The notes under the pieces: model-generated
Seen by the model: the letters and a program-made list of their open reading frames with translations, nothing else
Told to the model about the DNA's origin: nothing
Databases searched by the model: none
Part shown: piece after piece, positions 1 through 43,721 of the stretch
Layout of the letters: every line of letters begins with the position of its first letter
Position numbering within the stretch: the stretch's first letter is position 1
Position numbers and translations under genes: made by a program
Origin: a virus
Length of the DNA stretch: 43,721 nt
Reading direction: 5' to 3' (one strand)
Virus record (IMG/VR): IMGVR_UViG_3300035146_000036

Positions 1-91
1 GAATGTTTAGAGGATTCTGTTTCAAGGGTGGTTTGTAGTCAGTTTGTTATGAGTCCAGTGTAAAAAAATATGAGGTGAATTAAATGAATAA

Positions 92-171
92 GGATGGTTG
101 CCCGAGTGGAAAAGGGAGGAGACTTTTAATCTCCTGCGAAAGCTTCGAGGGTTCAAATCCCTCACCATCCT
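92..171 (+). tRNA. type-II (long variable arm) tRNA; Tyr-like body; anticodon loop CUUUUAA (anticodon UUU); discriminator U
   Basis: Cloverleaf folded by hand. Acceptor ggatggt/accatcc, D stem ccc/ggg, anticodon stem ggaga/tctcc, variable hairpin gcgaaagc, T arm gaggg-ttcaaat-ccctc. Body aligns with bacterial tRNA-Tyr but the loop is Lys-like. Confidence 0.6.
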
Positions 172-258
172 CAAATGGGGTTTGTAGGTGCTCTATTGAG
201 CTTAATATCCCTATGCATAAAGTGGGACCCTGAGATGCAGAAAACCTACGTTTTTTAT

Positions 259-332
259 GGAGCGTTCGTCTAGCGGTTTAGGATCTTGGACTTTCAATCC
301 AAAGACATTGGGTTCAACTCCCATACGCTCTA
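259..332 (+). tRNA. tRNA-Glu (UUC)
   Basis: Acceptor ggagcgt/acgctct, anticodon stem ttgga/tccaa with loop CUUUCAA, T loop ttcaact. Confidence 0.8.
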
Positions 333-392
333 AATTTTTAAAATTATGATTTTAGGCGAGCAATGAAATATTATAGTTGAGGAGTTGTTGTT

Positions 393-605
393 ATGGTAGA
401 AAGAAGAAATTTATCTGGTGTTTTTTTTAGGCAAAAGAATGAAGAAACAGGCGAATATGAAAATGTTTGTTTTGAAGAATTGAGAGAACAGGAAAAGAAA
501 CGTGTGTTGGAAACACGGACACTAGAATGGAAAGATATGATGATAATGATATTGTGTGAGACATTGAATAAAATAGGTGACCAGTTTAATATAGCTAAAG
601 AATAA
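393..605 (+). CDS. hypothetical protein (70 aa)
   Basis: ORF between tRNAs; no recognisable motif. Confidence 0.35.
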   Translation: MVERRNLSGVFFRQKNEETGEYENVCFEELREQEKKRVLETRTLEWKDMMIMILCETLNKIGDQFNIAKE

Positions 606-612
606 TTTTACT

Positions 613-680
613 GAGCATGTTGTGTGGACAGACTAGGGCTTTCAATCCCAAAGTTGTGAGTTCGACTCTCACCATGCTCA
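613..680 (+). tRNA. short tRNA-like (anticodon loop CUUUCAA, UUC; reduced D arm)
   Basis: Perfect acceptor gagcatg/catgctc and T arm gtgag-ttcgact-ctcac. The D arm is shortened and the anticodon stem is imperfect. Confidence 0.5.
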
Positions 681-821
681 AAAAGAAATATTGACATAGA
701 ATAATGAATGATTAGGATAGAGATATGAATTGGTTTACGTGAATATATAAGTGCTAGAAGTCCACCAAGATGGTCTTTCGTTGATGTTGTAAGTGTTGAT
801 TTACAAAAAAGGAGAAAGACC

Positions 822-1193
822 ATGGACATTGAAGAACGTACAATACATTTGAAAATAAAGATAAAGTCACTTGCTGATGAAGCTAGGACGATAAGGAAAG
901 AAGCGAACAAAACTAATGGAATGGTGAAGTGGAATTTGAATGAACATAGAACAAAAGTAGTAAGACCACATACAAGGCATAATTTGCTTGCTTATGGTAT
1001 TCTTATTGGTACACCATATGAAATTATGGAGAAGAAGTGTCATGAACCACCTAAGTTTTCTGAGGTGTCAAAGATAGCAAAAAGATTTGGTGCTAAAGAA
1101 GAAACCATTTCTGAGTGGATAGAAAAGGCAAATTCTTATATTTCGACTTTTTTAATGGATTGTGGATTGAAACATGTAGAAAAAGTGGCATAA
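822..1193 (+). CDS. hypothetical protein (123 aa)
   Basis: ORF with RBS aaggagaaag 6 nt upstream of ATG. Confidence 0.5.
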   Translation: MDIEERTIHLKIKIKSLADEARTIRKEANKTNGMVKWNLNEHRTKVVRPHTRHNLLAYGILIGTPYEIMEKKCHEPPKFSEVSKIAKRFGAKEETISEWIEKANSYISTFLMDCGLKHVEKVA

Positions 1194-1256
1194 TAGGTTT
1201 TGTCATGGGTCCTAGGTCACTATTAACCAATGATGCACTTGGTGGCCTAGGATTTT

Positions 1257-1329
1257 GGGGCTGTAGCTCATTTGGGAGAGCGCTTGTTTTGCACGCAAGA
1301 GGTAGTCGGTTCGATTCCGACCAGTTCCA
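1257..1329 (+). tRNA. tRNA-Ala (UGC)
   Basis: Near-identical to bacterial tRNA-Ala: ggggctg-ta-gctc...gggagagc, anticodon loop UUUGCAC, G3:U70 wobble present, T loop ttcgatt. Confidence 0.9.
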
Positions 1330-1333
1330 CTAT

Positions 1334-1407
1334 TCCTGATTCGTTTAACATGGGAAGACATAATAGTTACCGGTTATTATACAGTGGTTCGAGTCCACTA
1401 TCAGGAG
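1334..1407 (+). tRNA. tRNA, anticodon uncertain (palindromic loop uuACCgg)
   Basis: Acceptor tcctgat/atcagga and T arm agtgg-ttcgagt-ccact are perfect. The anticodon arm is taata/tatta with loop gttaccggt; the D arm is poorly paired. Confidence 0.5.
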
Positions 1408-1412
1408 CATAA

Positions 1413-1485
1413 GCGGATATAGCCAAAGGGATAAGGCGAGGGTTTCCTAAACCCTTAATTGGATGTTAGAATCCTTCTATCCGTG
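1413..1485 (+). tRNA. tRNA-Arg (CCU)
   Basis: Acceptor gcggata/tatccgt, D stem gcc/ggc, anticodon stem agggt/accct with loop UUCCUAA. T arm is degenerate. Confidence 0.6.
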
Positions 1486-1488
1486 CTA

Positions 1489-1502
1489 CGAACTCGAGTT
1501 CG
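1489..1502. promoter_or_regulatory. 14-bp perfect palindrome CGAACTCGAGTTCG (copy 1 of 7)
   Basis: Exact inverted repeat containing CTCGAG, 19 nt upstream of the 1521 start. Confidence 0.6.
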
Positions 1503-1520
1503 TTTTAATATGGAGATTTT

Positions 1521-1907
1521 TTGTTTAAGGTAATTGTTGCTGGAAGTAGGAATTTTTGTGATTATGAATTATTAAAATGTAAATTGATGTTTTTATTGAA
1601 AAATAAATTAAAAAATGATGTTGAAATTATTTCTGGAGGTGCTAAAGGAGCAGATTATCTAGGTGAACGATTTGCTAAAGAAAATGGATATAATTTAAGA
1701 ATATTTAAGGCAAACTGGAATAAATATGGTAAAAAAGCTGGTCCCATTAGAAATACAGAAATGGTTGAATATGCTGATGCACTTGTTGCGTTTTGGGATG
1801 GCAAGTCAAAGGGGACTGCTCATATAATTGATTTTGCAGATTTTAATTGTCTTGATATTCGTGTGATATATTTTGATGGAGAGCGCCACCTAAAACTTAA
1901 TAATTAA
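1521..1907 (+). CDS. SLOG-superfamily / DUF2493-like Rossmann protein (DprA/LOG-like)
   Basis: Motifs VIVAGSR...IISGGAKGAD...AGPIRN...GKSKGT typical of DUF2493. TTG start with ggag SD. Confidence 0.55.
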   Translation: MFKVIVAGSRNFCDYELLKCKLMFLLKNKLKNDVEIISGGAKGADYLGERFAKENGYNLRIFKANWNKYGKKAGPIRNTEMVEYADALVAFWDGKSKGTAHIIDFADFNCLDIRVIYFDGERHLKLNN

Positions 1908-1956
1908 GAATAGTTATATCACAAAAGTGGCGTTTTGGGCGCCACCTTAAATATGA

Positions 1957-2034
1957 GCGGGTATAGTCTAACGGAAAGGCACCTGGTTTCTACCCAGACG
2001 CGAAAGCTTGGGGGTTCGAATCCCTCTACCCGTG
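1957..2034 (+). tRNA. type-II tRNA with anticodon loop UUUCUAC (UCU)
   Basis: Acceptor gcgggta/tacccgt, 3-bp D stem gtc/ggc, anticodon stem cctgg/ccaga (one mismatch), variable hairpin gcgaaagc (same as the tRNA at 92), T arm ggggg-ttcgaat-ccctc. Confidence 0.55.
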
Positions 2035-2068
2035 CTAAAAAAATTTTTAAAAAAGATCGCTCAAGATG

Positions 2069-2097
2069 TTGACAAACGGTTTTGGGTGAGGTAGGCT
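2069..2097 (+). promoter_or_regulatory. sigma70-like promoter (TTGACAAAC -35, -10 TAGGCT)
   Basis: TTGACA at 2069-2074, 17-nt spacer, TAGGCT. Confidence 0.45.
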
Positions 2098-2111
2098 TTT
2101 AGTATCAGATG

Positions 2112-2128
2112 GCCAGCAAGATGTTGGC
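2112..2128 (+). promoter_or_regulatory. 5'-UTR hairpin with AGA loop (gccagca-AGA-tgttggc) upstream of SD
   Basis: One of six covarying hairpins with conserved CA-AGA-TG core, placed 5-15 nt before the SD. Confidence 0.5.
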
Positions 2129-2147
2129 ATAGACAAGGAGAAACAAA

Positions 2148-2474
2148 ATGAAATTTGTAAATTTGACACCGCATGTGATTATGTTAGAAACTGAATTTGG
2201 AAGACTGGAACTTAAAAGTTCTGGTTTTGCCAGATCTTCAATGATTATTGAAGATTTGGAGCCAATGGGCGATTCAGTAACGGGTCGTATTATGAGAAAA
2301 AGAGTGAAGTACGGTCCAGTGGAAGGATTGCCTGATCCAGAAGATGGTACGATTTATATCGTGTCAAGGCTAACTAAACAGCAGATTCCGAATCGTTCTG
2401 ATTGTTTAGTTCCTGAGGATCCGATCAGGGATGAAGAAGGAAATGTGATAGGTTGTCGTGCCTTGGCCGATTAG
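2148..2474 (+). CDS. hypothetical protein, paralog A (108 aa)
   Basis: Clear ORF with RBS; ~70% aa identity to 2949..3284. Confidence 0.7.
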   Translation: MKFVNLTPHVIMLETEFGRLELKSSGFARSSMIIEDLEPMGDSVTGRIMRKRVKYGPVEGLPDPEDGTIYIVSRLTKQQIPNRSDCLVPEDPIRDEEGNVIGCRALAD

Positions 2475-2507
2475 GTTGGGTTGGTTAGAAAATAAGACAA
2501 AATATGT

Positions 2508-2522
2508 CAAACAAGATGTTTG
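2508..2522 (+). promoter_or_regulatory. 5'-UTR hairpin caaaca-AGA-tgtttg
   Basis: Covarying stem, AGA loop, directly before SD ggaggg. Confidence 0.5.
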
Positions 2523-2531
2523 GAGGGAAAA

Positions 2532-2882
2532 ATGTCTAGAAAAGAAATGGTTGAGATTTTGACAAAGAATGGTATTAAAGCTTCTCTTAAGGATAGTACT
2601 ATTCGTCTCGAGAAAAAGATGGAGAAATGTAAGATTCTTGATAGATATGCAGCTATTATGGAATCTTCTATGGAATCTTCTTCTGTTGAAAAAAGAAGGT
2701 TAGAAAAAGTAGGGAAAGACTTGAGGAGAGTTTCTGACGGAAAAGTCAGAAAAGTATTCAAAAGGATTTCAAGACGTATTGCCAAAAATGGTAGGTCGTC
2801 TGTATCTAGATGGATGGAAGAAATTTTGTCTGCAACATCACCGTTTGATGCTGCAGTGAAATATGTTCAAAAAAGTTGTTGA
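2532..2882 (+). CDS. hypothetical basic protein (116 aa)
   Basis: ATG 2532 preceded by ggaggg. Its 3' end is duplicated as a remnant at 3297-3373. Confidence 0.6.
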   Translation: MSRKEMVEILTKNGIKASLKDSTIRLEKKMEKCKILDRYAAIMESSMESSSVEKRRLEKVGKDLRRVSDGKVRKVFKRISRRIAKNGRSSVSRWMEEILSATSPFDAAVKYVQKSC

Positions 2883-2909
2883 CAAACTTAAAGAAATGAC
2901 GTTAGTATT
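2880..2909 (+). promoter_or_regulatory. sigma70-like promoter TTGACAAAC-N18-TAGTAT
   Basis: Sequence match; overlaps the stop codon of the upstream gene. Confidence 0.5.
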
Positions 2910-2920
2910 ACTGTAGATGG

Positions 2921-2937
2921 TCGGCAAGATGCCGATA
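2921..2937 (+). promoter_or_regulatory. 5'-UTR hairpin gtcggca-AGA-tgccgat
   Basis: 7-bp stem with AGA loop, 2 nt before SD aggagg. Confidence 0.5.
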
Positions 2938-2948
2938 AGGAGGTAAAA

Positions 2949-3284
2949 ATGAAGTTTGTAAATTTGACGCCAGATGTAATTAGACTTGAAACGGAATTTG
3001 GTGTAATAAAGATAGAGAGTTCTGGATATGCCAGAACATCAATAATTGTTGAAGATTTGGATCCAATTGATGACCCATTAATGGGTTATATTATGAGAAA
3101 GAGAATTAAACATGGTCCAGTAGAAGGGTTGCCTGGACCAGAAAATGGCACGATTTATATCGTATTAAGATCAACTAAACAACATATTTCAAATCGTTCG
3201 GATTGCCTTGTGCCTGAATATGAGCTATTTCCTATTAGGGATGAAGATGGTAATGTAATAGGTTGTCGCGCATTGGCTGATTAG
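2949..3284 (+). CDS. hypothetical protein, paralog B (111 aa)
   Basis: Tandem paralog of 2148..2474. Confidence 0.7.
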   Translation: MKFVNLTPDVIRLETEFGVIKIESSGYARTSIIVEDLDPIDDPLMGYIMRKRIKHGPVEGLPGPENGTIYIVLRSTKQHISNRSDCLVPEYELFPIRDEDGNVIGCRALAD

Positions 3285-3296
3285 TGATTAGGTTAA

Positions 3297-3373
3297 ATAA
3301 GATGTTTGGAAGAAATTTTGTCTGCAACTTCTCCTTTTGATGATGCAGTGAAATATGTTGAAAAAAGTTGTTG
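3297..3373 (+). pseudogene. 3'-terminal remnant of the 2532..2882 gene (internal deletion in second duplicate)
   Basis: ~90% nt identity to 2815-2890. The leader hairpin core aagatgtttgga is fused directly to the gene's 3' end. Confidence 0.55.
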
Positions 3374-3399
3374 ACAAACTATTTTTAGTGAGTTAGTAT
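3371..3399 (+). promoter_or_regulatory. sigma70-like promoter TTGACAAAC-N17-TAGTAT
   Basis: Exact -35 and a good -10. Confidence 0.55.
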
Positions 3400-3420
3400 A
3401 GTAGATGTAAACAAAAGATG

Positions 3421-3437
3421 CCTAACAAGATGTTAGG
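3421..3437 (+). promoter_or_regulatory. 5'-UTR hairpin cctaaca-AGA-tgttagg
   Basis: Perfect 7-bp stem, AGA loop, abutting SD aggagg. Confidence 0.55.
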
Positions 3438-3448
3438 AGGAGGAAACA

Positions 3449-3922
3449 ATGAACAACATAGAGACTTTGGCAATGAGTAAGGCTGTAACGAAAAAAGTTG
3501 TTGATGCTTCAAGAAAGAATGTTACCGCAGGAAAATATCATGTCGATATGACAGTGAGAGTTAGGGGTGACCTATCTGTTGGAGAAGATACGGAAACTAC
3601 CCCAACAGCTTCATTGTTGTCTGTTGATTTTCTCCTCTTGGCTTTTCACGCTGCTGGAATAACCAGGAAAGCAGCTATGAAGGCTATCGGTAATGTGGCT
3701 GATGGTTATCTTGTTAATTGGACTGGATCTAAAGAAGATAAAGAAAAGGCAAAAGAGGCACGTCAAGAGGCTCTTGATTCTTATGACCCAGATGGAAAGA
3801 TGAAAGAACTTTTTTCGCGGTTCAAGGATGACCTGCCGAAGGTACCGAAAAAAGGGTCTGTGAAATTCAAAGGGGAAGTTGAGGAGATTTTTCAGGAAGC
3901 TCTTATCAAGGCTGTTGGGTAA
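3449..3922 (+). CDS. hypothetical protein (157 aa)
   Basis: ORF with strong SD. Confidence 0.65.
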   Translation: MNNIETLAMSKAVTKKVVDASRKNVTAGKYHVDMTVRVRGDLSVGEDTETTPTASLLSVDFLLLAFHAAGITRKAAMKAIGNVADGYLVNWTGSKEDKEKAKEARQEALDSYDPDGKMKELFSRFKDDLPKVPKKGSVKFKGEVEEIFQEALIKAVG

Positions 3923-4002
3923 TCAAAGTTGACTTGATGAAGAAGATTTTATCCTATAAGATTAGAATTTATTCAAATAACAAAGCGATTAGGGAGGATA
4001 TT

Positions 4003-4422
4003 ATGAGTTGTTATATCTGTGATCCAAACATGTTTTCCTATGTTGCTAGTGTAATTTTCGATATGGCTAATGGGAAAATAACTAGAAATGATGCAGTAAA
4101 CATCGGTCGTGTTTTATATAGAGAAAATTGCATGTCTTTTATCTATAGATATCCAAGTGCTAAAGATGAGGTAAATCCTGATTTTCCTATTGTGAATGAA
4201 AATGATATCGTATCTGTAGATTTATATTCTGATGAAATAATGGATGCGATAAAATGTTTGGAATATCAGAGTTGTGAGCATCCTGATTGGGAGAAATCTT
4301 TTTCAAAAAAGGTTTTGGATTCTATTCGAAAAGCAATAATAGGATTGCCTAAAAGTGGATATGCAACATGGGGAGTTCCAGAAACTTTTGTTTCATATAA
4401 TGAAAATAGTATAGATATATGA
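4003..4422 (+). CDS. hypothetical protein (139 aa)
   Basis: ATG 4003 with SD agggagg at 3991-3997. Confidence 0.6.
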   Translation: MSCYICDPNMFSYVASVIFDMANGKITRNDAVNIGRVLYRENCMSFIYRYPSAKDEVNPDFPIVNENDIVSVDLYSDEIMDAIKCLEYQSCEHPDWEKSFSKKVLDSIRKAIIGLPKSGYATWGVPETFVSYNENSIDI

Positions 4423-4445
4423 GAAATAAAAATTAAGAGGTAAAA

Positions 4446-5093
4446 ATGAGTTATGATGATATGCGGTCTTCTGTTCCAGAGGGGGTTTCTGGAAATTGGG
4501 AGGTGAAAAAATTCAGTGTGTCGAAAGAAGATGCTGAATTTAATATGATGAGGTCAATATATAGTTTTTCTAGTAGCGGTAGGTATGTTCCTGAAGGACA
4601 ATATACAGGATTATATGTCAATGGACAGGTCATGATGTCTGATACCCCAGATGAACTTAGTGACCATTACCAACCTCTTTCTGTTGCTTCTGGCATATGT
4701 TTAGTGTCGGGTCTTGGATTGGGCTGTGTTGTTGAGGGAATGCTTAAGAAGCGAGATAGCCAAGGGAGATTGGCGGTTGATAAAGTGATCGTTCTGGAGA
4801 AGAGTAAAGATGTTTTGAATCTTGTAGAATCTCATTTCGTAGACAGATACGGAGATAGAATTGAAGTGAGAAACGTAGATGCTATTGAATATATGCCACC
4901 GCGTGAAGAAAGGTACGATGTTGTGTGGCACGATATTTGGTTGCATTTATGTGAGGATAATTTAGAGGAAATGACTCTCCTGCACAGGAGATATGGAAGA
5001 AAAGCTGACTGGCAAGGGAGTTGGGGAAGAGAGGTCTTGAAAAGGAGAAGGCAGAAAAACAGAAGAAATGATAGAAGAGGATTCTTTTTTTAA
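4446..5093 (+). CDS. putative class-I SAM-dependent methyltransferase-fold protein with basic C-terminal tail
   Basis: ICLVSGLGLGCV (motif I-like), VIVLEKSKD (acidic end of beta2); Arg/Lys-rich C terminus. Confidence 0.4.
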   Translation: MSYDDMRSSVPEGVSGNWEVKKFSVSKEDAEFNMMRSIYSFSSSGRYVPEGQYTGLYVNGQVMMSDTPDELSDHYQPLSVASGICLVSGLGLGCVVEGMLKKRDSQGRLAVDKVIVLEKSKDVLNLVESHFVDRYGDRIEVRNVDAIEYMPPREERYDVVWHDIWLHLCEDNLEEMTLLHRRYGRKADWQGSWGREVLKRRRQKNRRNDRRGFFF

Positions 5094-5113
5094 AAAAAAG
5101 TAGGTTTTAAGGA

Positions 5114-5142
5114 TTGACAAATTTTTTGGAATGATGATAATG
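5114..5142 (+). promoter_or_regulatory. sigma70-like promoter TTGACAAAT-N17-gATAAT
   Basis: Sequence match; would drive the tRNA-like / Y-RNA-like cluster and possibly rsr. Confidence 0.45.
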
Positions 5143-5179
5143 GAATCAGTTGTTGAGGAGAGGACTGCTAAGGTAGTTC

Positions 5180-5252
5180 AGAAAAATAGCTCATTAGGTA
5201 GAGCGATAGATAGAGGATCTATAGGTAACAGGTTCAATTCCTGTTTTTTCTT
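5180..5252 (+). ncRNA. aberrant tRNA-like RNA (perfect acceptor, D and T arms; anticodon loop UAGAGGA lacks U33)
   Basis: agaaaaa/tttttct acceptor, gctc/gagc D stem, ataga/tctat anticodon stem, acagg-ttcaatt-cctgt T arm. Confidence 0.4.
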
Positions 5253-5286
5253 CCCACACTACTTTTACTACTATCTCTCCTCAATA

Positions 5287-5319
5287 TTTTATCGCTTCAA
5301 AAGAAGCGTGGATTGAAAC
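5287..5319 (+). repeat. solitary CRISPR-repeat-like unit 1: hairpin (cgcttc-aaaa-gaagcg) + TGGATTGAAAC
   Basis: Shares TATCG-hairpin-TGGATTGAAAC architecture with 8445-8479 and 16377-16413. Confidence 0.45.
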
Positions 5320-5327
5320 AAAAAAGA

Positions 5328-5474
5328 TGACATCGAGGACTAAATAGACGGTTCAGCTAGTGGATTTCTAATCCGCAGGTTATAGGTTCGAATCCTATTT
5401 TGTGTACCATATTCGCACAAGTAGCTCAAAGGTAGAGCAGCGTTAGTTTTCGTTTATTGAAATATCTCGATGTT
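5328..5474 (+). ncRNA. candidate Y RNA (YrlA-like): circularly permuted tRNA-like module enclosed by a long-range stem
   Basis: The 3' half of a tRNA (anticodon arm gtgga-UUUCUAA-tccgc, T arm atagg-ttcgaat-cctat, acceptor tttgtgt, A, CCA) at 5359-5409 is followed, after a 5-nt linker, by a 5' half (gcacaag-ta-gctc-aaaggta-gagc) at 5415-5438. Flanks 5330-5343 and 5443-5473 are complementary. Confidence 0.4.
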
Positions 5475-5510
5475 ATTTTTATAAGTATACTGGGAACTGA
5501 ATAGACAGTT

Positions 5511-5583
5511 CAGGATATAGAGCAATTGGTAGCTCATCGGCTTTGCACGCCGAAAGTCGTTGGTTCAAATCCAACTATCTTTC
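5511..5583 (+). tRNA. tRNA-Ala (UGC)-like (G3:U70 present, C1:U72 mismatch)
   Basis: D arm gagc-aattggta-gctc, anticodon stem tcggc/gccga with loop UUUGCAC, T arm gttgg-ttcaaat-ccaac. Confidence 0.55.
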
Positions 5584-5737
5584 ACGAACACTGTTTGTTA
5601 AAATATCCCAGTTTTTTCACTTCTGATTCCGAGAACTATACAGACATTTCAGGCAAGTATGCAAGTATGGTTGATAGTGTTTGTTAAACTGTCTCGGGTT
5701 TTTTTATTCTGGGACAATAATAACCAGGAGGTGTGTG

Positions 5738-7408
5738 ATGAATAGCATTACACGGATAGATGATGTTTGGTCGATAGTTGGAGTTGAGCCTGTTAGAATA
5801 GCGGATGATGTTTGTGCTTTTTTGGATGTGAGTACTACATCTTTTGGTAGGGCGACACATTATAATAGTCGTGAGAAGCAGTTGCATACTGAAGCAGCGG
5901 TTCATGGTCGTCTTTTTGATATATCGAGAGATTTGTATCAAATTTTGTTGTCATTACCAGGTACTACAGATAGAGCAAGACAAATAGGGATGTCTGCTTT
6001 GTTAGGAAGTAAACAGAAGAATGGCAAAGAATGTCTTTTGACTGGTACTATGGAACGAAGGGTTCTCGAGAGTTTTGTTAAGAGTTTACCTCCCCAAAGG
6101 ATGTTGAAATTATTTGATGCTTTTCGTGGATTCGGGAATGAGTTTGGAGCGAAAAAGTCAAATAATGCTCGAACAAGAAAACTTATTTTGAGGACTATTT
6201 TGAATAGTCCACGGTTAGAATTATGGACGATAAAATATCGTTCAAAATTGCAGAGAATTTTATCTCATGCATGGGGAAGAAGTCTCGGTTCTGCTATTGG
6301 TGCTGTAGCTGCCAAAAAGAGACGTAATGACAAAGAAAAATCTATGCTTAAAAAGCATGTTTTGAGTTATTTGGGTAGTAATTGTGGAAAAGTTGAAGTT
6401 GTAAATTTAAACCATGTTTTACAGTGTATTGCGTTTTTGTACGGGGAAAGAGACCGGATAAGTGATGACATGAAACTGTTGCAAAGTTTCATTAATGCAA
6501 AAACAAATATTTCTGATGGTTTGAAATTGCCGGCAGAGATAATTGAAGGAATAAGAAGCACTTATCATAAAAATGTTAGTGCATCAGAATTATTGAAGAT
6601 GCGTGCCGATGTAGGAGGTATAAGAACTCGTTACGAGAAAAGGGTAGTGCAGAAAAGGGTGAAAGAAGTTGGTGGAAAAGTAGAGATGAATCCACTGGAT
6701 TATGATGCAGTAGAACTTTATATCTATGCTTTTGAGGTTGGAGCAGATAGTGAAATACTTGAAGCATTAGATAAAAAAGCCAAAGATGCTGCAAAATTGT
6801 TGCCTGTTAGTTATGATAAGCTTGCAATTATTGTAGATGCATCGAAATCCATGGAAGGGAGCAAAGAGCAACCGATGAGACCGTTGGCAACTGCACTCTC
6901 TATTAGAGATATGTTGCAGAGGTCAGCAATTGAGTCAACGGTTTTGTATTGTGGTGGATTTGCAGATACTAAAGATATGCCGGATATATCTTCTAAGATA
7001 AAGATAGTAAAACCATCGTATGAAACAGAATTGGCTCAATCATTGTTAGATGCTTTGGTTTATGAACCTGATGCAGTATATGTGATTAGTGATGGATATG
7101 AAAATTCTCCTGCTGGACGATTTGGAGATGTTCTTAGAAAGGCTCGAGAAATAGGTATAGATGTTCCTGTAATCCATTGTAATCCTGTATTTGCATCTGA
7201 GACGGGTTCGGTTAGGGCATTGTGTGAAGGGATAGAGAAGGTTACTACATTGCCTGTGAGAAGTCCTATGGCAATGGGGTCTGGTATTATTCGTGGATTA
7301 ATAGAATCAGACCCGAGACGTGGATTGAACAGTATATTAAGGATTGCTTTGACTGGTGATTCTCCGTTGGCTGGATTGCTGACAGAGGGAGATGGAGGTG
7401 TGTCATGA
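5738..7408 (+). CDS. rsr: Ro60/Rsr-like protein (helical TROVE-like N-terminal region + C-terminal vWA domain with MIDAS)
   Basis: vWA MIDAS motifs LAIIVDASKSM ... SDGYEN, aligning with Ro60 LLAIDVSASM ... TDCETN; helical ~350-aa N-terminal region; SD aggagg before ATG 5738. Confidence 0.5.
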   Translation: MNSITRIDDVWSIVGVEPVRIADDVCAFLDVSTTSFGRATHYNSREKQLHTEAAVHGRLFDISRDLYQILLSLPGTTDRARQIGMSALLGSKQKNGKECLLTGTMERRVLESFVKSLPPQRMLKLFDAFRGFGNEFGAKKSNNARTRKLILRTILNSPRLELWTIKYRSKLQRILSHAWGRSLGSAIGAVAAKKRRNDKEKSMLKKHVLSYLGSNCGKVEVVNLNHVLQCIAFLYGERDRISDDMKLLQSFINAKTNISDGLKLPAEIIEGIRSTYHKNVSASELLKMRADVGGIRTRYEKRVVQKRVKEVGGKVEMNPLDYDAVELYIYAFEVGADSEILEALDKKAKDAAKLLPVSYDKLAIIVDASKSMEGSKEQPMRPLATALSIRDMLQRSAIESTVLYCGGFADTKDMPDISSKIKIVKPSYETELAQSLLDALVYEPDAVYVISDGYENSPAGRFGDVLRKAREIGIDVPVIHCNPVFASETGSVRALCEGIEKVTTLPVRSPMAMGSGIIRGLIESDPRRGLNSILRIALTGDSPLAGLLTEGDGGVS

Positions 7409-8412
7409 GTAGAAACATATCGATGGAAGACATCCTTTTTGGGATAGGTGCAGGAAGAGCACAATCGGTAGGAAATATGGAGGTTATTCCTTTGATTTCT
7501 GAAGATCGTGACGAGATAATTGATGAAAGTATGTATGGGACTCCTGCAGATGTGGAGATAGGTACTCGGAATTATGGCGAAGTTGATATGAGGAATGTTT
7601 CTGACCGAGTGAATTTTGTTCCTCCTGGTGCTGGTTGGGTTGTTAAAGAAGCTGCTCAAGACCATGCTATAGGAAGTGGAGAGATTCTTGGTCCAAAGAC
7701 ATCAAATCTTGTGAAGACTGCAAGATGTATTCAGTCTAATCAGGGTGGAACTATTTCGAAAGCAGCTCATGAGATGCTTGTTTTGCCAGTTGAACTTCGT
7801 GGTATTGCTTTAGCTAAAAGAAATATGCATGGATATAGTGAGATGTGGGATGATCTTGCTAATTTTAATTCTCAACATGGTATTCAAGGGTTTAAAGAAC
7901 TTGCTATTTTCTTGCAGGAATTTAAGCGACAAATGGATCAATTTGTTGCTGAGTTTGAGTTGGTACCAAATCAAATAGGAGCAGTGATTATTATAAATGG
8001 TAAAGTTATCGGTATTGAAATTGCTCCTACAAGAGATTATTGGCAATATGTTTGGACACCTTTGATTAGGGTATGTTATGGGTCTTTGGCATCTGAGTGT
8101 TATAAGAGGTCAAGTGTGGACCATAGAAATATACCTATTTCGAATAGGGATCCATTAGAGCTTGTTGAAAATACACTTTCTGGATTACGGGATGCTGTTT
8201 TGAAAACTGACCAGGATAGGATAGATGCTGTTAACGTTTTTGTTTCTTCTCTAAAAAAGAAGAAATTTTTGGTTGGTAATGTAGAACAGAATAGGAGTGA
8301 CCATTATTTATTATCTGGTTTGATACGTCCAGATCGTGAAAATGGACAGATTGAAGGTCAGATTGTTGTTACAGAAAAGACTATTCCGTTCTTTTCTGCT
8401 TGTGGTGTTTGA
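7405..8412 (+). CDS. hypothetical protein (335 aa), translationally coupled to the rsr-like gene
   Basis: ATGA overlap with upstream stop; no recognised motif. Confidence 0.65.
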   Translation: MSRNISMEDILFGIGAGRAQSVGNMEVIPLISEDRDEIIDESMYGTPADVEIGTRNYGEVDMRNVSDRVNFVPPGAGWVVKEAAQDHAIGSGEILGPKTSNLVKTARCIQSNQGGTISKAAHEMLVLPVELRGIALAKRNMHGYSEMWDDLANFNSQHGIQGFKELAIFLQEFKRQMDQFVAEFELVPNQIGAVIIINGKVIGIEIAPTRDYWQYVWTPLIRVCYGSLASECYKRSSVDHRNIPISNRDPLELVENTLSGLRDAVLKTDQDRIDAVNVFVSSLKKKKFLVGNVEQNRSDHYLLSGLIRPDRENGQIEGQIVVTEKTIPFFSACGV

Positions 8413-8444
8413 CAAAAATAATTTTTAAATTATTGTTATTATAA

Positions 8445-8479
8445 GTTATCGACCTATTAAATAGGTTGTGGATTGAAAC
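8445..8479 (+). repeat. solitary CRISPR-repeat-like unit 2: GTTATCGACCTATTAAATAGGTTGTGGATTGAAAC
   Basis: 35-nt unit starting GTT, 8-bp hairpin, ending ATTGAAAC. Confidence 0.45.
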
Positions 8480-8494
8480 GATTACCTTTCATGG

Positions 8495-8526
8495 AATGGG
8501 GCTGTTTTTCAGTCCCATTTTTTTAT
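8495..8526 (+). terminator. rho-independent terminator
   Basis: atggggctg-ttttt-cagtcccat stem followed by an 8-T tract. Confidence 0.8.
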
Positions 8527-8694
8527 TTAAACAGTTTTGTATTTTTGGTTATTTTTTACATAAATTGTATTTAATATGTAGTTTTTAATTTATATAACAT
8601 ATTAAAAATATTTATGTTTTTGTTTTTTTGGGGTTGAAATATCTATCGATTATGATACTATAGATTATCAATTTTCAACAAAAGGAGTAGTAAG

Positions 8695-9618
8695 ATGGGA
8701 ATGACACATTTGAATGTTTATTTTAGGAATAGTTTATGTAAACTATTGACAAATTGTTGGATGGCAGATTTAGTTGTTAATTCTTGTGATGGAACACCAT
8801 TATATGATGTATTTCCAGAAATAATTGATCAATTGAAAGATCGATATGCAAAGTCAGCAACTGTTACTGAATTTACTAATTTTCCGTTATCAACAGATCA
8901 AAGTGGGTTAACACTAGAAGTTACTGTTGATGGTGGTACTATGCAGACGCGTACTTTTTCAAGTCCTGCTATGACACTTGCTGAGATTTATGGTCAGATA
9001 AAAGGTTATTTCACAGATTGTGATATAATATTGGATGATAATGACCATATATCCATTGTTACGAAAAATAAAGGTCCTAATGCCAATTTAGTAATTGGTG
9101 GAACTTGTAATTTAGATTGGGGGCCAGTTACGCAAGGATCTGGTTATGATATTAGTACGCGATATTATATGGATGCTTATAGAATAAACATAAGACCACT
9201 TGTTGGGGAATATATTAATCATATTGAGATGGATATTCCGAATGGATGTTACAAGATTTGGTCAAGGTGTTGTTTTGGAGATAATGAGGAAACTTCTGTT
9301 GTGATGTTGCCAATTGAAGATTGTGGTGGATGTCGTACAGTAAATTTATTACTTCCTCAAGTTACGACTTGTTCTAAGTATGTATTGCATCCGATGATAG
9401 ATAGGATTGTGAATGATTATCAGGCAGTATTTCCATTAGATGCTGATAAGGTTACAATATTAAAGGCAATTGCCTATACTGGTGGATTAGGTAGGGAAGG
9501 GATTCTTGAACAGTTAAATATTAGAAAACAAGATGCTATTAATATTGAGAGGACTGATTTAGAGGCAAGAGTTGATGCTGTTATTACGATAGCACAACAG
9601 CTTCCACAATGTTGTTAA
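8695..9618 (+). CDS. hypothetical protein (307 aa), Cys-containing
   Basis: ORF with SD aaggag 6 nt upstream. Confidence 0.7.
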   Translation: MGMTHLNVYFRNSLCKLLTNCWMADLVVNSCDGTPLYDVFPEIIDQLKDRYAKSATVTEFTNFPLSTDQSGLTLEVTVDGGTMQTRTFSSPAMTLAEIYGQIKGYFTDCDIILDDNDHISIVTKNKGPNANLVIGGTCNLDWGPVTQGSGYDISTRYYMDAYRINIRPLVGEYINHIEMDIPNGCYKIWSRCCFGDNEETSVVMLPIEDCGGCRTVNLLLPQVTTCSKYVLHPMIDRIVNDYQAVFPLDADKVTILKAIAYTGGLGREGILEQLNIRKQDAINIERTDLEARVDAVITIAQQLPQCC

Positions 9619-9719
9619 TGAATGATTGAATGATTTTTTTGCTTGACAAAGAATAATTTGTCAATTATCTTTTGTGTGTGTCCATAGAAGTTCATACTTC
9701 TTGTTTCGTCATTTTGGTT

Positions 9720-9752
9720 TAGGGGCTGGGAAACCAGCCCCGATTTTTACTA
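9720..9752 (+). terminator. rho-independent terminator
   Basis: ggggctgg-gaaa-ccagcccc followed by gattttt. Confidence 0.75.
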
Positions 9753-9958
9753 GGAAAAAGTTATGAAACGACATGATAAAAACAGGATTAATAATGTAGT
9801 AAAAACAAAAGGTATTGTTTTGTCCTGTATCCTCTCTTTATCATTTTTCTTTTCATATTTGAGTTGGTAATTCTAGTCGGTTGACCGACAGAATTATTTT
9901 ACCATGTAGTTCTTGTACATGGGTAGATTGTTCATTGACAATAGAATAGTCCATAATT

Positions 9959-10045
9959 TGAGGTATGACAGAGTGGTAATGTGCTCGCCTGGAAAGCGTT
10001 GGCCATCTAGAGATAGGTGCGGGGGTTCAATTCCCTCTGCCTCAG
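9959..10045 (+). tRNA. tRNA-Ser (GGA)-like, type II, weak anticodon stem
   Basis: Acceptor tgaggta/tgcctca, D stem aca/tgt, loop CUGGAAA, long variable arm, T arm ggggg-ttcaatt-ccctc. Confidence 0.5.
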
Positions 10046-10051
10046 AAATCA

Positions 10052-10139
10052 GGAAGGTAACCGGCTGGATCAGGAGCATGTTTTGAAAACATGTGGCGCA
10101 TTGAGAGATGCGTTATGGGTTCGAGTCCCATACCTTCCT
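10052..10139 (+). tRNA. tRNA-Ser (UGA)
   Basis: Acceptor ggaaggt/accttcc, anticodon stem catgt/acatg with loop UUUGAAA, variable hairpin cgcat/atgcg, T arm atggg-ttcgagt-cccat. Confidence 0.8.
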
Positions 10140-10164
10140 CTAAATGACATCTAGATGATAGGTG

Positions 10165-10178
10165 TGAACTCGAGTTCG
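10165..10178. promoter_or_regulatory. palindrome tGAACTCGAGTTCG (copy 2, 13/14)
   Basis: 13 nt upstream of ATG 10191. Confidence 0.55.
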
Positions 10179-10190
10179 TTTGGAGGTGAA

Positions 10191-10370
10191 ATGTTAAGAA
10201 AAGATGAAGGATATGATGAAGTTAGTAAAGCATTAGATATGTATGAGGATGATATAAGTATGTTTGATGCTAGAGATGAAAGGGTTGAAAAGGAAATTGA
10301 TAAGCTTTTGGACGGAATTAATTTAGAACAATCGCTTAAGAATTTTGTAAGAATGTTTATTGGTGATTAG
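10191..10370 (+). CDS. hypothetical acidic small protein (59 aa)
   Basis: ATG 10191 with SD ggagg. Confidence 0.5.
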   Translation: MLRKDEGYDEVSKALDMYEDDISMFDARDERVEKEIDKLLDGINLEQSLKNFVRMFIGD

Positions 10371-10458
10371 GAGGATTGGCGGAAAGGTATCGCAGCGGAT
10401 TCGAAATCCGTAGTCATCGAAAGATATCGGTGTGAGAGTTCGAATCTCTCATCCTCCT
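10370..10458 (+). tRNA. tRNA-Ser (CGA)
   Basis: Acceptor ggaggat/atcctcc, D stem gcg/cgc, anticodon stem gcgga/tccgt with loop UUCGAAA, long variable arm, T arm gagag-ttcgaat-ctctc. Confidence 0.8.
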
Positions 10459-10536
10459 CTGTTTGTTGTTAATCTAATATCAACAAAGTAGTTTGTGTTG
10501 CAAAAAACGAGATTTGTGAGCAACAAAATGTATTAA

Positions 10537-10624
10537 GGGAAGTATTAATAAGGCTAGATGGTCTGGCAGAAGATTGTAAATCTTTTCCTCTAGTAGGCAT
10601 GTGGTTCGATTCCATCGCTTCCCA
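10537..10624 (+). tRNA. tRNA-Tyr (GUA)-like with enlarged D region
   Basis: Acceptor gggaagt/gcttccc, anticodon stem gaaga/tcttt with loop UUGUAAA. The D region is ~6 nt too long. Confidence 0.45.
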
Positions 10625-10628
10625 ATAT

Positions 10629-10711
10629 GGAAGGTTACGTTCAAGGGTAAACGGGAAGATTGCTAATCTTCTGTCATTCGTGGCTTACAGGTTCGAATCC
10701 TGTACCTTCCG
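10629..10711 (+). tRNA. tRNA-Ser (GCU)
   Basis: Acceptor ggaaggt/accttcc, D stem cgt/acg, anticodon stem gaaga/tcttc with loop UUGCUAA, 15-nt variable arm, T arm acagg-ttcgaat-cctgt. Confidence 0.8.
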
Positions 10712-10769
10712 CAAGTTTTTGTGATAGTATCTTTTTGAGAAAAATGAAATTTCAGAAAGGTATAAAATT

Positions 10770-10943
10770 ATGAAAGAGATTCTTGAACGATTAGAGAGAA
10801 AAATTGGTTTGGGTCCTGGTGGTAAATGTAAATGTCCTGAATGTGGTGAAGAAGTAAAACATGAAACTGGTGTATCATGTGATAGTATAAAATGTTCTAA
10901 ATGTGGGACTAGCATGAGAAGAGTTGTTAGAGAAGAAGAATAA
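10770..10943 (+). CDS. small zinc-ribbon protein (57 aa; CxC/CxxC ... CxxC), not in supplied ORF track
   Basis: ATG 10770 to TAA 10943, read by hand between tRNAs. Confidence 0.4.
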   Translation: MKEILERLERKIGLGPGGKCKCPECGEEVKHETGVSCDSIKCSKCGTSMRRVVREEE

Positions 10944-10953
10944 GGGTTAATAC

Positions 10954-11038
10954 GGGACGGTGGCGGAAATAGGTAGACGCAAGGGACTTAAAATCCCTCG
11001 GGGGAAACCTCATACGAGTTCGATCCTCGTCCGTCCTA
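10954..11038 (+). tRNA. tRNA-Leu (UAA)
   Basis: Acceptor gggacgg/ccgtcct, D stem gcg/cgc, anticodon stem aggga/tccct with loop CUUAAAA, long variable arm, T arm acgag-ttcgatc-ctcgt. Confidence 0.8.
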
Positions 11039-11044
11039 CAATAT

Positions 11045-11132
11045 GCCCGTGTAGTCGAATTTGGTATAGACGGTGGATTCAAAATCCATGGCAACTGAAA
11101 AGTCATTCTCGGTTCGAGTCCGAGCACGGGTA
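11045..11132 (+). tRNA. tRNA-Leu (CAA)
   Basis: Acceptor gcccgtg/cacgggt, D stem gtc/gac, anticodon stem gtgga/tccat with loop UUCAAAA, 18-nt variable arm, T arm ctcgg-ttcgagt-ccgag. Confidence 0.8.
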
Positions 11133-11139
11133 CTATAAT

Positions 11140-11211
11140 GGAACGGTAACTCAGTAGGTAGAGTGCTGGACTGAAAATCCAGATGCGACAGTTCGATTCT
11201 GTCCTGTTCCA
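11140..11211 (+). tRNA. tRNA-Phe (GAA)
   Basis: Acceptor ggaacgg/ctgttcc, D stem actc/gagt, anticodon stem ctgga/tccag with loop CUGAAAA, T arm gacag-ttcgatt-ctgtc. Confidence 0.85.
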
Positions 11212-11230
11212 CTAAAAATTATGGACTATT

Positions 11231-11479
11231 TTATGATAGGTCAATTTTTATCCATTTGTTGATGAGATTTTGATAAGTATCTGCAAATGGGCTTGATAAT
11301 TTTTTCAGTATTGATGGAATTTCTTCCCAGTTTGTTGTTGGAAGGATAGTAGATATTCCAAGGAGACCTTCGATTTCAACAAGATCATCTGTTGATTTTG
11401 ATTCAAATATTAGGTCATCTATAATAGTTAGGTCTTCTATTAAGTCATTTATTGGTTTGTTTTCATTGATTAGATTCAT
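11231..11479 (-). CDS. hypothetical acidic protein (82 aa)
   Basis: Minus-strand ORF; no motif. Confidence 0.5.
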   Translation of the reverse strand: MNLINENKPINDLIEDLTIIDDLIFESKSTDDLVEIEGLLGISTILPTTNWEEIPSILKKLSSPFADTYQNLINKWIKIDLS

Positions 11480-11483
11480 TTTT

Positions 11484-11714
11484 TTACCTTATTAATTGAT
11501 AAATAGTAGAAATTCTGTTTTGTTTCATTTTAATTCCAGTTATATAGCCTTTGATTGTTCTTTCTATTTGTCCTATTTCATTGTCATGAAATTTTGATTC
11601 ATGAGCAATTGATATTAATCTTTCTAGTAAATTTGAAATTTCATTAAATGAGAAATCTATTTCATTTCTTTTTTCTGATATTTCTTCGATGAGTTCATTT
11701 CTATTAGTTATCAT
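11484..11714 (-). CDS. hypothetical protein (76 aa)
   Basis: Start moved to the ATG after SD aaaaagga. The leader hairpin ctcaaca-AGA-tgttgag (11731-11747, minus) lies just upstream. Confidence 0.5.
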   Translation of the reverse strand: MITNRNELIEEISEKRNEIDFSFNEISNLLERLISIAHESKFHDNEIGQIERTIKGYITGIKMKQNRISTIYQLIR

Positions 11715-11826
11715 TTTTATTATCCTTTTTCTCAACATCTTGTTGAGTATCTACTTTGATTTTAAGACATTAAAAATGGTTTGTCAACTTTTTTATGCGA
11801 ACTCGATATTCTTTTTCTTTTTATTA

Positions 11827-11970
11827 TTACCAATATTTAGCCCCTTTGAGGTTAGCCCCTTTGAGGTTGTACCCTTCGAGGTATGTTCCAAAGAAATCGA
11901 TATCACGCAATTCTCCTTGCGAACAATATAGAATTTCATTCGTTATTGGATGCTTTTTAAACATATTCAT
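11827..11970 (-). CDS. candidate small protein (47 aa) with tandem NLKGA repeats
   Basis: Read by hand. ATGA overlap with the stop of 11967..12260; covers three 15-bp direct repeats. Confidence 0.3.
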   Translation of the reverse strand: MNMFKKHPITNEILYCSQGELRDIDFFGTYLEGYNLKGANLKGAKYW

Positions 11971-12260
11971 TTTTTGCTTCCTTTGTTATAATTAAAACAG
12001 ATATGGATAAGAGGGTTATAATCATATGCCCATCTTGGGATAATTGTTCCACAAGTAGCACAGAAAACATCAGCTGCTTCTCTGGCTTCCTCAGAAGAGC
12101 AGAATTTGTTTTCGCACTTATGATTACAGTAATTTTGTTTTTTTTCTCCATGTTTATTGAATTTGCACTCGTCAACTTTTTTTGATGTGCATATCCATTC
12201 CCATTCATGTTGAAATTGCATGTAATTATGGATAAATAGTTTGCAGTGATTTGGTTTCAT
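11967..12260 (-). CDS. Cys-rich hypothetical protein (97 aa)
   Basis: ATG 12260. Its 5' UTR on the minus strand carries two AACAAGATGT motifs including hairpin cgaaca-AGA-tgttcg (12267-12281). Confidence 0.6.
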   Translation of the reverse strand: MKPNHCKLFIHNYMQFQHEWEWICTSKKVDECKFNKHGEKKQNYCNHKCENKFCSSEEAREAADVFCATCGTIIPRWAYDYNPLIHICFNYNKGSKK

Positions 12261-12346
12261 TTTATGTGCCTTTCTTCGAACATCTTGTTCGACATCTTGT
12301 TATTAATGATAATACTTTTTGAGTGATTTGCAACAAAAAAAATGTG

Positions 12347-12375
12347 TTGACAAATTTTTTTATCGTTGTTAGATA
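12347..12375 (+). promoter_or_regulatory. sigma70-like promoter TTGACAAAT-N17-TAGATA
   Basis: The -10 ends 5 nt before ATG 12381, suggesting a leaderless transcript. Confidence 0.5.
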
Positions 12376-12380
12376 TATAT

Positions 12381-13274
12381 ATGATTGATTCATGTCTTGA
12401 CACGGGTGATGAAAATCATTGGGGTATACGGAAAGGAGATATTTTGAAATTTGGGGCAGTTTTTATAGATTTTGAAAATTTGTATTTGTCTTTGAAGCAT
12501 AAATACAAAGAACACGATATTTTATTTGTGAAAATAGTAGAAGCTGTTATAGATAGACTTGAAAATGACCTTGAATCCACTGTCGTTGTAAGAAGAAATT
12601 ACTTACCATTTGGTGCTCATGATTATGCTACTATGGCAGATGAACTTGCGTTAGATGGGTTTAAGTCAGTACATGTTCTTGCAGAATTATCGAAAAATTC
12701 AGCAGATTTAGTGCTTGCTGTTGATGCTATGGAAACAGTTTATACACGTGATAATATTGAGGTTTTTTGTATTATTGGGGGTGATAGAGATTATATTCCA
12801 GTAGTAGCGAAATTGAAAGAGCTTGGTAAACATTGTATAGTGTGTTCTATGCCTGATTCTATGTCTGGAGATCTTCTTAGATTTATAGGTGAAGATTTAT
12901 ATTTTAATCCTATTGAAATGGTAGAATGTGTATTAGTGGTTGACAGGAAAAGTTGTTCAAAGAAAGAATCTATATCAAAAAAGATAGATGATGAAGAGGT
13001 TGAACGATGGAAGTCTTTTGCTAAAGTTGCACATGATATGAGAGAAAAATATGACAATCCTGAAATATGGATGGCTCCGTATATCACATTGTTGTCAGAA
13101 AGATTTCCTAACTTAGCTAGAAAAGACATTCGTGACACAATTGCTAGTATGGAGAAGTGTGGTATATGGCATAGAGAGGAGAGAGAATCAGATAGAGCGA
13201 ATATTAGTTCATATTCTGTTTTGATAGTAGACTGGAATCATTCATTAATACAGGAAACGTTGATGATTGAATAA
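12381..13274 (+). CDS. NYN-domain (LabA-like PIN) ribonuclease-like protein with C-terminal OST-HTH/LOTUS-like region
   Basis: GAVFIDFENL ... LVLAVDAMET ... FCIIGGDRDYIPVV motifs of NYN domains; no SD upstream. Confidence 0.6.
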   Translation: MIDSCLDTGDENHWGIRKGDILKFGAVFIDFENLYLSLKHKYKEHDILFVKIVEAVIDRLENDLESTVVVRRNYLPFGAHDYATMADELALDGFKSVHVLAELSKNSADLVLAVDAMETVYTRDNIEVFCIIGGDRDYIPVVAKLKELGKHCIVCSMPDSMSGDLLRFIGEDLYFNPIEMVECVLVVDRKSCSKKESISKKIDDEEVERWKSFAKVAHDMREKYDNPEIWMAPYITLLSERFPNLARKDIRDTIASMEKCGIWHREERESDRANISSYSVLIVDWNHSLIQETLMIE

Positions 13275-13281
13275 TTTACAG

Positions 13282-13310
13282 TTGACAAATTTGTTTTTGA
13301 TGGTTAATAA
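13282..13310 (+). promoter_or_regulatory. sigma70-like promoter TTGACAAAT-N17-TAATAA
   Basis: Sequence match. Confidence 0.5.
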
Positions 13311-13362
13311 AAATATAGAGTGATTTCCTGGGAGATCCAGGATGAGAAGGAGGAGAATGAAA

Positions 13363-13563
13363 ATGGTTAAGGTAAAATATTTTAGAATTGATACGAGAGA
13401 AGATTCCAAATATTGTGGTTATGAGATTATTAGTAGAGAAGGAGAATTTGAATTTTGGACCAATGATGACAGGATAGCTTTTGAAGAAAAGATAGAGACT
13501 GCTTTTAGGCAATGTTTGGGTAGTGACCTTGAAGTTTGTGCTGTAGGGATAAAACGAAGTTAA
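13363..13563 (+). CDS. hypothetical protein (66 aa)
   Basis: ATG 13363 follows SD aggagga. Confidence 0.5.
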   Translation: MVKVKYFRIDTREDSKYCGYEIISREGEFEFWTNDDRIAFEEKIETAFRQCLGSDLEVCAVGIKRS

Positions 13564-13579
13564 AAGTGATTTAAGAAAA

Positions 13580-13593
13580 CGAACTCGAGTTCG
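13580..13593. promoter_or_regulatory. palindrome CGAACTCGAGTTCG (copy 3)
   Basis: Perfect copy, 19 nt upstream of ATG 13612. Confidence 0.6.
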
Positions 13594-13611
13594 TAAAATA
13601 AGGATAATATA

Positions 13612-14193
13612 ATGGAATATAAAAATGGAGATTTTCGTGTTTGGTGGATACCACAGGTTCCTATGGAGGCTTTTTATGTATATGTTCAGTCTTTAGTTGA
13701 AGCGAAGAAGATTTTAACTGTTTTGGCTGATTATGACATGTTTCAGTATAATAATAATGTTAAACCAGATTATTGTAATGTAGGAGGTCTTCAAATATAT
13801 GAGGAAGGGGAATGGTTTGATTGGGAATCTGAAGATGGTGAATCTATAGATAAGTTAAGTATTTTTGAACTTGAAAGACTTAATGCTTGTGTATGTGAAT
13901 ATGATAATATTCCTGATGCTATTTTGTTAGCTATTAATAATCATGTTTTAAGAGGACAACATTGTGGTCATTTTGTTACGGCTGTACTCAGTAATGATTT
14001 GATAGAAGCAGTTAATAGGGCTGATGATGAATGTCAGAAGTGTTTACGGTCAATTGTTAGATATTTATATAATAGATGTCCAGGTGGGTGTTGGGGATCA
14101 AAAAAGGAGATGGAAGAATGGAGGAAAAATGGTGGAACAGAAGGAAAGGAAGTTGGAGATATAGGAGGTTTGATTTATCCAAGAGGGATTTGA
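13612..14193 (+). CDS. hypothetical Cys-rich protein (193 aa)
   Basis: ORF. Confidence 0.6.
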   Translation: MEYKNGDFRVWWIPQVPMEAFYVYVQSLVEAKKILTVLADYDMFQYNNNVKPDYCNVGGLQIYEEGEWFDWESEDGESIDKLSIFELERLNACVCEYDNIPDAILLAINNHVLRGQHCGHFVTAVLSNDLIEAVNRADDECQKCLRSIVRYLYNRCPGGCWGSKKEMEEWRKNGGTEGKEVGDIGGLIYPRGI

Positions 14194-14195
14194 TT

Positions 14196-14906
14196 ATGAA
14201 AACTATGAAAATAATAATAATAAGTATAATTTTATCTATTTCAATTAAATCTGAATCATACAGTTTATATGAGACTAGTGAAGGTAAAAATGCAAGATGG
14301 AGGGAATCATATATTGAGATAGTTTTAGATGATAGTATGGAAGGAATTGGGGATAAAAATGATGTTGAATATATTATTAAGGAATCGTTTAATTTATGGA
14401 TAAATGATGCTAATTTACCATTTTTTATTGAAATATTTTGGGATGATTGTAGTGAAACATTGAATGATGATGATAATTGTATATTTGTCGTTTATGAAGA
14501 TTGTAATAGACCAAAAAATAAAGCTGCTACTACATATCTTAATGTTATTCCATCTACTGGAAAGATTATCGGATTTGATGTAATAATTAATGCAGAGGAT
14601 TGGGATTGGGATTTGTTTTGTAAAGACAAAGATGGTCTTTGTTTGCAAAGAGTAATGTTGCATGAATTTGGACACATATTAGGAATAAGTCATTCTGATA
14701 ATCATGACGCAATAATGTATAAATCATTATTGAACAAATATGATAAAGTAAAAGAACTACATCAAGATGATATTGATGCAGCAGATGCATTATATTCTAA
14801 TTTTATTGTTGAAGAACGAGATTTTTATGAATTAGCATGTTCGTCATCTATTATTGGAAATGATAATTCGAATAGTATTTTTGATTTATTTTTATTGTTT
14901 TTATAA
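14196..14906 (+). CDS. secreted metzincin/matrixin-like zinc metalloprotease (HEFGHxLGxxHS + Met-turn)
   Basis: N-terminal hydrophobic signal MKTMKIIIISIILSISI; HEFGHILGISHSDNHDAIMY motif; SD agaggga. Confidence 0.65.
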   Translation: MKTMKIIIISIILSISIKSESYSLYETSEGKNARWRESYIEIVLDDSMEGIGDKNDVEYIIKESFNLWINDANLPFFIEIFWDDCSETLNDDDNCIFVVYEDCNRPKNKAATTYLNVIPSTGKIIGFDVIINAEDWDWDLFCKDKDGLCLQRVMLHEFGHILGISHSDNHDAIMYKSLLNKYDKVKELHQDDIDAADALYSNFIVEERDFYELACSSSIIGNDNSNSIFDLFLLFL

Positions 14907-14915
14907 GGAGATTTA

Positions 14916-15431
14916 ATGCTTTTTGTGACTTCAGACCATCATTTTGGTCATAAAAAAATAATAGAATATGAAAATAGACCTTTTTCATCTGTTGAAGAAA
15001 TGGATGAAGTTTTAATAAGGCGATGGAATGAGGTTGTAGGTCATGAAGATATAGTATTTTATCTTGGAGATTTTATGTTCTATGGGTCAAAGAGAAAAGC
15101 TATTGATATATTGAATCGATTAAATGGACGAAAGAATCTTATTATCCTTGGAAATCATGATAGATGTCGTAACATAGGATGGTGGGAAAGAATTGGGTTT
15201 AGACAGGCTTTGGATTGCAAATATATTTTAGGAAGGGTTATTTTGTCTCATGAACCTATACTTTATGATATAGGGGATTTCCATAATATTCATGGACATA
15301 TACATTCAGATAAATTGTCTGAAGCAAGAAATAGTAATAAACATTTTAATGTATCGGTTGATGCAACAGGATATAGACCAGTTTCAATGGATAGAATATT
15401 AGCATCAATTCAGGGAAGAGAAGATGGGTAA
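14916..15431 (+). CDS. calcineurin-like metallophosphoesterase
   Basis: DHHFGH ... GDF ... GNHD ... GHIH motifs. Confidence 0.7.
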   Translation: MLFVTSDHHFGHKKIIEYENRPFSSVEEMDEVLIRRWNEVVGHEDIVFYLGDFMFYGSKRKAIDILNRLNGRKNLIILGNHDRCRNIGWWERIGFRQALDCKYILGRVILSHEPILYDIGDFHNIHGHIHSDKLSEARNSNKHFNVSVDATGYRPVSMDRILASIQGREDG

Positions 15432-15624
15432 GAAAAAACATAGTACAAGAAGAATGTATAGACAAAGACGAAAGGATAAGGAGAATCATTTATTGTTTGA
15501 AGATGATTTTTATTTAGAAAGAAAATGTAAAATATGCGGTGCAAGTCCTGTTTTACCTAAAACTGGTATATGTTTGGCTTGTACATATGGTGAAATTGAA
15601 GAAAGGGTTGAAGATGAGTTTTAA
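15424..15624 (+). CDS. small zinc-finger protein (66 aa)
   Basis: CKICG...CLAC; overlaps upstream stop. Confidence 0.5.
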   Translation: MGKKKHSTRRMYRQRRKDKENHLLFEDDFYLERKCKICGASPVLPKTGICLACTYGEIEERVEDEF

Positions 15625-16357
15625 GATGAATGTTGTAACGGTTGAGGCTACTTTGTTGGAAGAAATGCTTGGGATGTCGCCAGATCCTAATATATATGGT
15701 GAATTTATAGCAAAAAATGCTCCAGATTCAAAGAAAATGAAGGAAGAAATGGAAGCATTAACAAAAGATCTTTCTCCTGAAGAAGCTGCTAAGATAATTC
15801 TTGATAAAGGAACAACCGTTTTCCCACGTGATGAAGATGGTATACCAATTATGTGGGATTTCCAAATGAAGGGAAATTTTAAAGATGTTTGTGGAATGCT
15901 GTATCGTGCCGAAGGTACATTATCTTCAAAATTTACAGCATACAAAAAGAAGATTGATGGTTTGATTTTTGTGAAACCACGAAAGATTAGATTGCTTGTG
16001 CCAGATGGTGGAAAGATTGGTGAATGTCAACGTCCATTAAGAGCCCAAACGGCTCGAGGTGAGATTACAGCGTTAGCAAATAGTGAAACGGTTCCAGCAG
16101 GAACTAAACTTGTTTTTGATATTGAGTATATGGATTTGAAGGGGAAAGCACCGAAGATTGTAAAAAAAGGGGGTAAAACAGTAAAAGATGAAGATGGAAA
16201 TATTGTTTGGACAAAATCAGAAATGCTTGAAACTATTAAAGAATGGCTTAATTATGGTGCTTATCGCGGTCTTGGACAATGGAGAAATAGTGGAAAGGGA
16301 ATATATGAATATAAAATAATTGAAGTTAATATGTGTGATGAAAATCATTGGAATTGA
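15614..16357 (+). CDS. hypothetical protein (247 aa)
   Basis: ATG 15614; function unknown. Confidence 0.6.
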   Translation: MSFKMNVVTVEATLLEEMLGMSPDPNIYGEFIAKNAPDSKKMKEEMEALTKDLSPEEAAKIILDKGTTVFPRDEDGIPIMWDFQMKGNFKDVCGMLYRAEGTLSSKFTAYKKKIDGLIFVKPRKIRLLVPDGGKIGECQRPLRAQTARGEITALANSETVPAGTKLVFDIEYMDLKGKAPKIVKKGGKTVKDEDGNIVWTKSEMLETIKEWLNYGAYRGLGQWRNSGKGIYEYKIIEVNMCDENHWN

Positions 16358-16376
16358 AAATGACTTTGAATTTACT

Positions 16377-16413
16377 GTTGTGTCGCCTCATTAAATGGGG
16401 CGTGGATTGAAAC
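16377..16413 (+). repeat. solitary CRISPR-repeat-like unit 3: GTTGTGTCGCCTCATTAAATGGGGCGTGGATTGAAAC
   Basis: 37-nt unit with hairpin cgcctc/ggggcg and an ATTGAAAC 3' end. Confidence 0.45.
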
Positions 16414-17276
16414 GAAAAGGATAAGAAGACAGATGATCTGATTGTTGAGAATGGAAAAGAAGAGGAGAAGAATCGAGAAGAATCGACACGAAAAGAAATG
16501 GATAGGACTCGATAGGATAAGAATAGGAAAGGCGAGGAGTGGATTAGGTGAGAAAAGGAGATGAGTTCAACGGAGCGTATTGAGATGAAAAGAAAAGGAA
16601 GAGAGCATAAATGTTCCGACTAGAAAAGGAATAGAGATGACGAGTCTTGTGCGGAAAAGGAAATGAAATATATAGAACTGTTTTGTAGTGAACTGAAAAT
16701 GAATGGAAGTTACTAGAGAGGTTAAGATTTGAATTGAAAAGGATATTTGTTTGCGAACTCGAGTTCATTTTTAAGAAAAGGAAAGGATTCGAATCGGGAT
16801 GACTGGATTGGAAAGGAATAGGAGGGGATCCGAGGCGATAAGAACAGATTGGATTAGAAATGGAGTAGAACGGACTTGAGCTAAACTGAAAAGGAAGGGA
16901 ATAGACGCTAGTTGAGATGAAAGGATAAGGATTAGTCCTGACATGAACTGAGATGAGACGAAATGGATCTGTGTTGAGGCGATTGGTTGAGAGAGGAAAA
17001 GGAATAGAGAACACTGGAATTGAATGGAAATAAAATGGAAGGGAAAGGAAAGGCGTCGAGCGGAGATGATGAGAAATGGTGTGGAGAAGAACGGAGTCGA
17101 AGTGAATAGGTTATAGAGGAAAAGGAAAAGATAGGAAGAGAATAGATTCGAGCAGAGAAGGATTCGAGAGGAATTGAACTGATGTGAAGTGATATGGAAC
17201 AGAATAGAGCATTGCAGAGCAAAATGTAGAAGAGCAGAAAAGGAATAGAAGGGATTGGAGCAGAAAAGGAATTGGA
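16414..17276 (+). repeat. ~860-bp strand-biased GA-rich non-coding island with degenerate GAAAAGGAATAGA-type repeats
   Basis: No + strand ORF; ~17 copies of GAAAAGG(A) motifs. Only low-complexity minus ORFs are present. Confidence 0.6.
16754..16767. promoter_or_regulatory. palindrome CGAACTCGAGTTCa (copy 4, 13/14) inside the GA-rich island
   Basis: Sequence match. Confidence 0.45.
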
Positions 17277-17323
17277 TTTTAAAAATGTTGATTTTGTATT
17301 ATAATTGAGTAATAATATTTGTT

Positions 17324-17656
17324 ATGAAACTTCCAGCAACAGTACCAACTTTAGTTTCTGTAGAAAGCTCTAATGTTGAAGCGGTTGGATATGATCCAAA
17401 GAAGAGATATTTGTATATTCAATTTTTGCCTAGTGAGAAAGGTCAACGTAGTACAGTATATAGATATTCGAATGTACAAGAGCAAATTTATAATAGGTTT
17501 TTGAGAGCCCCTAGTAAGGGTATGTTTGTATGGGCAAATATACGGGATAAGTATCCATATGCTAAATGGACTGGATTTGGTTGGAGAAAAGAAACTGCAT
17601 TGAAGAGGATGTCTACTCAGAAGAAAAGTAGAAAGCAATATTGGCGAAAAAGATAA
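17324..17656 (+). CDS. KTSC-domain protein
   Basis: SSNVEAVGYDP...LYIQF...VYRYSNV...FL.A.SKG motifs of KTSC (PF13619). Confidence 0.6.
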   Translation: MKLPATVPTLVSVESSNVEAVGYDPKKRYLYIQFLPSEKGQRSTVYRYSNVQEQIYNRFLRAPSKGMFVWANIRDKYPYAKWTGFGWRKETALKRMSTQKKSRKQYWRKR

Positions 17657-17696
17657 TTAGTTGGATGCTAATTAGGAAAGATGAAAAGGTTGAAAA

Positions 17697-18398
17697 ATGA
17701 ACAAATTGTTAGTATATGCTAAAAAAATATCAGAAGATATGAATCGTTCTTTTTGGAAATTAGGGGAGGTTTTATTAGAAATTAAGGCTAATAATACATA
17801 TGAAGAAATTGGGTATAGTTCGTTTAAAGATTTTTGTAGTGGAGAACTTCGCTGCACTTGTAGAACAGTGCAGATGTCTATGGTATTGTATAAGTGGAAA
17901 ATGTCATTTAAGAATGTTGCTGCTAGAAAATGGATAGAAACGATGCCTTGGTCATATACGAATGTGTATTACAAACTTATAAATTCTGATAACTGGAGAG
18001 ATTGGAAAAATGAATATAATAAGATGAATAATGGAAAGAAATTTTATGACGTAATGGTTGAATATAAGCAGAAACTTAAAAAGGTAAATTGTTTGAAAAA
18101 AAGAGGTATTTCTGTTGATGAGTTAAATGAATTCATGGATGAGATGAATTTTACAGAAGACCCCATTTTGTATTTGAGAAATATTAGATTAAATGATGAA
18201 AGTGTTTCTAATAAATTGGGTTTAAATGTTGGTAATATTAGGAATAATACTAAATACGTACGTTGTGCAATTCCAGTTGATGTTTATTTAAAGATAGTTG
18301 AGAAGTCAAAAGAATCTGGAGTTACAATAAGTCAGGAAATATCTGATGTTTTGACGGTTTTATATAGAGGAGAAGATAAATTAAATAGGGTTTCTTAA
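17697..18398 (+). CDS. hypothetical protein (233 aa)
   Basis: ORF. Confidence 0.6.
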   Translation: MNKLLVYAKKISEDMNRSFWKLGEVLLEIKANNTYEEIGYSSFKDFCSGELRCTCRTVQMSMVLYKWKMSFKNVAARKWIETMPWSYTNVYYKLINSDNWRDWKNEYNKMNNGKKFYDVMVEYKQKLKKVNCLKKRGISVDELNEFMDEMNFTEDPILYLRNIRLNDESVSNKLGLNVGNIRNNTKYVRCAIPVDVYLKIVEKSKESGVTISQEISDVLTVLYRGEDKLNRVS

Positions 18399-19144
18399 TG
18401 TCATCTAATTTGTTTCCGTTTTTTACATATTATGGTGGCAAATGGAGGCTTTCATTATCATATGATGCTCCATTATATAATAGAATAATAGAACCATTTG
18501 CTGGCTCTGCTGGGTATTCAGTTAGGTATTATTATAAGGATGTTCTTCTTTATGATTTAGATGAAAAAATTTGTATATTATGGGATTATTTGATTAATGC
18601 TAGTGAATCAGATATTCTTTCTTTGCCTACAGATTTTGATAATGTTGATGATTTATCAGTATCAGAAGGTGCTAAATATTTGATAGGATTTTGGTTGAGT
18701 AAAGGGTCTGACCATCCTTGTAAATTGCCATCTAAATGGATGAAAGGTGGTACACGACCTAAATCTTTTTGGAGTATATATATTAAGAATAGGATAGCAC
18801 GTCAGTTGAGGTATATAAGACATTGGAAAATAGTTAATAAATCGTATGTTGAAATAGAAAATGAAAATGCTACATGGTTTATAGACCCACCATATGTTGA
18901 TGCAGGTAAATATTATCATTATGGTTCTAGTCGTTTAAATTATGAAAAATTGGCTAATTGGTCGATTGAAAGACATGGTCAAGTTATAGTTTGTGAAAAT
19001 TATGGTGCTAAATGGCTTGATTTTAATCGTTTGTGTGATTCTAATAGTACTATTGTCAAGGATGGAGAAAGGCGGAAAAGTAGTGAAGTTGTTTATTATC
19101 AAATAGATGGTTATAAAGGTGGTAGGCAATTAGGTTTATTTTGA
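18398..19144 (+). CDS. Dam-like DNA N6-adenine methyltransferase (D12 class)
   Basis: YYGGKWRL, EPFAGSAG (motif I), DPPY (motif IV). Confidence 0.75.
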   Translation: MSSNLFPFFTYYGGKWRLSLSYDAPLYNRIIEPFAGSAGYSVRYYYKDVLLYDLDEKICILWDYLINASESDILSLPTDFDNVDDLSVSEGAKYLIGFWLSKGSDHPCKLPSKWMKGGTRPKSFWSIYIKNRIARQLRYIRHWKIVNKSYVEIENENATWFIDPPYVDAGKYYHYGSSRLNYEKLANWSIERHGQVIVCENYGAKWLDFNRLCDSNSTIVKDGERRKSSEVVYYQIDGYKGGRQLGLF

Positions 19145-19160
19145 ATTATGGTGGATTTAT

Positions 19161-20309
19161 ATGTTTGAGAAACCAGTTGATTTGTTTTGTGGTGAATGTT
19201 TATCAGTTATTAAAGAGTTTGAAGATAATTGTATAGATTCTATAGTTACAGACCCACCATATGGCATTAAATTTATGTCAAAAAAATGGGATTATAGTGT
19301 TCCATCTGTTGATATATGGAAAGAGTGTTTGAGAGTATTAAAACCTGGAGGACATTTACTTTCATTTGGTGGTGTCAGAACATATCACAGACTTGTTGTG
19401 AATATAGAAGATGCTGGATTTGAAATATTGGACCAAATTCAATGGATATTTGGTAATGGATTTCCTAAGAGCAAATATTCTTTAAAGCCAGCTAATGAAC
19501 CTATTTGTTTGGCAAGGAAAAAATATATTGGTTCTATTAAAGATAATATTGGAGTTTATAATACTGGTGGGTTAAATATAGATGATTCTAGAATATTAAC
19601 TGATGATAATATTAAGTTTAAAGAAAGAAAGAGTGATTATATAGGTATAGGTACATTTATGAAAAAGGCTGGAGTAGTATATATTCCAAATGAAGATGGT
19701 AGATGGCCATCAAACATTATTTTATCTCATCATCCTGATTGTGAATTTTTAGGATATAAAAAGGTAAGAAATAAAAGTGGTTCATTATCTGGACTTGAAC
19801 CATCTAAACCAGGGAAAAATGTATATTCTCAATTTGATTATAGAGGGTCTTGGATTAGACATGGTGATGAAAATGGATTTGAAACGATAGAAGATTGGAA
19901 ATGTCATCCAGCATGTCCAGTTAGGTTGATGGGCAATAAAGCTAGATTTTTTTATTGTTCAAAAGCCAAGAAAAAAGACCGTGATGACGGGTTGAATAGT
20001 AGTAGACCACAATTTAAACATGGAATGTTATTGAGTGATTGTAGAAATAGAGAATTTATTGGGAATTTTCATGAAACAGTAAAGCCTACAGATTTAATGA
20101 AATATTTGTGTAGGCTTGTAACTCAAATGGATGGGGTTATTTTGGACCCATTTATGGGATCTGGGTCGACTGGTAGAGGGGCAGTGATGGAGGGATTTAA
20201 TTTTGTTGGTATAGAAATTGATAGGGAGTATTTTGAATTAGCAAAATCAAGGATTAATGCAGCTATGAGAAAAAGACAGATGCGATTATTTGATGATATT
20301 GACGTATGA
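19161..20309 (+). CDS. DNA N6-adenine/N4-cytosine methyltransferase (N6_N4_Mtase family, beta-class order)
   Basis: N-terminal DPPYG and C-terminal FMGSGSTG SAM-binding motif. Confidence 0.75.
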   Translation: MFEKPVDLFCGECLSVIKEFEDNCIDSIVTDPPYGIKFMSKKWDYSVPSVDIWKECLRVLKPGGHLLSFGGVRTYHRLVVNIEDAGFEILDQIQWIFGNGFPKSKYSLKPANEPICLARKKYIGSIKDNIGVYNTGGLNIDDSRILTDDNIKFKERKSDYIGIGTFMKKAGVVYIPNEDGRWPSNIILSHHPDCEFLGYKKVRNKSGSLSGLEPSKPGKNVYSQFDYRGSWIRHGDENGFETIEDWKCHPACPVRLMGNKARFFYCSKAKKKDRDDGLNSSRPQFKHGMLLSDCRNREFIGNFHETVKPTDLMKYLCRLVTQMDGVILDPFMGSGSTGRGAVMEGFNFVGIEIDREYFELAKSRINAAMRKRQMRLFDDIDV

Positions 20310-20333
20310 GTTTTATAAAGGTAATATTGATAC

Positions 20334-20561
20334 ATGAAACTTTATTTGGTTACATCTCAAGCTAATGAAAAAAGTACAGATGGTGTTTTGTTGAAGGCAC
20401 GTGTTAGATGTTTTGGATGTTTTACAAGTAGTTCTTTTGCAGATGGAATTGCATTAAAACATGATGCAATTGTTAAAGAACTTATTTTGGATAAAGAATA
20501 TGTTCCACAGGATAAAGTTGTTCTTCAAGAATGGTTGAATCCTGGATATGTTGAGGATTGA
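20334..20561 (+). CDS. hypothetical protein (75 aa)
   Basis: ORF. Confidence 0.45.
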   Translation: MKLYLVTSQANEKSTDGVLLKARVRCFGCFTSSSFADGIALKHDAIVKELILDKEYVPQDKVVLQEWLNPGYVED

Positions 20562-20574
20562 TTTTGGTGATAAT

Positions 20575-20790
20575 ATGGCTGTTGGGTTGCTTGAGTCATT
20601 TGGTTTGGTTGAAAATTTCGGTAAAGAAGCAATTGATAATGGAGTAATTTCTGTTGATGATGTAATATTTGTTGCAGGAGCAAAGAAGAAAAAAGGTTGT
20701 CGTTCTATTTCGTCAAGATTGACTGTTGAAGATAGTAATCGTGTTATGGAAATAGGACAGTTGATTAAGAAATGGAAGGATATAAGATGA
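20575..20790 (+). CDS. hypothetical protein (71 aa)
   Basis: ATG 20575. Confidence 0.45.
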   Translation: MAVGLLESFGLVENFGKEAIDNGVISVDDVIFVAGAKKKKGCRSISSRLTVEDSNRVMEIGQLIKKWKDIR

Positions 20791-21146
20791 AAATAAAACC
20801 GTTTCATGATAATGTATTTGTGGAGAGAGATGAACCAGAGGAAAAGAAATCACCTGGTGGTATTGTACTTCCTTTGAATACTAAAGAAGTTCCAGATACT
20901 GCTGTTGTTTTGGCTGTTGGTCCTGGTAGGGTAATGTCTGATGGAACACTTGTTATTCCTGATGTAAAAGTTGGTGATAGGATTTTTATTGGAAGATATT
21001 CAGGTACAGAGATAAATTTTGGTCGTGAGAAACGTGTTGTTATACCTTGGAGTGATATTTTAGGTATAGTTGAAGACGAAGTTGAAGACGAAGTTGAAGA
21101 CGAAGTTGAAGACGAAGTTGAAGATGAAGTTGAAGATAAAGAATAA
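20787..21146 (+). CDS. groES: GroES co-chaperonin homolog with C-terminal (EDEV)5 acidic repeat tail
   Basis: IKPFHDNVFVER...GGIVLP...AVGPGR...VKVGDRIFIGRYSGTE matches Cpn10; 12-bp tandem repeat 21072-21143. Confidence 0.8.
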   Translation: MKIKPFHDNVFVERDEPEEKKSPGGIVLPLNTKEVPDTAVVLAVGPGRVMSDGTLVIPDVKVGDRIFIGRYSGTEINFGREKRVVIPWSDILGIVEDEVEDEVEDEVEDEVEDEVEDKE

Positions 21147-21371
21147 TTTTGTTGTTTTGGTTATCTATTAAATAGATACTTTGCGGGATGCAAGTCGAAG
21201 TATATGTGTTTTGGAAAGATTGAAATGTTGTTAAAATGAAAGATGATAATTGGATACGTGGATTTGATGGTAAAATATTAGTGCCAAATAGTAGGGACTT
21301 TTCATTTCAATTTAGAATAGTGATAGGTCTTATTATTTTTTTTATACTGGTATGGTTAACAAGTGGGTAAA

Positions 21372-21707
21372 ATGAAAGATTATAATAAAGTATATGGATT
21401 TTGTCGTGGGTGTGAAAAATACGTACTTAGAGATGATATGATTTCTACTAATATGACTGTTTACGGGAAAGGAGTGGATGAGAAGGCTGAAATTATCAGA
21501 TTCCGCCTATGTCCATCTTGTCATAAGAAACAAATGACAAAATGGAAGTCAATTGAATGGGATTATAAAATAAAGCATGCATGCGAAATTATGGTTAGTA
21601 AGTATTTGTCTGGTCAGTGTGATGAAATAGATTTTGATGATCAAGACCAAAATGCTATGTTTGAAGTATCAAAATTGATGGAGAGTAGAAAAAAGCGTAG
21701 AAGATAG
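21372..21707 (+). CDS. hypothetical Cys-containing protein (111 aa)
   Basis: CRGC...CPSC motifs. Confidence 0.5.
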   Translation: MKDYNKVYGFCRGCEKYVLRDDMISTNMTVYGKGVDEKAEIIRFRLCPSCHKKQMTKWKSIEWDYKIKHACEIMVSKYLSGQCDEIDFDDQDQNAMFEVSKLMESRKKRRR

Positions 21708-21770
21708 TTATTTGACGATAGAATTGATGTGTTTTATACTTTGGTTGCAGTTTTGAATAGGAGGATATAT

Positions 21771-22379
21771 ATGTTTTTGAAATTTATAAAGTTTTTGTTT
21801 TGTTTTTCAATGTTTGTTTGTAGTTTTGTTGTTAATGCTGATAGTAATATAGATGGTATTTCTAATGTTTCTGTTTCAAAGAATAGGCCGATTCCTAAGA
21901 CAGAATGGGATGATAGTGTAAAATTATGGGTTGCTAGAAGTTGTGCTGGTGAGGCTGGTTTTGATGCTGTTGATGAATGTATAGGAATTGCTTGGGTATA
22001 TGCTACAAGATGGAAAGGTGCTAAAAATTCAAAGATGAAATTTGTTGACGTTGTAAGGAAATATTCTGCTGCTATAAAGTATCGTAGCACGCATACCAGA
22101 AGATGGATTTTGAATTTGAATTTAAAAGGCAAGAAACCGGTTGGATGGCCACATAGACTTAAATGGAGTAATCATAGAGACATGTGGAATGATATTTTAT
22201 CTGCTTTAGAAGACTGGTCAAAAGGTGGAAAACCGAATCCTGTGTTAGGTGCTGATCATTTCGGTGGCAAAATGGATAAACCTGGGAGATATTGGGTTAG
22301 GATTGTTCCATCAAATGGTATGAAATTTAGAAATAGATTTTATAGGTCTCCTTGGGCACCTCCTGTCTTAGTGGATTAA
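21771..22379 (+). CDS. secreted cell-wall hydrolase, SleB/CwlJ (Hydrolase_2)-like
   Basis: Signal peptide; LWVARSCAGEAGFDAVDECIGIAWV resembles the SleB catalytic region. Confidence 0.5.
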   Translation: MFLKFIKFLFCFSMFVCSFVVNADSNIDGISNVSVSKNRPIPKTEWDDSVKLWVARSCAGEAGFDAVDECIGIAWVYATRWKGAKNSKMKFVDVVRKYSAAIKYRSTHTRRWILNLNLKGKKPVGWPHRLKWSNHRDMWNDILSALEDWSKGGKPNPVLGADHFGGKMDKPGRYWVRIVPSNGMKFRNRFYRSPWAPPVLVD

Positions 22380-22382
22380 TTG

Positions 22383-22396
22383 CGAACTCGAGTTCG
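22383..22396. promoter_or_regulatory. palindrome CGAACTCGAGTTCG (copy 5)
   Basis: Perfect copy, 15 nt upstream of ATG 22411. Confidence 0.6.
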
Positions 22397-22410
22397 TTGC
22401 AAGGTTGAAA

Positions 22411-22701
22411 ATGGATGAAAAAGTTGAAAATGTAAAAATTGTTTGGAAATCACAGGCTGCAATTAATGCTTTTGAGCATTTGTCTAGCAATGCTTATTTG
22501 GAAAGACGTACAATTGATAATGAAATAAGTGATTCTAAACAGTCTTTATATGAAAAAATTGTTTTAAGAATGCAATCGGCAAAAATGTTTCAGGATTTGA
22601 TTGGAATAGCTTATCAAACAGCTATGTCAGTTGAGAGTTCTGCTTTAAACAATCAAGCTGTTATTGCTAGAATGTTTGTTGATGAATTTGAAGATGACTA
22701 A
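22411..22701 (+). CDS. hypothetical protein (96 aa)
   Basis: ORF. Confidence 0.5.
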   Translation: MDEKVENVKIVWKSQAAINAFEHLSSNAYLERRTIDNEISDSKQSLYEKIVLRMQSAKMFQDLIGIAYQTAMSVESSALNNQAVIARMFVDEFEDD

Positions 22702-23017
22702 TGAAATAAAATTGAATCCATTGTGTATGGACCAAAAGGAATATGTTCGTGAGCGTTTTAAAGAAATGCCAAAAGATGTGATTAATTTTTTTTGTTTTAA
22801 ATATGATGATGCTCGTGTTTCAATCGAAAATGAATTTCGTGCAGAGTGGTACCGATTTAGACATGATGCCATTCAAGAATTAGTTTTTTCTTTGGATAAA
22901 AAATATAGAGCAGCTAAAAATATATTGATAAAAAAAGGAATGTCGAAGGAAGAAGTTGATTTAGCAATTGACAAGGAATCCTTGACAGTTGGTGATTTAG
23001 GTATAGTGGATTTTTGA
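22694..23017 (+). CDS. hypothetical protein (107 aa)
   Basis: ATG 22694, 3 nt before the upstream stop (22699-22701; short start-stop overlap). Confidence 0.55.
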   Translation: MTNEIKLNPLCMDQKEYVRERFKEMPKDVINFFCFKYDDARVSIENEFRAEWYRFRHDAIQELVFSLDKKYRAAKNILIKKGMSKEEVDLAIDKESLTVGDLGIVDF

Positions 23018-23018
23018 T

Positions 23019-23201
23019 ATGTTATTGAGTATGTTTTTTGTTGCAGTAGTATTTTTTTTCATTGGAAGCATAAGTTCATATTTTTATATGAAAAGAAAGT
23101 TGGGTATTATGTTTAAACGTATTGCTATTTGTAATGATAATGAAAGGCATATGATTGCTCGTTTAACAGAATTAGAAGAAAGGTTTCAAGAAGATGAATG
23201 A
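23019..23201 (+). CDS. small membrane protein (60 aa, one TM helix)
   Basis: Hydrophobic N-terminal segment. Confidence 0.45.
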   Translation: MLLSMFFVAVVFFFIGSISSYFYMKRKLGIMFKRIAICNDNERHMIARLTELEERFQEDE

Positions 23202-23502
23202 TAATGTTGAAAAAGATACTTTTATTGTTAAGATTCCAATAGAAGATATTGTAAAAATTGTTGAGGATGTTGAAGAATGTAATTCTAAAATTGAAGCATT
23301 ACGAAATCTTAAAAAGCCTTGGGCTTTAATCATGAAAGATAATTATGGTAAATATTTTACCATGGGATTTGAAACTCAGTCTGATTGTGCGGATGAAGTT
23401 TCAGAGTGTTACATGAATGAAGGATTTTCAATTGTTCATGTATTGAAGAGAGGTATACCAAGAAAAAATATTACCATTGAGGTGAAAGCGAGGTTTAGAT
23501 GA
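23194..23502 (+). CDS. hypothetical protein (102 aa)
   Basis: ORF; overlaps neighbours by 4-8 nt. Confidence 0.55.
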   Translation: MNDNVEKDTFIVKIPIEDIVKIVEDVEECNSKIEALRNLKKPWALIMKDNYGKYFTMGFETQSDCADEVSECYMNEGFSIVHVLKRGIPRKNITIEVKARFR

Positions 23503-24470
23503 AAAAAAAAGGATCTGATAGAAATTTAAAATATAAACCTTGGAAACCATTGATTCCTTTCCAAGTTCCACCAGATGCACAGGAATCTAATGTTGTGGCT
23601 GCCTTTCAAAATGGACATGTTACAATTTTTATTAAGGAAGTTGAATCTCCTGCTTTTACTACACCAGACGGTGCTCCTCAGAAGATTGCTCATTTGATGA
23701 TTCAATGGTCAAAAGGGTTAAAAGGGTCTGATGATTATTTTTATGGTTTAAAGCAGAGGATTAAAAGAGAGCTTTGTGGTGAACAATCTGAAGCTATTGA
23801 GTTGTTTCCGGCTGATTGGAGAGAACAGAATTTTGGTCAAACGCATTTGTGGGCCATGCTTCAAGGAGCTACTTTTCCGATAGGGATTATTCCTAATGAT
23901 ATAGAAGAAGCTATGTCTGAAATGGCTGGTGGTAGAGATAATGTTATAACTAAAGAAGACCTTGAATTATTTGTTGTTCGTCATATTGAAGATGGAATAA
24001 TAGAGGTTTTTGAATCAGAAGAGGAATGTAGAAGTATATATGGTGATAAAGATATTCCTGATACATCTAATTATGGAATAGAATTGATTGGTAATATTCC
24101 TATGGAATCACCAACTGTTGGATGGACGGATAAAGCTAAGGCTAGGCTTGCAAATGTAGTAGCTAAAGGTGAAAGGGTTGTTGAAATTCAGCAAGGTAAC
24201 AAAGTACCAGAATTATTTAATGAAACTGATACAATAGAGGATGATATCTTCAATGCAGATATTCCAATGGATTGTGATGATGGTGATCCTGTTGGAATTG
24301 AAGAAGATATAGCGCTTGCTGAAGCAATGAAAGAAGCTGTTGGTAATAAGGCTGATGAGAGAGCAAGACGTGTAAAAGAAGTTACAAAATTAGTTACTGA
24401 TAAAACAGATGACAATATTAAAGCTATGAAAGTAGCTTCTGAAAAACCAAAGATAATTATTCCAAAATAA
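23499..24470 (+). CDS. hypothetical protein (323 aa)
   Basis: ORF. Confidence 0.65.
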   Translation: MKKKGSDRNLKYKPWKPLIPFQVPPDAQESNVVAAFQNGHVTIFIKEVESPAFTTPDGAPQKIAHLMIQWSKGLKGSDDYFYGLKQRIKRELCGEQSEAIELFPADWREQNFGQTHLWAMLQGATFPIGIIPNDIEEAMSEMAGGRDNVITKEDLELFVVRHIEDGIIEVFESEEECRSIYGDKDIPDTSNYGIELIGNIPMESPTVGWTDKAKARLANVVAKGERVVEIQQGNKVPELFNETDTIEDDIFNADIPMDCDDGDPVGIEEDIALAEAMKEAVGNKADERARRVKEVTKLVTDKTDDNIKAMKVASEKPKIIIPK

Positions 24471-24471
24471 T

Positions 24472-24831
24472 ATGGCAAGTAAAAGAGACCCACGTGTTAT
24501 AAAGGCATCTTTTGATGTGTGGCTGAATAGGGATATGTTATTTAATAATCCTCCAGGGTTAAATATTAAAATTTATAGGAAATATACCAAGGCAAAAAAA
24601 ATAAAATATACAAAAAAAATACAGTTTTATCTTGATAGGATGGAGGATGATTATTTTAAGCATGAACATTTAAGAAAAGTAGCTGTTGCTATAAAATTAG
24701 ATGATATAGTTAGATATGTATGGCGTGAAGATGTTTTGAGCGAAAAAGAATATGATGAAATTAATGAGAAACAAAGAAAGAGTCTTGGAATATTATGCAA
24801 AAACACCAGACGGGATGTGGGTAAAAGCTGA
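24472..24831 (+). CDS. hypothetical basic protein (119 aa)
   Basis: ORF. Confidence 0.5.
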   Translation: MASKRDPRVIKASFDVWLNRDMLFNNPPGLNIKIYRKYTKAKKIKYTKKIQFYLDRMEDDYFKHEHLRKVAVAIKLDDIVRYVWREDVLSEKEYDEINEKQRKSLGILCKNTRRDVGKS

Positions 24832-25339
24832 AATTGTTGATGATGGAATTGAATTATTATGGCAGGTTCGCACTAAGGTTGTTGATGGAAGTTTTGTTTT
24901 ATATGATGTGAATGGAAATATAGAATCGTTACGACCTATTGGGAAAGTTAACTATCCCTCTTTGATGAGAAGTGCAGGTATAGTAAAAATAGATAATGAT
25001 TTTGTTGAGTTTTGTGGTATTGAATTTTTCAATGATATGATAATATCTGTTATGAGACATATGGTTAATATGGTTGTTGCTGGATATGGTGATAATTTAG
25101 AAGAGATAGTTGATTGGTATTCTAATATTTCAAGTTTAAAATTTTTAACCGGAACAAAATTTAGATTTGATAGTGAAAATGAACCATTTTTGGATATGAT
25201 TGGATTGGTTGGTTTTGTTGATGTTGATGATTGTGGTGAATATATTGTTAATGTGAAAGTTGCTAATGAAGTTTTTAAAATTCCATTAGATTCTGATAAT
25301 ATATTGATTTCTTTTATACTTTCTACAACACCAATTTGA
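24752..25339 (+). CDS. hypothetical protein (195 aa); start uncertain, overlaps upstream ORF by 80 nt
   Basis: ORF; a possible later start or frameshift junction. Confidence 0.45.
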   Translation: MMKLMRNKERVLEYYAKTPDGMWVKAEIVDDGIELLWQVRTKVVDGSFVLYDVNGNIESLRPIGKVNYPSLMRSAGIVKIDNDFVEFCGIEFFNDMIISVMRHMVNMVVAGYGDNLEEIVDWYSNISSLKFLTGTKFRFDSENEPFLDMIGLVGFVDVDDCGEYIVNVKVANEVFKIPLDSDNILISFILSTTPI

Positions 25340-25410
25340 TGATTTTATATTTTTGAGATAGATGTTTATGGTGAAATCGAGTTTGTTATGATATGTTAGA
25401 AAAAAATATT

Positions 25411-25440
25411 TTGACATATATTAATAATATCTATTATAAA
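25411..25440 (+). promoter_or_regulatory. sigma70-like promoter TTGACATAT-N17-TTATAA
   Basis: Sequence match. Confidence 0.5.
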
Positions 25441-25468
25441 ATAATATAGATGCTGAGGTGATGCAAGC

Positions 25469-25783
25469 ATGGAACAGATGAGTATATGTGAAATATTGAA
25501 TGATTTTGTGAGTATTAAGTTACCTATAGATAAACGTAAATTTATTAATGAAGCAAGATGTTTTTTACAAAACAATGGATATTTGCCGATAAAAACACAG
25601 GATGAGATTAGAAGTATGGTGAGAAGATATAGTCGTCAATTTAAAGAACTTCATGCTTCTAGAGAGCGGGCAATGAGGACAAATTGGAAACATCGTGAAG
25701 GAATAAATGAGGAGGATGCTAAGATATTGGTAGAACGTCGTAATACGGAAATTGCGACCAGAAAGGCTGATTTGGGTATTTGA
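25469..25783 (+). CDS. hypothetical protein (104 aa)
   Basis: ORF. Confidence 0.55.
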   Translation: MEQMSICEILNDFVSIKLPIDKRKFINEARCFLQNNGYLPIKTQDEIRSMVRRYSRQFKELHASRERAMRTNWKHREGINEEDAKILVERRNTEIATRKADLGI

Positions 25784-25784
25784 T

Positions 25785-26111
25785 ATGGGTAAAAATTTAG
25801 GTAAAATTGATCCATTGGTAATAGATGCTATTCGTGAAGTAGTAATGCTTGTTCGTCATTTTGTAAATCATCCAGAGGAGGTTCAGGTTGATATAGAGAG
25901 TAATGGTTATAGTGCTCTTGTGGCTTTAAGAACACATCCTAAAGATGTTGGTCAGGTTATTGGTAGGAATGCTCATTTAGTTAATTCTATTCGTTCATTT
26001 TTGTCTGCAATTCAAGGTAAAAATAAAATACAAATTATTATGGATTATGTTACGGATGAAGATAAGCGTAGAGAATATGAAAAAGGAAATTATCTAAAAC
26101 GTATGGGTTGA
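25785..26111 (+). CDS. KH-domain RNA-binding protein (KhpA/UPF0109-like)
   Basis: VGQVIGRNAHLVNSIRSFL resembles the KH GxxG region; ATG 25785. Confidence 0.5.
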   Translation: MGKNLGKIDPLVIDAIREVVMLVRHFVNHPEEVQVDIESNGYSALVALRTHPKDVGQVIGRNAHLVNSIRSFLSAIQGKNKIQIIMDYVTDEDKRREYEKGNYLKRMG

Positions 26112-26136
26112 CAAATTTTATTTTTTTTATATATGT
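26108..26136 (+). promoter_or_regulatory. sigma70-like promoter TTGACAAAT-N17-ATATGT
   Basis: Sequence match; weaker -10. Confidence 0.4.
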
Positions 26137-26169
26137 TGATATCAGTATGATGCTGGATGAATAGTTGAG

Positions 26170-26658
26170 ATGAAAGAAAATAATTTATTATTTCCTATAA
26201 AACATGTTAATGATGAATTTAATGATGAATTTAATGATGAATTTGATTTAGAAGATTTAATTTTATTTGGAATGGGTGAAGTTGTTTTTGAATTATCAGA
26301 AGCATTTGGTGTGAATTCTATTGAAATCTTATTAGATGATGGAAATAGTATTATATTAAATAGACCTAATGAAGACCCTTTTGTATTATTTTATGATAGA
26401 TTAAGAGATATATTAAATAGTGCTAAATTAATATCTGAACAAAATAATATATTATATAATGTGATTGCTGCTGAGTTGTTAGTGCTTGATGGTTGGTCTT
26501 GGAATGATGTTATTTTTCGTGCTCCAATTTGGATGAATGACCATAGAGAGATTCTAGTAGATGATGCTAGGAAAATTAAGGGATTAGAATGGCTCGAAAA
26601 TACTTCATCGGCGATAAAGTCGAAACAAAATATGGTATCGGATGGATTAGAAAAGTAA
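26170..26658 (+). CDS. hypothetical acidic protein with (DEFN)3 repeat
   Basis: ORF; 12-bp tandem repeat at 26214-26249. Confidence 0.55.
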   Translation: MKENNLLFPIKHVNDEFNDEFNDEFDLEDLILFGMGEVVFELSEAFGVNSIEILLDDGNSIILNRPNEDPFVLFYDRLRDILNSAKLISEQNNILYNVIAAELLVLDGWSWNDVIFRAPIWMNDHREILVDDARKIKGLEWLENTSSAIKSKQNMVSDGLEK

Positions 26659-26855
26659 CATCCTGGAGAGACCGTATTGTTGAAATGAATGATTTTGAAG
26701 CGGTTGCTTTTTCTAATGACTGCAAACGTTTGTGTGGTATCAATTATAAGGAGGATTGGGTTGAATTATTGGTTGAAATAAATGGAACACTGAAGGATTT
26801 ACAGGCATCTTCTGTGAATTTGTTGGAAGGTAGAGAATATGATAGTGGGAAATAA
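26589..26855 (+). CDS. hypothetical protein (88 aa), overlaps upstream ORF
   Basis: ORF. Confidence 0.4.
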   Translation: MARKYFIGDKVETKYGIGWIRKVTSWRDRIVEMNDFEAVAFSNDCKRLCGINYKEDWVELLVEINGTLKDLQASSVNLLEGREYDSGK

Positions 26856-27459
26856 TTGGAGAAAAAAGTTTTCAAAAAAAATTGAAGATATCAAAGAAAA
26901 TACTTTAAGGCTTGAAGAAAAAGCTAGAGAAAAACGTAAAGAAAAAAATAAAATAAAGCAAGAGTTAAAACCTGAAACACCTTCTTTTAAAGATTGTTAT
27001 ACTCAATCAACAGTTGACAAATCTGCTGGAGATAATAGACAAACTAAAAAGGACGTGATAAATTGGTTTTGTGTTCAGCGTTGGTTTGTGAAAGGAATAA
27101 GAAAAAATAATTCTGATTGGCTTGTGGTAGATAAAGGTGATGATGTTAGTGAGAAAAAACAGACTTGGTGGGGCATAGAAGAAATAACATGTGCCAACAA
27201 GTTATTGAAACATTATGGGCCAGAGATTGTAGAGAAAACTGTTGAGTGGTTTTGTGATAATTGGCAAGCTATGATTGATAATAGTAACGGAAGACTTTCT
27301 GGTGCACCCAATGTTAGATTTTTATGGGTTGGTAGAGATAGGATATTTGTTGATGCTAAATTGGGTAATGTTCCTGGTAGAAAAAAGCCCAAAAAGAAAA
27401 AACATATGGTAGGTGAATATGATCCAGAACTTGATGGGTCAACAAAAATTGGCTGGTAA
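26839..27459 (+). CDS. hypothetical basic protein (206 aa)
   Basis: ORF. Confidence 0.6.
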   Translation: MIVGNNWRKKFSKKIEDIKENTLRLEEKAREKRKEKNKIKQELKPETPSFKDCYTQSTVDKSAGDNRQTKKDVINWFCVQRWFVKGIRKNNSDWLVVDKGDDVSEKKQTWWGIEEITCANKLLKHYGPEIVEKTVEWFCDNWQAMIDNSNGRLSGAPNVRFLWVGRDRIFVDAKLGNVPGRKKPKKKKHMVGEYDPELDGSTKIGW

Positions 27460-28108
27460 AATGTTTTCTAATGTTCCTTTTCGGCGCGATTTATGTGCTA
27501 ATGATTTGGAGCGAATGCATATACCTAAACGTTATTGGAAAGCAAGTTTTTATAATCTTACAGATATTTATGTAGATGGACAAGATAGTCTTAAAAGTAT
27601 GGTTGAAAAATATATTTTAAATATGGCTAAAATGAGAAAAGAAGGTGGTGGTTTTATATTTTATGGTGATAATGGAACTGGGAAATCATGTGCTTCTGTT
27701 GTTTTAGCAAAAGAATTTCGCAGACGTGGTAATACTGTTTTATTTATAGAAGCTGCTGATTTAAAACGATTGGTTGCTAGTAAAGAATATTTTGATGATG
27801 ATGAGACATATTGGGAACGTTCTAAAGATGTAGATGTATTAGTAATTGATGATTTTGGAAAGGGTATAATGGATAATACTGGTTTTGGTGCAACGATTTT
27901 TGATGAATTAATTAGGTCTAGAAATGCAAATAAAAAAGTTACTATAATTACTTCAAATATTTCTCCAAAACGTTGGCAAGAAGAACTTGATTTGAAAAAA
28001 TCTACTATTCATGCTTTAGGAGAATGTACAATTCCTGTTCCTGTTATTGGTGATAATAAGAGAGATGGCTCTGTAGATAGATTAAAGTCTATATTAAGTG
28101 GTAATTGA
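27413..28108 (+). CDS. DnaC/IstB-like AAA+ ATPase (putative helicase loader)
   Basis: Walker A GDNGTGKS, Walker B VLVIDDFG. Confidence 0.7.
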   Translation: MNMIQNLMGQQKLAGKMFSNVPFRRDLCANDLERMHIPKRYWKASFYNLTDIYVDGQDSLKSMVEKYILNMAKMRKEGGGFIFYGDNGTGKSCASVVLAKEFRRRGNTVLFIEAADLKRLVASKEYFDDDETYWERSKDVDVLVIDDFGKGIMDNTGFGATIFDELIRSRNANKKVTIITSNISPKRWQEELDLKKSTIHALGECTIPVPVIGDNKRDGSVDRLKSILSGN

Positions 28109-28255
28109 TGAGTATTTTGAGTTGAATATAGTATTCTTTTTAGAATAAGTCTTGTTTGAAATAAAATATTATGGAGGCAGTAATGAGTATCAAAACACAA
28201 AAATTAGAATTTCTTATTAAAAGAAGAGAATTACCTACAGATATTTAATATAATT

Positions 28256-29602
28256 ATGAGCAATATTTGCGATTCTAAAGGTGGACCTAATATACCACCA
28301 TACAATGAAGAAGCTGAAAATGCTGTTCTTGGATCTGTTCTTTTGAATAATGATTGTTGGGGTGAAGTTTTTGCTAATGTAAATGAAGAAGATTTTTATA
28401 TAAATTCCAATAGAATAATTTTTTATGGCATGTATTCTTTGTTCGAGGCTGGGATACCTGTTGATCATGTCACATTAGGAAATAGATTAAGAGAGCAAGG
28501 TCAATTAAAAAATATAGGTGGTGCAATTGCATTATCGCAATTGACAGATTTTGTATCTGTACCATCAAATGTGGGTCATTATGCAAATATAGTTAGGGAA
28601 GCTAGTGCTATACGTCGTGTAATTTATAATGCTCAGAAAGTTGTTTATGATGGATTTAAAGCAGAAGGTATAGATTCTTTATCTCCTAGTCTTGAATCCC
28701 TGTTGAATGCAGCACAGGACCTTTCTAGGCATAGAATGCCACATAATTTATTGGATATTGGAGGAAAGGTTCTTGAGAATTATAGAAAGGCTGCTGATGG
28801 ATATAGGGGTATTCCATTTCCGTGGAAAACAATAGATGATATGACGGCAGGTGCATGGCCCAAAACTGTTACTATGTTTGTTGCTCGACCTTCAGTTGGG
28901 AAAACGTTCGTCTGTGTTATATGTGGTAGACATGCCTGGATGAAAGATAAACGTGTCTTGGTTGTTTCACCAGAAATGAGTAAAGATGAGATAGCTGAGA
29001 GATTTTTTACTATCCATTCTGATGTTAGTTACCATAGTGTTATTACTGGTCAACTTCCAACTGTTATGGAGCAAAAATTTGTAAATACAATTAATGGTGA
29101 GGCTGGTAAGGATGGATTGTGGATTATGGATTCTGATGATGATTTGAGTCCGCGTGGTATAGATGCTGCAATTCGTGCTTGTAATGCTGAGCTTGTTGCT
29201 GTTGATTCGATTTATGACCTACATATTAAAGGGGATCGTCGTGAAAGAGCCGTGGAGGCTCTTGGATGGATGAAGCGAAGTTGCAAGGAGCTTGGCTATG
29301 CTGCGATAGGTTTTGCACAGCAGAATAGGACTGCTGAGCTTTCGGAGAAGAAGGGGGGAGGGGCAAGGCTTGGAACAATTGCATTAGCTGATGAGATTGG
29401 GCAGGATGTTCATGCTGTTTATGCATTAATACAAAATAAAGATGATAAAGATGATAAAGTAATGAAATTTAAAAATTTAAAACTTCGTAGAGGTCAATAT
29501 AAGAAACCAGAGATAAAGGTTCATTGGGATTTTGATAGAATGGAGTTTGGTGAAATTGAAGAAGAGGAAAATAATGAAGAGGAAGAGGGGATACCATTTT
29601 AG
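28256..29602 (+). CDS. dnaB: DnaB-family replicative DNA helicase with acidic C-terminal tail ending EEGIPF
   Basis: DnaB N-terminal domain (NAVLGSVLLN...), Walker A ARPSVGKT, RecA-like core. Confidence 0.85.
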   Translation: MSNICDSKGGPNIPPYNEEAENAVLGSVLLNNDCWGEVFANVNEEDFYINSNRIIFYGMYSLFEAGIPVDHVTLGNRLREQGQLKNIGGAIALSQLTDFVSVPSNVGHYANIVREASAIRRVIYNAQKVVYDGFKAEGIDSLSPSLESLLNAAQDLSRHRMPHNLLDIGGKVLENYRKAADGYRGIPFPWKTIDDMTAGAWPKTVTMFVARPSVGKTFVCVICGRHAWMKDKRVLVVSPEMSKDEIAERFFTIHSDVSYHSVITGQLPTVMEQKFVNTINGEAGKDGLWIMDSDDDLSPRGIDAAIRACNAELVAVDSIYDLHIKGDRRERAVEALGWMKRSCKELGYAAIGFAQQNRTAELSEKKGGGARLGTIALADEIGQDVHAVYALIQNKDDKDDKVMKFKNLKLRRGQYKKPEIKVHWDFDRMEFGEIEEEENNEEEEGIPF

Positions 29603-29631
29603 TTGACAAACTTTAAAGGTGGTGTTATTTA
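29603..29631 (+). promoter_or_regulatory. sigma70-like promoter TTGACAAAC-N17-TATTTA
   Basis: Sequence match. Confidence 0.45.
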
Positions 29632-29757
29632 CAATTTTGGAAGGTTGTTGTAGAGAGTTTTGATGATGATTTTGTTAATAGTTGATTTCTTTATTAAAGA
29701 TATAATTTATAATTGGTCTATTTGGCATAGTAGTTAATATGACGTGAAAAATATTGG

Positions 29758-29771
29758 CGAACTCGAGTTCG
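29758..29771. promoter_or_regulatory. palindrome CGAACTCGAGTTCG (copy 6; 16-bp with flanks gCG..CGc)
   Basis: Perfect copy between promoter and gene. Confidence 0.6.
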
Positions 29772-29832
29772 CTAAATGGTGCTAATAGAGCACGAAAAAG
29801 ATGGTGATATAGGATCACGAAATGGAGAAAAA

Positions 29833-30843
29833 ATGGGCATTGGAACTTATAGTAAAGGATGGGGAGACCCAGATGAATATGATAGTTATGATAGCGATTA
29901 TGACAGTAGTGATAGTGGGAATAAGATTACTGAAAATGAAAGACTCTATAGATTTAGATTTTCAATTCCAACACCAAAGGGTACGGATAAAAAACCAAAT
30001 TTAGTAAATCCTGGTTCATCTGCTACTAAACGAGTGCTTTTTTTGGATGGTTCTCCTTTTAATATTTATGAACATAGTTTATGGAGATTTAAAAATGCTT
30101 ATAATATTTTTGAGGCATTTACAGCAATTTGTTTAGAAAAAAATGGTATCTCAAAGATACCATGTCCTGTTTGTTCTAAAAAGGGTGGAAAGGATTTTGC
30201 ATATTTTATTGGATTTTTACCAGTTATTGACATGGGACAGGTTGAACGGAGAGGAAATAGGGTAAGATTGCATCATGAATATTGGGAGAATGATAATGGT
30301 GACCGATTTGAGAGGTCTTTTCAGAGAGTTTTACTAGGTGCTAAAAGAGGATCTGTTGATAATCCAGGTGTTATGAAGACATTACAGAGAAGGTTAGCAG
30401 AAATAAGGCAACAACATGGTATTGAGGATTTGACTGGTACAATATGGGATACAACTAGAACTGGAAAAAAAGAACCTATTGTAGGTAATGATTGGTCTTT
30501 TGTAGATAGAATTTCACCTGAACACTTTGAGGAATATCTTGTTAGATGGGGTGCAGATCCAGAATATTTAAAATTGGATATACCAGTATATACAGACCCA
30601 GATTCGAAAAAAGGGGTATTTGATATTGATGTTGATGATTATCAGGCAAAACTTGATGAACTTGTAGGATGGGGAGATAATAGAGGTAATAAATCGTTTC
30701 ATGATGGACAAAGACAAGGGATGGTACGTAGTAATATGCAAACTGGCATGAGAGAGCCTCCTAAAACGTATGGAGTTGGTTTTGGTGATAGTGGTCAATA
30801 TGTAGGACCTAATGGTCCCAATGATGATGATATACCGTTTTGA
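29833..30843 (+). CDS. putative ssDNA-binding protein (gp32-like?) with SSB-type C-terminal tail DDDIPF
   Basis: C-terminal ...GPNDDDIPF matches the bacterial SSB-Ct motif; CPVCSKKGG zinc-like motif; N-terminal YDS repeats; ATG 29833 with RBS. Confidence 0.45.
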   Translation: MGIGTYSKGWGDPDEYDSYDSDYDSSDSGNKITENERLYRFRFSIPTPKGTDKKPNLVNPGSSATKRVLFLDGSPFNIYEHSLWRFKNAYNIFEAFTAICLEKNGISKIPCPVCSKKGGKDFAYFIGFLPVIDMGQVERRGNRVRLHHEYWENDNGDRFERSFQRVLLGAKRGSVDNPGVMKTLQRRLAEIRQQHGIEDLTGTIWDTTRTGKKEPIVGNDWSFVDRISPEHFEEYLVRWGADPEYLKLDIPVYTDPDSKKGVFDIDVDDYQAKLDELVGWGDNRGNKSFHDGQRQGMVRSNMQTGMREPPKTYGVGFGDSGQYVGPNGPNDDDIPF

Positions 30844-30852
30844 GGTTGTATT

Positions 30853-32367
30853 ATGAAAGTTGTTGTAAGTGGAAATGTTTGGTTGCCAATTGATGATTTG
30901 TCTGCTCAACAGATTTTAAATATAAAAGAATTATTAACGATATATCCTAAGAAGACGACAGATATTGCTACAAAGGCAGATCCAAAGCCTATTTATATGT
31001 ATGATGAAAAGGAGGATTTCATTGGTGTTCCTAGAGCATGGTATAGGAAAAATGTTACAAAGGAACATGATGAAATATTAAAAATATCATATGGTAGTAA
31101 AATGTCAGCCTTTACTACTAGATATCAGGCAACTGGAAATTTCATTGAACAGGAAGCTGTAATAAGAACATTTCTTGCTAGAATGGAGGGTAAAAAGTGG
31201 GATGGTTTTTTGTTGAAAGCAGGATGCGCTTTTGGAAAAACAGCGTGTTCATTGGAGTTTGCTAGACGTGTTGGCCGTAAGACATTAATTATTGTTCATA
31301 AAGAGTTTTTTTTAAAACAATGGAAGAATAGAATAAAAAAATTTATGCCAGATGCTAAAGTTGGAATTATTCGTCAGAATAAATGTGAATTTGAGGATTG
31401 TGATTTTGTTATTGCAATGCTTCAATCTTTAGTGAGGGATAAAGATAGTCATAAGTATCCAGAAAGGATATATAAATCAGAATTTGGAATTATCATTAGT
31501 GATGAATGTCATAGAATAGCTGCTTCTTCATGGTCATCTGTTTTACCTAGATTTAATGCTGCATGGAGAGTTGGTTTAACAGCAACTCCTAGACGAAAAG
31601 ATGGTGCACAAGACGTATTTTTTAATCATATAAGTGATGTTACATATTCTGCTAAAACTAAGGCGCAAGTGCCTGGTTTGAGAGTGTTAAAGACTTATTC
31701 ATGTTTGAAACCGATAAGAAGGGGCAATTATTATGTATCAGTTGATAATTTGAATAGTGCTCAAATTTTAACTCAGCTTGGAAAGGACCAGTTTAGAGCA
31801 AAAGATATTGTTGACCAATTAGTATTGGCTGTTCAAAATGGTCGTAAAATAATAGTTGTTAGTGAAAGACTTCATCATTTGAAACTTATGAGTGACATGT
31901 TGATGAATTCTTTATTTGATCTTGATTTACCATTTGAACCTACTATTGATTTTTGTACTGGTGAATGGTTTTCTGGAGAAGTATGGGAAGAATCAAATAG
32001 TAGGCATAAAAAAGGTGACCCTAAAATGGTCAAAAGAACAGAAGCTGATTTTGATAAAGCAGAACGTGCCAATGTAATTTTTGCAACTAAGCAGAGCATT
32101 GAGGAAGGATTTGATGTTGAAGCGCTTGATGTGTTGGTTCTTTCGATGCCTATGGGAGATATAGAACAAATAGTTGGTCGCGCTAGAAGGTGGTGTTATC
32201 AAGACAAGGAAAAATGCGAACATTATTGTCCATGGAGAGTTGGTAATTGTAAAGAAAAACCTAAACCTATTATAGTTGATGTCGTAGATGAGAATATTCC
32301 CCAGCTTTTACCGAAATGGAGGCGCAGACAGAAGTTCTATAGGAAAATTGGAACAGAGGTGTCTTGA
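30853..32367 (+). CDS. SF2 helicase (DECH box; UvsW/RecG-like)
   Basis: GCAFGKT (motif I), SDECHR (II), GLTATP (III). Confidence 0.7.
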   Translation: MKVVVSGNVWLPIDDLSAQQILNIKELLTIYPKKTTDIATKADPKPIYMYDEKEDFIGVPRAWYRKNVTKEHDEILKISYGSKMSAFTTRYQATGNFIEQEAVIRTFLARMEGKKWDGFLLKAGCAFGKTACSLEFARRVGRKTLIIVHKEFFLKQWKNRIKKFMPDAKVGIIRQNKCEFEDCDFVIAMLQSLVRDKDSHKYPERIYKSEFGIIISDECHRIAASSWSSVLPRFNAAWRVGLTATPRRKDGAQDVFFNHISDVTYSAKTKAQVPGLRVLKTYSCLKPIRRGNYYVSVDNLNSAQILTQLGKDQFRAKDIVDQLVLAVQNGRKIIVVSERLHHLKLMSDMLMNSLFDLDLPFEPTIDFCTGEWFSGEVWEESNSRHKKGDPKMVKRTEADFDKAERANVIFATKQSIEEGFDVEALDVLVLSMPMGDIEQIVGRARRWCYQDKEKCEHYCPWRVGNCKEKPKPIIVDVVDENIPQLLPKWRRRQKFYRKIGTEVS

Positions 32368-32401
32368 TTTTCGGAACATTGGGGATGGAAGGAATGGTTT
32401 T

Positions 32402-32914
32402 ATGAGTAGTAGTTCCGATAGTCGAAAAGAATATCAACGTATGTATTATGAAACAAACAGAGAAAAAATTTCAGAACGAAAGAAAGAAAGATATCAAAAT
32501 GATTCCAAGGTGAGAGAGCGTGCAAAGGAATTAGCAAGATTAAATAGGGCCAAAAAAAAAGCTGAGATGGATAAATTAAGAGCTGAAGGAAAAATACCAA
32601 AATCTAAACCAAGAAAACGTAATAATGGTCCTATTTATATTATTGTTAATGGCAAAAAGTGTGTTGGTCTTTCAATTAATGATTTAGCTGAAAATATTGG
32701 TCGTCCTGTATCTACAGTAAAAAATTGGATTAAATCGGGTGTTATACCTGATACACCATTTAAAACTGGTAGAGGAAAAAGATTGTATAGTATTGGTATG
32801 ATTTTAATTGTTAAAATGGTATTGCAATCAAGAGGAATTATTCTATTTCTTGATACAGAAATTTATAATAAAATAGTTAAAGAATGGATTAAGTTAGGTG
32901 TAAATATTTGTTGA
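32402..32914 (+). CDS. MerR/excisionase-like HTH DNA-binding protein
   Basis: VGLSINDLAENIGRPVSTVKNWIKSGVIP helix-turn-helix; basic N-terminal region. Confidence 0.5.
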   Translation: MSSSSDSRKEYQRMYYETNREKISERKKERYQNDSKVRERAKELARLNRAKKKAEMDKLRAEGKIPKSKPRKRNNGPIYIIVNGKKCVGLSINDLAENIGRPVSTVKNWIKSGVIPDTPFKTGRGKRLYSIGMILIVKMVLQSRGIILFLDTEIYNKIVKEWIKLGVNIC

Positions 32915-32968
32915 TAAACTGTTTTTTTAGGTTGTAAATATATTGTTTTGTTGAATGAGGAGGAAAAG

Positions 32969-33538
32969 ATGAAAATTGAAAATGAAGGTAATGTTTGTAA
33001 GTCTAAATTAGTAAGATACAAAGGTGAACCAAAAGGATATTCAGGTTCTCATAACGGAAGCGGTAAGATAGGTATTCATTCTAATCGCACTGATTTGTTT
33101 TCTTATGGATTTAGTGCAGGAAGAACAATTGCGCTTAGAAGATATGAGTTTGGTAGGATTAAGCTTTCTGTTAAAGTGAAATTTGATAATAGTGATGATT
33201 ATTCTATTGTTAAAAGAGCTGTTAAAGATTTTATTTTGGAAATGCTTAAAAGGGAGGAATATGGACTTGAAGAAAAAGAATATAAGCCACAATTTGAAGC
33301 AAATACAATTGGTATTTTGAATGCCTGTATGGATAGGAATATATTTATTTCATATGGTTTGACGTTAAAGGGAGCTAAAGAATATGAATCTCATCAGGTA
33401 GATACAATGGAAGAGATACCAATTTCTGATAATGATAATATTGTAGAAATATTTGAGGTTATATCTGATGATATGGCTTCTGATATTGCAGACCAATTTT
33501 CTAGAATTAAATCATTAGAAAGCGACAAAGGGATATGA
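32969..33538 (+). CDS. hypothetical protein (189 aa)
   Basis: ATG 32969 with SD gaggagg. Confidence 0.6.
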   Translation: MKIENEGNVCKSKLVRYKGEPKGYSGSHNGSGKIGIHSNRTDLFSYGFSAGRTIALRRYEFGRIKLSVKVKFDNSDDYSIVKRAVKDFILEMLKREEYGLEEKEYKPQFEANTIGILNACMDRNIFISYGLTLKGAKEYESHQVDTMEEIPISDNDNIVEIFEVISDDMASDIADQFSRIKSLESDKGI

Positions 33539-33539
33539 A

Positions 33540-34793
33540 ATGGACACAAAGCGTCCTGGCCTTTCAGTGCTTAAGAGATTGATCAACAAAGAACATGGTT
33601 CTGGAACAATTGGTAGTGCTGGTTCTGTTAAGAATATACCTAGATTGTCAACAGGTAGTTTATCTTTTGATAGGGCATTAGGTGGTGGTATTGCTGTTGG
33701 TAGAACAACTATTTTTGCTGGAGATGAATCATCTGGAAAGACAACAAATGCTTTACGGGTAATAGGACTTGCTCAAAATATATGTGCAAATTGTTATAGG
33801 CCAGTAAAAGATTTGAGTGTTTCAGAAGTTGTTGATTCAGAAGGTGATACATACTGGAGTGCAGAAGGAAAGTGTGATTGTTTTAGTCGTGGGATTTTTA
33901 AGCCTATTAAGTATGATGATGAAAAAGAATCTGATTTTAAAAAACGATTAGAAAGATATAAAGAAAATTCGTATGAAGAATTTAGTGTTGTATTTTTTGA
34001 CCCAGAAGGGACATTTGATAAGGTATGGGCTGCAAAATTGGGTGTTGATATTCGTAGATTATTGTATGTTCAAGCTGAAACAACAGAGGAGGTATGTGAT
34101 ATATATGAGAGTTTAGTAAGAACTGGAGAAATTGATTTGTTTGTGCTTGATTCTATTGCTGCTATGACACCATCTGCAGAAATTGAGAATAGTTTAGCTG
34201 AATGGCAACAAGGATTGCAAGCGAGACTGATGAATAAGTTTATTAGGAAAGTGTTATCTAGTATTACTTCTGTTATGAAGTCAAAAGGTAGAGCACCAAC
34301 ACATATTTGGATAAATCAATTTAGGGAAAAAATTGGTGGGTCATCATTCGGTGATAATCGTGTGATGACATCAGGAAAAGGACAATTGTTTTTTGCTAGT
34401 ACAATTGTAAATTTTTGGACATCAAAATGGACTAAAGAGGAACAAGATAAGGATATTTTTGGTAAGGATTTGATGTCTGAAATTGGTACTAGAGTGAAAG
34501 TTAGTTATAAGACCGAAAAGAACAAGACGGCACCTGCAAAACAAATGGGTAGTTATTATATGTGGATTGCAGGGGATAATGCTGGAAAAATAGATGAATT
34601 AAAATATGTTATTGGTATGGCTTCTAAATTAAATATGTATAGAGAAGTTGGAGATGGTTCAAATAAGACATGGTATGTTGGTAATGAAAAATATACTAGA
34701 AAAAAGGATGCTATGGCTAGAATAGAAGAACCAGCTACTTTCGAAAAGCTTAGGAAGATTTTATTGGATAGGATATTAGATGGGAAAATATGA
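33540..34793 (+). CDS. recA: RecA/UvsX-family recombinase with Cys-rich insertion
   Basis: LSTGSLSFDRALGGGIAVGRTTIFAGDESSGKTT matches the RecA L1/Walker A region; insertion CANCYRP...CDCF. Confidence 0.85.
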   Translation: MDTKRPGLSVLKRLINKEHGSGTIGSAGSVKNIPRLSTGSLSFDRALGGGIAVGRTTIFAGDESSGKTTNALRVIGLAQNICANCYRPVKDLSVSEVVDSEGDTYWSAEGKCDCFSRGIFKPIKYDDEKESDFKKRLERYKENSYEEFSVVFFDPEGTFDKVWAAKLGVDIRRLLYVQAETTEEVCDIYESLVRTGEIDLFVLDSIAAMTPSAEIENSLAEWQQGLQARLMNKFIRKVLSSITSVMKSKGRAPTHIWINQFREKIGGSSFGDNRVMTSGKGQLFFASTIVNFWTSKWTKEEQDKDIFGKDLMSEIGTRVKVSYKTEKNKTAPAKQMGSYYMWIAGDNAGKIDELKYVIGMASKLNMYREVGDGSNKTWYVGNEKYTRKKDAMARIEEPATFEKLRKILLDRILDGKI

Positions 34794-35154
34794 ACCTAGG
34801 AGATATATTGGTAGTAGTGGTGGAAGTCCAACAGAACAAGAGAATCGGTTAGCTAAAAGATTTGGTGGTAAGCGTGTTGGTGGGTCTGGTGCTAATTATC
34901 ATTCAAAAGGAGATGTCAGGGATGTTTATGTGAGAGATAAAGAATTCTTGATTGAGGCAAAACAAACTAAAAAAGCAAGTATTTCTGTTAAATGGGACTG
35001 GTTAAAGAAAATTTCCAGAGAAGCAGAAGATAATAATTGCGAACCTGCATTGGCTATAGAAATAAAGGGAGGGGAATTTGATAGTACCACCGATAGGGAT
35101 TGGGTAATGATTCCAGCAAGGGTTTTTGAGGAATTTAGAAGGTTGACAAAATGA
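34780..35154 (+). CDS. VRR-NUC / PD-(D/E)xK nuclease (putative junction resolvase)
   Basis: KGDVRDVYV...EFLIEAKQTKK (D...E.K motif). Confidence 0.45.
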   Translation: MGKYEPRRYIGSSGGSPTEQENRLAKRFGGKRVGGSGANYHSKGDVRDVYVRDKEFLIEAKQTKKASISVKWDWLKKISREAEDNNCEPALAIEIKGGEFDSTTDRDWVMIPARVFEEFRRLTK

Positions 35155-35531
35155 GAACTACATTAGAAGAAGATTTCAAAAAAATAGGTATGGATATTGG
35201 TGGTGAAGAATTTGCAGAAATGGCATATCATATGCCTAAAAGTGATGATTTTATAAAAATAAAAGAAGTAACAAGGGTTAGTATTAATCCTGGTGATATG
35301 TTGGTTGTTCATATTGATACTGAAGGATTACCAGCAAATCGTTTGTCTGAATCTGTAATTGGAAAAGTATCTAATGATTTGAAGAAATTATATGGTAAAG
35401 ATATTAAAGTTATGATTTGTGATGAAAGAACAAGAGTTGAAGTTGTAAAGAAGAACAGTAAAATAAAAAGAGAGTACAGAAAAAGAGAGTACAAAAAGAC
35501 AAAAATAGAAATGGGTATATGGAAGAGTTGA
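35151..35531 (+). CDS. hypothetical protein (126 aa)
   Basis: ORF; KREYRKREYKK repeat. Confidence 0.55.
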   Translation: MRTTLEEDFKKIGMDIGGEEFAEMAYHMPKSDDFIKIKEVTRVSINPGDMLVVHIDTEGLPANRLSESVIGKVSNDLKKLYGKDIKVMICDERTRVEVVKKNSKIKREYRKREYKKTKIEMGIWKS

Positions 35532-35596
35532 TAGAGTTAAGTTGATTTTTGAGTATTAAAATATAGATAGTTGAAAAGATTAAAGGATAAGGTTTT

Positions 35597-36367
35597 ATGG
35601 GAGATAAGAGTGCGATTCATTGGACTGATGCAACATTAAATCCAGTGACGGGTTGTTCAAAGGTTAGTCCAGAATGTGATAATTGTTATGCTGAAAAAAT
35701 GGCTATGCGATTGAAAGCAATGGGTCAGAAAAATTATGAGGATGGATTTGATGTTCGTTGTCATCCAGATATGCTTAAAAAATTAGGTGAATGGACTAGA
35801 CCTAGATGGGTTTTTATATGTTCGATGGGAGACCCTTTTCATTCTGAAGTACCATTTAGTTTTATTGATGATATGCATGATGCAATGAATAAATATAATC
35901 ATCATAAGTATATTGTTTTGACAAAAAGAGCTCAGAGAATGAATAGATATTTTCAAGAAAGGAATGGATTTCTTGACCATGTTTGGTACGGTGTATCTGT
36001 TGGATTGAGACAAACAGTTAATAGAATTAATATTTTGAGAGGTACGAATGTTGAACATAAATTTGTATCTTTTGAACCATTAATTGGTGATATTTTTAGT
36101 CCTTATGTTACTCCAGTAGAGGATGATTTTTTTAATCTTCGTGGGATTGAATGGGTGATTATTGGTGGAGAATCTGGTCAAAAAGCAAGGGAAATGAACG
36201 AAAATAATGCTGAGAAGATTGTGTCATATGCTAAACTTCTTGGTTGTAGGGTTTTTTTCAAGCAGATGGGGACTGTTTGGGCAAAGAAAAATGGTTCTAA
36301 AAGTAGAAAAGGTGATATTGTTGATGAATGGCCAATGTGGGCCAGGATAAGAGAGATGCCATGTTGA
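35597..36367 (+). CDS. phage Gp37/Gp68 family protein (DUF5131)
   Basis: IHWTDATLNPVTGCSKVSPECDNCYAE signature. Confidence 0.8.
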   Translation: MGDKSAIHWTDATLNPVTGCSKVSPECDNCYAEKMAMRLKAMGQKNYEDGFDVRCHPDMLKKLGEWTRPRWVFICSMGDPFHSEVPFSFIDDMHDAMNKYNHHKYIVLTKRAQRMNRYFQERNGFLDHVWYGVSVGLRQTVNRINILRGTNVEHKFVSFEPLIGDIFSPYVTPVEDDFFNLRGIEWVIIGGESGQKAREMNENNAEKIVSYAKLLGCRVFFKQMGTVWAKKNGSKSRKGDIVDEWPMWARIREMPC

Positions 36368-36451
36368 TAAATAATAATGAACAAAAAGAAGGCTGCAAGA
36401 TAAATGTTATGTTTTGATATTTGATGAGATTTCAAAGAAAGGAAAAGTATA

Positions 36452-36988
36452 ATGAGTGAAGAGTTTAGTGATATAAAATATTTTACAGACAAATTATATT
36501 CTGCTTTAGGTATTCAAAAGGAGTTAGTGAGTAAGGATAATGAATCATCTTACGTGAAACAGGATGAATATGAATATTTATTATTTAATCCTATTCAGCC
36601 GATGACACGACCAACATGTGATATATTTCATTGGGATTTTTTGATAGATAAGCATAGAAGACCATGTCCATTTCCTGAAAAATTAGGTGTTTATGTTTTG
36701 AAGGAAGGATATGAAATAAATGCTTTAAGTACATTAAGAAGGCATATACGATGGAATGGTTTTCAATTTATATGTAGTGATTTTCGTGATAGAAAAGGTA
36801 ATATTTATTATCGTCAGTTTTTATTGGGTGTTAAAGAACCTAGTATAGGTTATGTGTGGGAACATATTGAGAATGGTATTGATGAGTATAAAAATGCTGA
36901 ATTGGATGAAAAATATTTGAAGAAAAAAGAACCATCTGTTTTGTTTGACCCATATTATTTAGGGGGAAGGAAAGGGAATTTATGGTGA
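36452..36988 (+). CDS. hypothetical protein (178 aa)
   Basis: ORF. Confidence 0.6.
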   Translation: MSEEFSDIKYFTDKLYSALGIQKELVSKDNESSYVKQDEYEYLLFNPIQPMTRPTCDIFHWDFLIDKHRRPCPFPEKLGVYVLKEGYEINALSTLRRHIRWNGFQFICSDFRDRKGNIYYRQFLLGVKEPSIGYVWEHIENGIDEYKNAELDEKYLKKKEPSVLFDPYYLGGRKGNLW

Positions 36989-36992
36989 TATT

Positions 36993-37553
36993 ATGGGTGA
37001 ATATGATCAAATATTGATAGGTATGCCTCGAGATAAGGCAATTTTGTGTTTGAGAAAATTGGGTGATAATATTGAGCCTGTAGAACAAGAGGTTTTAGAC
37101 AATAAAAATGGAGAATTAATTAAATTTCAGGCATATGATTTTGTGATTCATTTGTTTGAAAGTAATAATGATACAGAGAAATTTATATGTTTGTTACAAA
37201 AATGGATTGAAAATGTTGAATGGTCAAAGAAATTGATAGCAAGTAGAAATATAGAATCAGTTAAAGATGGTGATGATTTTAAAAATATACATGTATTAAT
37301 GATTAGATTATGGGTTAGTGATAAACATTATGCTGATTCTTTTAAGATTGCTGCTAATGTTATTAGGGAAAAGCTTTTACAAAAATTGGATGACCCTATT
37401 AGTGTTGGCAAAAATTTAAGTTCAATGTTTAGAGAAAAAGGATGGGTTTGTAAGTGTGGGCATCTGAATTCTATAGATCATAATATATGTGTTAATTGTT
37501 TATCATTTAATAATAATGGTAGTAGCAAAAAGAAAAATATGAAGTTTAATTGA
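36993..37553 (+). CDS. hypothetical protein with C-terminal zinc ribbon (186 aa)
   Basis: CKCGH...CVNC. Confidence 0.6.
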   Translation: MGEYDQILIGMPRDKAILCLRKLGDNIEPVEQEVLDNKNGELIKFQAYDFVIHLFESNNDTEKFICLLQKWIENVEWSKKLIASRNIESVKDGDDFKNIHVLMIRLWVSDKHYADSFKIAANVIREKLLQKLDDPISVGKNLSSMFREKGWVCKCGHLNSIDHNICVNCLSFNNNGSSKKKNMKFN

Positions 37554-37588
37554 ATTTGGATTCATATTGTGTAAATAGGGAAAGTAGG

Positions 37589-37602
37589 CGAACTCGAGTT
37601 CG
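37589..37602. promoter_or_regulatory. palindrome CGAACTCGAGTTCG (copy 7)
   Basis: Perfect copy, 22 nt upstream of ATG 37624. Confidence 0.6.
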
Positions 37603-37623
37603 TAGTTGAAAGGATTATAAAAA

Positions 37624-37995
37624 ATGTTTGCATGTACAAGATTTGAGACAAAACAGATTATGGATGGTAAGGCTTGTGGTATTGTTAGGAAATATGGTGA
37701 TAATTGTCCACATGTTAGGGGAGGGGAAATTGTTTTGACTTCAAAATTTATAGATGGTCAAAGAAATATGCCATTCGCTAAAATAGAAGTGCAGACGGTT
37801 AGACCCGGTACTGTTGGTATGTTTAGGAGAGATCCGATTATTTCAGAAATGGATGGATATGCCAATGGTGAGCATTGGGTGGGGCAGATGAGACAGCTTT
37901 ATCCTGGTATTTCTAATGAGGATAAGGTTTTTCATATAAAGTTTTTTATTAAGGAAATGGACAAGGATGCCGGAAGAAGGGGTGATATTAATTAA
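37624..37995 (+). CDS. hypothetical protein (123 aa)
   Basis: ORF. Confidence 0.55.
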   Translation: MFACTRFETKQIMDGKACGIVRKYGDNCPHVRGGEIVLTSKFIDGQRNMPFAKIEVQTVRPGTVGMFRRDPIISEMDGYANGEHWVGQMRQLYPGISNEDKVFHIKFFIKEMDKDAGRRGDIN

Positions 37996-38061
37996 ATTTT
38001 TGGTTTACTAACTATTTTTTGTGTAGTATTGTGTAAATGCTGATTGTTGTCAGGAGGCTGA

Positions 38062-39099
38062 ATGTTAGGAAATGTTATATGTAAAAAAAGTATTGATGAA
38101 GCTAAAGAAAATTTTACAATTGTTCGTTCTACAAGTGTTCAAGATTTATTATTAGAAAAATGGAGTAAGAATAACTCTGATAGTAGATTAGCGACATTAG
38201 TTCCACAAGATGAAACATGGAAAGAATTTTGGCTTTATGCTTCTGGTACAAAATATTGGTGTCCTAGATTATGTGCTATTAAGTCTTTTGTTAAAATAAA
38301 TGATATCGTAAATGCTGAAGGACTTTGGAATATGGAATACGGTAAAGCCGTTCATTCTGTATTTCAAAAGTCAGCTTTACCCAGTTTGGGTGTAAAATTT
38401 TTAGGTGCATGGAAAAAATATTTTCCACTAGAGGTTCCAATCGGTAAAGATTTTGAGCATAAAATTTTTAAACTTGTTAGGTCTAGTTTTTGGAATCAAG
38501 TAAATGATGATGAAGATCGTCATATTGTTAGGGGTTGGGGTACCAAGCCGGAAGGTAAAGATTGGGAATATGATGAGGTGAAAATCAGGATGTTAAAGTA
38601 TCGTATAGTATCAAAATTGGATGCGATACTTTTGATTGATGATGAAGAAGAAGTTTTTGAGCTCAAAACAGAGAAAGTAACAGCAAGGGATGACTTGGAC
38701 CCATGTTTAGGTGGTGCTGCAAGGATAGATCATGTTAATCAAGTGCAATTAGGAATGTGGGCTACTGGTATTCATAGGTCACGTATAGGTTATAAATTTA
38801 AAGAAGTACCATATTTTAAGTCATCATTAATGGAACATCAGATTTTATATGATGAAAGTATTGTTGAGAGATTGAAAAGATTAGCGTTGATGTGTGTAGA
38901 AGCTGTCAGGATGTGCGATAAATATAAAATGGAGGTAGAGGGCGGTAAGCCTTTTTTCAAGGATGAGGCGTCCTTGTATGGATGGTTAGAGGATAGATTC
39001 GATAGACTTCAAGATTGTCAGTTAAAGAGTAAGGGTAGACCTAAATATTGTCCTGGTAGAGATATTTGTTTTCCTAAAGGATATAGACGTAAAAAATAA
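38062..39099 (+). CDS. Cas4/RecB-like PD-(D/E)xK nuclease with Cys cluster
   Basis: N-terminal CPRLC, IDDEEEVFELKTEK (D..ELK), C-terminal C...C..C cysteines. Confidence 0.5.
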   Translation: MLGNVICKKSIDEAKENFTIVRSTSVQDLLLEKWSKNNSDSRLATLVPQDETWKEFWLYASGTKYWCPRLCAIKSFVKINDIVNAEGLWNMEYGKAVHSVFQKSALPSLGVKFLGAWKKYFPLEVPIGKDFEHKIFKLVRSSFWNQVNDDEDRHIVRGWGTKPEGKDWEYDEVKIRMLKYRIVSKLDAILLIDDEEEVFELKTEKVTARDDLDPCLGGAARIDHVNQVQLGMWATGIHRSRIGYKFKEVPYFKSSLMEHQILYDESIVERLKRLALMCVEAVRMCDKYKMEVEGGKPFFKDEASLYGWLEDRFDRLQDCQLKSKGRPKYCPGRDICFPKGYRRKK

Positions 39100-39119
39100 A
39101 ATAGTTGGGAGATTGAGTT

Positions 39120-39668
39120 GTGGCTGTTTTTTGTGGTGTTGACCCTGGTACAAACAAAAGTGGATTTGTGTTATTTGATAATGTAGATGATAAGATTATT
39201 TTTTCTAGTGAACTTGAAAATGAAATTGTTCGTTCCATATTAAGAGTGGAAGGTGATTTCCCTCGGATTCCTGATGTTAAGACATGGGAAGCTTTTTTTA
39301 TTGAAGACATTGAGTCAATGGGTTTGGTGGTTGGCAAGTCAACTTTCCAAACGGTAAAATGGATAGGTAGATTCGTTGAGGCTTACGAATATAGCACCAT
39401 GAAAAAATCTATCGAAATTTTAAGGGGAGATGAAAAAATAACATTGTGTGGAGCGAGAACATTTGTTAATCCTAAAACTGGTAGTAGGAAAGCGGTTACT
39501 GATGCGAATATAAAAAGTGCCGTGATTGATAGATTTTTACCATTAGGTGGAGGTAAGATACCGCAAGTGGGTACCAAAAAAGAACCTGGTCCATTATATG
39601 GAGTGAAGGGTCACTGTTGGCAGGCACTTGCTGTTTTGATAACTGGGTTAGAAAATTTAAAGAAATGA
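39120..39668 (+). CDS. ruvC: RuvC-like Holliday junction resolvase
   Basis: VFCGVDPGTNKSGFVLFD N-terminal RNase-H-fold motif; GTG start with SD gggaga. Confidence 0.6.
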   Translation: MAVFCGVDPGTNKSGFVLFDNVDDKIIFSSELENEIVRSILRVEGDFPRIPDVKTWEAFFIEDIESMGLVVGKSTFQTVKWIGRFVEAYEYSTMKKSIEILRGDEKITLCGARTFVNPKTGSRKAVTDANIKSAVIDRFLPLGGGKIPQVGTKKEPGPLYGVKGHCWQALAVLITGLENLKK

Positions 39669-39702
39669 TGGTTTTGTGCCAGACAACAGAAAGGGCTGTA
39701 CG

Positions 39703-40593
39703 ATGAGCGATGAACAAGGAATTCAAAAAGTGAACGAAGCAGGATTGACCGTTGTTAACAACAATGATGGTTCGGGTTCGGTAGGTGATGTAGAAAATGC
39801 CAATATTGTTGATGTTGAATTTGCTGATATCAGAGAAAAGGTGTTGGAGTTAAAAAATAAAGCTGAAGAAAATTATTGGGAGTTAGGAGTTGTTTTAGCT
39901 GATGTTTATACTAATAACAGATATCGTTCTTGGGGTTTTGATTCTTGGAAAGAATATGTTGAGCAAGAGTTAGATTTTACACTTCGCAAAGCTCAATATC
40001 TTGTAAAATTGCAAGCATGGTTTGAAAATATGACACCTGCTATGCAGGCTTTTTTTAGAGGTATTGGTTGGGCAAAATGCAGATTGCTGATGGGATTCGT
40101 AGTTAAGGAGAATGCTAAATCTTGGAAAAAGCGTGTGGAAGGTAAAACATTTAAACAAATAGAAGAAATGATTTCTCGAGCCAAAAAAGAAGAGAAAGGA
40201 ATAACCTCTGGTGGAGATGGGTCTGGTGGAGATGGTCAAGAAGGACAGCAATCTACTGGAGAGACTTTAGTTCGTAGAGCATTTAGTCTTTATAGTGGAC
40301 AAGATGAAGTTGTTACAAATGCGATAAATCGTGCCAAGGATATTGGTGAGACTGATAAAGATGGTCATGCATTGTCTCTAGTATGTATGGATTATTTAGC
40401 GTCAAGTACAAATTTGATAGATACGATTTCCTTATTTAGGCACATGGAAGATATCACGGGATATCGGATTATTGCGTTTAAGTCGGTAGATGGAGAAAAG
40501 GACCAAATTGTATTCGGTAACGAATATCTGGTAGATTTAGTTGATGAATCGGAAGGGGATTCTGAATCGGAAGGGGATTCTGGTCAAGAATAA
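39703..40593 (+). CDS. hypothetical protein (296 aa) with Gly/acidic repeats
   Basis: ATG 39703; SEGDSESEGDS repeat. Confidence 0.6.
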   Translation: MSDEQGIQKVNEAGLTVVNNNDGSGSVGDVENANIVDVEFADIREKVLELKNKAEENYWELGVVLADVYTNNRYRSWGFDSWKEYVEQELDFTLRKAQYLVKLQAWFENMTPAMQAFFRGIGWAKCRLLMGFVVKENAKSWKKRVEGKTFKQIEEMISRAKKEEKGITSGGDGSGGDGQEGQQSTGETLVRRAFSLYSGQDEVVTNAINRAKDIGETDKDGHALSLVCMDYLASSTNLIDTISLFRHMEDITGYRIIAFKSVDGEKDQIVFGNEYLVDLVDESEGDSESEGDSGQE

Positions 40594-40600
40594 AAAAGTG

Positions 40601-40629
40601 TTGACAAACGCTGTTATTGCCTTAAAATT
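40601..40629 (+). promoter_or_regulatory. sigma70-like promoter TTGACAAAC-N16-TAAAAT
   Basis: Sequence match. Confidence 0.45.
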
Positions 40630-40714
40630 AATTAAGATGGCTTGCAAGATGCAAGATTTTTTTAAAATGTTGGTTTTCATGTAAGAAAATATTTTTAATA
40701 AAGAGGGTAATAAA

Positions 40715-41212
40715 ATGAATGCTTTTAGATGGAAAGAAACATGGAGAGATAATTGTGAATTTGATTGGCTTGATGACATGAAAGATTGTGATGAGGCTAT
40801 AGAATCTTTGAGAATGCATATTCAAAATTGTGACAGAAAATATGATTTAAAAAGTATTTACAATGCTGAAGATTTAATTTTGGATATTGAAGATGAGAAA
40901 GTTGAAAGAGAGTTTTGTCCGGAATGGCCAACAAATGAACAAGTGGAAAAATATTGTGGGGTTTATCCGTGTCTTGAGTATGTTTCACGTGAAACATTTC
41001 GAAGAACAGGAGAGGCATGGAAATTGACACCTCAATTGCTTAAGACAAGGTGGACGTCAGAATTGGATTTTATTCAATGGTCACTAGTTATGCATAGTTT
41101 TTCTCCTCAAGAGGTAAGGATTGAGCCAATGCCTGTTAAGCCTGTTAATGTATTACAAAAAAGAGAAAGAGAGATTAATATAGGATGGGATCCTTATGAC
41201 TTGGGTTATTGA
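40715..41212 (+). CDS. hypothetical protein (165 aa)
   Basis: ORF. Confidence 0.6.
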   Translation: MNAFRWKETWRDNCEFDWLDDMKDCDEAIESLRMHIQNCDRKYDLKSIYNAEDLILDIEDEKVEREFCPEWPTNEQVEKYCGVYPCLEYVSRETFRRTGEAWKLTPQLLKTRWTSELDFIQWSLVMHSFSPQEVRIEPMPVKPVNVLQKREREINIGWDPYDLGY

Positions 41213-41239
41213 TAATATTTGATAAGTTTGGTTTTAATT

Positions 41240-41326
41240 TTACGCAAAAATGTCAATAAAGTACGCAATTTTTTCTATTTGAAATCATTGGGTTTTTTAA
41301 GGTACGCAATTTTTTCACGCAAAAAG
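41240..41326 (+). repeat. direct repeats (a/g)GTACGCAATTTTTTC x2 and ACGCAAAAA x2
   Basis: Seen directly; upstream of the GC-rich ORF. Confidence 0.5.
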
Positions 41327-41425
41327 TATCCATTCTGTCCTAAAAAAACTAATGATTTTGTGCTCATAAATTTGGCATGAAGAATGCAACCTATTGTTGG
41401 CAGTTGCTGATGAAAGGATGATAAA

Positions 41426-41641
41426 ATGACTATAGCCAAACAAAAAGAATCTATTCGATTCAATACCGTGATTCGGTTTCGCCGTGGAAAGAGCGGGTCA
41501 GGTAGGGACCTTGTCGGTGCTAATGGTCGTGTGTCGTGCTTGGATACGGACCCCCATTATGCGTGGGTATATGTCGATGGTTGGGTGCCTGTGGAGCGTG
41601 TCCCCATAACATGGTTTAAGATTATTCGTCAATGGGGATGA
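41426..41641 (+). CDS. hypothetical protein (71 aa) in a GC-rich compositional island
   Basis: Local GC ~55% versus ~33% around it. Confidence 0.5.
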   Translation: MTIAKQKESIRFNTVIRFRRGKSGSGRDLVGANGRVSCLDTDPHYAWVYVDGWVPVERVPITWFKIIRQWG

Positions 41642-41644
41642 TAG

Positions 41645-42274
41645 ATGGAAAAGTTATATAAATATCCTAGAACATTTCATTTTCCTTGGTCTGAGACAGT
41701 TGCTTCAGATGATAAGGTGTTGACTGATATATCATGTTTTGTTGGGTCTGAAATTGTTGTTACTGAGAAAATGGACGGTGAGAATTGTACCATGTATAGA
41801 GACCATATTCATGCCAGAAGCATTGATGGGTTATTTCATCCTAGTAGAGCATGGGTAAAAAATATGTGGGCTGATATTAGGTATGATATACCGGTTGGTT
41901 GGAGGATTTGTGGAGAAAATTTGTATGCAAAACATTCTATAAGTTATCTTAATTTGAAGTCATATTTTTATGGGTTTTCAATATGGAATGAGAACAATGT
42001 TTGCTTATCTTGGGATGAAACTATTGAATGGTTTGAACTTTTAGGGATTGTTCATGTTCCAGTTTTGTATAGGGGGGAATTTGATGTTGATGTTCTGAAA
42101 GATTTATCAATTAATAAAGATAAACAAGAGGGATATGTTGTTAGACATGCTTGTTCCTTTCGATATGATGAATTCAAGAAAAGGGTGGCCAAATTTGTAA
42201 GGTCAAATCATGTCAAAACTGATGAACATTGGATGCATAGTAAGGTTGAGAAGAATTTATTGATGGAGGGTTGA
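41645..42274 (+). CDS. ATP-dependent RNA ligase-like nucleotidyltransferase (Rnl2/PF09414-type)
   Basis: Motif I EKMDGEN (KxDGxN), motif IV EGYVVRH, motif V AKFVRSNHVK. Confidence 0.55.
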   Translation: MEKLYKYPRTFHFPWSETVASDDKVLTDISCFVGSEIVVTEKMDGENCTMYRDHIHARSIDGLFHPSRAWVKNMWADIRYDIPVGWRICGENLYAKHSISYLNLKSYFYGFSIWNENNVCLSWDETIEWFELLGIVHVPVLYRGEFDVDVLKDLSINKDKQEGYVVRHACSFRYDEFKKRVAKFVRSNHVKTDEHWMHSKVEKNLLMEG

Positions 42275-42275
42275 G

Positions 42276-42713
42276 ATGGATATTGAAAAAGTAAGAAAAT
42301 ATTGTGATGAAGAAATCGAGACAGATGAAGAAGGAAATGAATGTGAATGTCAGAAGAAATTGTTTTTTATCGAAGTTACATTTGGGGGGGATAAAGGTTG
42401 TCTTTCTGATTTGATAGATGGTATTTATTATGGGATGGAAAGTGGAAATTTTGATTTTAGCAAAATGCTTAGTGTAGTTGAATGTGATTGTTATTGGATA
42501 GAGAAACATGAGTATTCAGGAGAAGATGTTGTAGCTTTTGATACTGATGAATATACTACTACAGCATGTTTAGATTGGGTTTTTGAGGATAGAAAAAGTG
42601 CTGAAGAACAAGTTGCTAAGATAGGATACGATTTTTTCAAAAGAGGATTTGAGTATTTTAGTAAACAAATACTGGATGTTGATTCTAAAAAACTATGGGA
42701 TATGGGTAGATAA
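42276..42713 (+). CDS. hypothetical acidic protein (145 aa)
   Basis: ORF. Confidence 0.55.
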   Translation: MDIEKVRKYCDEEIETDEEGNECECQKKLFFIEVTFGGDKGCLSDLIDGIYYGMESGNFDFSKMLSVVECDCYWIEKHEYSGEDVVAFDTDEYTTTACLDWVFEDRKSAEEQVAKIGYDFFKRGFEYFSKQILDVDSKKLWDMGR

Positions 42714-43180
42714 TGAACAAAAAAACGATAACAGTAAAAATGGGATATGTTGATAGACCAAATAAAAATGGATTTATTATTCCTAAGAAAGTTATGGAAC
42801 ATGCTATAAAAGAGAAATTTAAGGATAGTACTGTTTGGGGAATGCTTGGATGTACTTTGGATGGTAGGATTCAACTATCAAAAGTAACTCATTGTATTAA
42901 AGAACCTCCTGTTATAGAAGGAGATGAAATCATAGGAGAGATTTTATTAATGGAACATTCAGATATAAATCCTGATATTGGGATTGTTGAAGCTATGGAT
43001 GAGATTGTATGTGCTCCATGTGGATATGGTACCGTTAAAGACCGTGGAGATGGGGTGATGGAGGTTCAACCAGGTTATGAATTGATTTCTTTCAATATTG
43101 TTGCTCCAGATATTGGAACAGAAGAATCTGATAAGATTGTTGATAAATTTCTAAAAAATAGGATTAAGAAATATGAATAA
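42713..43180 (+). CDS. hypothetical protein (155 aa)
   Basis: ORF. Confidence 0.55.
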   Translation: MNKKTITVKMGYVDRPNKNGFIIPKKVMEHAIKEKFKDSTVWGMLGCTLDGRIQLSKVTHCIKEPPVIEGDEIIGEILLMEHSDINPDIGIVEAMDEIVCAPCGYGTVKDRGDGVMEVQPGYELISFNIVAPDIGTEESDKIVDKFLKNRIKKYE

Positions 43181-43529
43181 ACAGACAGCTAGAAAAATTG
43201 CTTATCGAAGAGCATGGTTGATTTTACAGTCAACTTTAGAGGCTGGATGGGAACCAAATGAATTGGGTAGCCATGATTATTCAAAAGTTGAATGTAGGAA
43301 GATTTTAATGGAGGTTGAAAATATATGTGAATATCTTTATAAAAAATCGAAAGGAAATCCAGAACAAAATTTGATTTATAATAAAGTGATGGAAAATGAA
43401 GATGAGGAATCTTGGGAGCAAGAAAGAATTGAAGCTGCTGAAAATATAGAAACTGGACATTGTGTTGATGGTCCATGTGCTTGTCCAAGATGTGTGGAAG
43501 CATATTTGGGAAAGTATAATATGGAATGA
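43173..43529 (+). CDS. hypothetical protein (118 aa)
   Basis: ORF. Confidence 0.5.
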   Translation: MNKQTARKIAYRRAWLILQSTLEAGWEPNELGSHDYSKVECRKILMEVENICEYLYKKSKGNPEQNLIYNKVMENEDEESWEQERIEAAENIETGHCVDGPCACPRCVEAYLGKYNME

Positions 43530-43711
43530 CAATTTTAATAAATAAAAAAATTGAAGTTAAAGATTTTGCTTCTGTTTATTATGGATATACTGGATGTATA
43601 ATAGAAAATTATGGAGATGAAATAATAGTAGACTTTTGGCCAGAATTGAATATCAAGGATTCATTTAGAAAATTGAAAAGAGACCAAATAAGATTTTTGG
43701 ATGAGATTTGA
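43526..43711 (+). CDS. hypothetical protein (61 aa)
   Basis: ORF. Confidence 0.4.
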   Translation: MTILINKKIEVKDFASVYYGYTGCIIENYGDEIIVDFWPELNIKDSFRKLKRDQIRFLDEI

Positions 43712-43721
43712 TGAAAGGATG

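Follow-up and report, generated by a model that had tools for sequence, protein, structure and literature searches.

Promoter, hairpin and SD cassettes in the window

A short hairpin serves at least ten small early genes of a large (~160-kb) uncultivated phage, of which a stretch of 43,721 nucleotides (the window) was analysed. The initial annotation had described six such hairpins upstream of Shine-Dalgarno sequences (SD), and all are present where it placed them, four on the plus and two on the minus strand. The range it gave, 2112-12281, cuts the last hairpin, which reaches 12292. The family is larger than these six, with a seventh full member (40640-40656) and divergent or decayed copies at 13326-13342, 3293-3309, 21179-21195 and 764-774. 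As RNA, the motif spans 22 nt. It opens with 5'-AGAU(G/A) (AGAUR), after which comes a 7-bp stem whose sequence is free and whose top, (C/U)A...U(G/A), closes an invariant AGA triloop; the SD lies 0-6 nt 3' of the stem. AGAU occurs twice per motif, in the single-stranded flank and in the apex. The conserved AGAT(G/A) 5-mer, which abuts the stem on its 5' side, was missing from the earlier description, as was the predicted sigma70-like promoter, TTGACAAAC-N16-18-TAnnAT, found upstream of most copies.

In cassette 1 (2069-2150, plus strand), a -35 (TTGACA, 2069-2074) and a -10 hexamer (TAGGCT, 2092-2097; alternatively TAGTAT, 2100-2105) precede AGATG (2107-2111), the hairpin GCCAGCA-AGA-TGTTGGC (2112-2128; 33.1 bits, -9.5 kcal/mol) and the SD AAGGAG (2135-2140) of a Crn4b-like gene with its ATG at 2148 (2148-2474). 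Cassette 2 (2502-2534, plus) is intercistronic and without a promoter. Here, ATATG (2502-2506) adjoins the hairpin TCAAACA-AGA-TGTTTGG (2507-2523; 28.9 bits), the SD GGAGGG overlaps the 3' arm, and the ATG at 2532 opens the gene of a 116-aa basic protein (2532-2882), which is encoded behind the Crn4-like gene and has a hairpin of its own upstream. Cassette 3 (2879-2951, plus) comprises a -35 at 2879-2884, a -10 (TAGTAT, 2903-2908), AGATG (2915-2919), the hairpin GTCGGCA-AGA-TGCCGAT (2920-2936; 31.3 bits, folding z -3.5), the SD AAGGAGG (2937-2943) and the ATG (2949) of a second Crn4-like paralog (2949-3284). A degenerate copy, TTAAATA-AGA-TGTTTGG (3293-3309, plus; 17.6 bits), has neither AGAUR nor SD; it is joined to what is left of a 3' end from the 116-aa gene (3310-3378) and is therefore a relic of duplication. 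In cassette 4 (3371-3451, plus), a -35 (3371-3376) and a -10 (TAGTAT, 3394-3399) are followed by AGATG at 3403-3407, repeated at 3416-3420, the hairpin CCTAACA-AGA-TGTTAGG (3421-3437; 35.4 bits), the SD AGGAGG and the ATG (3449) of a 157-aa gene.

Two members lie on the minus strand. Cassette 5 (11712-11787) contains TTGACA (11787-11782), TAAAAT (11764-11759), AGATA (11752-11748), the hairpin CTCAACA-AGA-TGTTGAG (11747-11731; 34.3 bits), the SD AAAGGA and an ATG at 11714. Cassette 6 (12258-12333) contains TTGCAA (12333-12328), TATCAT (12311-12306), AGATG (12297-12293), the hairpin TCGAACA-AGA-TGTTCGA (12292-12276; 35.3 bits), the SD AGAAAGG and an ATG at 12260, and it runs divergently from an NYN-domain gene (12366-13274, plus). 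Cassette 7 (40601-40663, plus) is atypical: its -35 (40601-40606), -10 (TAAAAT, 40623-40628) and AGATG (40635-40639) precede a 6-bp hairpin, GCTTGCA-AGA-TGCAAGA (40640-40656; 26.3 bits), which runs into seven T (40657-40663).

A subclass, also seen in the relatives L140, L141 and L142, is represented at 13282-13365 (plus) by a promoter (TTGACA at 13282, TAATAA), the hairpin TCCTGGG-AGA-TCCAGGA (13326-13342; 14.4 bits) with a closing G·U and no AGAUR, the SD AAGGAGG and an ATG at 13363. The decayed copy at 21174-21195 (plus) consists of AGATA and CTTTGCG-GGA-TGCAAGT (21179-21195), its promoter and SD being lost; at the same site, L140 and L142 retain an intact TTGACA...AGATA CTTTGCA-AGA-TGCAAGG AGGTG. 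The 4-bp look-alike ACCA-AGA-TGGT (764-774, plus), in the leader of gene 822-1193 and 3' of a promoter at 691-718, is a doubtful family member.

By profile comparison (E 3e-20), the genes at 2148-2474 and 2949-3284 are both Crn4b-like. The structure model (pLDDT 89) reaches a TM of 0.82 to 9r7b, and the NLTPH motif is present. Crn4b has been proposed to act as an anti-CRISPR in phages (PMC12830947), and the ring nucleases of this phage are likely anti-CRISPR or anti-CBASS enzymes. Because two of the served genes are of this kind, the class looks like one of early anti-defence genes.

Folding of the sense transcript

Shuffle tests exclude a chance origin of the family. CAAGATG occurs 21 times in the window against 6.9 expected (0/100 shuffles), and for hairpins that combine an AAGAT apex with seven or more pairs, of which there are 9, the expectation is 1.05, none of 300 dinucleotide shuffles reaching the observed count. 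AGAUR is found at the intergenic members and is absent from chance hairpins within genes. Among 21 distinct copies, 99.3% of cells are paired, six of the seven pairs show changes on both sides, and all stem positions vary; the apex A-AGA-U is invariant, with A13, G14, A15 and U16 in every copy and A12 in 19/21. Covariation in this set is 1.0, against 0.31 after shuffling and at most 0.18 with slid partners. The covariation argued in the initial annotation is circular, since it compares paralogous copies chosen for their complementarity.

Independent support comes from orthologs and from a covariance model (R2) that matches copies outside its building set, at L145 9961 (E 1.4e-5), L146 3401, L149 9072, 9765 and 12299, and L150 9167. 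The leader of the 157-aa gene has the stem CCTAACA in the window, CCCAATA/TATTGGG in L012, CTCAACA in L143 and L146, and GCCAAAA/TTTTGGC in L145 (53% amino acid identity, GC 46%). A second series of orthologous leaders carries CTGAGCA, ATCAGCA and GCTGATA. The hairpin thus persists in leaders of genes whose proteins are as little as 53% identical, while its stem changes. These are true compensatory changes; complementarity, the loss of which in orthologous leaders would have spoken against a structure, is retained, and an RNA structure in the 5' leaders of this gene set is borne out.

Among the 21 distinct copies, whose genes lie on both DNA strands, G·U wobbles occur 13 times and A·C never, and it is therefore the sense transcript that folds. 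On the template strand, each of these wobbles would turn into an A·C mismatch, which speaks against a role of the element as DNA, be it as a hairpin promoter of the N4 type, used by a phage RNA polymerase, or as a cruciform, recombination site or DNA operator. The design indeed resembles promoters of the N4 virion RNA polymerase, with a 5-7-bp stem, a 3-nt loop, stem bases constrained by pairing only and a conserved apex, and the cassettes coincide with gene swaps. However, the N4 promoter is a template-strand DNA hairpin whose loop centre is a purine and from which transcription starts 11 nt downstream (PMC4496689); here, the template-strand loop would be TCT and such a start would land in or past the SD. 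Sigma70-type promoters lie upstream, the phage encodes a sigma factor and no visible virion RNA polymerase, and the mapped insertion boundary is a CGAGTTCGCAGAAAA repeat instead of the hairpin. A DNA-level role is disfavoured and, in our judgement, extremely improbable.

The SAS/ESAS elements of Cluster K mycobacteriophages are likewise repeated at the translation starts of some non-structural genes, in one orientation, conserved across subclusters and with no assigned function (PMC3203893). SAS is a fixed 13-mer with the SD inside, unlike the hairpin here. The arms of ESAS are conserved in sequence, their differences do not compensate, and a DNA-binding protein has been proposed (PMC3203893); the arms described here are free and compensating, which points to RNA.

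Position of the hairpin in the leader

As the initial annotation had noted, the six hairpins lie immediately upstream of the SD. Each ends 8-19 nt before a start codon, and the SD follows it directly or overlaps its last 2-3 nt. Across distinct cassettes, the distance from hairpin end to SD is 0-6 nt in 17/18, and the SD is unpaired in MFE folds. Promoters and starts have been predicted from the consensus, and the promoter scan taken as a whole gave no enrichment over shuffles. The -10 hexamer ends 5-9 nt 5' of AGAUR in 11/16 promoter-linked cassettes. Transcription from the predicted promoter would start at or just before AGAUR, so that the stem would begin at about +6. A start downstream of the element would have argued against an RNA role; every predicted promoter lies upstream, so the element would be transcribed. 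AGAUR still abuts the stem where the promoter is 14-20 nt further off (3421-3437, L143, L145) and in the promoter-less copies at 2507-2523 and L149 9072, and is therefore part of the RNA motif rather than of the start site.

Such a placement recalls 5' hairpins that stabilise messages, known from ompA, aprE, the T7 phi10 leader and SP82. The hairpin could act without any factor, blocking decay that depends on the 5' end (sensing by RNase E, or RppH with RNase J1) and keeping the SD free of upstream pairing for strong early expression, its apex being inherited from an ancestral cassette. The stem at about +6 in those 11/16 cassettes and the free SD agree with this. Moreover, the leader of the most distant ortholog (L148, 47% identity) carries AGAU and an 8-bp hairpin with a 6-nt AACGAA loop, and at window 17650-17670 another hairpin stands in place of the AGA type of the relatives; an ordinary hairpin may therefore be enough. 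Yet this explanation accounts neither for A-AGA-U and AGAUR remaining invariant amid varying stems (down to 53% protein identity) nor for the copies 14-20 nt from the predicted start, it covers the copies between cistrons or without a promoter (2507-2523, L149 9072) only if a processing step is assumed as well, and, at -4 to -10 kcal/mol, the stems are weak. We consider it the main rival reading, possible if rather unlikely.

The intercistronic copy 2507-2523 and the promoter-less copy L149 9072 would suit a processing site. AGAU could be cut in the flank, the loop or both, by a host RNase of E or Y type or by the NYN/PIN-like nuclease of the phage. Such cuts would turn early polycistronic RNA into stable messages capped by the hairpin, or would inactivate early messages by the SD like T4 RegB. 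Cleavage in hairpin loops is known from PIN-like nucleases such as VapC and Regnase-1, and RNase Y sites rely on a downstream hairpin. Each motif offers two AGAU, and the NYN-domain gene adjoining cassette 6 is kept in relatives. However, the NYN link is one of adjacency, and L144, whose NYN protein is 64% identical, has no hairpins in its 7 kb, making this role unlikely.

A linear AGAUR box and a hairpin just 3' of early promoters also recall boxA-boxB, and a nut/put-like antitermination or promoter-proximal pausing signal could modify RNA polymerase as it leaves these promoters. The T run 3' of 40640-40656 and the small Arg-rich protein encoded within the cluster fit this idea. Against it stand the at least 10 copies per genome, the SD at 0-6 nt (a spacing antitermination does not need), a triloop instead of a purine pentaloop, the absence of a boxA-like CGCTCTTA and the intercistronic copy. 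We regard such a signal as very unlikely.

A candidate RNA operator and its relatives

The reading that we tentatively prefer is that of an RNA operator at which a protein acting in trans would block translation, by analogy with the 5'UTR motifs of Aca1 and Aca2. The covarying structure, SD adjacency, gene class and Aca precedent support it, and the invariant apex and AGAUR flank argue for sequence-specific recognition by a putative partner. The strong host-type promoters would make the element the first ~25 nt of the leader, unless it is intercistronic. The motif, its pairing in the RNA, its place, its conservation and what the genes encode are shown, whereas the transcription start, a factor and a repressive effect are inferred: an RNA-binding protein would read the fixed apex and flank, pairing being the sole requirement on the variable stems, and, bound beside the SD, keep the 30S subunit away, perhaps also altering mRNA life-time. 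The whole class would be shut off together once the product suffices, and the hairpin is probably a common on/off handle for its early genes. The sole copy with an altered loop (GGA, 21179-21195) has lost promoter and SD too, which counts for an operator. Cassette 7 counts against it, with its T run and no ATG before 40715, 51 nt off. The initial annotation's overall interpretation is partly supported, its translational operator and RNase site being candidate roles alongside that of a passive 5' stabiliser.

Aca2 and Aca1 bind covarying hairpins directly after the transcription start; such hairpins are found in intergenic positions too, and several adjacent anti-defence operons carry them (bioRxiv 10.64898/2026.07.27.740549). 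Like the motifs of Aca2, Aca1, Aca10 and Aca12 (bioRxiv 10.64898/2026.07.27.740549), the phage element is a short covarying hairpin right after the (predicted) start of a strong early promoter, 5' of the RBS of anti-defence genes, within operons as well and at several neighbouring operons. It differs in sequence and in shape, having one 7-bp stem, an AGA triloop and AGAUR; its binding is putative, and the genes it serves, in a phage of ~160 kb, are ring nucleases of the Crn4 type and ORFans. Unlike in Aca systems, no recognisable HTH or RHH (Aca) regulator gene was found in the cassette operons and no conserved DNA inverted repeat over the promoters.

CsrA/RsmE hairpins (e.g. hcnA, ..CA-CGGA-UG..) present an apex CA-NGGA-UG by or over the SD, and a dimer on two sites represses translation. 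The short SD-side hairpin with the apex CA-AGA-UG is similar, but the defining GGA is AGA here, and the loop has 3 nt instead of 4-6.

By position and composition, the 116-aa basic protein (2532-2882) is a candidate factor; it has an N-terminal helix-extended-helix and an Arg-rich C-terminal helix, with no family match and no fold match for its model (pLDDT 65). Further candidates are a KhpA/KhpB-type KH-domain protein (25785-26111, plus) with a degenerate GXXG (GRNA) and the putative NYN/LabA-type (PIN-like) RNase divergent from cassette 6.

Among strains, the cassettes swap from gene to gene. As a by-product, the ~75-bp promoter-hairpin-SD stretch may be a movable unit of expression and a linker for recombination, with genes swapped behind it. 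Similarly, PeSL cassettes of T4-type phages combine a repeated (~75-100-bp) sigma70-like early promoter, stem-loop and SD, front small ORFan genes and are tied to their insertion, deletion and replacement among close relatives (PMC2839356, PMC4122927). In PeSL, the stem-loop lies between the promoter hexamers or covers them, and it is a terminator or attenuator with G/C tracts (PMC2839356, PMC4122927), whereas the hairpin here lies in the leader 3' of the -10, with a fixed loop, free stems and, save in one copy, no U run. In this phage, a palindrome separate from the hairpin, CGAACTCGAGTTCG, seems to take the terminator and boundary role.

Pairing in the leader hairpin

The six hairpins that the initial annotation placed directly upstream of Shine-Dalgarno (SD) sequences, as covarying 5'-UTR elements of a shared operator or RNase site, are present exactly as described there. 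The 22-nt motif consists of AGAU(G/A) (AGAUR), a variable 7-bp stem and an A-AGA-U apex. CAAGATG occurs 21 times in the window against 6.9 expected, a three-fold enrichment (0 of 100 shuffles). Nine hairpins have an A-AGA-U apex and 7 or more pairs, where 1.05 are expected (0 of 300 shuffles). Scanned with a covariance model, the complete window yields seven strong members (26-35 bits, E 1e-5 to 1e-8) that stand clear of the background, the seventh being located at 40635-40660. Weaker relatives are a duplication relic (3293-3309), a representative of a GGG-AGA-UCC subclass (13326-13342) and a decayed copy (21179-21195).

At 3290-3378, a degenerate hairpin is fused to a 3'-terminal remnant of the 116-aa gene (2532-2882). 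It records a tandem duplication of the unit comprising ring nuclease, hairpin, 116-aa gene and promoter, which was followed by an internal deletion. The related contigs L005 and L012 are without the second Crn4-like paralog.

Rfam returned only tRNAs at gathering score, and nothing relevant at E ≤ 5 in 2050-3470. A pattern scan of IMG/VR with AGATG-N5-CAAGATG-N5-17-GGAG gave essentially random sequences among the matches listed (at least 120), with stem pairing no better than chance. The relative L003 contains three AGA hairpins (0.45 expected, 4 of 300 shuffles), which score E ~0.8 with a model built without them and were not counted as members.

Paralogous copies picked for their complementarity provide a circular test of covariation; orthologs and model-independent hits were examined instead. 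The proposed covariation holds in orthologous leaders of related phages, which keep complementarity, the AGA loop and AGAUR while the stems are altered. Upstream of the 157-aa gene (ORF starting at 3449), the stem CCTAACA/TGTTAGG of the window is exchanged for CCCAATA/TATTGGG in L012, CTCAACA/TGTTGAG in L143 and L146, and GCCAAAA/TTTTGGC in L145, a contig with a GC content of 46% and 53% protein identity to the 157-aa protein. A second ortholog series carries the stems CTGAGCA/TGCTTAG, ATCAGCA/TGCTGAT and GCTGATA/TATCAGC. The covariance model R2, built without them, recovers the copy at L145 9961 (E 1.4e-5), as well as copies just past the window at L150 9167 and L149 9072, 9765 and 12299, the last of which precedes the gene for the CCA-adding enzyme. 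The leader of the most distant ortholog, in L148 (47% identity), retains AGAU and an 8-bp hairpin, but has a 6-nt loop.

Across 21 distinct sequences, 99.3% of cells are paired and double changes occur in six of the seven pairs. The hairpin structure outscores all 500 shuffles and all slid registers, and RNAalifold finds the same helix. The stems contain 13 G·U wobbles and no A·C, and the genes lie on either DNA strand. This places the structure on the sense transcript and speaks against both a cruciform in the DNA and a hairpin on the template strand. The N4-type hairpin promoter does share a 5-7-bp stem, a 3-nt loop, a conserved apex and free stem bases with our motif (PMC4496689), but it is a template-strand hairpin whose central loop base is a purine and whose start lies 11 nt downstream. 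Here, the template-strand loop reads TCT, the sense G·U pairs correspond to A·C in the template, and a +11 start would fall in or after the SD. Given this strand asymmetry, loop identity and start-site geometry, we lend almost no credence to DNA-level readings, N4-type promoters included.

Anatomy and exchange of the cassette

AGAT(G/A), once ATATG, stands immediately 5' of every good stem, while chance hairpins within coding regions lack it. Most copies are preceded by a promoter-like TTGACA(AAC)-N16-18-TAnnAT, in many cases behind an A-rich tract; promoters and start sites are predictions, and a generic scan for promoters shows no enrichment relative to shuffled sequence. The -10 element of 11 of the 16 promoter-linked cassettes ends 5-9 nt before AGAUR, which would position the stem at about +6 to +22 from the predicted start. 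The gap widens to 14-20 nt in the leaders of the 157-aa gene, and two copies, 2507-2523 (intercistronic) and L149 9072, have no promoter. Since AGAUR is stem-adjacent even in these cases, it is part of the RNA motif and not a start site.

The stem ends 0-6 nt before a strong SD in 17 of 18 distinct cassettes. The exception (40640-40656) is followed by a T7 run (40657-40663), with 51 nt to the ATG. In predicted folds the hairpin forms (-4 to -10 kcal/mol) and the SD stays open. An intrinsic terminator would require a G+C-rich stem followed by a U run, whereas a T7 run is found only at 40640-40663 and the other stems lead into the SD. The cassette also resembles the PeSL elements of T4-type phages, which combine a sigma70-like early promoter with an SD beside ORFans and mark indels between relatives. 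However, the PeSL stem-loop is a G/C-tract terminator or attenuator between or over the promoter hexamers, whereas our hairpin is located 5-9 nt downstream of the -10 and has AT-rich stems without a U run, except at 40657-40663.

A leader peptide read from the two in-frame ATGs was rejected, because ATA replaces the first of them in several copies and the second in L012, and neither length nor stop is constant. An AR9-type AACA-N6-TW promoter fits only two of seven copies and was dismissed as coincidence.

The same ~75-bp promoter-hairpin-SD cassette can precede different genes, and the same gene can follow different cassettes. The TCGAACA unit (12292-12276, minus strand) has a different, unrelated gene behind it in each of the window, L140/L005 and L142; the 157-aa gene series exemplifies the converse. 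In L143, the GCCAGCA cassette (2112-2128 in the window) is joined straight to the 116-aa gene and the ring-nuclease gene is absent, and in L149 an extra 192-aa gene lies between two cassettes. Not the hairpin but the repeat CGAGTTCGCAGAAAA maps to the boundary of the L149 insertion; this repeat is one half of a palindrome that recurs and resembles a terminator. The palindrome, (A/G)CGAACTCGAGTTCG(T/C), occurs in the window (1488-1503, 13579-13594), in L004 (3810, 4346) and in L149 (~9030, ~9690), and its 3' half, together with AGAAAA, makes up the direct repeat at the borders of the insertion relative to L150.

The CTCAACA cassette is present twice in opposite orientation, at 11787-11731 (minus strand) and ~150 nt beyond the window end (plus strand; L150 9130-9200). 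These two promoter and hairpin cassettes are nearly identical, inverted and ~32 kb apart, and are a potential substrate for inversion. Two ORF-less promoter-to-terminator units of about 70-110 nt (8409-8525 and 9643-9745), with TTGACA promoters at 8409 and 9643 and strong terminators at 8493-8521 and 9722-9741, are possible small RNAs.

Genes behind the cassette and readings of the hairpin

The paralogous genes 2148-2474 and 2949-3284 encode proteins that match the CRISPR ring nuclease Crn4, and a third Crn4-like paralog follows a cassette in L005 (from 3237). The Crn4b-like protein matches Crn4b (9r7b) with a profile E of 3.2e-20, and its AlphaFold model (pLDDT 89) superposes on 9r7b with a TM of 0.82 at 34% identity. 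It has the Crn4 fold and the conserved T, H and R (T13, H15 and R112 in Crn4a); the NLTPH motif and the C-terminal Arg region IRD..G..G.R.L align with Crn4. The product of 2148-2474 keeps NLTPH, whereas 2949-3284 reads NLTPD, so that the catalytic His is missing. These small early proteins are Crn4b-like cyclic-oligoadenylate ring nucleases, and likely act against type III CRISPR or CBASS. Phage Crn4b homologues are proposed anti-CRISPRs that could also act on cA3-based CBASS (PMC12830947). The remaining cassette genes are ORFans. Because two of its genes are of the Crn4 type, the class looks anti-defence, and it is best described as one of early anti-defence or host-takeover genes.

Near the cassettes, further possible counter-defence or exclusion genes (1521-1907, 7405-8412, 13612-14193; L004 6470-7929) encode YspA/cpYpsA-related SLOG, ARPP-1/ARPP-2, GP17 superinfection-exclusion domain, and RyR and DUF4352 proteins.

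Any function of the hairpin is one that we infer. Drift has affected all unconstrained positions (promoter spacers, stems, distance to the ATG), but has spared AGAUR and (C/U)A-AGA-U(G/A). A fixed flank and apex amid such drift point to sequence-specific readout, against the SD, of an RNA whose stem need only pair. By analogy, we tentatively lean towards a trans-acting RNA-binding protein, which, on the hairpin beside the SD, would keep the 30S subunit away and thereby shut off the whole gene class. This reading is favoured because Aca2 and Aca1 provide the closest worked example. They bind covarying 5'UTR hairpins of anti-CRISPR operons directly after the transcription start, and also between genes and at several neighbouring anti-defence operons (bioRxiv 10.64898/2026.07.27.740549). 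Our motif shares with these operators the covariation, the position relative to promoters and start sites, here predicted, and the likely anti-defence (Crn4b-like) genes downstream. In contrast to the DNA inverted repeat over the promoter in Aca systems, no shared inverted repeat is seen here, and the -35/-10 spacers vary among cassettes. Pfam, NCBIfam and PHROGs reveal no HTH or RHH regulator in the cassette operons; 822-1193 has a weak HTH_10 match (E 0.05). Leader hairpins that covary and control early or anti-defence genes of phages, as part of a portable promoter-SD cassette, are already known; new are the AGAU/AGA motif itself, the phage lineage and the absence of a recognisable Aca-type regulator.

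By its position, the 116-aa protein (2532-2882) is a candidate binding partner. It is basic, with a predicted N-terminal helix-extended-helix (pLDDT >80) and an Arg-rich C-terminal helix that is conserved in relatives, and its own gene is preceded by the hairpin; the single-sequence model was of too poor quality for a fold search. The KH protein and the NYN nuclease are other RNA-related candidates. A bolder and rather doubtful extension is a previously undescribed RNA regulon, in which a non-HTH phage protein, such as one of these three, would read two AGAU elements (flank and triloop) against the SD and time an anti-defence gene set, the 75-bp cassette being a plug-in socket for the exchange of anti-defence genes.

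The hairpin may instead act passively, as a 5' stabiliser or SD insulator. Its 5'-proximal position and the substitute hairpins in L148 and at 17650-17670 speak for such a role, which leaves the invariant apex and flank unexplained and which we consider possible, if unlikely. The RNase determinant proposed in the initial annotation appears improbable to us. A nut-like signal is very unlikely: lambda nut pairs a boxA consensus with a boxB of 5-nt purine-rich loop, once or twice per genome, whereas here a triloop is found with AGAUR in place of boxA, in 10 or more copies, all of them tied to an SD. CsrA/Rsm sites present GGA in the loop of a short hairpin, but all 21 members carry AGA, and a GGA loop is confined to the decayed copy 21179-21195.

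Should the hairpin be an operator, it would single out, from the many unknown small genes of an uncultivated ~160-kb phage lineage, those that form one early co-regulated class. The motif could then serve as a search handle for new anti-defence genes, as Aca sites do, and RNA-level control of such genes would extend beyond HTH Aca proteins. Even a passive hairpin would leave a compact natural promoter-leader-RBS module with stem variability built in.

The phage lineage

The window belongs to a large phage of low GC content (33%), represented by metagenomes only, and covers its early and replication region. It encodes 16 tRNAs, DnaB, a UvsX-like recombinase, DNA methyltransferases, an RNA ligase and KH- and NYN-domain proteins. 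A weak 17th tRNA (5339-5406) is reported by Rfam only. Contigs of the lineage reach 118-170 kb and carry sigma factor and CCA-adding enzyme genes just beyond the 3' end of the window. A nucleotide search of INPHARED gave no match to the window and tblastn with DnaB retrieved only distant phages (<30% identity), indicating that there is no cultured relative. IMG/VR protein-based scans with the Crn4-like and NYN proteins gave no matches, and the 575-aa and NYN proteins have no sequence relatives in the PDB. Strain variants and relatives were retrieved by exact-protein look-ups; the IMG/VR relatives found via DnaB (L001-L003) gave little. The closest relatives by DnaB or the 157-aa protein (L001-L003, L145) have GC contents of 46-66% against 33% in the window, so hosts of widely differing composition are represented in the clade. 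The window has a very pronounced GC skew that is positive along its entire length (+0.2 to +0.5).

A CRISPR-Cas locus of type I-C lies 5' of the window in at least one strain of the lineage. In L004 (1-4315, ~4-8 kb 5' of the window start), it comprises cas5d, cas8c/csd1 and cas7 and two CRISPR arrays with 12 repeats in total (..TCGCCCCCTTCATGGGGGCGTGGATTGAAAC). A link between this repeat, as a Cas5d processing site, and the AGA hairpin was rejected, the repeat hairpin CGCCCCC-TTCAT-GGGGGCG being unrelated. The repeat occurs in many phyla and therefore gives no host assignment.

The load of RNA-related genes is unusual. It includes a KhpA-like KH protein with a degenerate GXXG (25785-26111) and an NYN/LabA nuclease-like protein (12366-13274). 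Further RNA-related loci (41645-42274 and 37624-37995 in the window; 11608-12243 and from 12330 in L149) include the RNA ligase, the sigma factor and the CCA-adding enzyme, 37624-37995 having a weak, below-cutoff ASCH-domain match. The distant relative L148 encodes a Ro60/TROVE-vWA protein (3352-4452).

Follow-up and report, generated by a model that had tools for sequence, protein, structure and literature searches.

The stretch of viral DNA analysed here, 43,721 nt long and referred to as the window, has the character of a phage: it contains replication genes and 17 tRNAs and gives PHROG matches. Among its features (Table 1) are four short units that share one architecture, consisting of a 2-nt overhang, a 6-8-bp stem-loop and an exact 11-nt handle, UGGAUUGAAAC. 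The exact 11-mer TGGATTGAAAC occurs in the window at 1163, 5309, 8469 and 16403, all on the plus strand, with none on the minus strand; shuffling gave an expected count of 0.10, and four copies were reached in 0 of 100 shuffles. Three of these units had been noticed in an earlier, sequence-only reading and are real and present where it placed them, with the boundaries now refined as tabulated, but its count was too low: the window has four, unit 0 being the addition, and the same strains have two further dispersed units a short way before the window. Copies per genome number four to six. The description of the units as dispersed also holds, as no second repeat or pseudo-repeat was found near any window unit; they are solitary and do not form an array. 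Unit 0 is located at the 3' end of an ORF (822-1193), with a tRNA-Ala 83 nt downstream. Unit 1 lies within a tRNA operon, where 36 nt separate it from the preceding tRNA-Leu and 19 nt from the following tRNA-like element, which also gives a weak Y-RNA-like match (YrlA, E 4e-5; its 37 bits fall short of the gathering score).

Table 1. Coordinates of the solitary units and associated features in the window
Feature	Position	Strand	Details
Unit 0	1142..1173	+	TT-CGACTTTTTTAATGGATTG-TGGATTGAAAC; exact handle, degenerate stem
Crn4 ring-nuclease homologue	2148..2474	+	PDB 9sma, 9r7b, 9qs9, E 4e-12; PADLOC Unk_01, E 2e-24
Second Crn4 ring-nuclease paralogue	2949..3284	+	both members match Unk_01
Promoter-like site	5114..5141	+	TTGACA-16-GATAAT, 11/12; heads tRNA operon holding unit 1
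Unit 1	5291..5319	+	AT-CGCTTC-AAAA-GAAGCG-TGGATTGAAAC; 29 nt
tRNA-like element	5339..5462	+	directly 3' of unit 1; Rfam tRNA 32 bits
Promoter-like site	8409..8436	+	TTGACA-16-TATTGT; about 10 nt upstream of unit 2; fits phage promoter consensus
Unit 2	8448..8479	+	AT-CGACCTAT-TAA-ATAGGTTG-TGGATTGAAAC; 32 nt
Intrinsic terminator	8493..8528	+	13 nt past unit 2; also in L011, without the unit
Orphan Cas7-family RAMP-fold protein gene	15587..16357	+	stop codon 24 nt before unit 3
Unit 3	16382..16413	+	GT-CGCCTCAT-TAA-ATGGGGCG-TGGATTGAAAC; 32 nt
ORF-free purine-rich stretch (about 0.9 kb)	16414..17290	+	starts at end of unit 3 handle; 73% purine

A hairpin of 6-8 pairs, opening with T-CG, stands flush 5' of each exact handle. 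Pairing is complete in unit 1 (6/6) and in units 2 and 3 (8/8 each, G-U pairs included), while unit 0 retains 5/6. The stems are AT-rich and each is unlike the others, whereas the handle is constant. The proposal that the hairpins differ yet covary was borne out in a set of 13 units and array repeats of the same geometry, in which 91% of cells are paired and five of eight pairs have changed on both sides, a result matched by 0 of 500 shuffles. All 11 handle bases are kept in nine of about 11 dispersed units (counting L011-404, a unit of the relative L011 described below), despite a different stem in every one. Strain variants of unit 3 retain the handle and mostly the pairing; in L148 the 5' arm of this unit has been lost.

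On sequence grounds we assign the elements to the type I-C CRISPR repeats, each of them a solitary unit, because four exact handles are present against 0.10 expected, the T-CG hairpins are flush and the stems covary. Type I-C repeats are built from 2 nt, a 7-bp stem and 11 nt; Cas5c reads the cut site and the handle and cleaves at the stem base, which results in an 11-nt handle (PMC8524198). The type I-C repeat of X. citri is GTCGCGCCCTCACGGGCGCGTGGATTGAAAC (PMC9504256), and UGGAUUGAAAC is identical in this repeat and in all four window units. The initial description of the units as CRISPR-repeat-like therefore stands as regards solitary repeats, but not as regards Cas6, since the subtype is I-C, for which Cas5c would be the processing enzyme; likewise, the 8-nt handle it assigned, ATTGAAAC, gives way to the whole 11-mer UGGAUUGAAAC as the conserved handle (PMC8524198, PMC9504256). 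It had also counted the lack of any resembling host repeat as evidence against itself. This condition is partly addressed by arrays with the same stem-plus-handle type, which were found in at least 120 bacterial contigs as well as in a sister strain; two genome scans gave no host-specific repeat, and no bacterial spacer matching the window was found. Against Rfam CRISPR-DR9, unit 3 scored 24 bits (gathering score 45) and 12 true array repeats of the sister strain scored 21.5-31.6 bits, while units 0-2 gave no match at E <= 1. Unit 3 reads as the most canonical type I-C repeat among the four. With the canonical type I-C (Dvulg) repeat the units share the GTCGC...GCG frame, the stem-loop flush on UGGAUUGAAAC and, in units 2 and 3, the 32-nt length; they differ in lying outside arrays, in their AT-rich, mutually unlike stems and in the 29-nt length of unit 1. 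Moreover, canonical repeats form an array with spacing of about 33-35 nt beside cas genes, whereas the window units have neither, and no Cas Pfam match was found among the window ORFs.

Each unit has a hairpin positioned after a gene or an RNA, and a predicted promoter (TTGAAA-16-CATAAT) overlaps the unit 0 handle, as might be expected of intrinsic terminators or promoter elements of the usual kind whose likeness to a repeat is due to chance. However, the hairpin of each unit runs straight into TGGATTGAAAC and not into a U-run, as the G+C-rich hairpin of an intrinsic terminator would: a T-run follows the hairpin in 0 of 4 units, and the terminator scan flagged none of them. Promoter-like spacing is seen in unit 0 only, and every copy matches the type I-C handle at 11/11 positions and has the GTCGC...GCG frame. 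We regard such a chance resemblance as scarcely credible, and identity as an intrinsic terminator is effectively refuted by the missing U-run and the exact I-C handle. The concern of the sequence-only reading that the elements might be simple terminators is thus removed, a separate true terminator being found after unit 2. The promoter-like site, unit 2 and this terminator together would constitute a compact predicted small-RNA gene of about 85 nt.

Contig L020, which is Cas-minus, matches the window at 100% identity. A sister strain that is 99.97% identical, L019, carries a cas5c-cas8c-cas7 cassette (Cas5d, Csd1, Cas7) and 12 repeats in two compact arrays of 4 and 8, which have the same handle as the window units. 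The catalytic region of its Cas5c is conserved, and no cas1, cas2 or cas3 was found beside the cassette. The cassette is located outside the window; the window's strain and other strains lack it but retain the units. The first L019 spacer matches the window's strain at 35/37 positions directly after TTC, the type I-C PAM according to PMC8406640, and its target is a gene confined to Cas-minus sister strains. Units 0-2 are unchanged in L019 relative to the window, and unit 3 has one stem substitution that keeps the pair; unit 3 and the L019 array repeats also have an extra 5' CTGT extension in common. Rival phages are known targets of phage-borne CRISPR-Cas systems without adaptation or nuclease genes (Al-Shayeb et al., Nature 2020, PMC7162821), as a sibling is of the L019 spacer, and the L019 cassette with its two compact arrays and no adjoining cas1, cas2 or cas3 resembles them. 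It differs from those systems in that the L019 lineage also has dispersed solitary units and that the cassette is not in the window's strain.

Comparison with the relative L011, which is about 81% identical, revealed a rapid turnover of units. L011 has four other units with exact handles but different stems and sites, and no unit is common to both lineages. Every unit compared corresponds to a precise 27-32-nt lineage-specific indel: unit 0 is an insertion relative to L011, unit 1 is a precise 27-nt indel with flanks that are about 90% identical, and unit 2 is missing from the homologous L011 site. The L011-404 unit and the repeat at the end of the sister strain's array are homologous.

Solitary repeat units in phages have been described as RNA anti-CRISPRs, or Racrs (Camara-Wilpert et al., Nature 2023, PMC10651486), a recent discovery of which few natural cases have been studied in context. 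Among them, RacrIC1, encoded 11 nt past acrIC5, is a validated type I-C inhibitor (PMC10651486). In type I-F Racrs the inhibitory part is the fragment upstream of the cut. The window units resemble Racrs in being single repeat mimics carried by a virus, placed on the strand that is transcribed and near promoter-like sites, in belonging to the same subtype as RacrIC1, and in having neighbours of anti-CRISPR type, which here are putative (the Crn4 homologues and the Cas7-like orphan). Racrs are defined as repeat mimics that stand on a virus or plasmid apart from other full or partial repeats, as the window units do; by a promoter within about 250 bp upstream, for which promoter-like sites lie about 10 nt before unit 2 and about 150 nt before unit 1, in a scan that was not above chance overall (81 sites against 69 expected); and by a match to the CRISPR subtype of the host, where the comparison made was with the arrays in the sister strain, which are of type I-C like the units. 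The differences are four to six copies per genome instead of one, unrelated stems with a single invariant handle, several copies in tRNA operons, rapid gain and loss between close relatives, and the existence of Cas-plus variants with arrays in this lineage.

We give about even odds (a probability of roughly 0.5) to the interpretation that the units are RNA decoys of the Racr type, which sequester Cas5c and Cas7 belonging to a type I-C system. An RNA anti-CRISPR role, raised as a hypothesis when the elements were first noticed, is the best-supported function given the precedent of RacrIC1, whereas decoy activity itself is something we infer. The units would be highly transcribed inside phage transcripts. 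Specifically, unit 2, between its promoter and terminator, would be a small RNA in its own right, units 0 and 1 would be released by RNase P and RNase Z from the leaders or spacers of tRNA operons, and unit 3 would be carried in the 3' UTR of the Cas7-like gene. Release from tRNA operons, which the position of the units suggests, would parallel engineered tRNA-guide arrays. Cas5c, supplied by a host type I-C system or by a co-infecting Cas-plus sister phage, would recognise the handle and the hairpin base, cleave there and remain bound. Because a proper spacer and a 3' repeat are absent, only dead-end subcomplexes would form, and since Cas5c and Cas7 would be titrated from real crRNAs, type I-C interference against this phage would be weakened. 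Such a decoy would require an invariant handle and would leave the stems free to vary, which fits what Cas5c reads, unlike type I-F, where the Cas6f hairpin matters. In favour of decoys we count the selective pressure implied by the L019 cassette and its spacer, the location of all units on the transcribed strand with flanking promoter-like sites or a terminator, the turnover with an invariant handle, and the nearby Crn4 homologues and Cas7-fold orphan. Against them stand signs of decay, namely the broken stem of unit 0, a handle mutation in an upstream unit that is polymorphic among strains and the lost 5' arm of unit 3 in one strain; in addition, L019's own solitary units would compete with its crRNAs too, the scans gave neither a host-specific repeat nor a bacterial spacer matching the window, and in the type I-F precedent inhibition comes from the part upstream of the cut. 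If decoys they are, the locus would record a natural contest of sister phages, one of which has a type I-C Cascade without Cas3 and a spacer directed at the other, while both carry several type I-C repeat mimics.

The presence of Cas5c, Cas8c and Cas7 in the lineage, with no cas3, cas1 or cas2 adjoining, also accommodates units that act in cis for the phages' own type I-C Cascade. Cas5c from Cas-plus variants or the host could cut transcripts at the units, separating or stabilising tRNA precursors and the purine-rich RNA, or the handle and downstream sequence could be loaded as array-independent guides for Cas3-less, CRISPRi-like regulation; transcriptional repression has been proposed for nuclease-less phage CRISPR systems. 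The handle common to units and arrays and the CTGT extension of unit 3 agree with such sites, as does a tRNA 5-85 nt downstream of half of about ten dispersed units, although by our estimate this enrichment is weak within intergenic space alone, and tRNA maturation needs no Cas5c. The units are moreover kept in the window's strain and in others that lack the cassette, and no TTC-flanked PAM-proximal match of at least 9 nt was found for the sequence downstream of the units in the window, L019 or L020. We consider cis-acting sites unlikely. To the same degree we doubt that the units are neutral relics, single repeats scattered by array recombination or aberrant integration that decay slowly without function, in which case they would be of modest interest. 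Decayed copies do exist (unit 0, the upstream unit with handle TTGATTGAAAC, the polymorphic handle GATTAAAAT and unit 3 of L148 without its 5' arm), the homology of L011-404 to the sister array's terminal repeat implies that arrays can collapse to one repeat, and the two lineages have no unit in common. Yet relics would hardly keep 11/11 handle bases in nine of about 11 units while their stems diverge, nor stems paired through compensatory changes, nor a location of every unit on the transcribed strand and of none on the opposite one. About ten independent gains in two close lineages would require a high insertion rate or selection, and 27-nt insertions in conserved tRNA spacers are not explicable by array collapse.

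Phage repeat-derived RNAs that engage Cas proteins also include Cracr-type crRNA-like regulators, with viral examples reported for type I-C among others (10.1101/2024.10.29.618823). Here the handle and a short pseudo-spacer would redirect Cascade so that it silences the cas promoter, or a toxin that guards CRISPR, in the host or the rival phage. In the RNA from unit 2 the handle would be followed by about 45 nt with a hairpin at their end, but this hairpin is an older terminator, found in L011 without the unit. For the 11 nt past unit 0 there is a match in L019, 2 nt 5' of the -35 box of its cas5d promoter; this match, however, has ATA and not TTC as PAM and falls on the A-tract that belongs to the general promoter consensus of the phage. 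None of the units is followed by a second pseudo-repeat, and a search of the window, L019 and L020 gave no TTC-flanked seed match between a pseudo-spacer and a cas or toxin promoter, the feature that defines a Cracr. We consider such regulators very improbable.

The genes around the units may bear on defence as well. The Crn4 homologue at 2148 is a candidate enzyme against type III CRISPR or CBASS signalling (PMC12830947), and the Crn4 homologues lie 1-2.3 kb from units 0 and 1. The Cas7 kinship of the orphan gene before unit 3 is visible by fold only, and the fold of its product has nearer counterparts in Csm3, Cmr4 and type VII Cas7 than in type I-C Cas7; the protein belongs to a large, unnamed and widespread phage family. 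Orphan viral cas homologues can act as anti-CRISPRs (Katz et al., 10.1101/2023.06.24.545427). The gene resembles these in its Cas7 fold and in standing alone within an accessory region of the phage, beside a repeat mimic, but differs in its kinship by fold only and in the 0.9-kb purine-rich non-coding region that follows it. That region contains GAAAAGGA 12 times, is the least structured stretch of the window, and evolves by block indels between motif copies; the region and the Cas7-like gene are both present in L152 and both missing in L011. Less probable than either cis-acting sites or relics, in our view, is a single module of unit 3, the Cas7-fold gene and the 0.9-kb GAAAAGGA-motif RNA. 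Cas5c would dock on the handle at the 5' end of the unfoldable RNA and Cas7 would polymerise along it, producing a sink of high capacity for Cascade subunits or a new phage RNP in which a Cas7 relative assembles on non-CRISPR RNA; as a corollary, the phage family would gain lone repeats by insertion, and tRNA processing would release them. The Cas7 of such a module could come from the host, from a rival phage or from the phage's own Cas7-like protein. A widespread Cas7-fold phage family beside a repeat mimic and a long purine-rich RNA offers a starting point for studying that family.

Four hairpin units, each ending in the same 11 nt, are dispersed along the window. The sequence-only reading had proposed three CRISPR-repeat-like elements; these are present where it placed them, but it had overlooked a fourth (unit 0), betrayed by a further copy of the 11-mer TGGATTGAAAC. 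This 11-mer has four copies in the window, on the + strand only, against an expectation of 0.10, and four copies arose in 0 of 100 dinucleotide-preserving shuffles. Each unit is a hairpin with a T-CG opening whose last base stands directly before the 11-mer, hereafter the handle. The units were located by scanning directly for a hairpin followed by the handle; their stems differ in length, and MAFFT cannot register them. Among 13 units and repeats of the same geometry, five of eight stem pairs had changed on both sides, a covariation score that none of 500 shuffles reached, which bears out the earlier claim that the hairpins covary.

Units, neighbouring features and the sister-strain cas cassette, in window coordinates unless a contig is named
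Feature	Position	11-mer at	Stem or content	Setting
Unit 0	1142-1173, +	1163	degenerate stem	83 nt upstream of tRNA cluster
Unit 1	5291-5319, +	5309	CGCTTC/GAAGCG	between tRNA-Leu and tRNA-like element; strong promoter-like site 5114-5141 upstream
Unit 2	8448-8479, +	8469	CGACCTAT/ATAGGTTG	promoter-like site 8409-8436, unit, 13 nt, terminator 8493-8528
Unit 3	16382-16413, +	16403	CGCCTCAT/ATGGGGCG; full repeat GTCGCCTCATTAAATGGGGCGTGGATTGAAAC	24 nt 3' of ORF 15587-16357
Extra unit GTCGCTTCAAAAGAAGCTTTGATTGAAAC			stem of unit 1, handle TTGATTGAAAC	11 nt before tRNA-Ile
Extra unit TTCGCTCCCTTAAAAGGAGTGTGGATTGAAAT			ends in GAAAT	5 nt before tRNA-Gln
Crn4 homologues	2148-2474; 2949-3284		NLTPH motif	
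tRNA-like element	5339-5462			
DxSxS ORF	5681-7408		556-575 aa	just 3' of tRNA-like element; ARPP-1 protein next
Predicted Cas7-fold ORF	15587-16357			upstream of unit 3
Purine-rich region	16414-17290		877 nt, ORF-free, 73% purine, 7% C	directly 3' of unit 3
cas cassette	L019 1681-6065		Cas5d, Csd1 (Cas8c), Cas7	~4.6-8 kb upstream of window position 1

By its sequence, the unit architecture is that of a type I-C (Dvulg) CRISPR repeat, such as the Xanthomonas citri repeat GTCGCGCCCTCACGGGCGCGTGGATTGAAAC (PMC9504256). Repeats of this type fold into a 7-bp stem with 2 nt overhanging on its 5' side and 11 nt on its 3' side, and Cas5c cleaves them at the stem base to yield an 11-nt 5' handle (PMC8524198). 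Unlike Cas6, Cas5c recognizes the cut site and the handle, not the stem (PMC8524198), and the invariant handle and freely varying stem of the phage units match this mode of recognition. The original repeat idea was thus right as to identity, but its Cas6 and 8-nt handle give way to subtype I-C, Cas5c and an 11-nt handle. Unit 3 scored 24 bits against Rfam CRISPR-DR9, for which the model threshold is 45; the true array repeats of L019, a Cas-plus sister strain contig, scored 21.5-31.6 bits. When genomes were scanned with a single stem (that of the sister strain array) plus the handle, arrays turned up in at least 120 bacterial contigs spread over many phyla; none of these contigs had the phage loops TTTAA, TTCAT or TTAAA or a spacer matching the phage. 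The pattern TCGNNNNATTAAATNNNNNGTGGATTGAAAC, which covers units 2 and 3, gave 0 matches in IMG/VR and 0 in GTDB genomes.

Contigs of the same phage, recovered by exact-protein look-ups, contain two more dispersed type I-C units just upstream of the window (L019 7255 / L020 7439 / L021 5827, and L002 2112-2145). The extra unit TTCGCTCCCTTAAAAGGAGTGTGGATTGAAAT is polymorphic among strains, with two SNPs in L001 and L003, one of which falls within the handle. L011, a syntenic relative with DNA identity of ~81%, has four exact-handle units whose stems and sites are other than the window's, and in window/L011 alignments the units are separate indels. At unit 1 the insertion measures 27 nt and lies within a tRNA operon that is ~90% identical to L011, unit 0 stands in place of ~9 nt at a gene 3' end, and unit 2 is absent from L011 together with its AT-rich leader, the terminator being kept. 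The L011 units at 6854 and 11023 are in turn absent from the window, and the one at 404 is the counterpart of the repeat at the end of the L019 array. Among strains, the unit 3 handle is invariant and the stem varies, with U-G changed to C-G in one and a pair lost in another. In L148 3040-3100, a variant of window 16357-16413, a deletion that runs from around the stop codon up to the loop has removed the 5' arm of unit 3; the 3' arm, handle and purine-rich region are retained. No type I-C units were seen in the gut-phage records L008-L010 or at the loci L013-L018, which hold distant homologues of the 307-aa neighbour gene; since this gene is found in several kinds of setting, the latter loci are uninformative.

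Between the window and the Cas-plus contig L019 (JGI 3300035136, Ga0373584_0000016) there are 2 SNPs and 1 gap over 10.5 kb (99.97% identity); the Cas-minus contig L020 is 100% identical to the window over 10.6 kb. Two type I-C arrays, one with 4 repeats and one with 8, come after the L019 cassette; their period is 72-74 nt, and both carry exactly the handle of the window units. Its Cas5d is close to D. vulgaris Cas5c (E 1e-66), with the Y...K-H region conserved; other genes occupy the position of the cas locus in L020 and in L021, also Cas-minus. The first L019 spacer matches L020 2819-2855 at 35 of 37 positions directly 3' of TTC, the type I-C PAM (PMC8406640), so a type I-C system in the sibling targets the strain to which the window belongs. 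The protospacer lies in a 962-aa gene present in Cas-minus strains only. Nuclease-less phage-borne CRISPR systems aimed at rival phages are known (PMC7162821), and the L019 cassette resembles them in being phage-borne, in having no cas3, cas1 or cas2 beside it and in having a rival phage as its target.

Within the window, two paralogous ORFs show homology to the ring nuclease Crn4 (PDB E 4e-12; PADLOC Unk_01 E 2e-24). Crn4 is rare in phages and is a proposed anti-CRISPR there (PMC12830947); the two homologues are candidate enzymes for breaking down the cyclic oligoadenylates with which type III CRISPR or CBASS signals. The ORF upstream of unit 3 had no family match, and its structure is predicted with confidence to be a Cas7/Csm3 RAMP fold (pLDDT 80.7, Foldseek E 5e-8), in a family of ~2,758 mostly metagenomic proteins. 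Anti-CRISPR action is possible for orphan viral cas homologues (Katz et al., preprint 10.1101/2023.06.24.545427). The purine-rich region holds 12 copies of GAAAAGGA, often 30-40 nt apart, against 0.5 expected, is predicted to be the least structured RNA of the window (-120 vs -198 ± 26 kcal/mol) and varies between strains by 31-71-nt block indels that fall between motif copies. Degenerate handles within it were not above chance (2 vs 0.6 expected; 8 vs 4.0 expected). L152, another relative, likewise has a purine-rich gap, of 1.5 kb, after its Cas7-like gene; neither gene nor gap is present in L011. Accessory genes with an anti-defence or host-takeover flavour lie at 7405-8412, 12366-13274, 13612-14193, 14076-14906 and 1521-1907, the set comprising ARPP-1/ARPP-2, an NYN RNase, a GP17 superinfection-exclusion domain, an M10 metalloprotease with a signal-like N-terminus and a YspA-type SLOG protein.

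Alongside the observed repeat identity, solitary state, strand, covariation, turnover, anti-defence neighbourhood and type I-C targeting of the strain, we infer transcription, Cas5c binding and inhibition, and give a probability of about 0.5 to the units being Racr-type decoys, that is, RNA anti-CRISPRs, directed against type I-C CRISPR. Unit transcripts would be bound and cut by Cas5c, supplied by the host or by a co-infecting Cas-plus sibling, and the cut RNAs would then sequester Cas5c and Cas7 in dead-end complexes. Lone repeats are already known as RNA anti-CRISPRs, type I-C included, with RacrIC1 as the validated precedent for this subtype (PMC10651486), and the units would be further members. 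They differ from known Racrs in their multiple copies, divergent stems, sites within tRNA operons and fast gain and loss, in the sibling strain's own type I-C system being aimed at the phage, and in the position of one unit, with an orphan Cas7-fold gene on its 5' side and a long putative purine-rich RNA on its 3' side.

Against the decoy reading, the same units are kept in the Cas-plus sibling, and some copies look decayed. The units may instead act in cis, as sites where Cas5c processes transcripts or as sources of guides for the Cascade of the lineage itself, which we consider rather unlikely; an origin as neutral relics is to our mind equally unlikely. Regulators of the Cracr type (crRNA-like RNAs) are improbable; no self-targeting or Cracr-style seed match was found beside a TTC PAM in the window, L019 or L020. 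Least probable are terminator or promoter elements: no T-run follows the unit hairpins, the 11-mer standing there instead, and a terminator scan called none of the units, the genuine terminator lying 3' of unit 2. The handle was also tried as a -35 promoter box and rejected, the spacing being right for unit 0 alone.

The expression context of all units comes from consensus scans. The promoter-like site, unit 2 and terminator would form a small-RNA gene of ~85 nt, and unit 1 might be released by RNase Z and RNase P. A promoter-like consensus, GAAAAAAGTNGTTGACAAA with TTAGTAT or TAGGAT ~17 nt further on, recurs in the window (for example at 2875-2908, 3367-3399, 12343-12375 and 40597-40606), and TGTTGACAAAC has four copies. 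The tRNA-like element gave a weak, under-threshold match to the Y-RNA-like YrlA (37 bits, E 4e-5), and with the DxSxS ORF it could be a Ro60/Y-RNA-like pair; a PDB sequence search with the 556-aa ORF, considered as a Ro60 relative, gave no match.

The window is a phage-like region of 33% G+C in which nearly all genes are on the + strand and G-over-C skew is very strong, at +0.2 to +0.5 throughout (1-43721). Its genes include DnaB, RecA, an SNF2-type helicase, an RNA ligase and methyltransferases, and Pfam detected no Cas proteins among its ORFs. No close isolate phage relative was found, megablast of 5000-17000 against isolate phages giving no match, and look-ups of two flanking proteins found no close relatives in IMG/VR. 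ARAGORN called 16 tRNA genes, to which Rfam adds one weak tRNA match, in several clusters; those for Glu, Ala, Ser and Leu are duplicated. The palindrome (C)GAACTCGAGTTC(G) has seven mostly intergenic copies (1490, 10166, 13581, 16755, 22384, 29759 and 37590), two of them flagged as terminator-like, and it also occurs inside the first spacer of the sister strain's array B.

Follow-up and report, generated by a model that had tools for sequence, protein, structure and literature searches.

Which kind of RNA is encoded by a tRNA-like sequence whose 3' half precedes its 5' half, and which partner does such an RNA serve? The question was raised by an element, called E2 here, in a 43,721-nt stretch of viral DNA (IMG/VR virus record IMGVR_UViG_3300035146_000036), the whole of which is referred to as the window. 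In the initial annotation, made from the sequence alone, E2 was proposed to be a YrlA-like Y RNA located beside an rsr-like gene or, alternatively, a permuted tRNA that needs ligation. tRNA-mimicking Y RNAs of bacteria and phages have been known since 2014.

Layout of the permuted element

The coordinates of E2, of the RNAs that accompany it and of the adjacent genes are listed in Table 1. The order of parts that had been proposed (anticodon arm, T arm, acceptor strand and CCA, followed by the 5' acceptor strand and the D arm) was read directly from the DNA, and was recovered in the MFE fold and in the family alignment described below.

ARAGORN called 16 tRNAs elsewhere in the window and none at 5328-5475 in the native order. 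When positions 5415-5439 were joined to positions 5360-5409, a 75-nt tRNA-Arg(tct) with an encoded CCA was called, so that "circularly permuted tRNA" is a literal description of E2. The Rfam tRNA model gave a marginal score of 32 bits at 5339-5406, which covered the anticodon and T arms only; in this alignment the pseudo-acceptor was gapped and the D arm was nearly absent. E2 is not a canonical contiguous tRNA gene, as its cloverleaf lacks paired terminal acceptor strands. A contiguous tRNA was also sought at this place in related phages: none was found, and what is present there is either permuted in the same way or a deletion remnant.

Two further treatments of the sequence were set aside. 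An origin of E2 as a dimeric-tRNA false positive was rejected, because the two acceptor strands pair mutually and covary and because the flanking halves are absent (no 5' half upstream, no anticodon or T arm downstream). Brute-force de-permutation followed by ARAGORN gave some tRNA call for 37 of 38 family members and was not used as evidence: the procedure is non-discriminating, since many different anticodons were called per element. The de-permutation evidence was restricted to the window sequence with the exact junction 5439/5360.

Table 1. Positions of the RNA elements, their parts and the adjacent genes in the window
Feature	Position	Strand	Basis or remarks
Sigma-70-type promoter TTGACA-16-GATAAT, 5' of the RNA array	5114-5141	+	11/12 consensus matches
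E1, normal-order tRNA-like RNA	5151-5286	+	MFE fold, outer helix 5151-5163/5274-5286; R1 31.1 bits
E2, whole permuted tRNA-like RNA	5328-5475	+	First to last base of the outer helix
E2 helix H1, 5' strand	5328-5338	+	Partner 5465-5475; core 5330-5337/5466-5473 perfect
Conserved motif GAGGACU	5335-5341	+	Begins inside the 5' strand of E2 H1
E2 helix H2, 5' strand AAUAGACGG	5343-5351	+	Partner 5450-5458 UCGUUUAUU
Conserved UUCAG pentamer	5352-5356	+	Directly 3' of the 5' strand of E2 H2
E2 anticodon-like hairpin	5360-5376	+	gtgga 5360-5364, loop UUUCUAA 5365-5371, tccgc 5372-5376; "anticodon" UCU
E2 variable region aggtt	5377-5381	+	5 nt
E2 T arm AUAGG-UUCGAAU-CCUAU	5382-5398	+	100% paired in the family alignment
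E2 acceptor stem, closed as a hairpin	5399-5421	+	tttgtgt 5399-5405 with gcacaag 5415-5421; 7/7 pairs, 2 G-U
E2 acceptor loop ACCAUAUUC	5406-5414	+	Discriminator a 5406, cca 5407-5409, linker tattc 5410-5414
E2 equivalents of U8-A9, ta	5422-5423	+	Read from sequence
E2 D arm GCUC-AAAGGUA-GAGC	5424-5438	+	Read from sequence, family alignment, parser
E2 helix H2, 3' strand	5450-5458	+	Fold and family alignment
E2 helix H1, 3' strand	5465-5475	+	Followed by the T-rich run ttattttt
E3, normal-order tRNA-like RNA	5489-5612	+	Same basal stems, z = -4.35; R1 40.2 bits
E4, short RNA of basal stems without a tRNA-like domain; a T run follows	5628-5698	+	Fold; R1 36.5 bits from the basal module alone
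Ro60-like protein, 556 aa	5738-7408	+	Helical-repeat N-terminal part, C-terminal vWA domain with MIDAS-like DASKS
ARPP-domain protein	7405-8412	+	Start overlaps the stop of the Ro60-like gene; Pfam ARPP-1 2.6e-25, ARPP-2 2.9e-7

Folding and covariation

When E2 was folded alone, all its elements were recovered in the MFE structure (-43.6 kcal/mol, z = -4.18), and none of 200 shuffles was as good. RNAalifold, run on five E2 homologues, returned identical helices with double (compensatory) changes in 16 pairs. In a 15-sequence alignment of the E2 family, 93.0% of the cells were paired and compensatory changes were present in 35 of the 38 pairs; this alignment was fitted to the covariance model and its pairing is somewhat inflated, with a very large margin over the controls (0/500 shuffles matched it, and slid 3' partners gave 38-48% pairing).

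Helix by helix, the 15-sequence alignment showed compensatory changes in 9/9 pairs of H1 (89.6% of cells paired), 8/8 pairs of H2 (89.4% paired), 5/5 pairs of helix 3, the anticodon-like hairpin, and 7/7 pairs of helix 5, the acceptor stem (98.1% paired). H1 and H2 form a basal stem with internal loops that joins both ends of the RNA, and its pairs had all undergone compensatory changes (17/17).

The pairing of 5330-5337 with 5466-5473 had been noticed in the initial annotation; it is perfect, and the outer helix grows from these 8 pairs to 11-nt strands (5328-5338/5465-5475). A second pairing proposed there, of 5338-5343 with 5443-5448, had to be replaced: it is not kept in the related loci L024 or L004 and competes with H2, and the conserved helix is 5343-5351/5450-5458. 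A third helix of the MFE fold (5355-5359/5444-5448) is not claimed here; it has no family-wide support, as helices of that length turned up in 14-100% of shuffles in a per-sequence test of the family.

For searches, a covariance model (R1) was built from five E2-type sequences (close relatives of the window and L004/L003). Among the loci fetched via the neighbouring protein, about 40 from phages and bacteria contained this architecture according to R1. A model-independent parser found a T arm, a 7-nt strand, a loop, a complementary 7-nt strand and a D arm in about 40 elements; the acceptor window of the parser was fixed at 7 nt with at least 6 pairs demanded, a setting satisfied by nearly every candidate. 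The acceptor loop starts with NCCA (ACCA, GCCA, UCCA or CCCA) in about 10 lineages and with ACUC in others.

The Ro60-like protein and the ARPP neighbour

The protein encoded at 5738-7408 had no match in Pfam, NCBIfam, PHROGs or PDB sequences (phmmer), apart from weak vWA signals, and no TROVE signature was detected in it, even with a 27-sequence profile against PDB. Ro60 was the best structural match of its AlphaFold model (pLDDT 78.8): the eight best Foldseek matches were all Ro60/TROVE chains, aligned over the full length with E-values of 6e-7 to 3e-4, and the TM-scores to Ro60 were only about 0.4. According to the model, the protein is Ro60-like in fold along its whole length, and from this we infer a Ro60-like function, which leans on the overall fold because of the missing TROVE sequence signature and the TM-scores of about 0.4. 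The neighbour that had been described as rsr-like is thus upheld as Ro60-like by AlphaFold and Foldseek, and is invisible to Pfam, NCBIfam and PHROGs. E2 does lie beside a Ro60-like gene, as a Y RNA should, with the neighbour being Ro60-like by predicted fold and not by sequence. Hundreds of relatives of the protein were found, and none is labelled TROVE or Ro60 in any source.

In 141 of the 160 loci that were fetched, the gene that immediately follows the Ro60-like gene encodes an ARPP homologue. The predicted targets of ARPP proteins are ribose or ADP-ribose moieties (PMC9503650). The tight coupling suggests a biology that is perhaps unlike that of known Ro60 particles.

Distribution and linkage

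The 160 loci were fetched by the Ro60-like protein from viral contigs, metagenomes and genomes. Close relatives of the window (L030/L109, L027 and L024/L025/L031) carry the element with its parts in the same order, and so do the phage contigs L004 (~176 kb) and L003 (~195 kb). E2-type RNAs lie on the same strand as the Ro60-like gene and mostly 50-600 nt upstream of it (phage loci L011, L043, L053, L056, L058, L059 and others); the distance is 1-3.6 kb in L018, L020, L003 and L004. The distance is 50-250 nt in L011, L053, L056, L058 and L059, and the same applies to the bacterial chromosomes and MAGs (Minicystis rosea, Polyangiaceae, Haliangium, Pseudohongiella and others) in which such RNAs precede the Ro60-like gene. 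Where the upstream sequence was usable, a large (untallied) share of the loci carried, upstream and on the same strand, either a full R1 match or an odd-anticodon tRNA-like gene.

The array is not constant among relatives. In L029, whose protein is 97% identical, E2 is mostly deleted, with its first ~40 nt left and E1, E3 and E4 retained, and the array of L026 contains no E2. The E2 homologue of L003/L004 is located 3.6 kb upstream of the protein gene, between a TTGACA promoter of its own, directly in front, and a closing T7-8 run; as a separate promoter-to-T-run unit, it can act in trans. The same homologue adjoins a phage tmRNA gene.

Among 50,697 GenBank phage records, the Ro60-like protein was present in one, an uncultured 462-kb phage. 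When GenBank phage records were searched at the DNA level, nothing was returned but an unrelated 37-nt tRNA match. Complete bacterial chromosomes are among the 160 loci, as are phage contigs 100-435 kb long. No description of the combination of protein, ARPP and RNA was found in the literature covered (open-access papers and preprints). The module is apparently a conserved and undescribed relative, in phages and bacteria, of YrlA/Ro60 particles.

An array of RNAs on a shared basal module

In the window, E2 belongs to an array of four elements (E1-E4), each closed by a T-rich run. The TTGACA promoter in front of the array also precedes the arrays of L024, L026, L027 and L029. E1 contains a gene called as tRNA-Leu(GAG) (5180-5252), with an odd anticodon loop, UAGAGGA, that changes among near-identical relatives; E3 contains a gene called as tRNA-Ala(UGC) (5511-5583). 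Both were called by ARAGORN and scored 61 bits with the Rfam tRNA model. An alignment of 12 E3-type RNAs from 12 loci contained compensatory changes in 21 of 31 pairs, and the anticodon loop was hypervariable.

R1 was built from E2-type sequences only and matched E3, E4 and E1 over its full length. A 21-nt motif, GRRACUNNNNAGNNNKUUCAG, occurs at 5161, 5336, 5493 and 5632 (4 local copies, compared with 1.9 expected in the whole window). It corresponds to the 5' half of a basal module (H1, a 4-nt loop, H2 and UUCAG) that encloses each of E1-E4. The unpaired GRG(R)ACU and UUCAG are conserved, with an identity of 0.82-0.83 in E3-type RNAs.

Comparison with known RNAs

The Rfam families matching E2 were tRNA and YrlA (RF02553) only. 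A search with the YrlA model had been recommended in the initial annotation: RF02553 matched E2 with 37.2 bits at 5358-5462 (local E 3e-6), under the gathering score of 69, so that no YrlA match was obtained at the gathering threshold. Homologues in L004, L011, L018 and L020 scored 31-37 bits. The published Ro60-binding motif of YrlA is GNCGAAN0-1G on the 5' strand (PMC4201824). GNCGAA is absent from the E2 5' strand UGACAUCGAGGACUAAAUAGACGG, where E2 reads AUCGAGG and the family consensus is YGRG(R)ACU. E2 is placed outside Rfam YrlA (score below gathering, no GNCGAA, a free anticodon hairpin).

YrlA is a Ro60-bound RNA encoded beside rsr, with paired ends, which mimics a permuted tRNA; its effector domain is made of a T arm, a closed acceptor stem and a D arm (PMC4201824; bioRxiv 10.1101/312249). 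Like YrlA of S. Typhimurium and M. smegmatis, E2 lies beside a Ro60-type gene on the same strand, and like YrlA in general it has the order T arm, closed acceptor stem, D arm, and ends that form a basal stem with internal loops. It also has the nucleotides of the tRNA tertiary contacts (U8, D-loop GG, UUCGAAU T loop, A15/U48), and more than one Y RNA per locus is a further likeness. Most YrlA acceptor stems are poor RNase P substrates (PMC4201824; bioRxiv 10.1101/312249). The M. smegmatis YrlA, with an acceptor stem of 7 bp like that of E2, is cleaved by RNase P and acquires CCA in vivo (PMC4201824).

The differences are as follows. An anticodon loop is missing from YrlA, whose "anticodon stem" consists of 5' and 3' segments that continue into the Ro-binding module (bioRxiv 10.1101/312249), whereas E2 has a separate 5-bp/7-nt anticodon-like hairpin and a basal stem that enters at the 26/27 hinge. 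The 5' strand of the E2 family carries GRG(R)ACU...UUCAG instead of GNCGAAN0-1G, and the acceptor loop often encodes the discriminator and CCA. No TROVE signature was detected in the partner protein, which is coupled to ARPP and not to RtcB/RtcA. The comparison with YrlA holds for the topology, the basal stem and the linkage to a Ro60-like gene, and not for Rfam membership, GNCGAA or the absence of an anticodon loop.

E1 and E3 have a closer counterpart in Deinococcus radiodurans Yrn1, in which D-, anticodon- and T-like elements stand in normal order (PMC4201824). As in Yrn1, their basal stem replaces or extends the acceptor end and the arms are in normal order. Yrn1 is loosely tRNA-like, whereas E1 and E3 are near-perfect cloverleaves, and E2 has the opposite, YrlA-like orientation.

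Permuted genes are also the source of two-piece tmRNA, encoded by permuted ssrA genes in alpha-proteobacteria and some cyanobacteria, where a cut frees the CCA end and the pieces stay paired. Like two-piece tmRNA, E2 is a bacterial-type tRNA-like RNA encoded in permuted order. Unlike E2, two-piece tmRNA has SmpB as its partner, an mRNA-like tag, no anticodon arm and no Ro60 link.

A phage Ro60 is known from Thermus phage phiLo, with Yrl1 and Yrl2 upstream (PMC12135203; PDB 9KOP, 9L5Y). Unlike the protein of the window, the phiLo Ro60 is TROVE by sequence. Its Yrl RNAs are described as stem/bulge Y RNAs and were found via CGAA motifs, and the term "tRNA-like" occurs 0 times in PMC12135203.

Proposed function and alternatives

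E2 is likely to be a Y RNA-type partner of the Ro60-like protein, with YrlA as its closest known relative. E1-E4 would be transcribed as tandem RNAs from the promoter at 5114, with the Ro60-like gene or just ahead of it. H1, H2 and the unpaired GRG(R)ACU/UUCAG would constitute the basal module, a candidate dock for the Ro60-like ring protein; we infer this docking from the linkage, the shared motif and the protein fold. Since the basal stem meets the tRNA body of E2 at the 26/27 hinge, the E2 gene has the order of a circularly permuted tRNA. By analogy with YrlA, the body carried on the basal module would be a mimic that engages tRNA-recognising factors and takes no part in decoding.

The 7-bp acceptor stem and the discriminator/CCA loop lead to the prediction that E2 is cleaved by RNase P. 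A cut before G5415, followed by trimming, would leave an RNA in two pieces, one of them ending in CCA like a tRNA. Within the Y RNA reading such a cleavage is conceivable, and we lean slightly against it.

The RNAs might instead serve the ARPP enzyme, as a tRNA-like substrate or guide for its reaction on ribose, or they might be a cis-regulatory operon leader with an autoregulatory site, and in either case would not be Y RNAs bound by the Ro60-like protein. Such a role would fit the coupling of ARPP to the Ro60-like gene, the ribose/ADP-ribose activity predicted for ARPP and the location of the RNAs, which in most loci is the 5' part of the operon, but a leader or operon-bound RNA is at odds with the stand-alone transcription unit of L003/L004. 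The best structural analogue of the adjacent protein, moreover, is an RNA-binding ring whose known partners are such RNAs, and we regard this explanation as improbable.

A second explanation treats the helices as RNase III-type leader-trailer processing stems, or as terminators, in a tRNA operon of the phage. They would release E1 and E3 as ordinary tRNAs, and E2 would be a functionless, decayed by-product of tandem tRNA duplication. Decay would not preserve the architecture of E2, and is disfavoured by its retention, with compensatory changes, in about 40 elements of distant phages and bacteria. The conservation of the unpaired GRG(R)ACU/UUCAG is expected of a protein site and not of a generic duplex, and the presence of the elements follows the Ro60-like gene, not tRNA clusters in general. 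The tRNA calls for E1 and E3, the G3:U70 alanine identity pair that E3 carries, and the T-rich run at the end of each element do agree with a tRNA operon, as do the dispensability of E2 in L029 and its absence from L026; but the anticodon loops of E1/E3-type RNAs are non-canonical or hypervariable (UAGAGGA, CAGAAAA, a 9-nt loop). Taken as a whole, this explanation appears quite improbable.

Anticodon variability and the alternative of a permuted tRNA gene

If E2 were a true permuted tRNA gene, maturation to a working tRNA-Arg(UCU) would involve excision of the basal stem, sealing of the 26/27 ends by the RNA ligase of the phage, and opening of the acceptor loop through RNase P and trimming at the 3' end. 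De-permuted E2 is a flawless tRNA in the ARAGORN call, with CCA encoded, and its anticodon loop is canonical (U33 and A37). The RNA ligase gene that had been reported at 41645 is present (41645-42274; Pfam PF09414, E 1e-34).

Permuted tRNA genes do exist elsewhere. They occur in Cyanidioschyzon merolae and other algae or archaea (Soma et al. 2007, cited in bioRxiv 10.1101/312249), and those of algae and an archaeon mature by a bulge-helix-bulge (BHB) cut and ligation, through a circular intermediate, to a decoding tRNA. With the algal genes, E2 shares the 3' half before the 5' half, the closed acceptor loop, the paired termini and the canonical form when de-permuted. It differs from them in its lack of a BHB, its unconserved anticodon, its permutation at 26/27 and its linkage to a Ro60-like gene in bacteria and phages. 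No bulge-helix-bulge was present at the E2 junction in the MFE fold, which has a 5-nt one-sided bulge beside a weak 5-bp helix, itself without family support. No bacterial splicing endonuclease is known, which also counts against a permuted tRNA gene.

At the anticodon position, UCU is found in the window and L027, UUU in L030 and L024, GAU in L004, ACA in L003, CAU in L043 and UAG in L018, with others elsewhere; the shift from UCU to UUU occurs between relatives at 93% protein identity. Many E2-type members have a hairpin loop other than 7 nt or are missing U33, and some have anticodon-like loops of 5, 6 or 9 nt. The anticodon loop is the least conserved region of E2, with a mean pairwise identity of 0.45 versus 0.94 for the T loop. 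This variability suggests either no constraint or a diversifying use. Judged from the aligned family, E2 lacks the conservation of anticodon and identity that is expected of permuted genes for decoding tRNAs.

An ordinary tRNA-Arg(UCU) was already called by ARAGORN at 1957-2035 of the window, and the same element precedes the same protein in bacterial chromosomes. As the anticodon is variable, E2 is deleted in the 97%-identical phage, and the basal stem, with its conserved sequence, also encloses E4, which has no tRNA part, the ligation-dependent alternative is very unlikely.

Significance

The search for Y RNAs has so far leaned on TROVE-domain proteins and on the YrlA covariance model. Both approaches miss the E2 locus, whose protein is unannotated and whose RNA scores at half the threshold; the module is common nonetheless (160 fetched loci).

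Beyond the reading of E2 as a Y RNA-type partner, a three-part system can be imagined, and we consider it rather doubtful: a cryptic Ro60-like ring, an ARPP enzyme and tRNA mimics that would be decoys, baits or sensors, with anticodon loops under diversifying change. The mimics would face tRNA-directed attack, for example by anticodon nucleases or by ribose/ADP-ribose modification of tRNA. RNase P would open the E2 type into a ring-tethered, two-piece tRNA look-alike with a free CCA end, and the system would extend across huge phages, Myxococcota, Planctomycetota and other bacteria.

If the Y RNA reading is confirmed, the module would represent a second lineage of Ro60-type particles, and a Y RNA would be able to carry a whole cloverleaf, anticodon hairpin included. 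One locus would show the tRNA body both permuted and in normal order on the same docking stem, and Ro60 biology would be tied to ARPP, a predicted ribose/ADP-ribose enzyme of conflict systems. Several of the odd-anticodon "tRNA genes" of huge phages (ACA, UUA "stop", two-base) are probably such RNAs, and not decoders or suppressors.

RNAs E1 and E3 and their tRNA calls

The calls made within E1 and E3, the first and third RNAs of the tandem array, both lie inside basal stems of the type found in E2, the circularly permuted tRNA-like RNA. Across the window and near-identical relatives, the anticodon loops were UAGAGGA, CAUGCAA and AAUGGGA in E1, and UUUGCAC, AUUGCAA, CAGAAAA and one 9-nt loop in E3; they were non-canonical, or changed freely among these near-identical sequences. 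E1 and E3 are probably Y-like RNAs wrongly called tRNAs. Another tRNA gene of the window was detected both by ARAGORN, as tRNA-Ser(UGA), and by the Rfam tRNA-Sec model (48 bits vs a gathering score of 47); a normal tRNA-Ser with a long arm is its most likely identity.

E2 in related phages

In L029, a relative with 97% identity, E2 was reduced to its first ~40 nt, comprising the basal 5' strand and a hairpin, and this remnant runs directly into E3; about 85-110 nt have thus been lost cleanly from within the element. Phage tmRNA genes (Rfam, 96 bits) were located directly downstream of the E2 homologue in the phage contigs L004 (about 176 kb) and L003 (about 195 kb).

CRISPR-repeat-like hairpins and flanking genes

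Hairpins of ~30 nt with a terminal GTGGATTGAAAC (example: GTCGCCTCATTAAATGGGGCGTGGATTGAAAC) occurred as four solitary copies in the window, a number reached by 0/100 shuffles, and further copies were found in relatives. One copy stands within the RNA array, between E1 and E2. The 12-mer of the hairpin is also present in published CRISPR-repeat papers and Rfam CRISPR-DR9 was matched weakly (19.4 bits); the hairpins resemble individual CRISPR repeats of the type I-C style that lack an array, and could possibly be solitary repeat units or RNA anti-CRISPRs.

The ORF directly upstream of the RNA array matched a PHROG methyltransferase family (1.4e-41) and no Pfam family, and its conservation was limited to the closest relatives. 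The NYN-domain (RNase-type) gene, just past the second tRNA cluster, was kept in the close relative L027, where the ORF is open at the locus end.

Coordinates of features in the window and in related loci
Feature	Locus	Coordinates	Strand
Hairpin	window	1142-1173, 5291-5319, 8448-8479, 16382-16413	+
Hairpin	L027	~4940-4972
Hairpin	L029	4676-4703
Methyltransferase-like ORF	window	4446-5093
tRNA-Leu(GAG) call, E1	window	5180-5252
tRNA-Ala(UGC) call, E3	window	5511-5583
E2 remnant	L029	4704-4745
ARPP-1/ARPP-2 domain gene	window	7405-8412
tRNA-Ser(UGA) call	window	10051-10139
NYN-domain protein	window	12366-13274
NYN-domain protein	L027	11140 to locus end
tmRNA	L004	483-860
tmRNA	L003	374-729
'tRNA' nearest Ro60-like gene	L001	3748-3820
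	L004	3766-3841
	L005	3654-3727
	L017	3311-3382, 3685-3759
	other huge-phage contigs
Chromosomal Ro60-like/ARPP pair	L110 (Minicystis rosea CP016211), L113, L116, L146, L150, L121-L131 (Planctomycetes)

Distribution of the Ro60-like/ARPP pair

An ARPP-1/ARPP-2 domain gene followed the Ro60-like gene in the window and in 141 of the 160 fetched loci, and its start codon frequently overlaps the stop codon of the Ro60-like gene. PMC9503650, which lists gene neighbourhoods of ARPP, does not include this combination. The pair is not limited to phages and was found on chromosomes of Myxococcota, Planctomycetota, Yinghuangia (Actinomycetota) and others, in many cases with an E2-type RNA upstream.

Odd-anticodon 'tRNAs' of huge phages

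In the related huge-phage contigs, the 'tRNAs' nearest to the Ro60-like gene had unusual anticodons, namely ACA, UUA (labelled 'Stop'), UCA (labelled SeC) or a two-base 'tc'. Because these 'tRNAs' overlap full-length matches of the covariance model derived from E2, the apparent suppressor tRNAs of these contigs may be Y-like RNAs.

Follow-up and report, generated by a model that had tools for sequence, protein, structure and literature searches.

A phage Cas7-fold protein gene and its adjacent 5.15-nt periodic purine-rich array as a putative two-part module

Closest described systems

Cas7-family proteins polymerise on single-stranded crRNA, which is held as stacked 5-nt segments, and the canonical Cas7 step is 6 nt, as compared with the 5.15 nt that we describe here. 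The Cas7 backbone filaments of class 1 effectors (Csm3, Cmr4, type VII Cas7, Csf2) come with a cas operon, Cas5, Cas10 or Cas11 and a CRISPR array, all of which are lacking at our locus, and the sequence scores of the protein encoded there fall below every curated Cas7 model cut-off. A crRNA spacer is ~30-40 nt long and free in sequence, whereas the track considered here is 100 to >1,000 nt long, constrained in sequence and of 5.15-nt rather than 6-nt period. In the type IV-B Csf2 work (PDB 7JHY), a Cas7-type filament reportedly forms on RNA from outside any CRISPR array and is said to have a non-defence role. However, type IV-B keeps Csf1, Csf3 and Cas11 and uses heterogeneous cellular RNAs, while our locus has a single protein with what we predict to be a dedicated, encoded periodic track.

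Multi-site RNAs offer a likeness in logic only. The trp leader RNA bound by TRAP carries 11 G/UAG triplets with 2-3-nt spacers, and CsrB and RsmZ are multi-site sponge RNAs; in each case a short core is repeated with 2-3- or 3-4-nt spacers, one site per protomer. The folds are unrelated, however, and these RNAs have 11-22 sites, compared with 60-300 here, and no lattice-like long-range order. CsrB sites lie in hairpin loops, whereas our array had no structure beyond composition (z -0.55). As there is no GGA in hairpin loops and the family core is mostly GC, we rejected a CsrB/RsmZ-type sponge RNA as the identity of the array.

Among anti-CRISPRs, Racrs are small RNAs of ~70-100 nt, and RacrIF1 nucleates an over-long Cas7 filament (PMC10651486). 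RacrIC1 lies 11 nt after acrIC5 in one transcript with it (Camara-Wilpert et al. 2023, PMC10651486), and a unit at 16382-16413 of our sequence likewise closely follows a gene of its own strand. This unit and two others (5289-5319 and 8449-8479) resemble Racrs in being single repeat mimics in a viral genome with no cas operon in its scanned parts. However, no Racr has been described with an 860-nt periodic tail or beside a viral Cas7 homologue, and the family studied here also occurs without a mimic. The orphan viral cas homologues AcrIB3, AcrIB4 and AcrVIA2 act as anti-CRISPRs (Katz et al., bioRxiv 10.1101/2023.06.24.545427), and our gene is similarly a lone Cas-homologous phage gene outside a CRISPR-cas locus. 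Those proteins were found by similarity to cas genes and enter or starve host complexes, and none is reported with a dedicated non-coding array, whereas the family here has diverged beyond the reach of Cas profile thresholds and is maintained in several phyla. Our literature search, which covered open-access papers and bioRxiv, turned up no account of a Cas7-like phage protein paired with a periodic array. Automatic annotation had already picked up the RAMP relationship of the protein; as far as can be told, neither the array nor its lattice nor its pairing with the gene has been described.

The Cas7-fold gene and the periodic island

The window, that is, the whole stretch of viral DNA analyzed (43,721 nt; IMG/VR record IMGVR_UViG_3300035146_000036), had no detectable DNA similarity to cultured phages. 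Its relevant features are the following.

15614..16357, + strand: gene for the Cas7-fold (RAMP) protein, 247 aa (fold predicted)
16382..16413, + strand: solitary CRISPR-repeat-like unit GTCGCCTCATTAAATGGGGCGTGGATTGAAAC, a GTCGCCTCATTAAATGGGGCG hairpin (7-8 bp) then TGGATTGAAAC, 11-nt tail
16414..16660, + strand: periodic array part A, ~48 units of a G-A core plus 3 nt; sliding power 5-7 vs a window median of 0.8
~16661-16774: linker splitting the array, less periodic and T-richer; holds the palindrome
16755..16766, no strand: palindrome GAACTCGAGTTC, a copy of a genome-wide intergenic motif, within the T-richer linker
16775..17276, + strand: periodic array part B, ~96 units, the most coherent stretch; sliding power 7-11.6

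The gene was taken to start at the ATG at 15614, with an alternative ATG at 15626. The AlphaFold2 model of the 247-aa protein (pLDDT 81) had an RRM-type RAMP fold with an inserted beta-hairpin (thumb) and a C-terminal glycine-rich loop, and a Foldseek search with this model returned only Cas7-type subunits, with E-values from 4e-9 (type VII Cas7, Csm3 and Cmr subunits). The C-terminal GLGQWRNSGKG was invariant or nearly so in an alignment of 40 sequences, and a long beta-hairpin (CQRPLRAQT..SETVPAGT) is conserved where Cas7 carries its thumb. GLGQWRNSGKG aligned with the Csm4 sequence GIGGKRNSGYGKF in profile comparison and fits what we take to be the glycine-rich loop pattern of RAMP proteins. 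Modelling therefore shows a predicted Cas7/Csm3-type fold with a RAMP-type glycine-rich loop. Sequence profiles matched the Csm4 glycine-loop region and type VII Cas7 at E-values of 0.06-0.12 only, no match was found in Pfam or PHROG, and the score of 14.7 bits against NCBIfam Csm4, with its cut-off of 55, illustrates that the curated Cas7 models were not passed. PADLOC Cas7 models were matched at E-values of 0.003-0.013 by one family member only, and a BFVD member with 45% identity carried the automatic annotation 'Cas system-associated RAMP superfamily protein'.

We found 2,760 homologues of this protein, and an exhaustive profile search gave 2,049 clusters at 50% identity; members are 40-50% identical across phyla. 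Among cultured phages, the protein was present only in four unannotated faecal phage records. Neither a cas operon nor a CRISPR array was found in the scanned parts of the window, where the gene is the sole Cas-like gene, and no conserved neighbouring gene was found that would supply the co-encoded subunits of a Cas7 effector. The adjacent track also lacks the 6-nt Cas7 register, having a period of 5.15 nt with a weak feature near 6 nt (0.89-1.0 vs a median of 0.58).

A first-pass annotation of the window, made from its letters, had delimited a purine-rich island at 16414-17276, and these bounds were correct. Purine on the + strand had been estimated at about 80%, which is too high, as the base counts (A356 G280 T164 C63) give 73.7%. 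The enrichment itself is real, and the island is the richest in purine among the 863-nt stretches of the window (mean 57.3%, sd 3.9). Skew plots bore out the reported strand asymmetry, the AT skew of the island being the window maximum and its GC skew among the highest. We also observed that the + strand of the genome is purine- and G-skewed overall. The statement that the surrounding block is otherwise on the + strand holds for nearly all of it, a small minus-strand block at 11231-12260 being the exception.

The island had been described as free of + strand ORFs, and indeed the longest has 40 aa, with stops in all three + frames (20, 18 and 27). The minus-strand reading frames that had been called S/P/F-rich are present (156, 96 and 57 aa); they are S/P/F/L-rich, of low complexity and without a match in a Pfam search. 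They are due to composition, as TTA, CTA and TCA are rare on the + strand, and since island sequences are unalignable between relatives at 66-81% identity, they are not conserved. Furthermore, the mean spectrum of 114 non-redundant arrays lacked the 3-nt periodicity of codons. A coding island was rejected on these grounds.

Degenerate GA-rich repeat units had also been reported, and their counts are far above those in dinucleotide shuffles: GAAAAGGAATAGA occurred at 15 sites with <=2 mismatches and at 25 sites with <=3 mismatches (vs 0.6 +/- 0.8 and 3.5, respectively), and exact GAAAAGG was found 12 times in the island (vs 0.8). The 30-60 bp spacing assigned to them is, however, superficial, the underlying order being a periodicity of 5.12-5.15 nt. 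The autocorrelation of the island peaked at lags 5, 10, 15, 21, 26, 31 and 36, and its spectrum consisted of a single sharp line at 5.12-5.15 nt with a power of 15.0 (shuffle mean 3.0, sd 0.5, max 4.9), 23 sd above the shuffles. Within the whole 43.7 kb, the 5.15-nt line was confined to ~16400-17280 (200-nt sliding windows; window median 0.8). A Viterbi parse of the whole island yielded 167 units, in which a core G (0.90) and A (0.87) precede three loosely constrained bases that are mostly purine, and the steps between units were of 5 nt (130), 6 nt (29) or 4 nt (6). As the steps are mostly of 5 nt, with a 6-nt step each 5-7 units, all units lie on one 5.15-nt lattice, the coherence of which extends past 200-nt lags. 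When the order of steps in part B was permuted, R was 0.59 +/- 0.08 vs 0.87 observed, a value that 0 of 500 permutations reached; the same outcome (0/500) was obtained for 10 of the 12 arrays tested in this way. Across these arrays R was 0.76-0.90, compared with 0.46-0.60 after permutation, so that 6-nt steps are far more regular than expected by chance. A random mix of 5- and 6-nt steps is ruled out by this test.

We considered whether the island could be a CRISPR array. It contains no CRISPR-type direct repeats (at least three near-identical copies of 23-47 nt), TRF gave no array, and repeat families longer than the unit (25-51 nt) are degenerate, with 60-83% identity. Uniform spacers and repeat-spacer alternation are absent, all 863 nt forming one lattice with no 60-75-nt spectral line. 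Having neither the repeats nor the spacers, the island was rejected as a CRISPR array. An Rfam search of the array found no family at gathering or E-value thresholds, and RNA structure beyond composition was not found in any of three arrays (MFE z of -0.55 in the window, -0.97 and +0.2 in the others). The lack of codon periodicity and of structure beyond composition is consistent with an extended single strand. The gene after the array has a sigma-70-like promoter that begins at 17278.

The palindrome noted earlier in the island, GAACTCGAGTTC at 16755-16766, is present, though it recurs: the window has seven exact copies, where 0.04 would be expected. Each of the remaining six lies 6-35 nt 5' of a + strand start codon. 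As RNA it would form a weak hairpin of 4-5 bp, and it is kept within the arrays of the relatives L086 and L003-L005.

The repeat-like hairpin unit that had been placed upstream of the island is real as well (16382-16413). It lies 24 nt past the stop codon of the gene, abuts the first array unit and is the only full-length copy in the window. The hairpin has a folding energy of -10.7 kcal/mol (z -2.3), and the unit matched Rfam CRISPR-DR9 at 24 bits (E 0.011), under the gathering score of 45. Its last 18 nt also occur, without a mismatch, in the repeat of a genuine metagenomic CRISPR array with 39 repeats (L247). Exact GGATTGAAAC was also found after different hairpins, at 5289-5319 and 8449-8479, and after a weak one at 1143-1173; these repeat-mimic units retain the structure although their stems differ. 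Downstream of the unit at 8449-8479 an intrinsic terminator comes after 18 nt, and an AT-rich stretch with a TTGACA box lies upstream of the unit. In the scanned parts of the window we thus found single CRISPR-repeat-like stem-loops with a conserved 3' end and neither a cas operon nor an array; these are solitary repeat units, a type of element that can act as an RNA anti-CRISPR (PMC10651486). In the close relatives L086 and L176 the unit at 16382-16413 is kept, with variation in the 5' arm only. It is absent from L003 (81% identity), from L001 (66%) and from the rest of the family, and we therefore consider it a lineage-specific insertion between gene and array, outside the core module. For the same reason, the link to CRISPR is not a family property. 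We also considered the array as a string of degenerate crRNA handles, and rejected this idea because GGATTGAAAC-like copies were unenriched (3 vs 1.8 and 7 vs 3.9). The neighbouring gene, the 5.15-nt lattice and the identification of the hairpin as a CRISPR-repeat mimic are three features that go beyond the first-pass annotation.

Association and selection across phages

In a viral set of 80 viral-contig loci and the five closest relatives, each locus being ~12 kb, the strongest 5.15-nt signal adjoined the gene in 84 of 85 loci, and the lone exception was truncated. In an independent set of genomes and MAGs this was the case for 74 of 79 loci (63 downstream of the gene and 11 directly upstream). 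The purine-rich strand was always the coding strand of the gene, whether the array was 5' or 3' of it. Sequence windows with a power >6 were frequent near the gene (864/9,016) and rare both >2.5 kb away (4/16,903) and in unrelated metagenome loci (1/12,323), where the sole case came from a relative of this phage. The association is therefore tight and strand-locked, and this comparison suggests, with 158 of 164 loci in agreement, that the island is linked to the phage Cas7-fold protein and that gene and array constitute a two-part module conserved across many phages.

The period was 5.149 +/- 0.025 in 162 arrays, which had a median length of ~420 nt (100 to >960) and a purine content of 0.65. 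The mean spectrum of the 114 non-redundant arrays had lines at 5.15 and its harmonic 2.58 only; a 6-nt Cas7 register, a 31- or 36-nt super-repeat and a 10.3-nt line were sought and were all absent. In most loci a few nt at most separate the stop codon from the start of the array. In the window, gene and array have no terminator between them, and in six loci (L007, L011, L087, L116, L168 and L140) a strong intrinsic terminator is located 3' of the array and not between gene and array; overall, terminators are not enriched after arrays (9/149 vs a 5.5% background). Among the closest relatives, an ORF-free purine-rich stretch follows the gene over 1.5 kb in L001 (66% identity) and over 0.5 kb in L003-L005 (81%).

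Bins and contigs bearing the module were assigned to Clostridia, Coriobacteriia, Bacteroidales, Planctomycetota and Acidobacteria, with 33-70% GC, and the module also occurs in huge phages. One close relative was binned in an 'uncultured archaeon' MAG, an assignment that is unreliable. We inspected the neighbourhoods of three relatives, two of which are integrase-bearing temperate phages; the module there belongs to a same-strand gene run with SSB, replication or recombination genes. No conserved partner ORF was found by the module, and a Zn-ribbon protein occurs beside it only in one gut-phage clade. Two cultured isolates carry the module, Eggerthella sp. AM16-19 (L092) and Lachnospiraceae bacterium ZAX-1 (L133), which makes it testable now. 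In the Eggerthella prophage (NZ_QUCY01000020.1), the gene spans 4986-5609 of L092 and the array ~5620-6320. A second array was seen in each of L124 and L138.

Several observations indicate that the array is under selection. In 26 independent pairs, the substitution rate was 2.0% at the periodic G, 5.0% at the next base and 6.2-6.6% at spacer positions. Indels between related arrays were mostly phase-preserving (26, 31, 62 and 67 nt), and 65% of them were <=0.1 period from an integer multiple, as compared with 20% expected. These comparisons show purifying selection on the lattice, although unequal recombination could contribute to the phase-preserving indels. The array of L086 shares 96% identity with that of the window, compared with 89-94% for the flanking genes, and differs from it by a 46-nt (nine-unit) indel and one larger indel. 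The core differs between lineages: 112 of 162 arrays have GC, this clade and L169 have GA, and a few arrays have GT or GG. The protein of L169 (P0117) is, at 58% in the alignment, the most similar to that of the window outside the four closest relatives. A GA core is found at 33% GC (this clade) and 56% GC (L169), and a GC core at 34-70% GC. The second core base is thus lineage-specific and not dictated by GC content.

Interpretation of the module

The explanation that we favor, to which we give a probability of roughly 0.5, is that the island serves the Cas7-fold protein encoded immediately upstream as its cognate nucleic-acid track, and that this protein would polymerise on the RNA of the island with one protomer per unit. 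The array is probably transcribed together with the gene, as its 3' UTR, in line with the lack of a terminator between the two here and with the terminators 3' of the array in six relatives, and the protein would then polymerise head-to-tail on this unstructured purine-rich RNA as the Cas7 backbone does on crRNA. The resulting ribonucleoprotein filament would have ~170 protomers here and ~80 in a typical relative, and its possible roles are those of a counter-defence decoy, RNA protection or regulation. A further proposal, weaker and limited to this lineage, concerns the CRISPR-repeat mimic inserted between gene and array. If a host enzyme of Cas5d/Cas6 type cut at the mimic, the released array RNA would begin with a genuine crRNA 5' handle and the mRNA would be capped by the repeat hairpin, which would tie the module to interference with CRISPR complexes of the host. 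The general reading of the first-pass annotation, a non-coding, strand-asymmetric, repeat-bearing element that is probably a protein-binding nucleic acid, stands. Its suggestion of a protein-titrating RNA comes near the reading that we favor, but the partner indicated by our comparison is the phage's own Cas7-fold protein and not a host factor.

One protomer per unit would predict an integer period, and the observed non-integer lattice of 5.149 nt, which also departs from the 6-nt step of canonical Cas7, is the main difficulty for the RNA track. The regular 6-nt steps, together with an equal period in all lineages (5.149 +/- 0.025), point instead to a continuous physical ruler. Purine richness is largely due to the unit itself and so is not independent evidence for RNA, and the locking of orientation could be inherited rather than selected. 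The lack of an overall enrichment of terminators after arrays and of a conserved protein partner also count against this reading.

As 5.15 nt is half of a 10.3-bp duplex turn, we kept a second reading, which we consider unlikely, in which the lattice exists in duplex DNA. A same-strand site would be presented each half helical turn and read by the Cas7-fold protein or another factor as a two-per-turn screw; such an element could nucleate a DNA coat, serve as a silencing or partition-like site, or be architectural. The period of 5.149 +/- 0.025 in 162 loci would correspond to 10.30 bp/turn, and the helical repeat of homopurine-rich duplexes, like that of DNA wrapped on a surface, is near 10.1-10.3 bp. 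The long-range order over 100-185 units, which the RNA model with one protomer per unit does not predict, and the location of the module amid replication and recombination genes in many phages also favor duplex DNA. On the other hand, the mean spectrum had no 10.3-nt line (0.53 vs a median of 0.58) and therefore no single-face signal, and we know of no RAMP protein that binds duplex DNA sequence-specifically. Known short-repeat DNA sites (6-, 7- or 11-bp centromere repeats) have integer periods. Moreover, the array abuts the ORF and holds the strand of the gene on either side of it, and terminators, where found, are 3' of the array.

For this lineage only, an anti-CRISPR sponge of Racr type was considered and judged improbable. 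The mimic would recruit host Cas5d/Cas6, and the 860-nt tail would act as an endless pseudo-spacer. Host Cas7, alone or with the viral protein, would polymerise on this tail, draining Cascade or Csm subunits, with the viral Cas7 homologue acting as an Acr. The mimic directly precedes the array, reads in the sense direction and lies 24 nt past the gene (cf. RacrIC1), two more clear mimics and a weak one are present in the window, RacrIF1 supports an over-long Cas7f filament (PMC10651486), and orphan viral cas homologues can be Acrs (bioRxiv 10.1101/2023.06.24.545427). However, hundreds of phages conserve both array and gene but have no mimic, and the protein family, 40-50% identical across phyla, bears no sign of tracking host Cas7. 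In addition, the array is not enriched in handle-like sequences, and a pseudo-spacer would not need a conserved lattice.

A replication origin or iteron region, as proposed in the first-pass annotation, received no support: skew is monotonic, iterons and a 10.3-nt line are absent, and replication genes are at least 11 kb off. In a transcription-primed version, which we regard as quite improbable, the purine-rich transcript would form an R-loop on the pyrimidine-rich template and the Cas7-fold protein would stabilise the RNA or the displaced strand. Persistent R-loops occur at phage T4 origins and at ColE1, and the non-template strand here is purine- and G-rich, non-coding and in an early, DNA-metabolism part of the genome. 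Yet cumulative GC skew rises steadily through the island with no inflection, we saw neither iterons of ~17-22 bp nor an obvious AT-rich unwinding element, and the nearest replication genes are at 28-34 kb. Temperate relatives have separate replication initiator or organiser genes, and an R-loop could form without a 5.15-nt lattice and without a conserved periodic G.

A sponge for a host RNA-binding protein, either CsrA via GGA motifs or Hfq via A-R-N repeats, is very improbable. The earlier proposal of a host-factor sponge suits only the GGA-rich units of this lineage, where AAGGA and AGGAA are present in 16-18 copies each. The periodic core is GC, not GGA, in 112 of 162 family arrays, the motifs are not presented by hairpins, in keeping with the lack of structure beyond composition, and the constant partner across loci is a phage gene rather than any host feature. 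Finally, although the whole genome is purine- and G-skewed on the + strand and minus-strand ORFs of up to 156 aa are present, a functionless satellite, a compositional by-product or minus-strand S/P/F-rich coding has almost no chance of being correct and is already contradicted by the data: the lattice stands 23 sd over shuffles, it is conserved beside one gene family across phyla with a periodic G under purifying selection, and the ORFs are unconserved, without 3-nt periodicity or a Pfam match.

Returning to the Cas7-fold protein and its RNA track, the protein has the ancestry of a CRISPR backbone, yet the locus has no defining feature of a CRISPR array or a complete effector. We see somewhat less than an even chance that it is CRISPR-independent and represents a new class of viral ribonucleoprotein, a lone Cas7-derived protein forming a filament of 60-300 protomers on an encoded 5.15-nt RNA track in temperate gut phages and huge phages, connected here by a crRNA handle to the host CRISPR machinery. 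The module is widespread, with ~2,000 protein clusters at 50% identity in several phyla and in huge phages, and its 5.15-nt spectral line provides a simple signature for finding it. The lattice is a rare case of long-range, non-integer sequence order under selection, which needs an explanation in terms of filament geometry or DNA helical phase, and the pair might serve as a sequence-addressable protein-RNA scaffold. The module may represent a new early-gene strategy in the conflict between phage and host. If our favored reading is true, viruses would have exapted a CRISPR backbone protein and given it a purpose-built, non-CRISPR nucleic-acid partner.

Base composition and gene content of the window

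The window (34% GC) carries 10,190 G against 4,585 C, and GC skew lies between +0.2 and +0.65 in nearly all of its 500-nt bins. The sole bin with negative skew, 11501-12000, falls within a short stretch (11231-12260) where the ORFs are on the minus strand. Genes for DNA metabolism and other functions include a DnaB-type helicase, an SF2 helicase, UvsX/RecA, a Cpn10 homologue and two DNA methyltransferases. Individual genes were placed as follows.

7405-8412: protein with ARPP-1/ARPP-2 domains (E 3e-25)
13612-14193: protein matching Pfam GP17, "superinfection exclusion gene product 17" (E 2e-26)
14196-14906: secreted matrixin-type metalloprotease, next after the GP17-matching protein
20772-21146: Cpn10/GroES homologue whose C-terminal tail is a perfect (VEDE)n

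The (VEDE)n tail is encoded by a 12-nt tandem repeat present in 5.8 copies (21068-21136).

Neighboring genes and arrays in related loci

One clade of gut phages encodes a zinc-ribbon protein of the CxxC...CxxC type, small or duplicated and ending in a K/R-rich tail, directly 5′ of the Cas7-fold gene (at ~5370-5920 in loci L028, L037, L043-L048 and L053-L079). The window encodes an unrelated 66-aa CxxC protein (15424-15624) whose gene overlaps the start of the Cas7-fold gene, and across the Cas7-fold family as a whole we found no conservation of an upstream zinc-ribbon or CxxC protein.

Two near-identical relatives, L086 (CAYUTF010000026.1) and L176 (Ga0316578_10000013), share 88-99% nucleotide identity with the window over aligned blocks, and their GA-rich arrays have 46 nt inserted compared with that of the window. 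One of the two sits in a MAG labeled "uncultured archaeon", which makes the host assignment doubtful. Two loci, L124 (~3050-3300) and L138 (~10350-10600), contain a second array with the 5.15-nt periodicity, in each case over 2.5 kb away from the Cas7-fold gene; these were the only far-from-gene arrays among the 16,903 distant windows scanned.

tRNA genes and solitary CRISPR-repeat mimics

All tRNA genes of the window, 16 in three clusters, are encoded on the + strand, and such a complement is typical of a large phage; four are tRNA-Ser and three tRNA-Leu, and those for Glu, Ala and Arg are duplicated.

92-2035, +: tRNA cluster
5180-5583, +: tRNA cluster
9958-11212, +: tRNA cluster

A sub-threshold match to the Y RNA-like YrlA (5358-5462; E 8e-6, 37 bits where the gathering cut-off is 69) overlaps a weak tRNA-like call at 5339-5406. 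A gene for a TROVE/Ro60 protein lies nearby in L169, a distant relative.

We also observed additional solitary CRISPR-repeat mimics, each having a different hairpin stem followed by an identical TGGATTGAAAC.

1143-1173: weak mimic, within an ORF
5289-5319: mimic flanked by a tRNA gene on either side
8449-8479: mimic, extending to 8524 with its tail and terminator

The last of these is preceded by a TTGACA box and an AT-rich stretch, and 18 nt separate it from a terminator (GGGGCTG-T5-CAGTCCC-A-T7); the unit looks like a stand-alone small-RNA gene.

A palindrome recurring across the genome

The palindrome GAACTCGAGTTC, found mostly in the form CGAACTCGAGTTCG, has seven exact copies in the window versus 0.04 expected (12 nt each, starting at 1490, 10166, 13581, 16755, 22384, 29759 and 37590). 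Except for the copy inside the array, all lie in intergenic gaps, 6-35 nt 5′ of + strand start codons, and in four copies a T-run follows. The palindrome is also kept within the arrays of L086 and of L003-L005, the relatives with 81% identity. It is a genome-wide regulatory motif, either a promoter or operator or a small RNA hairpin.
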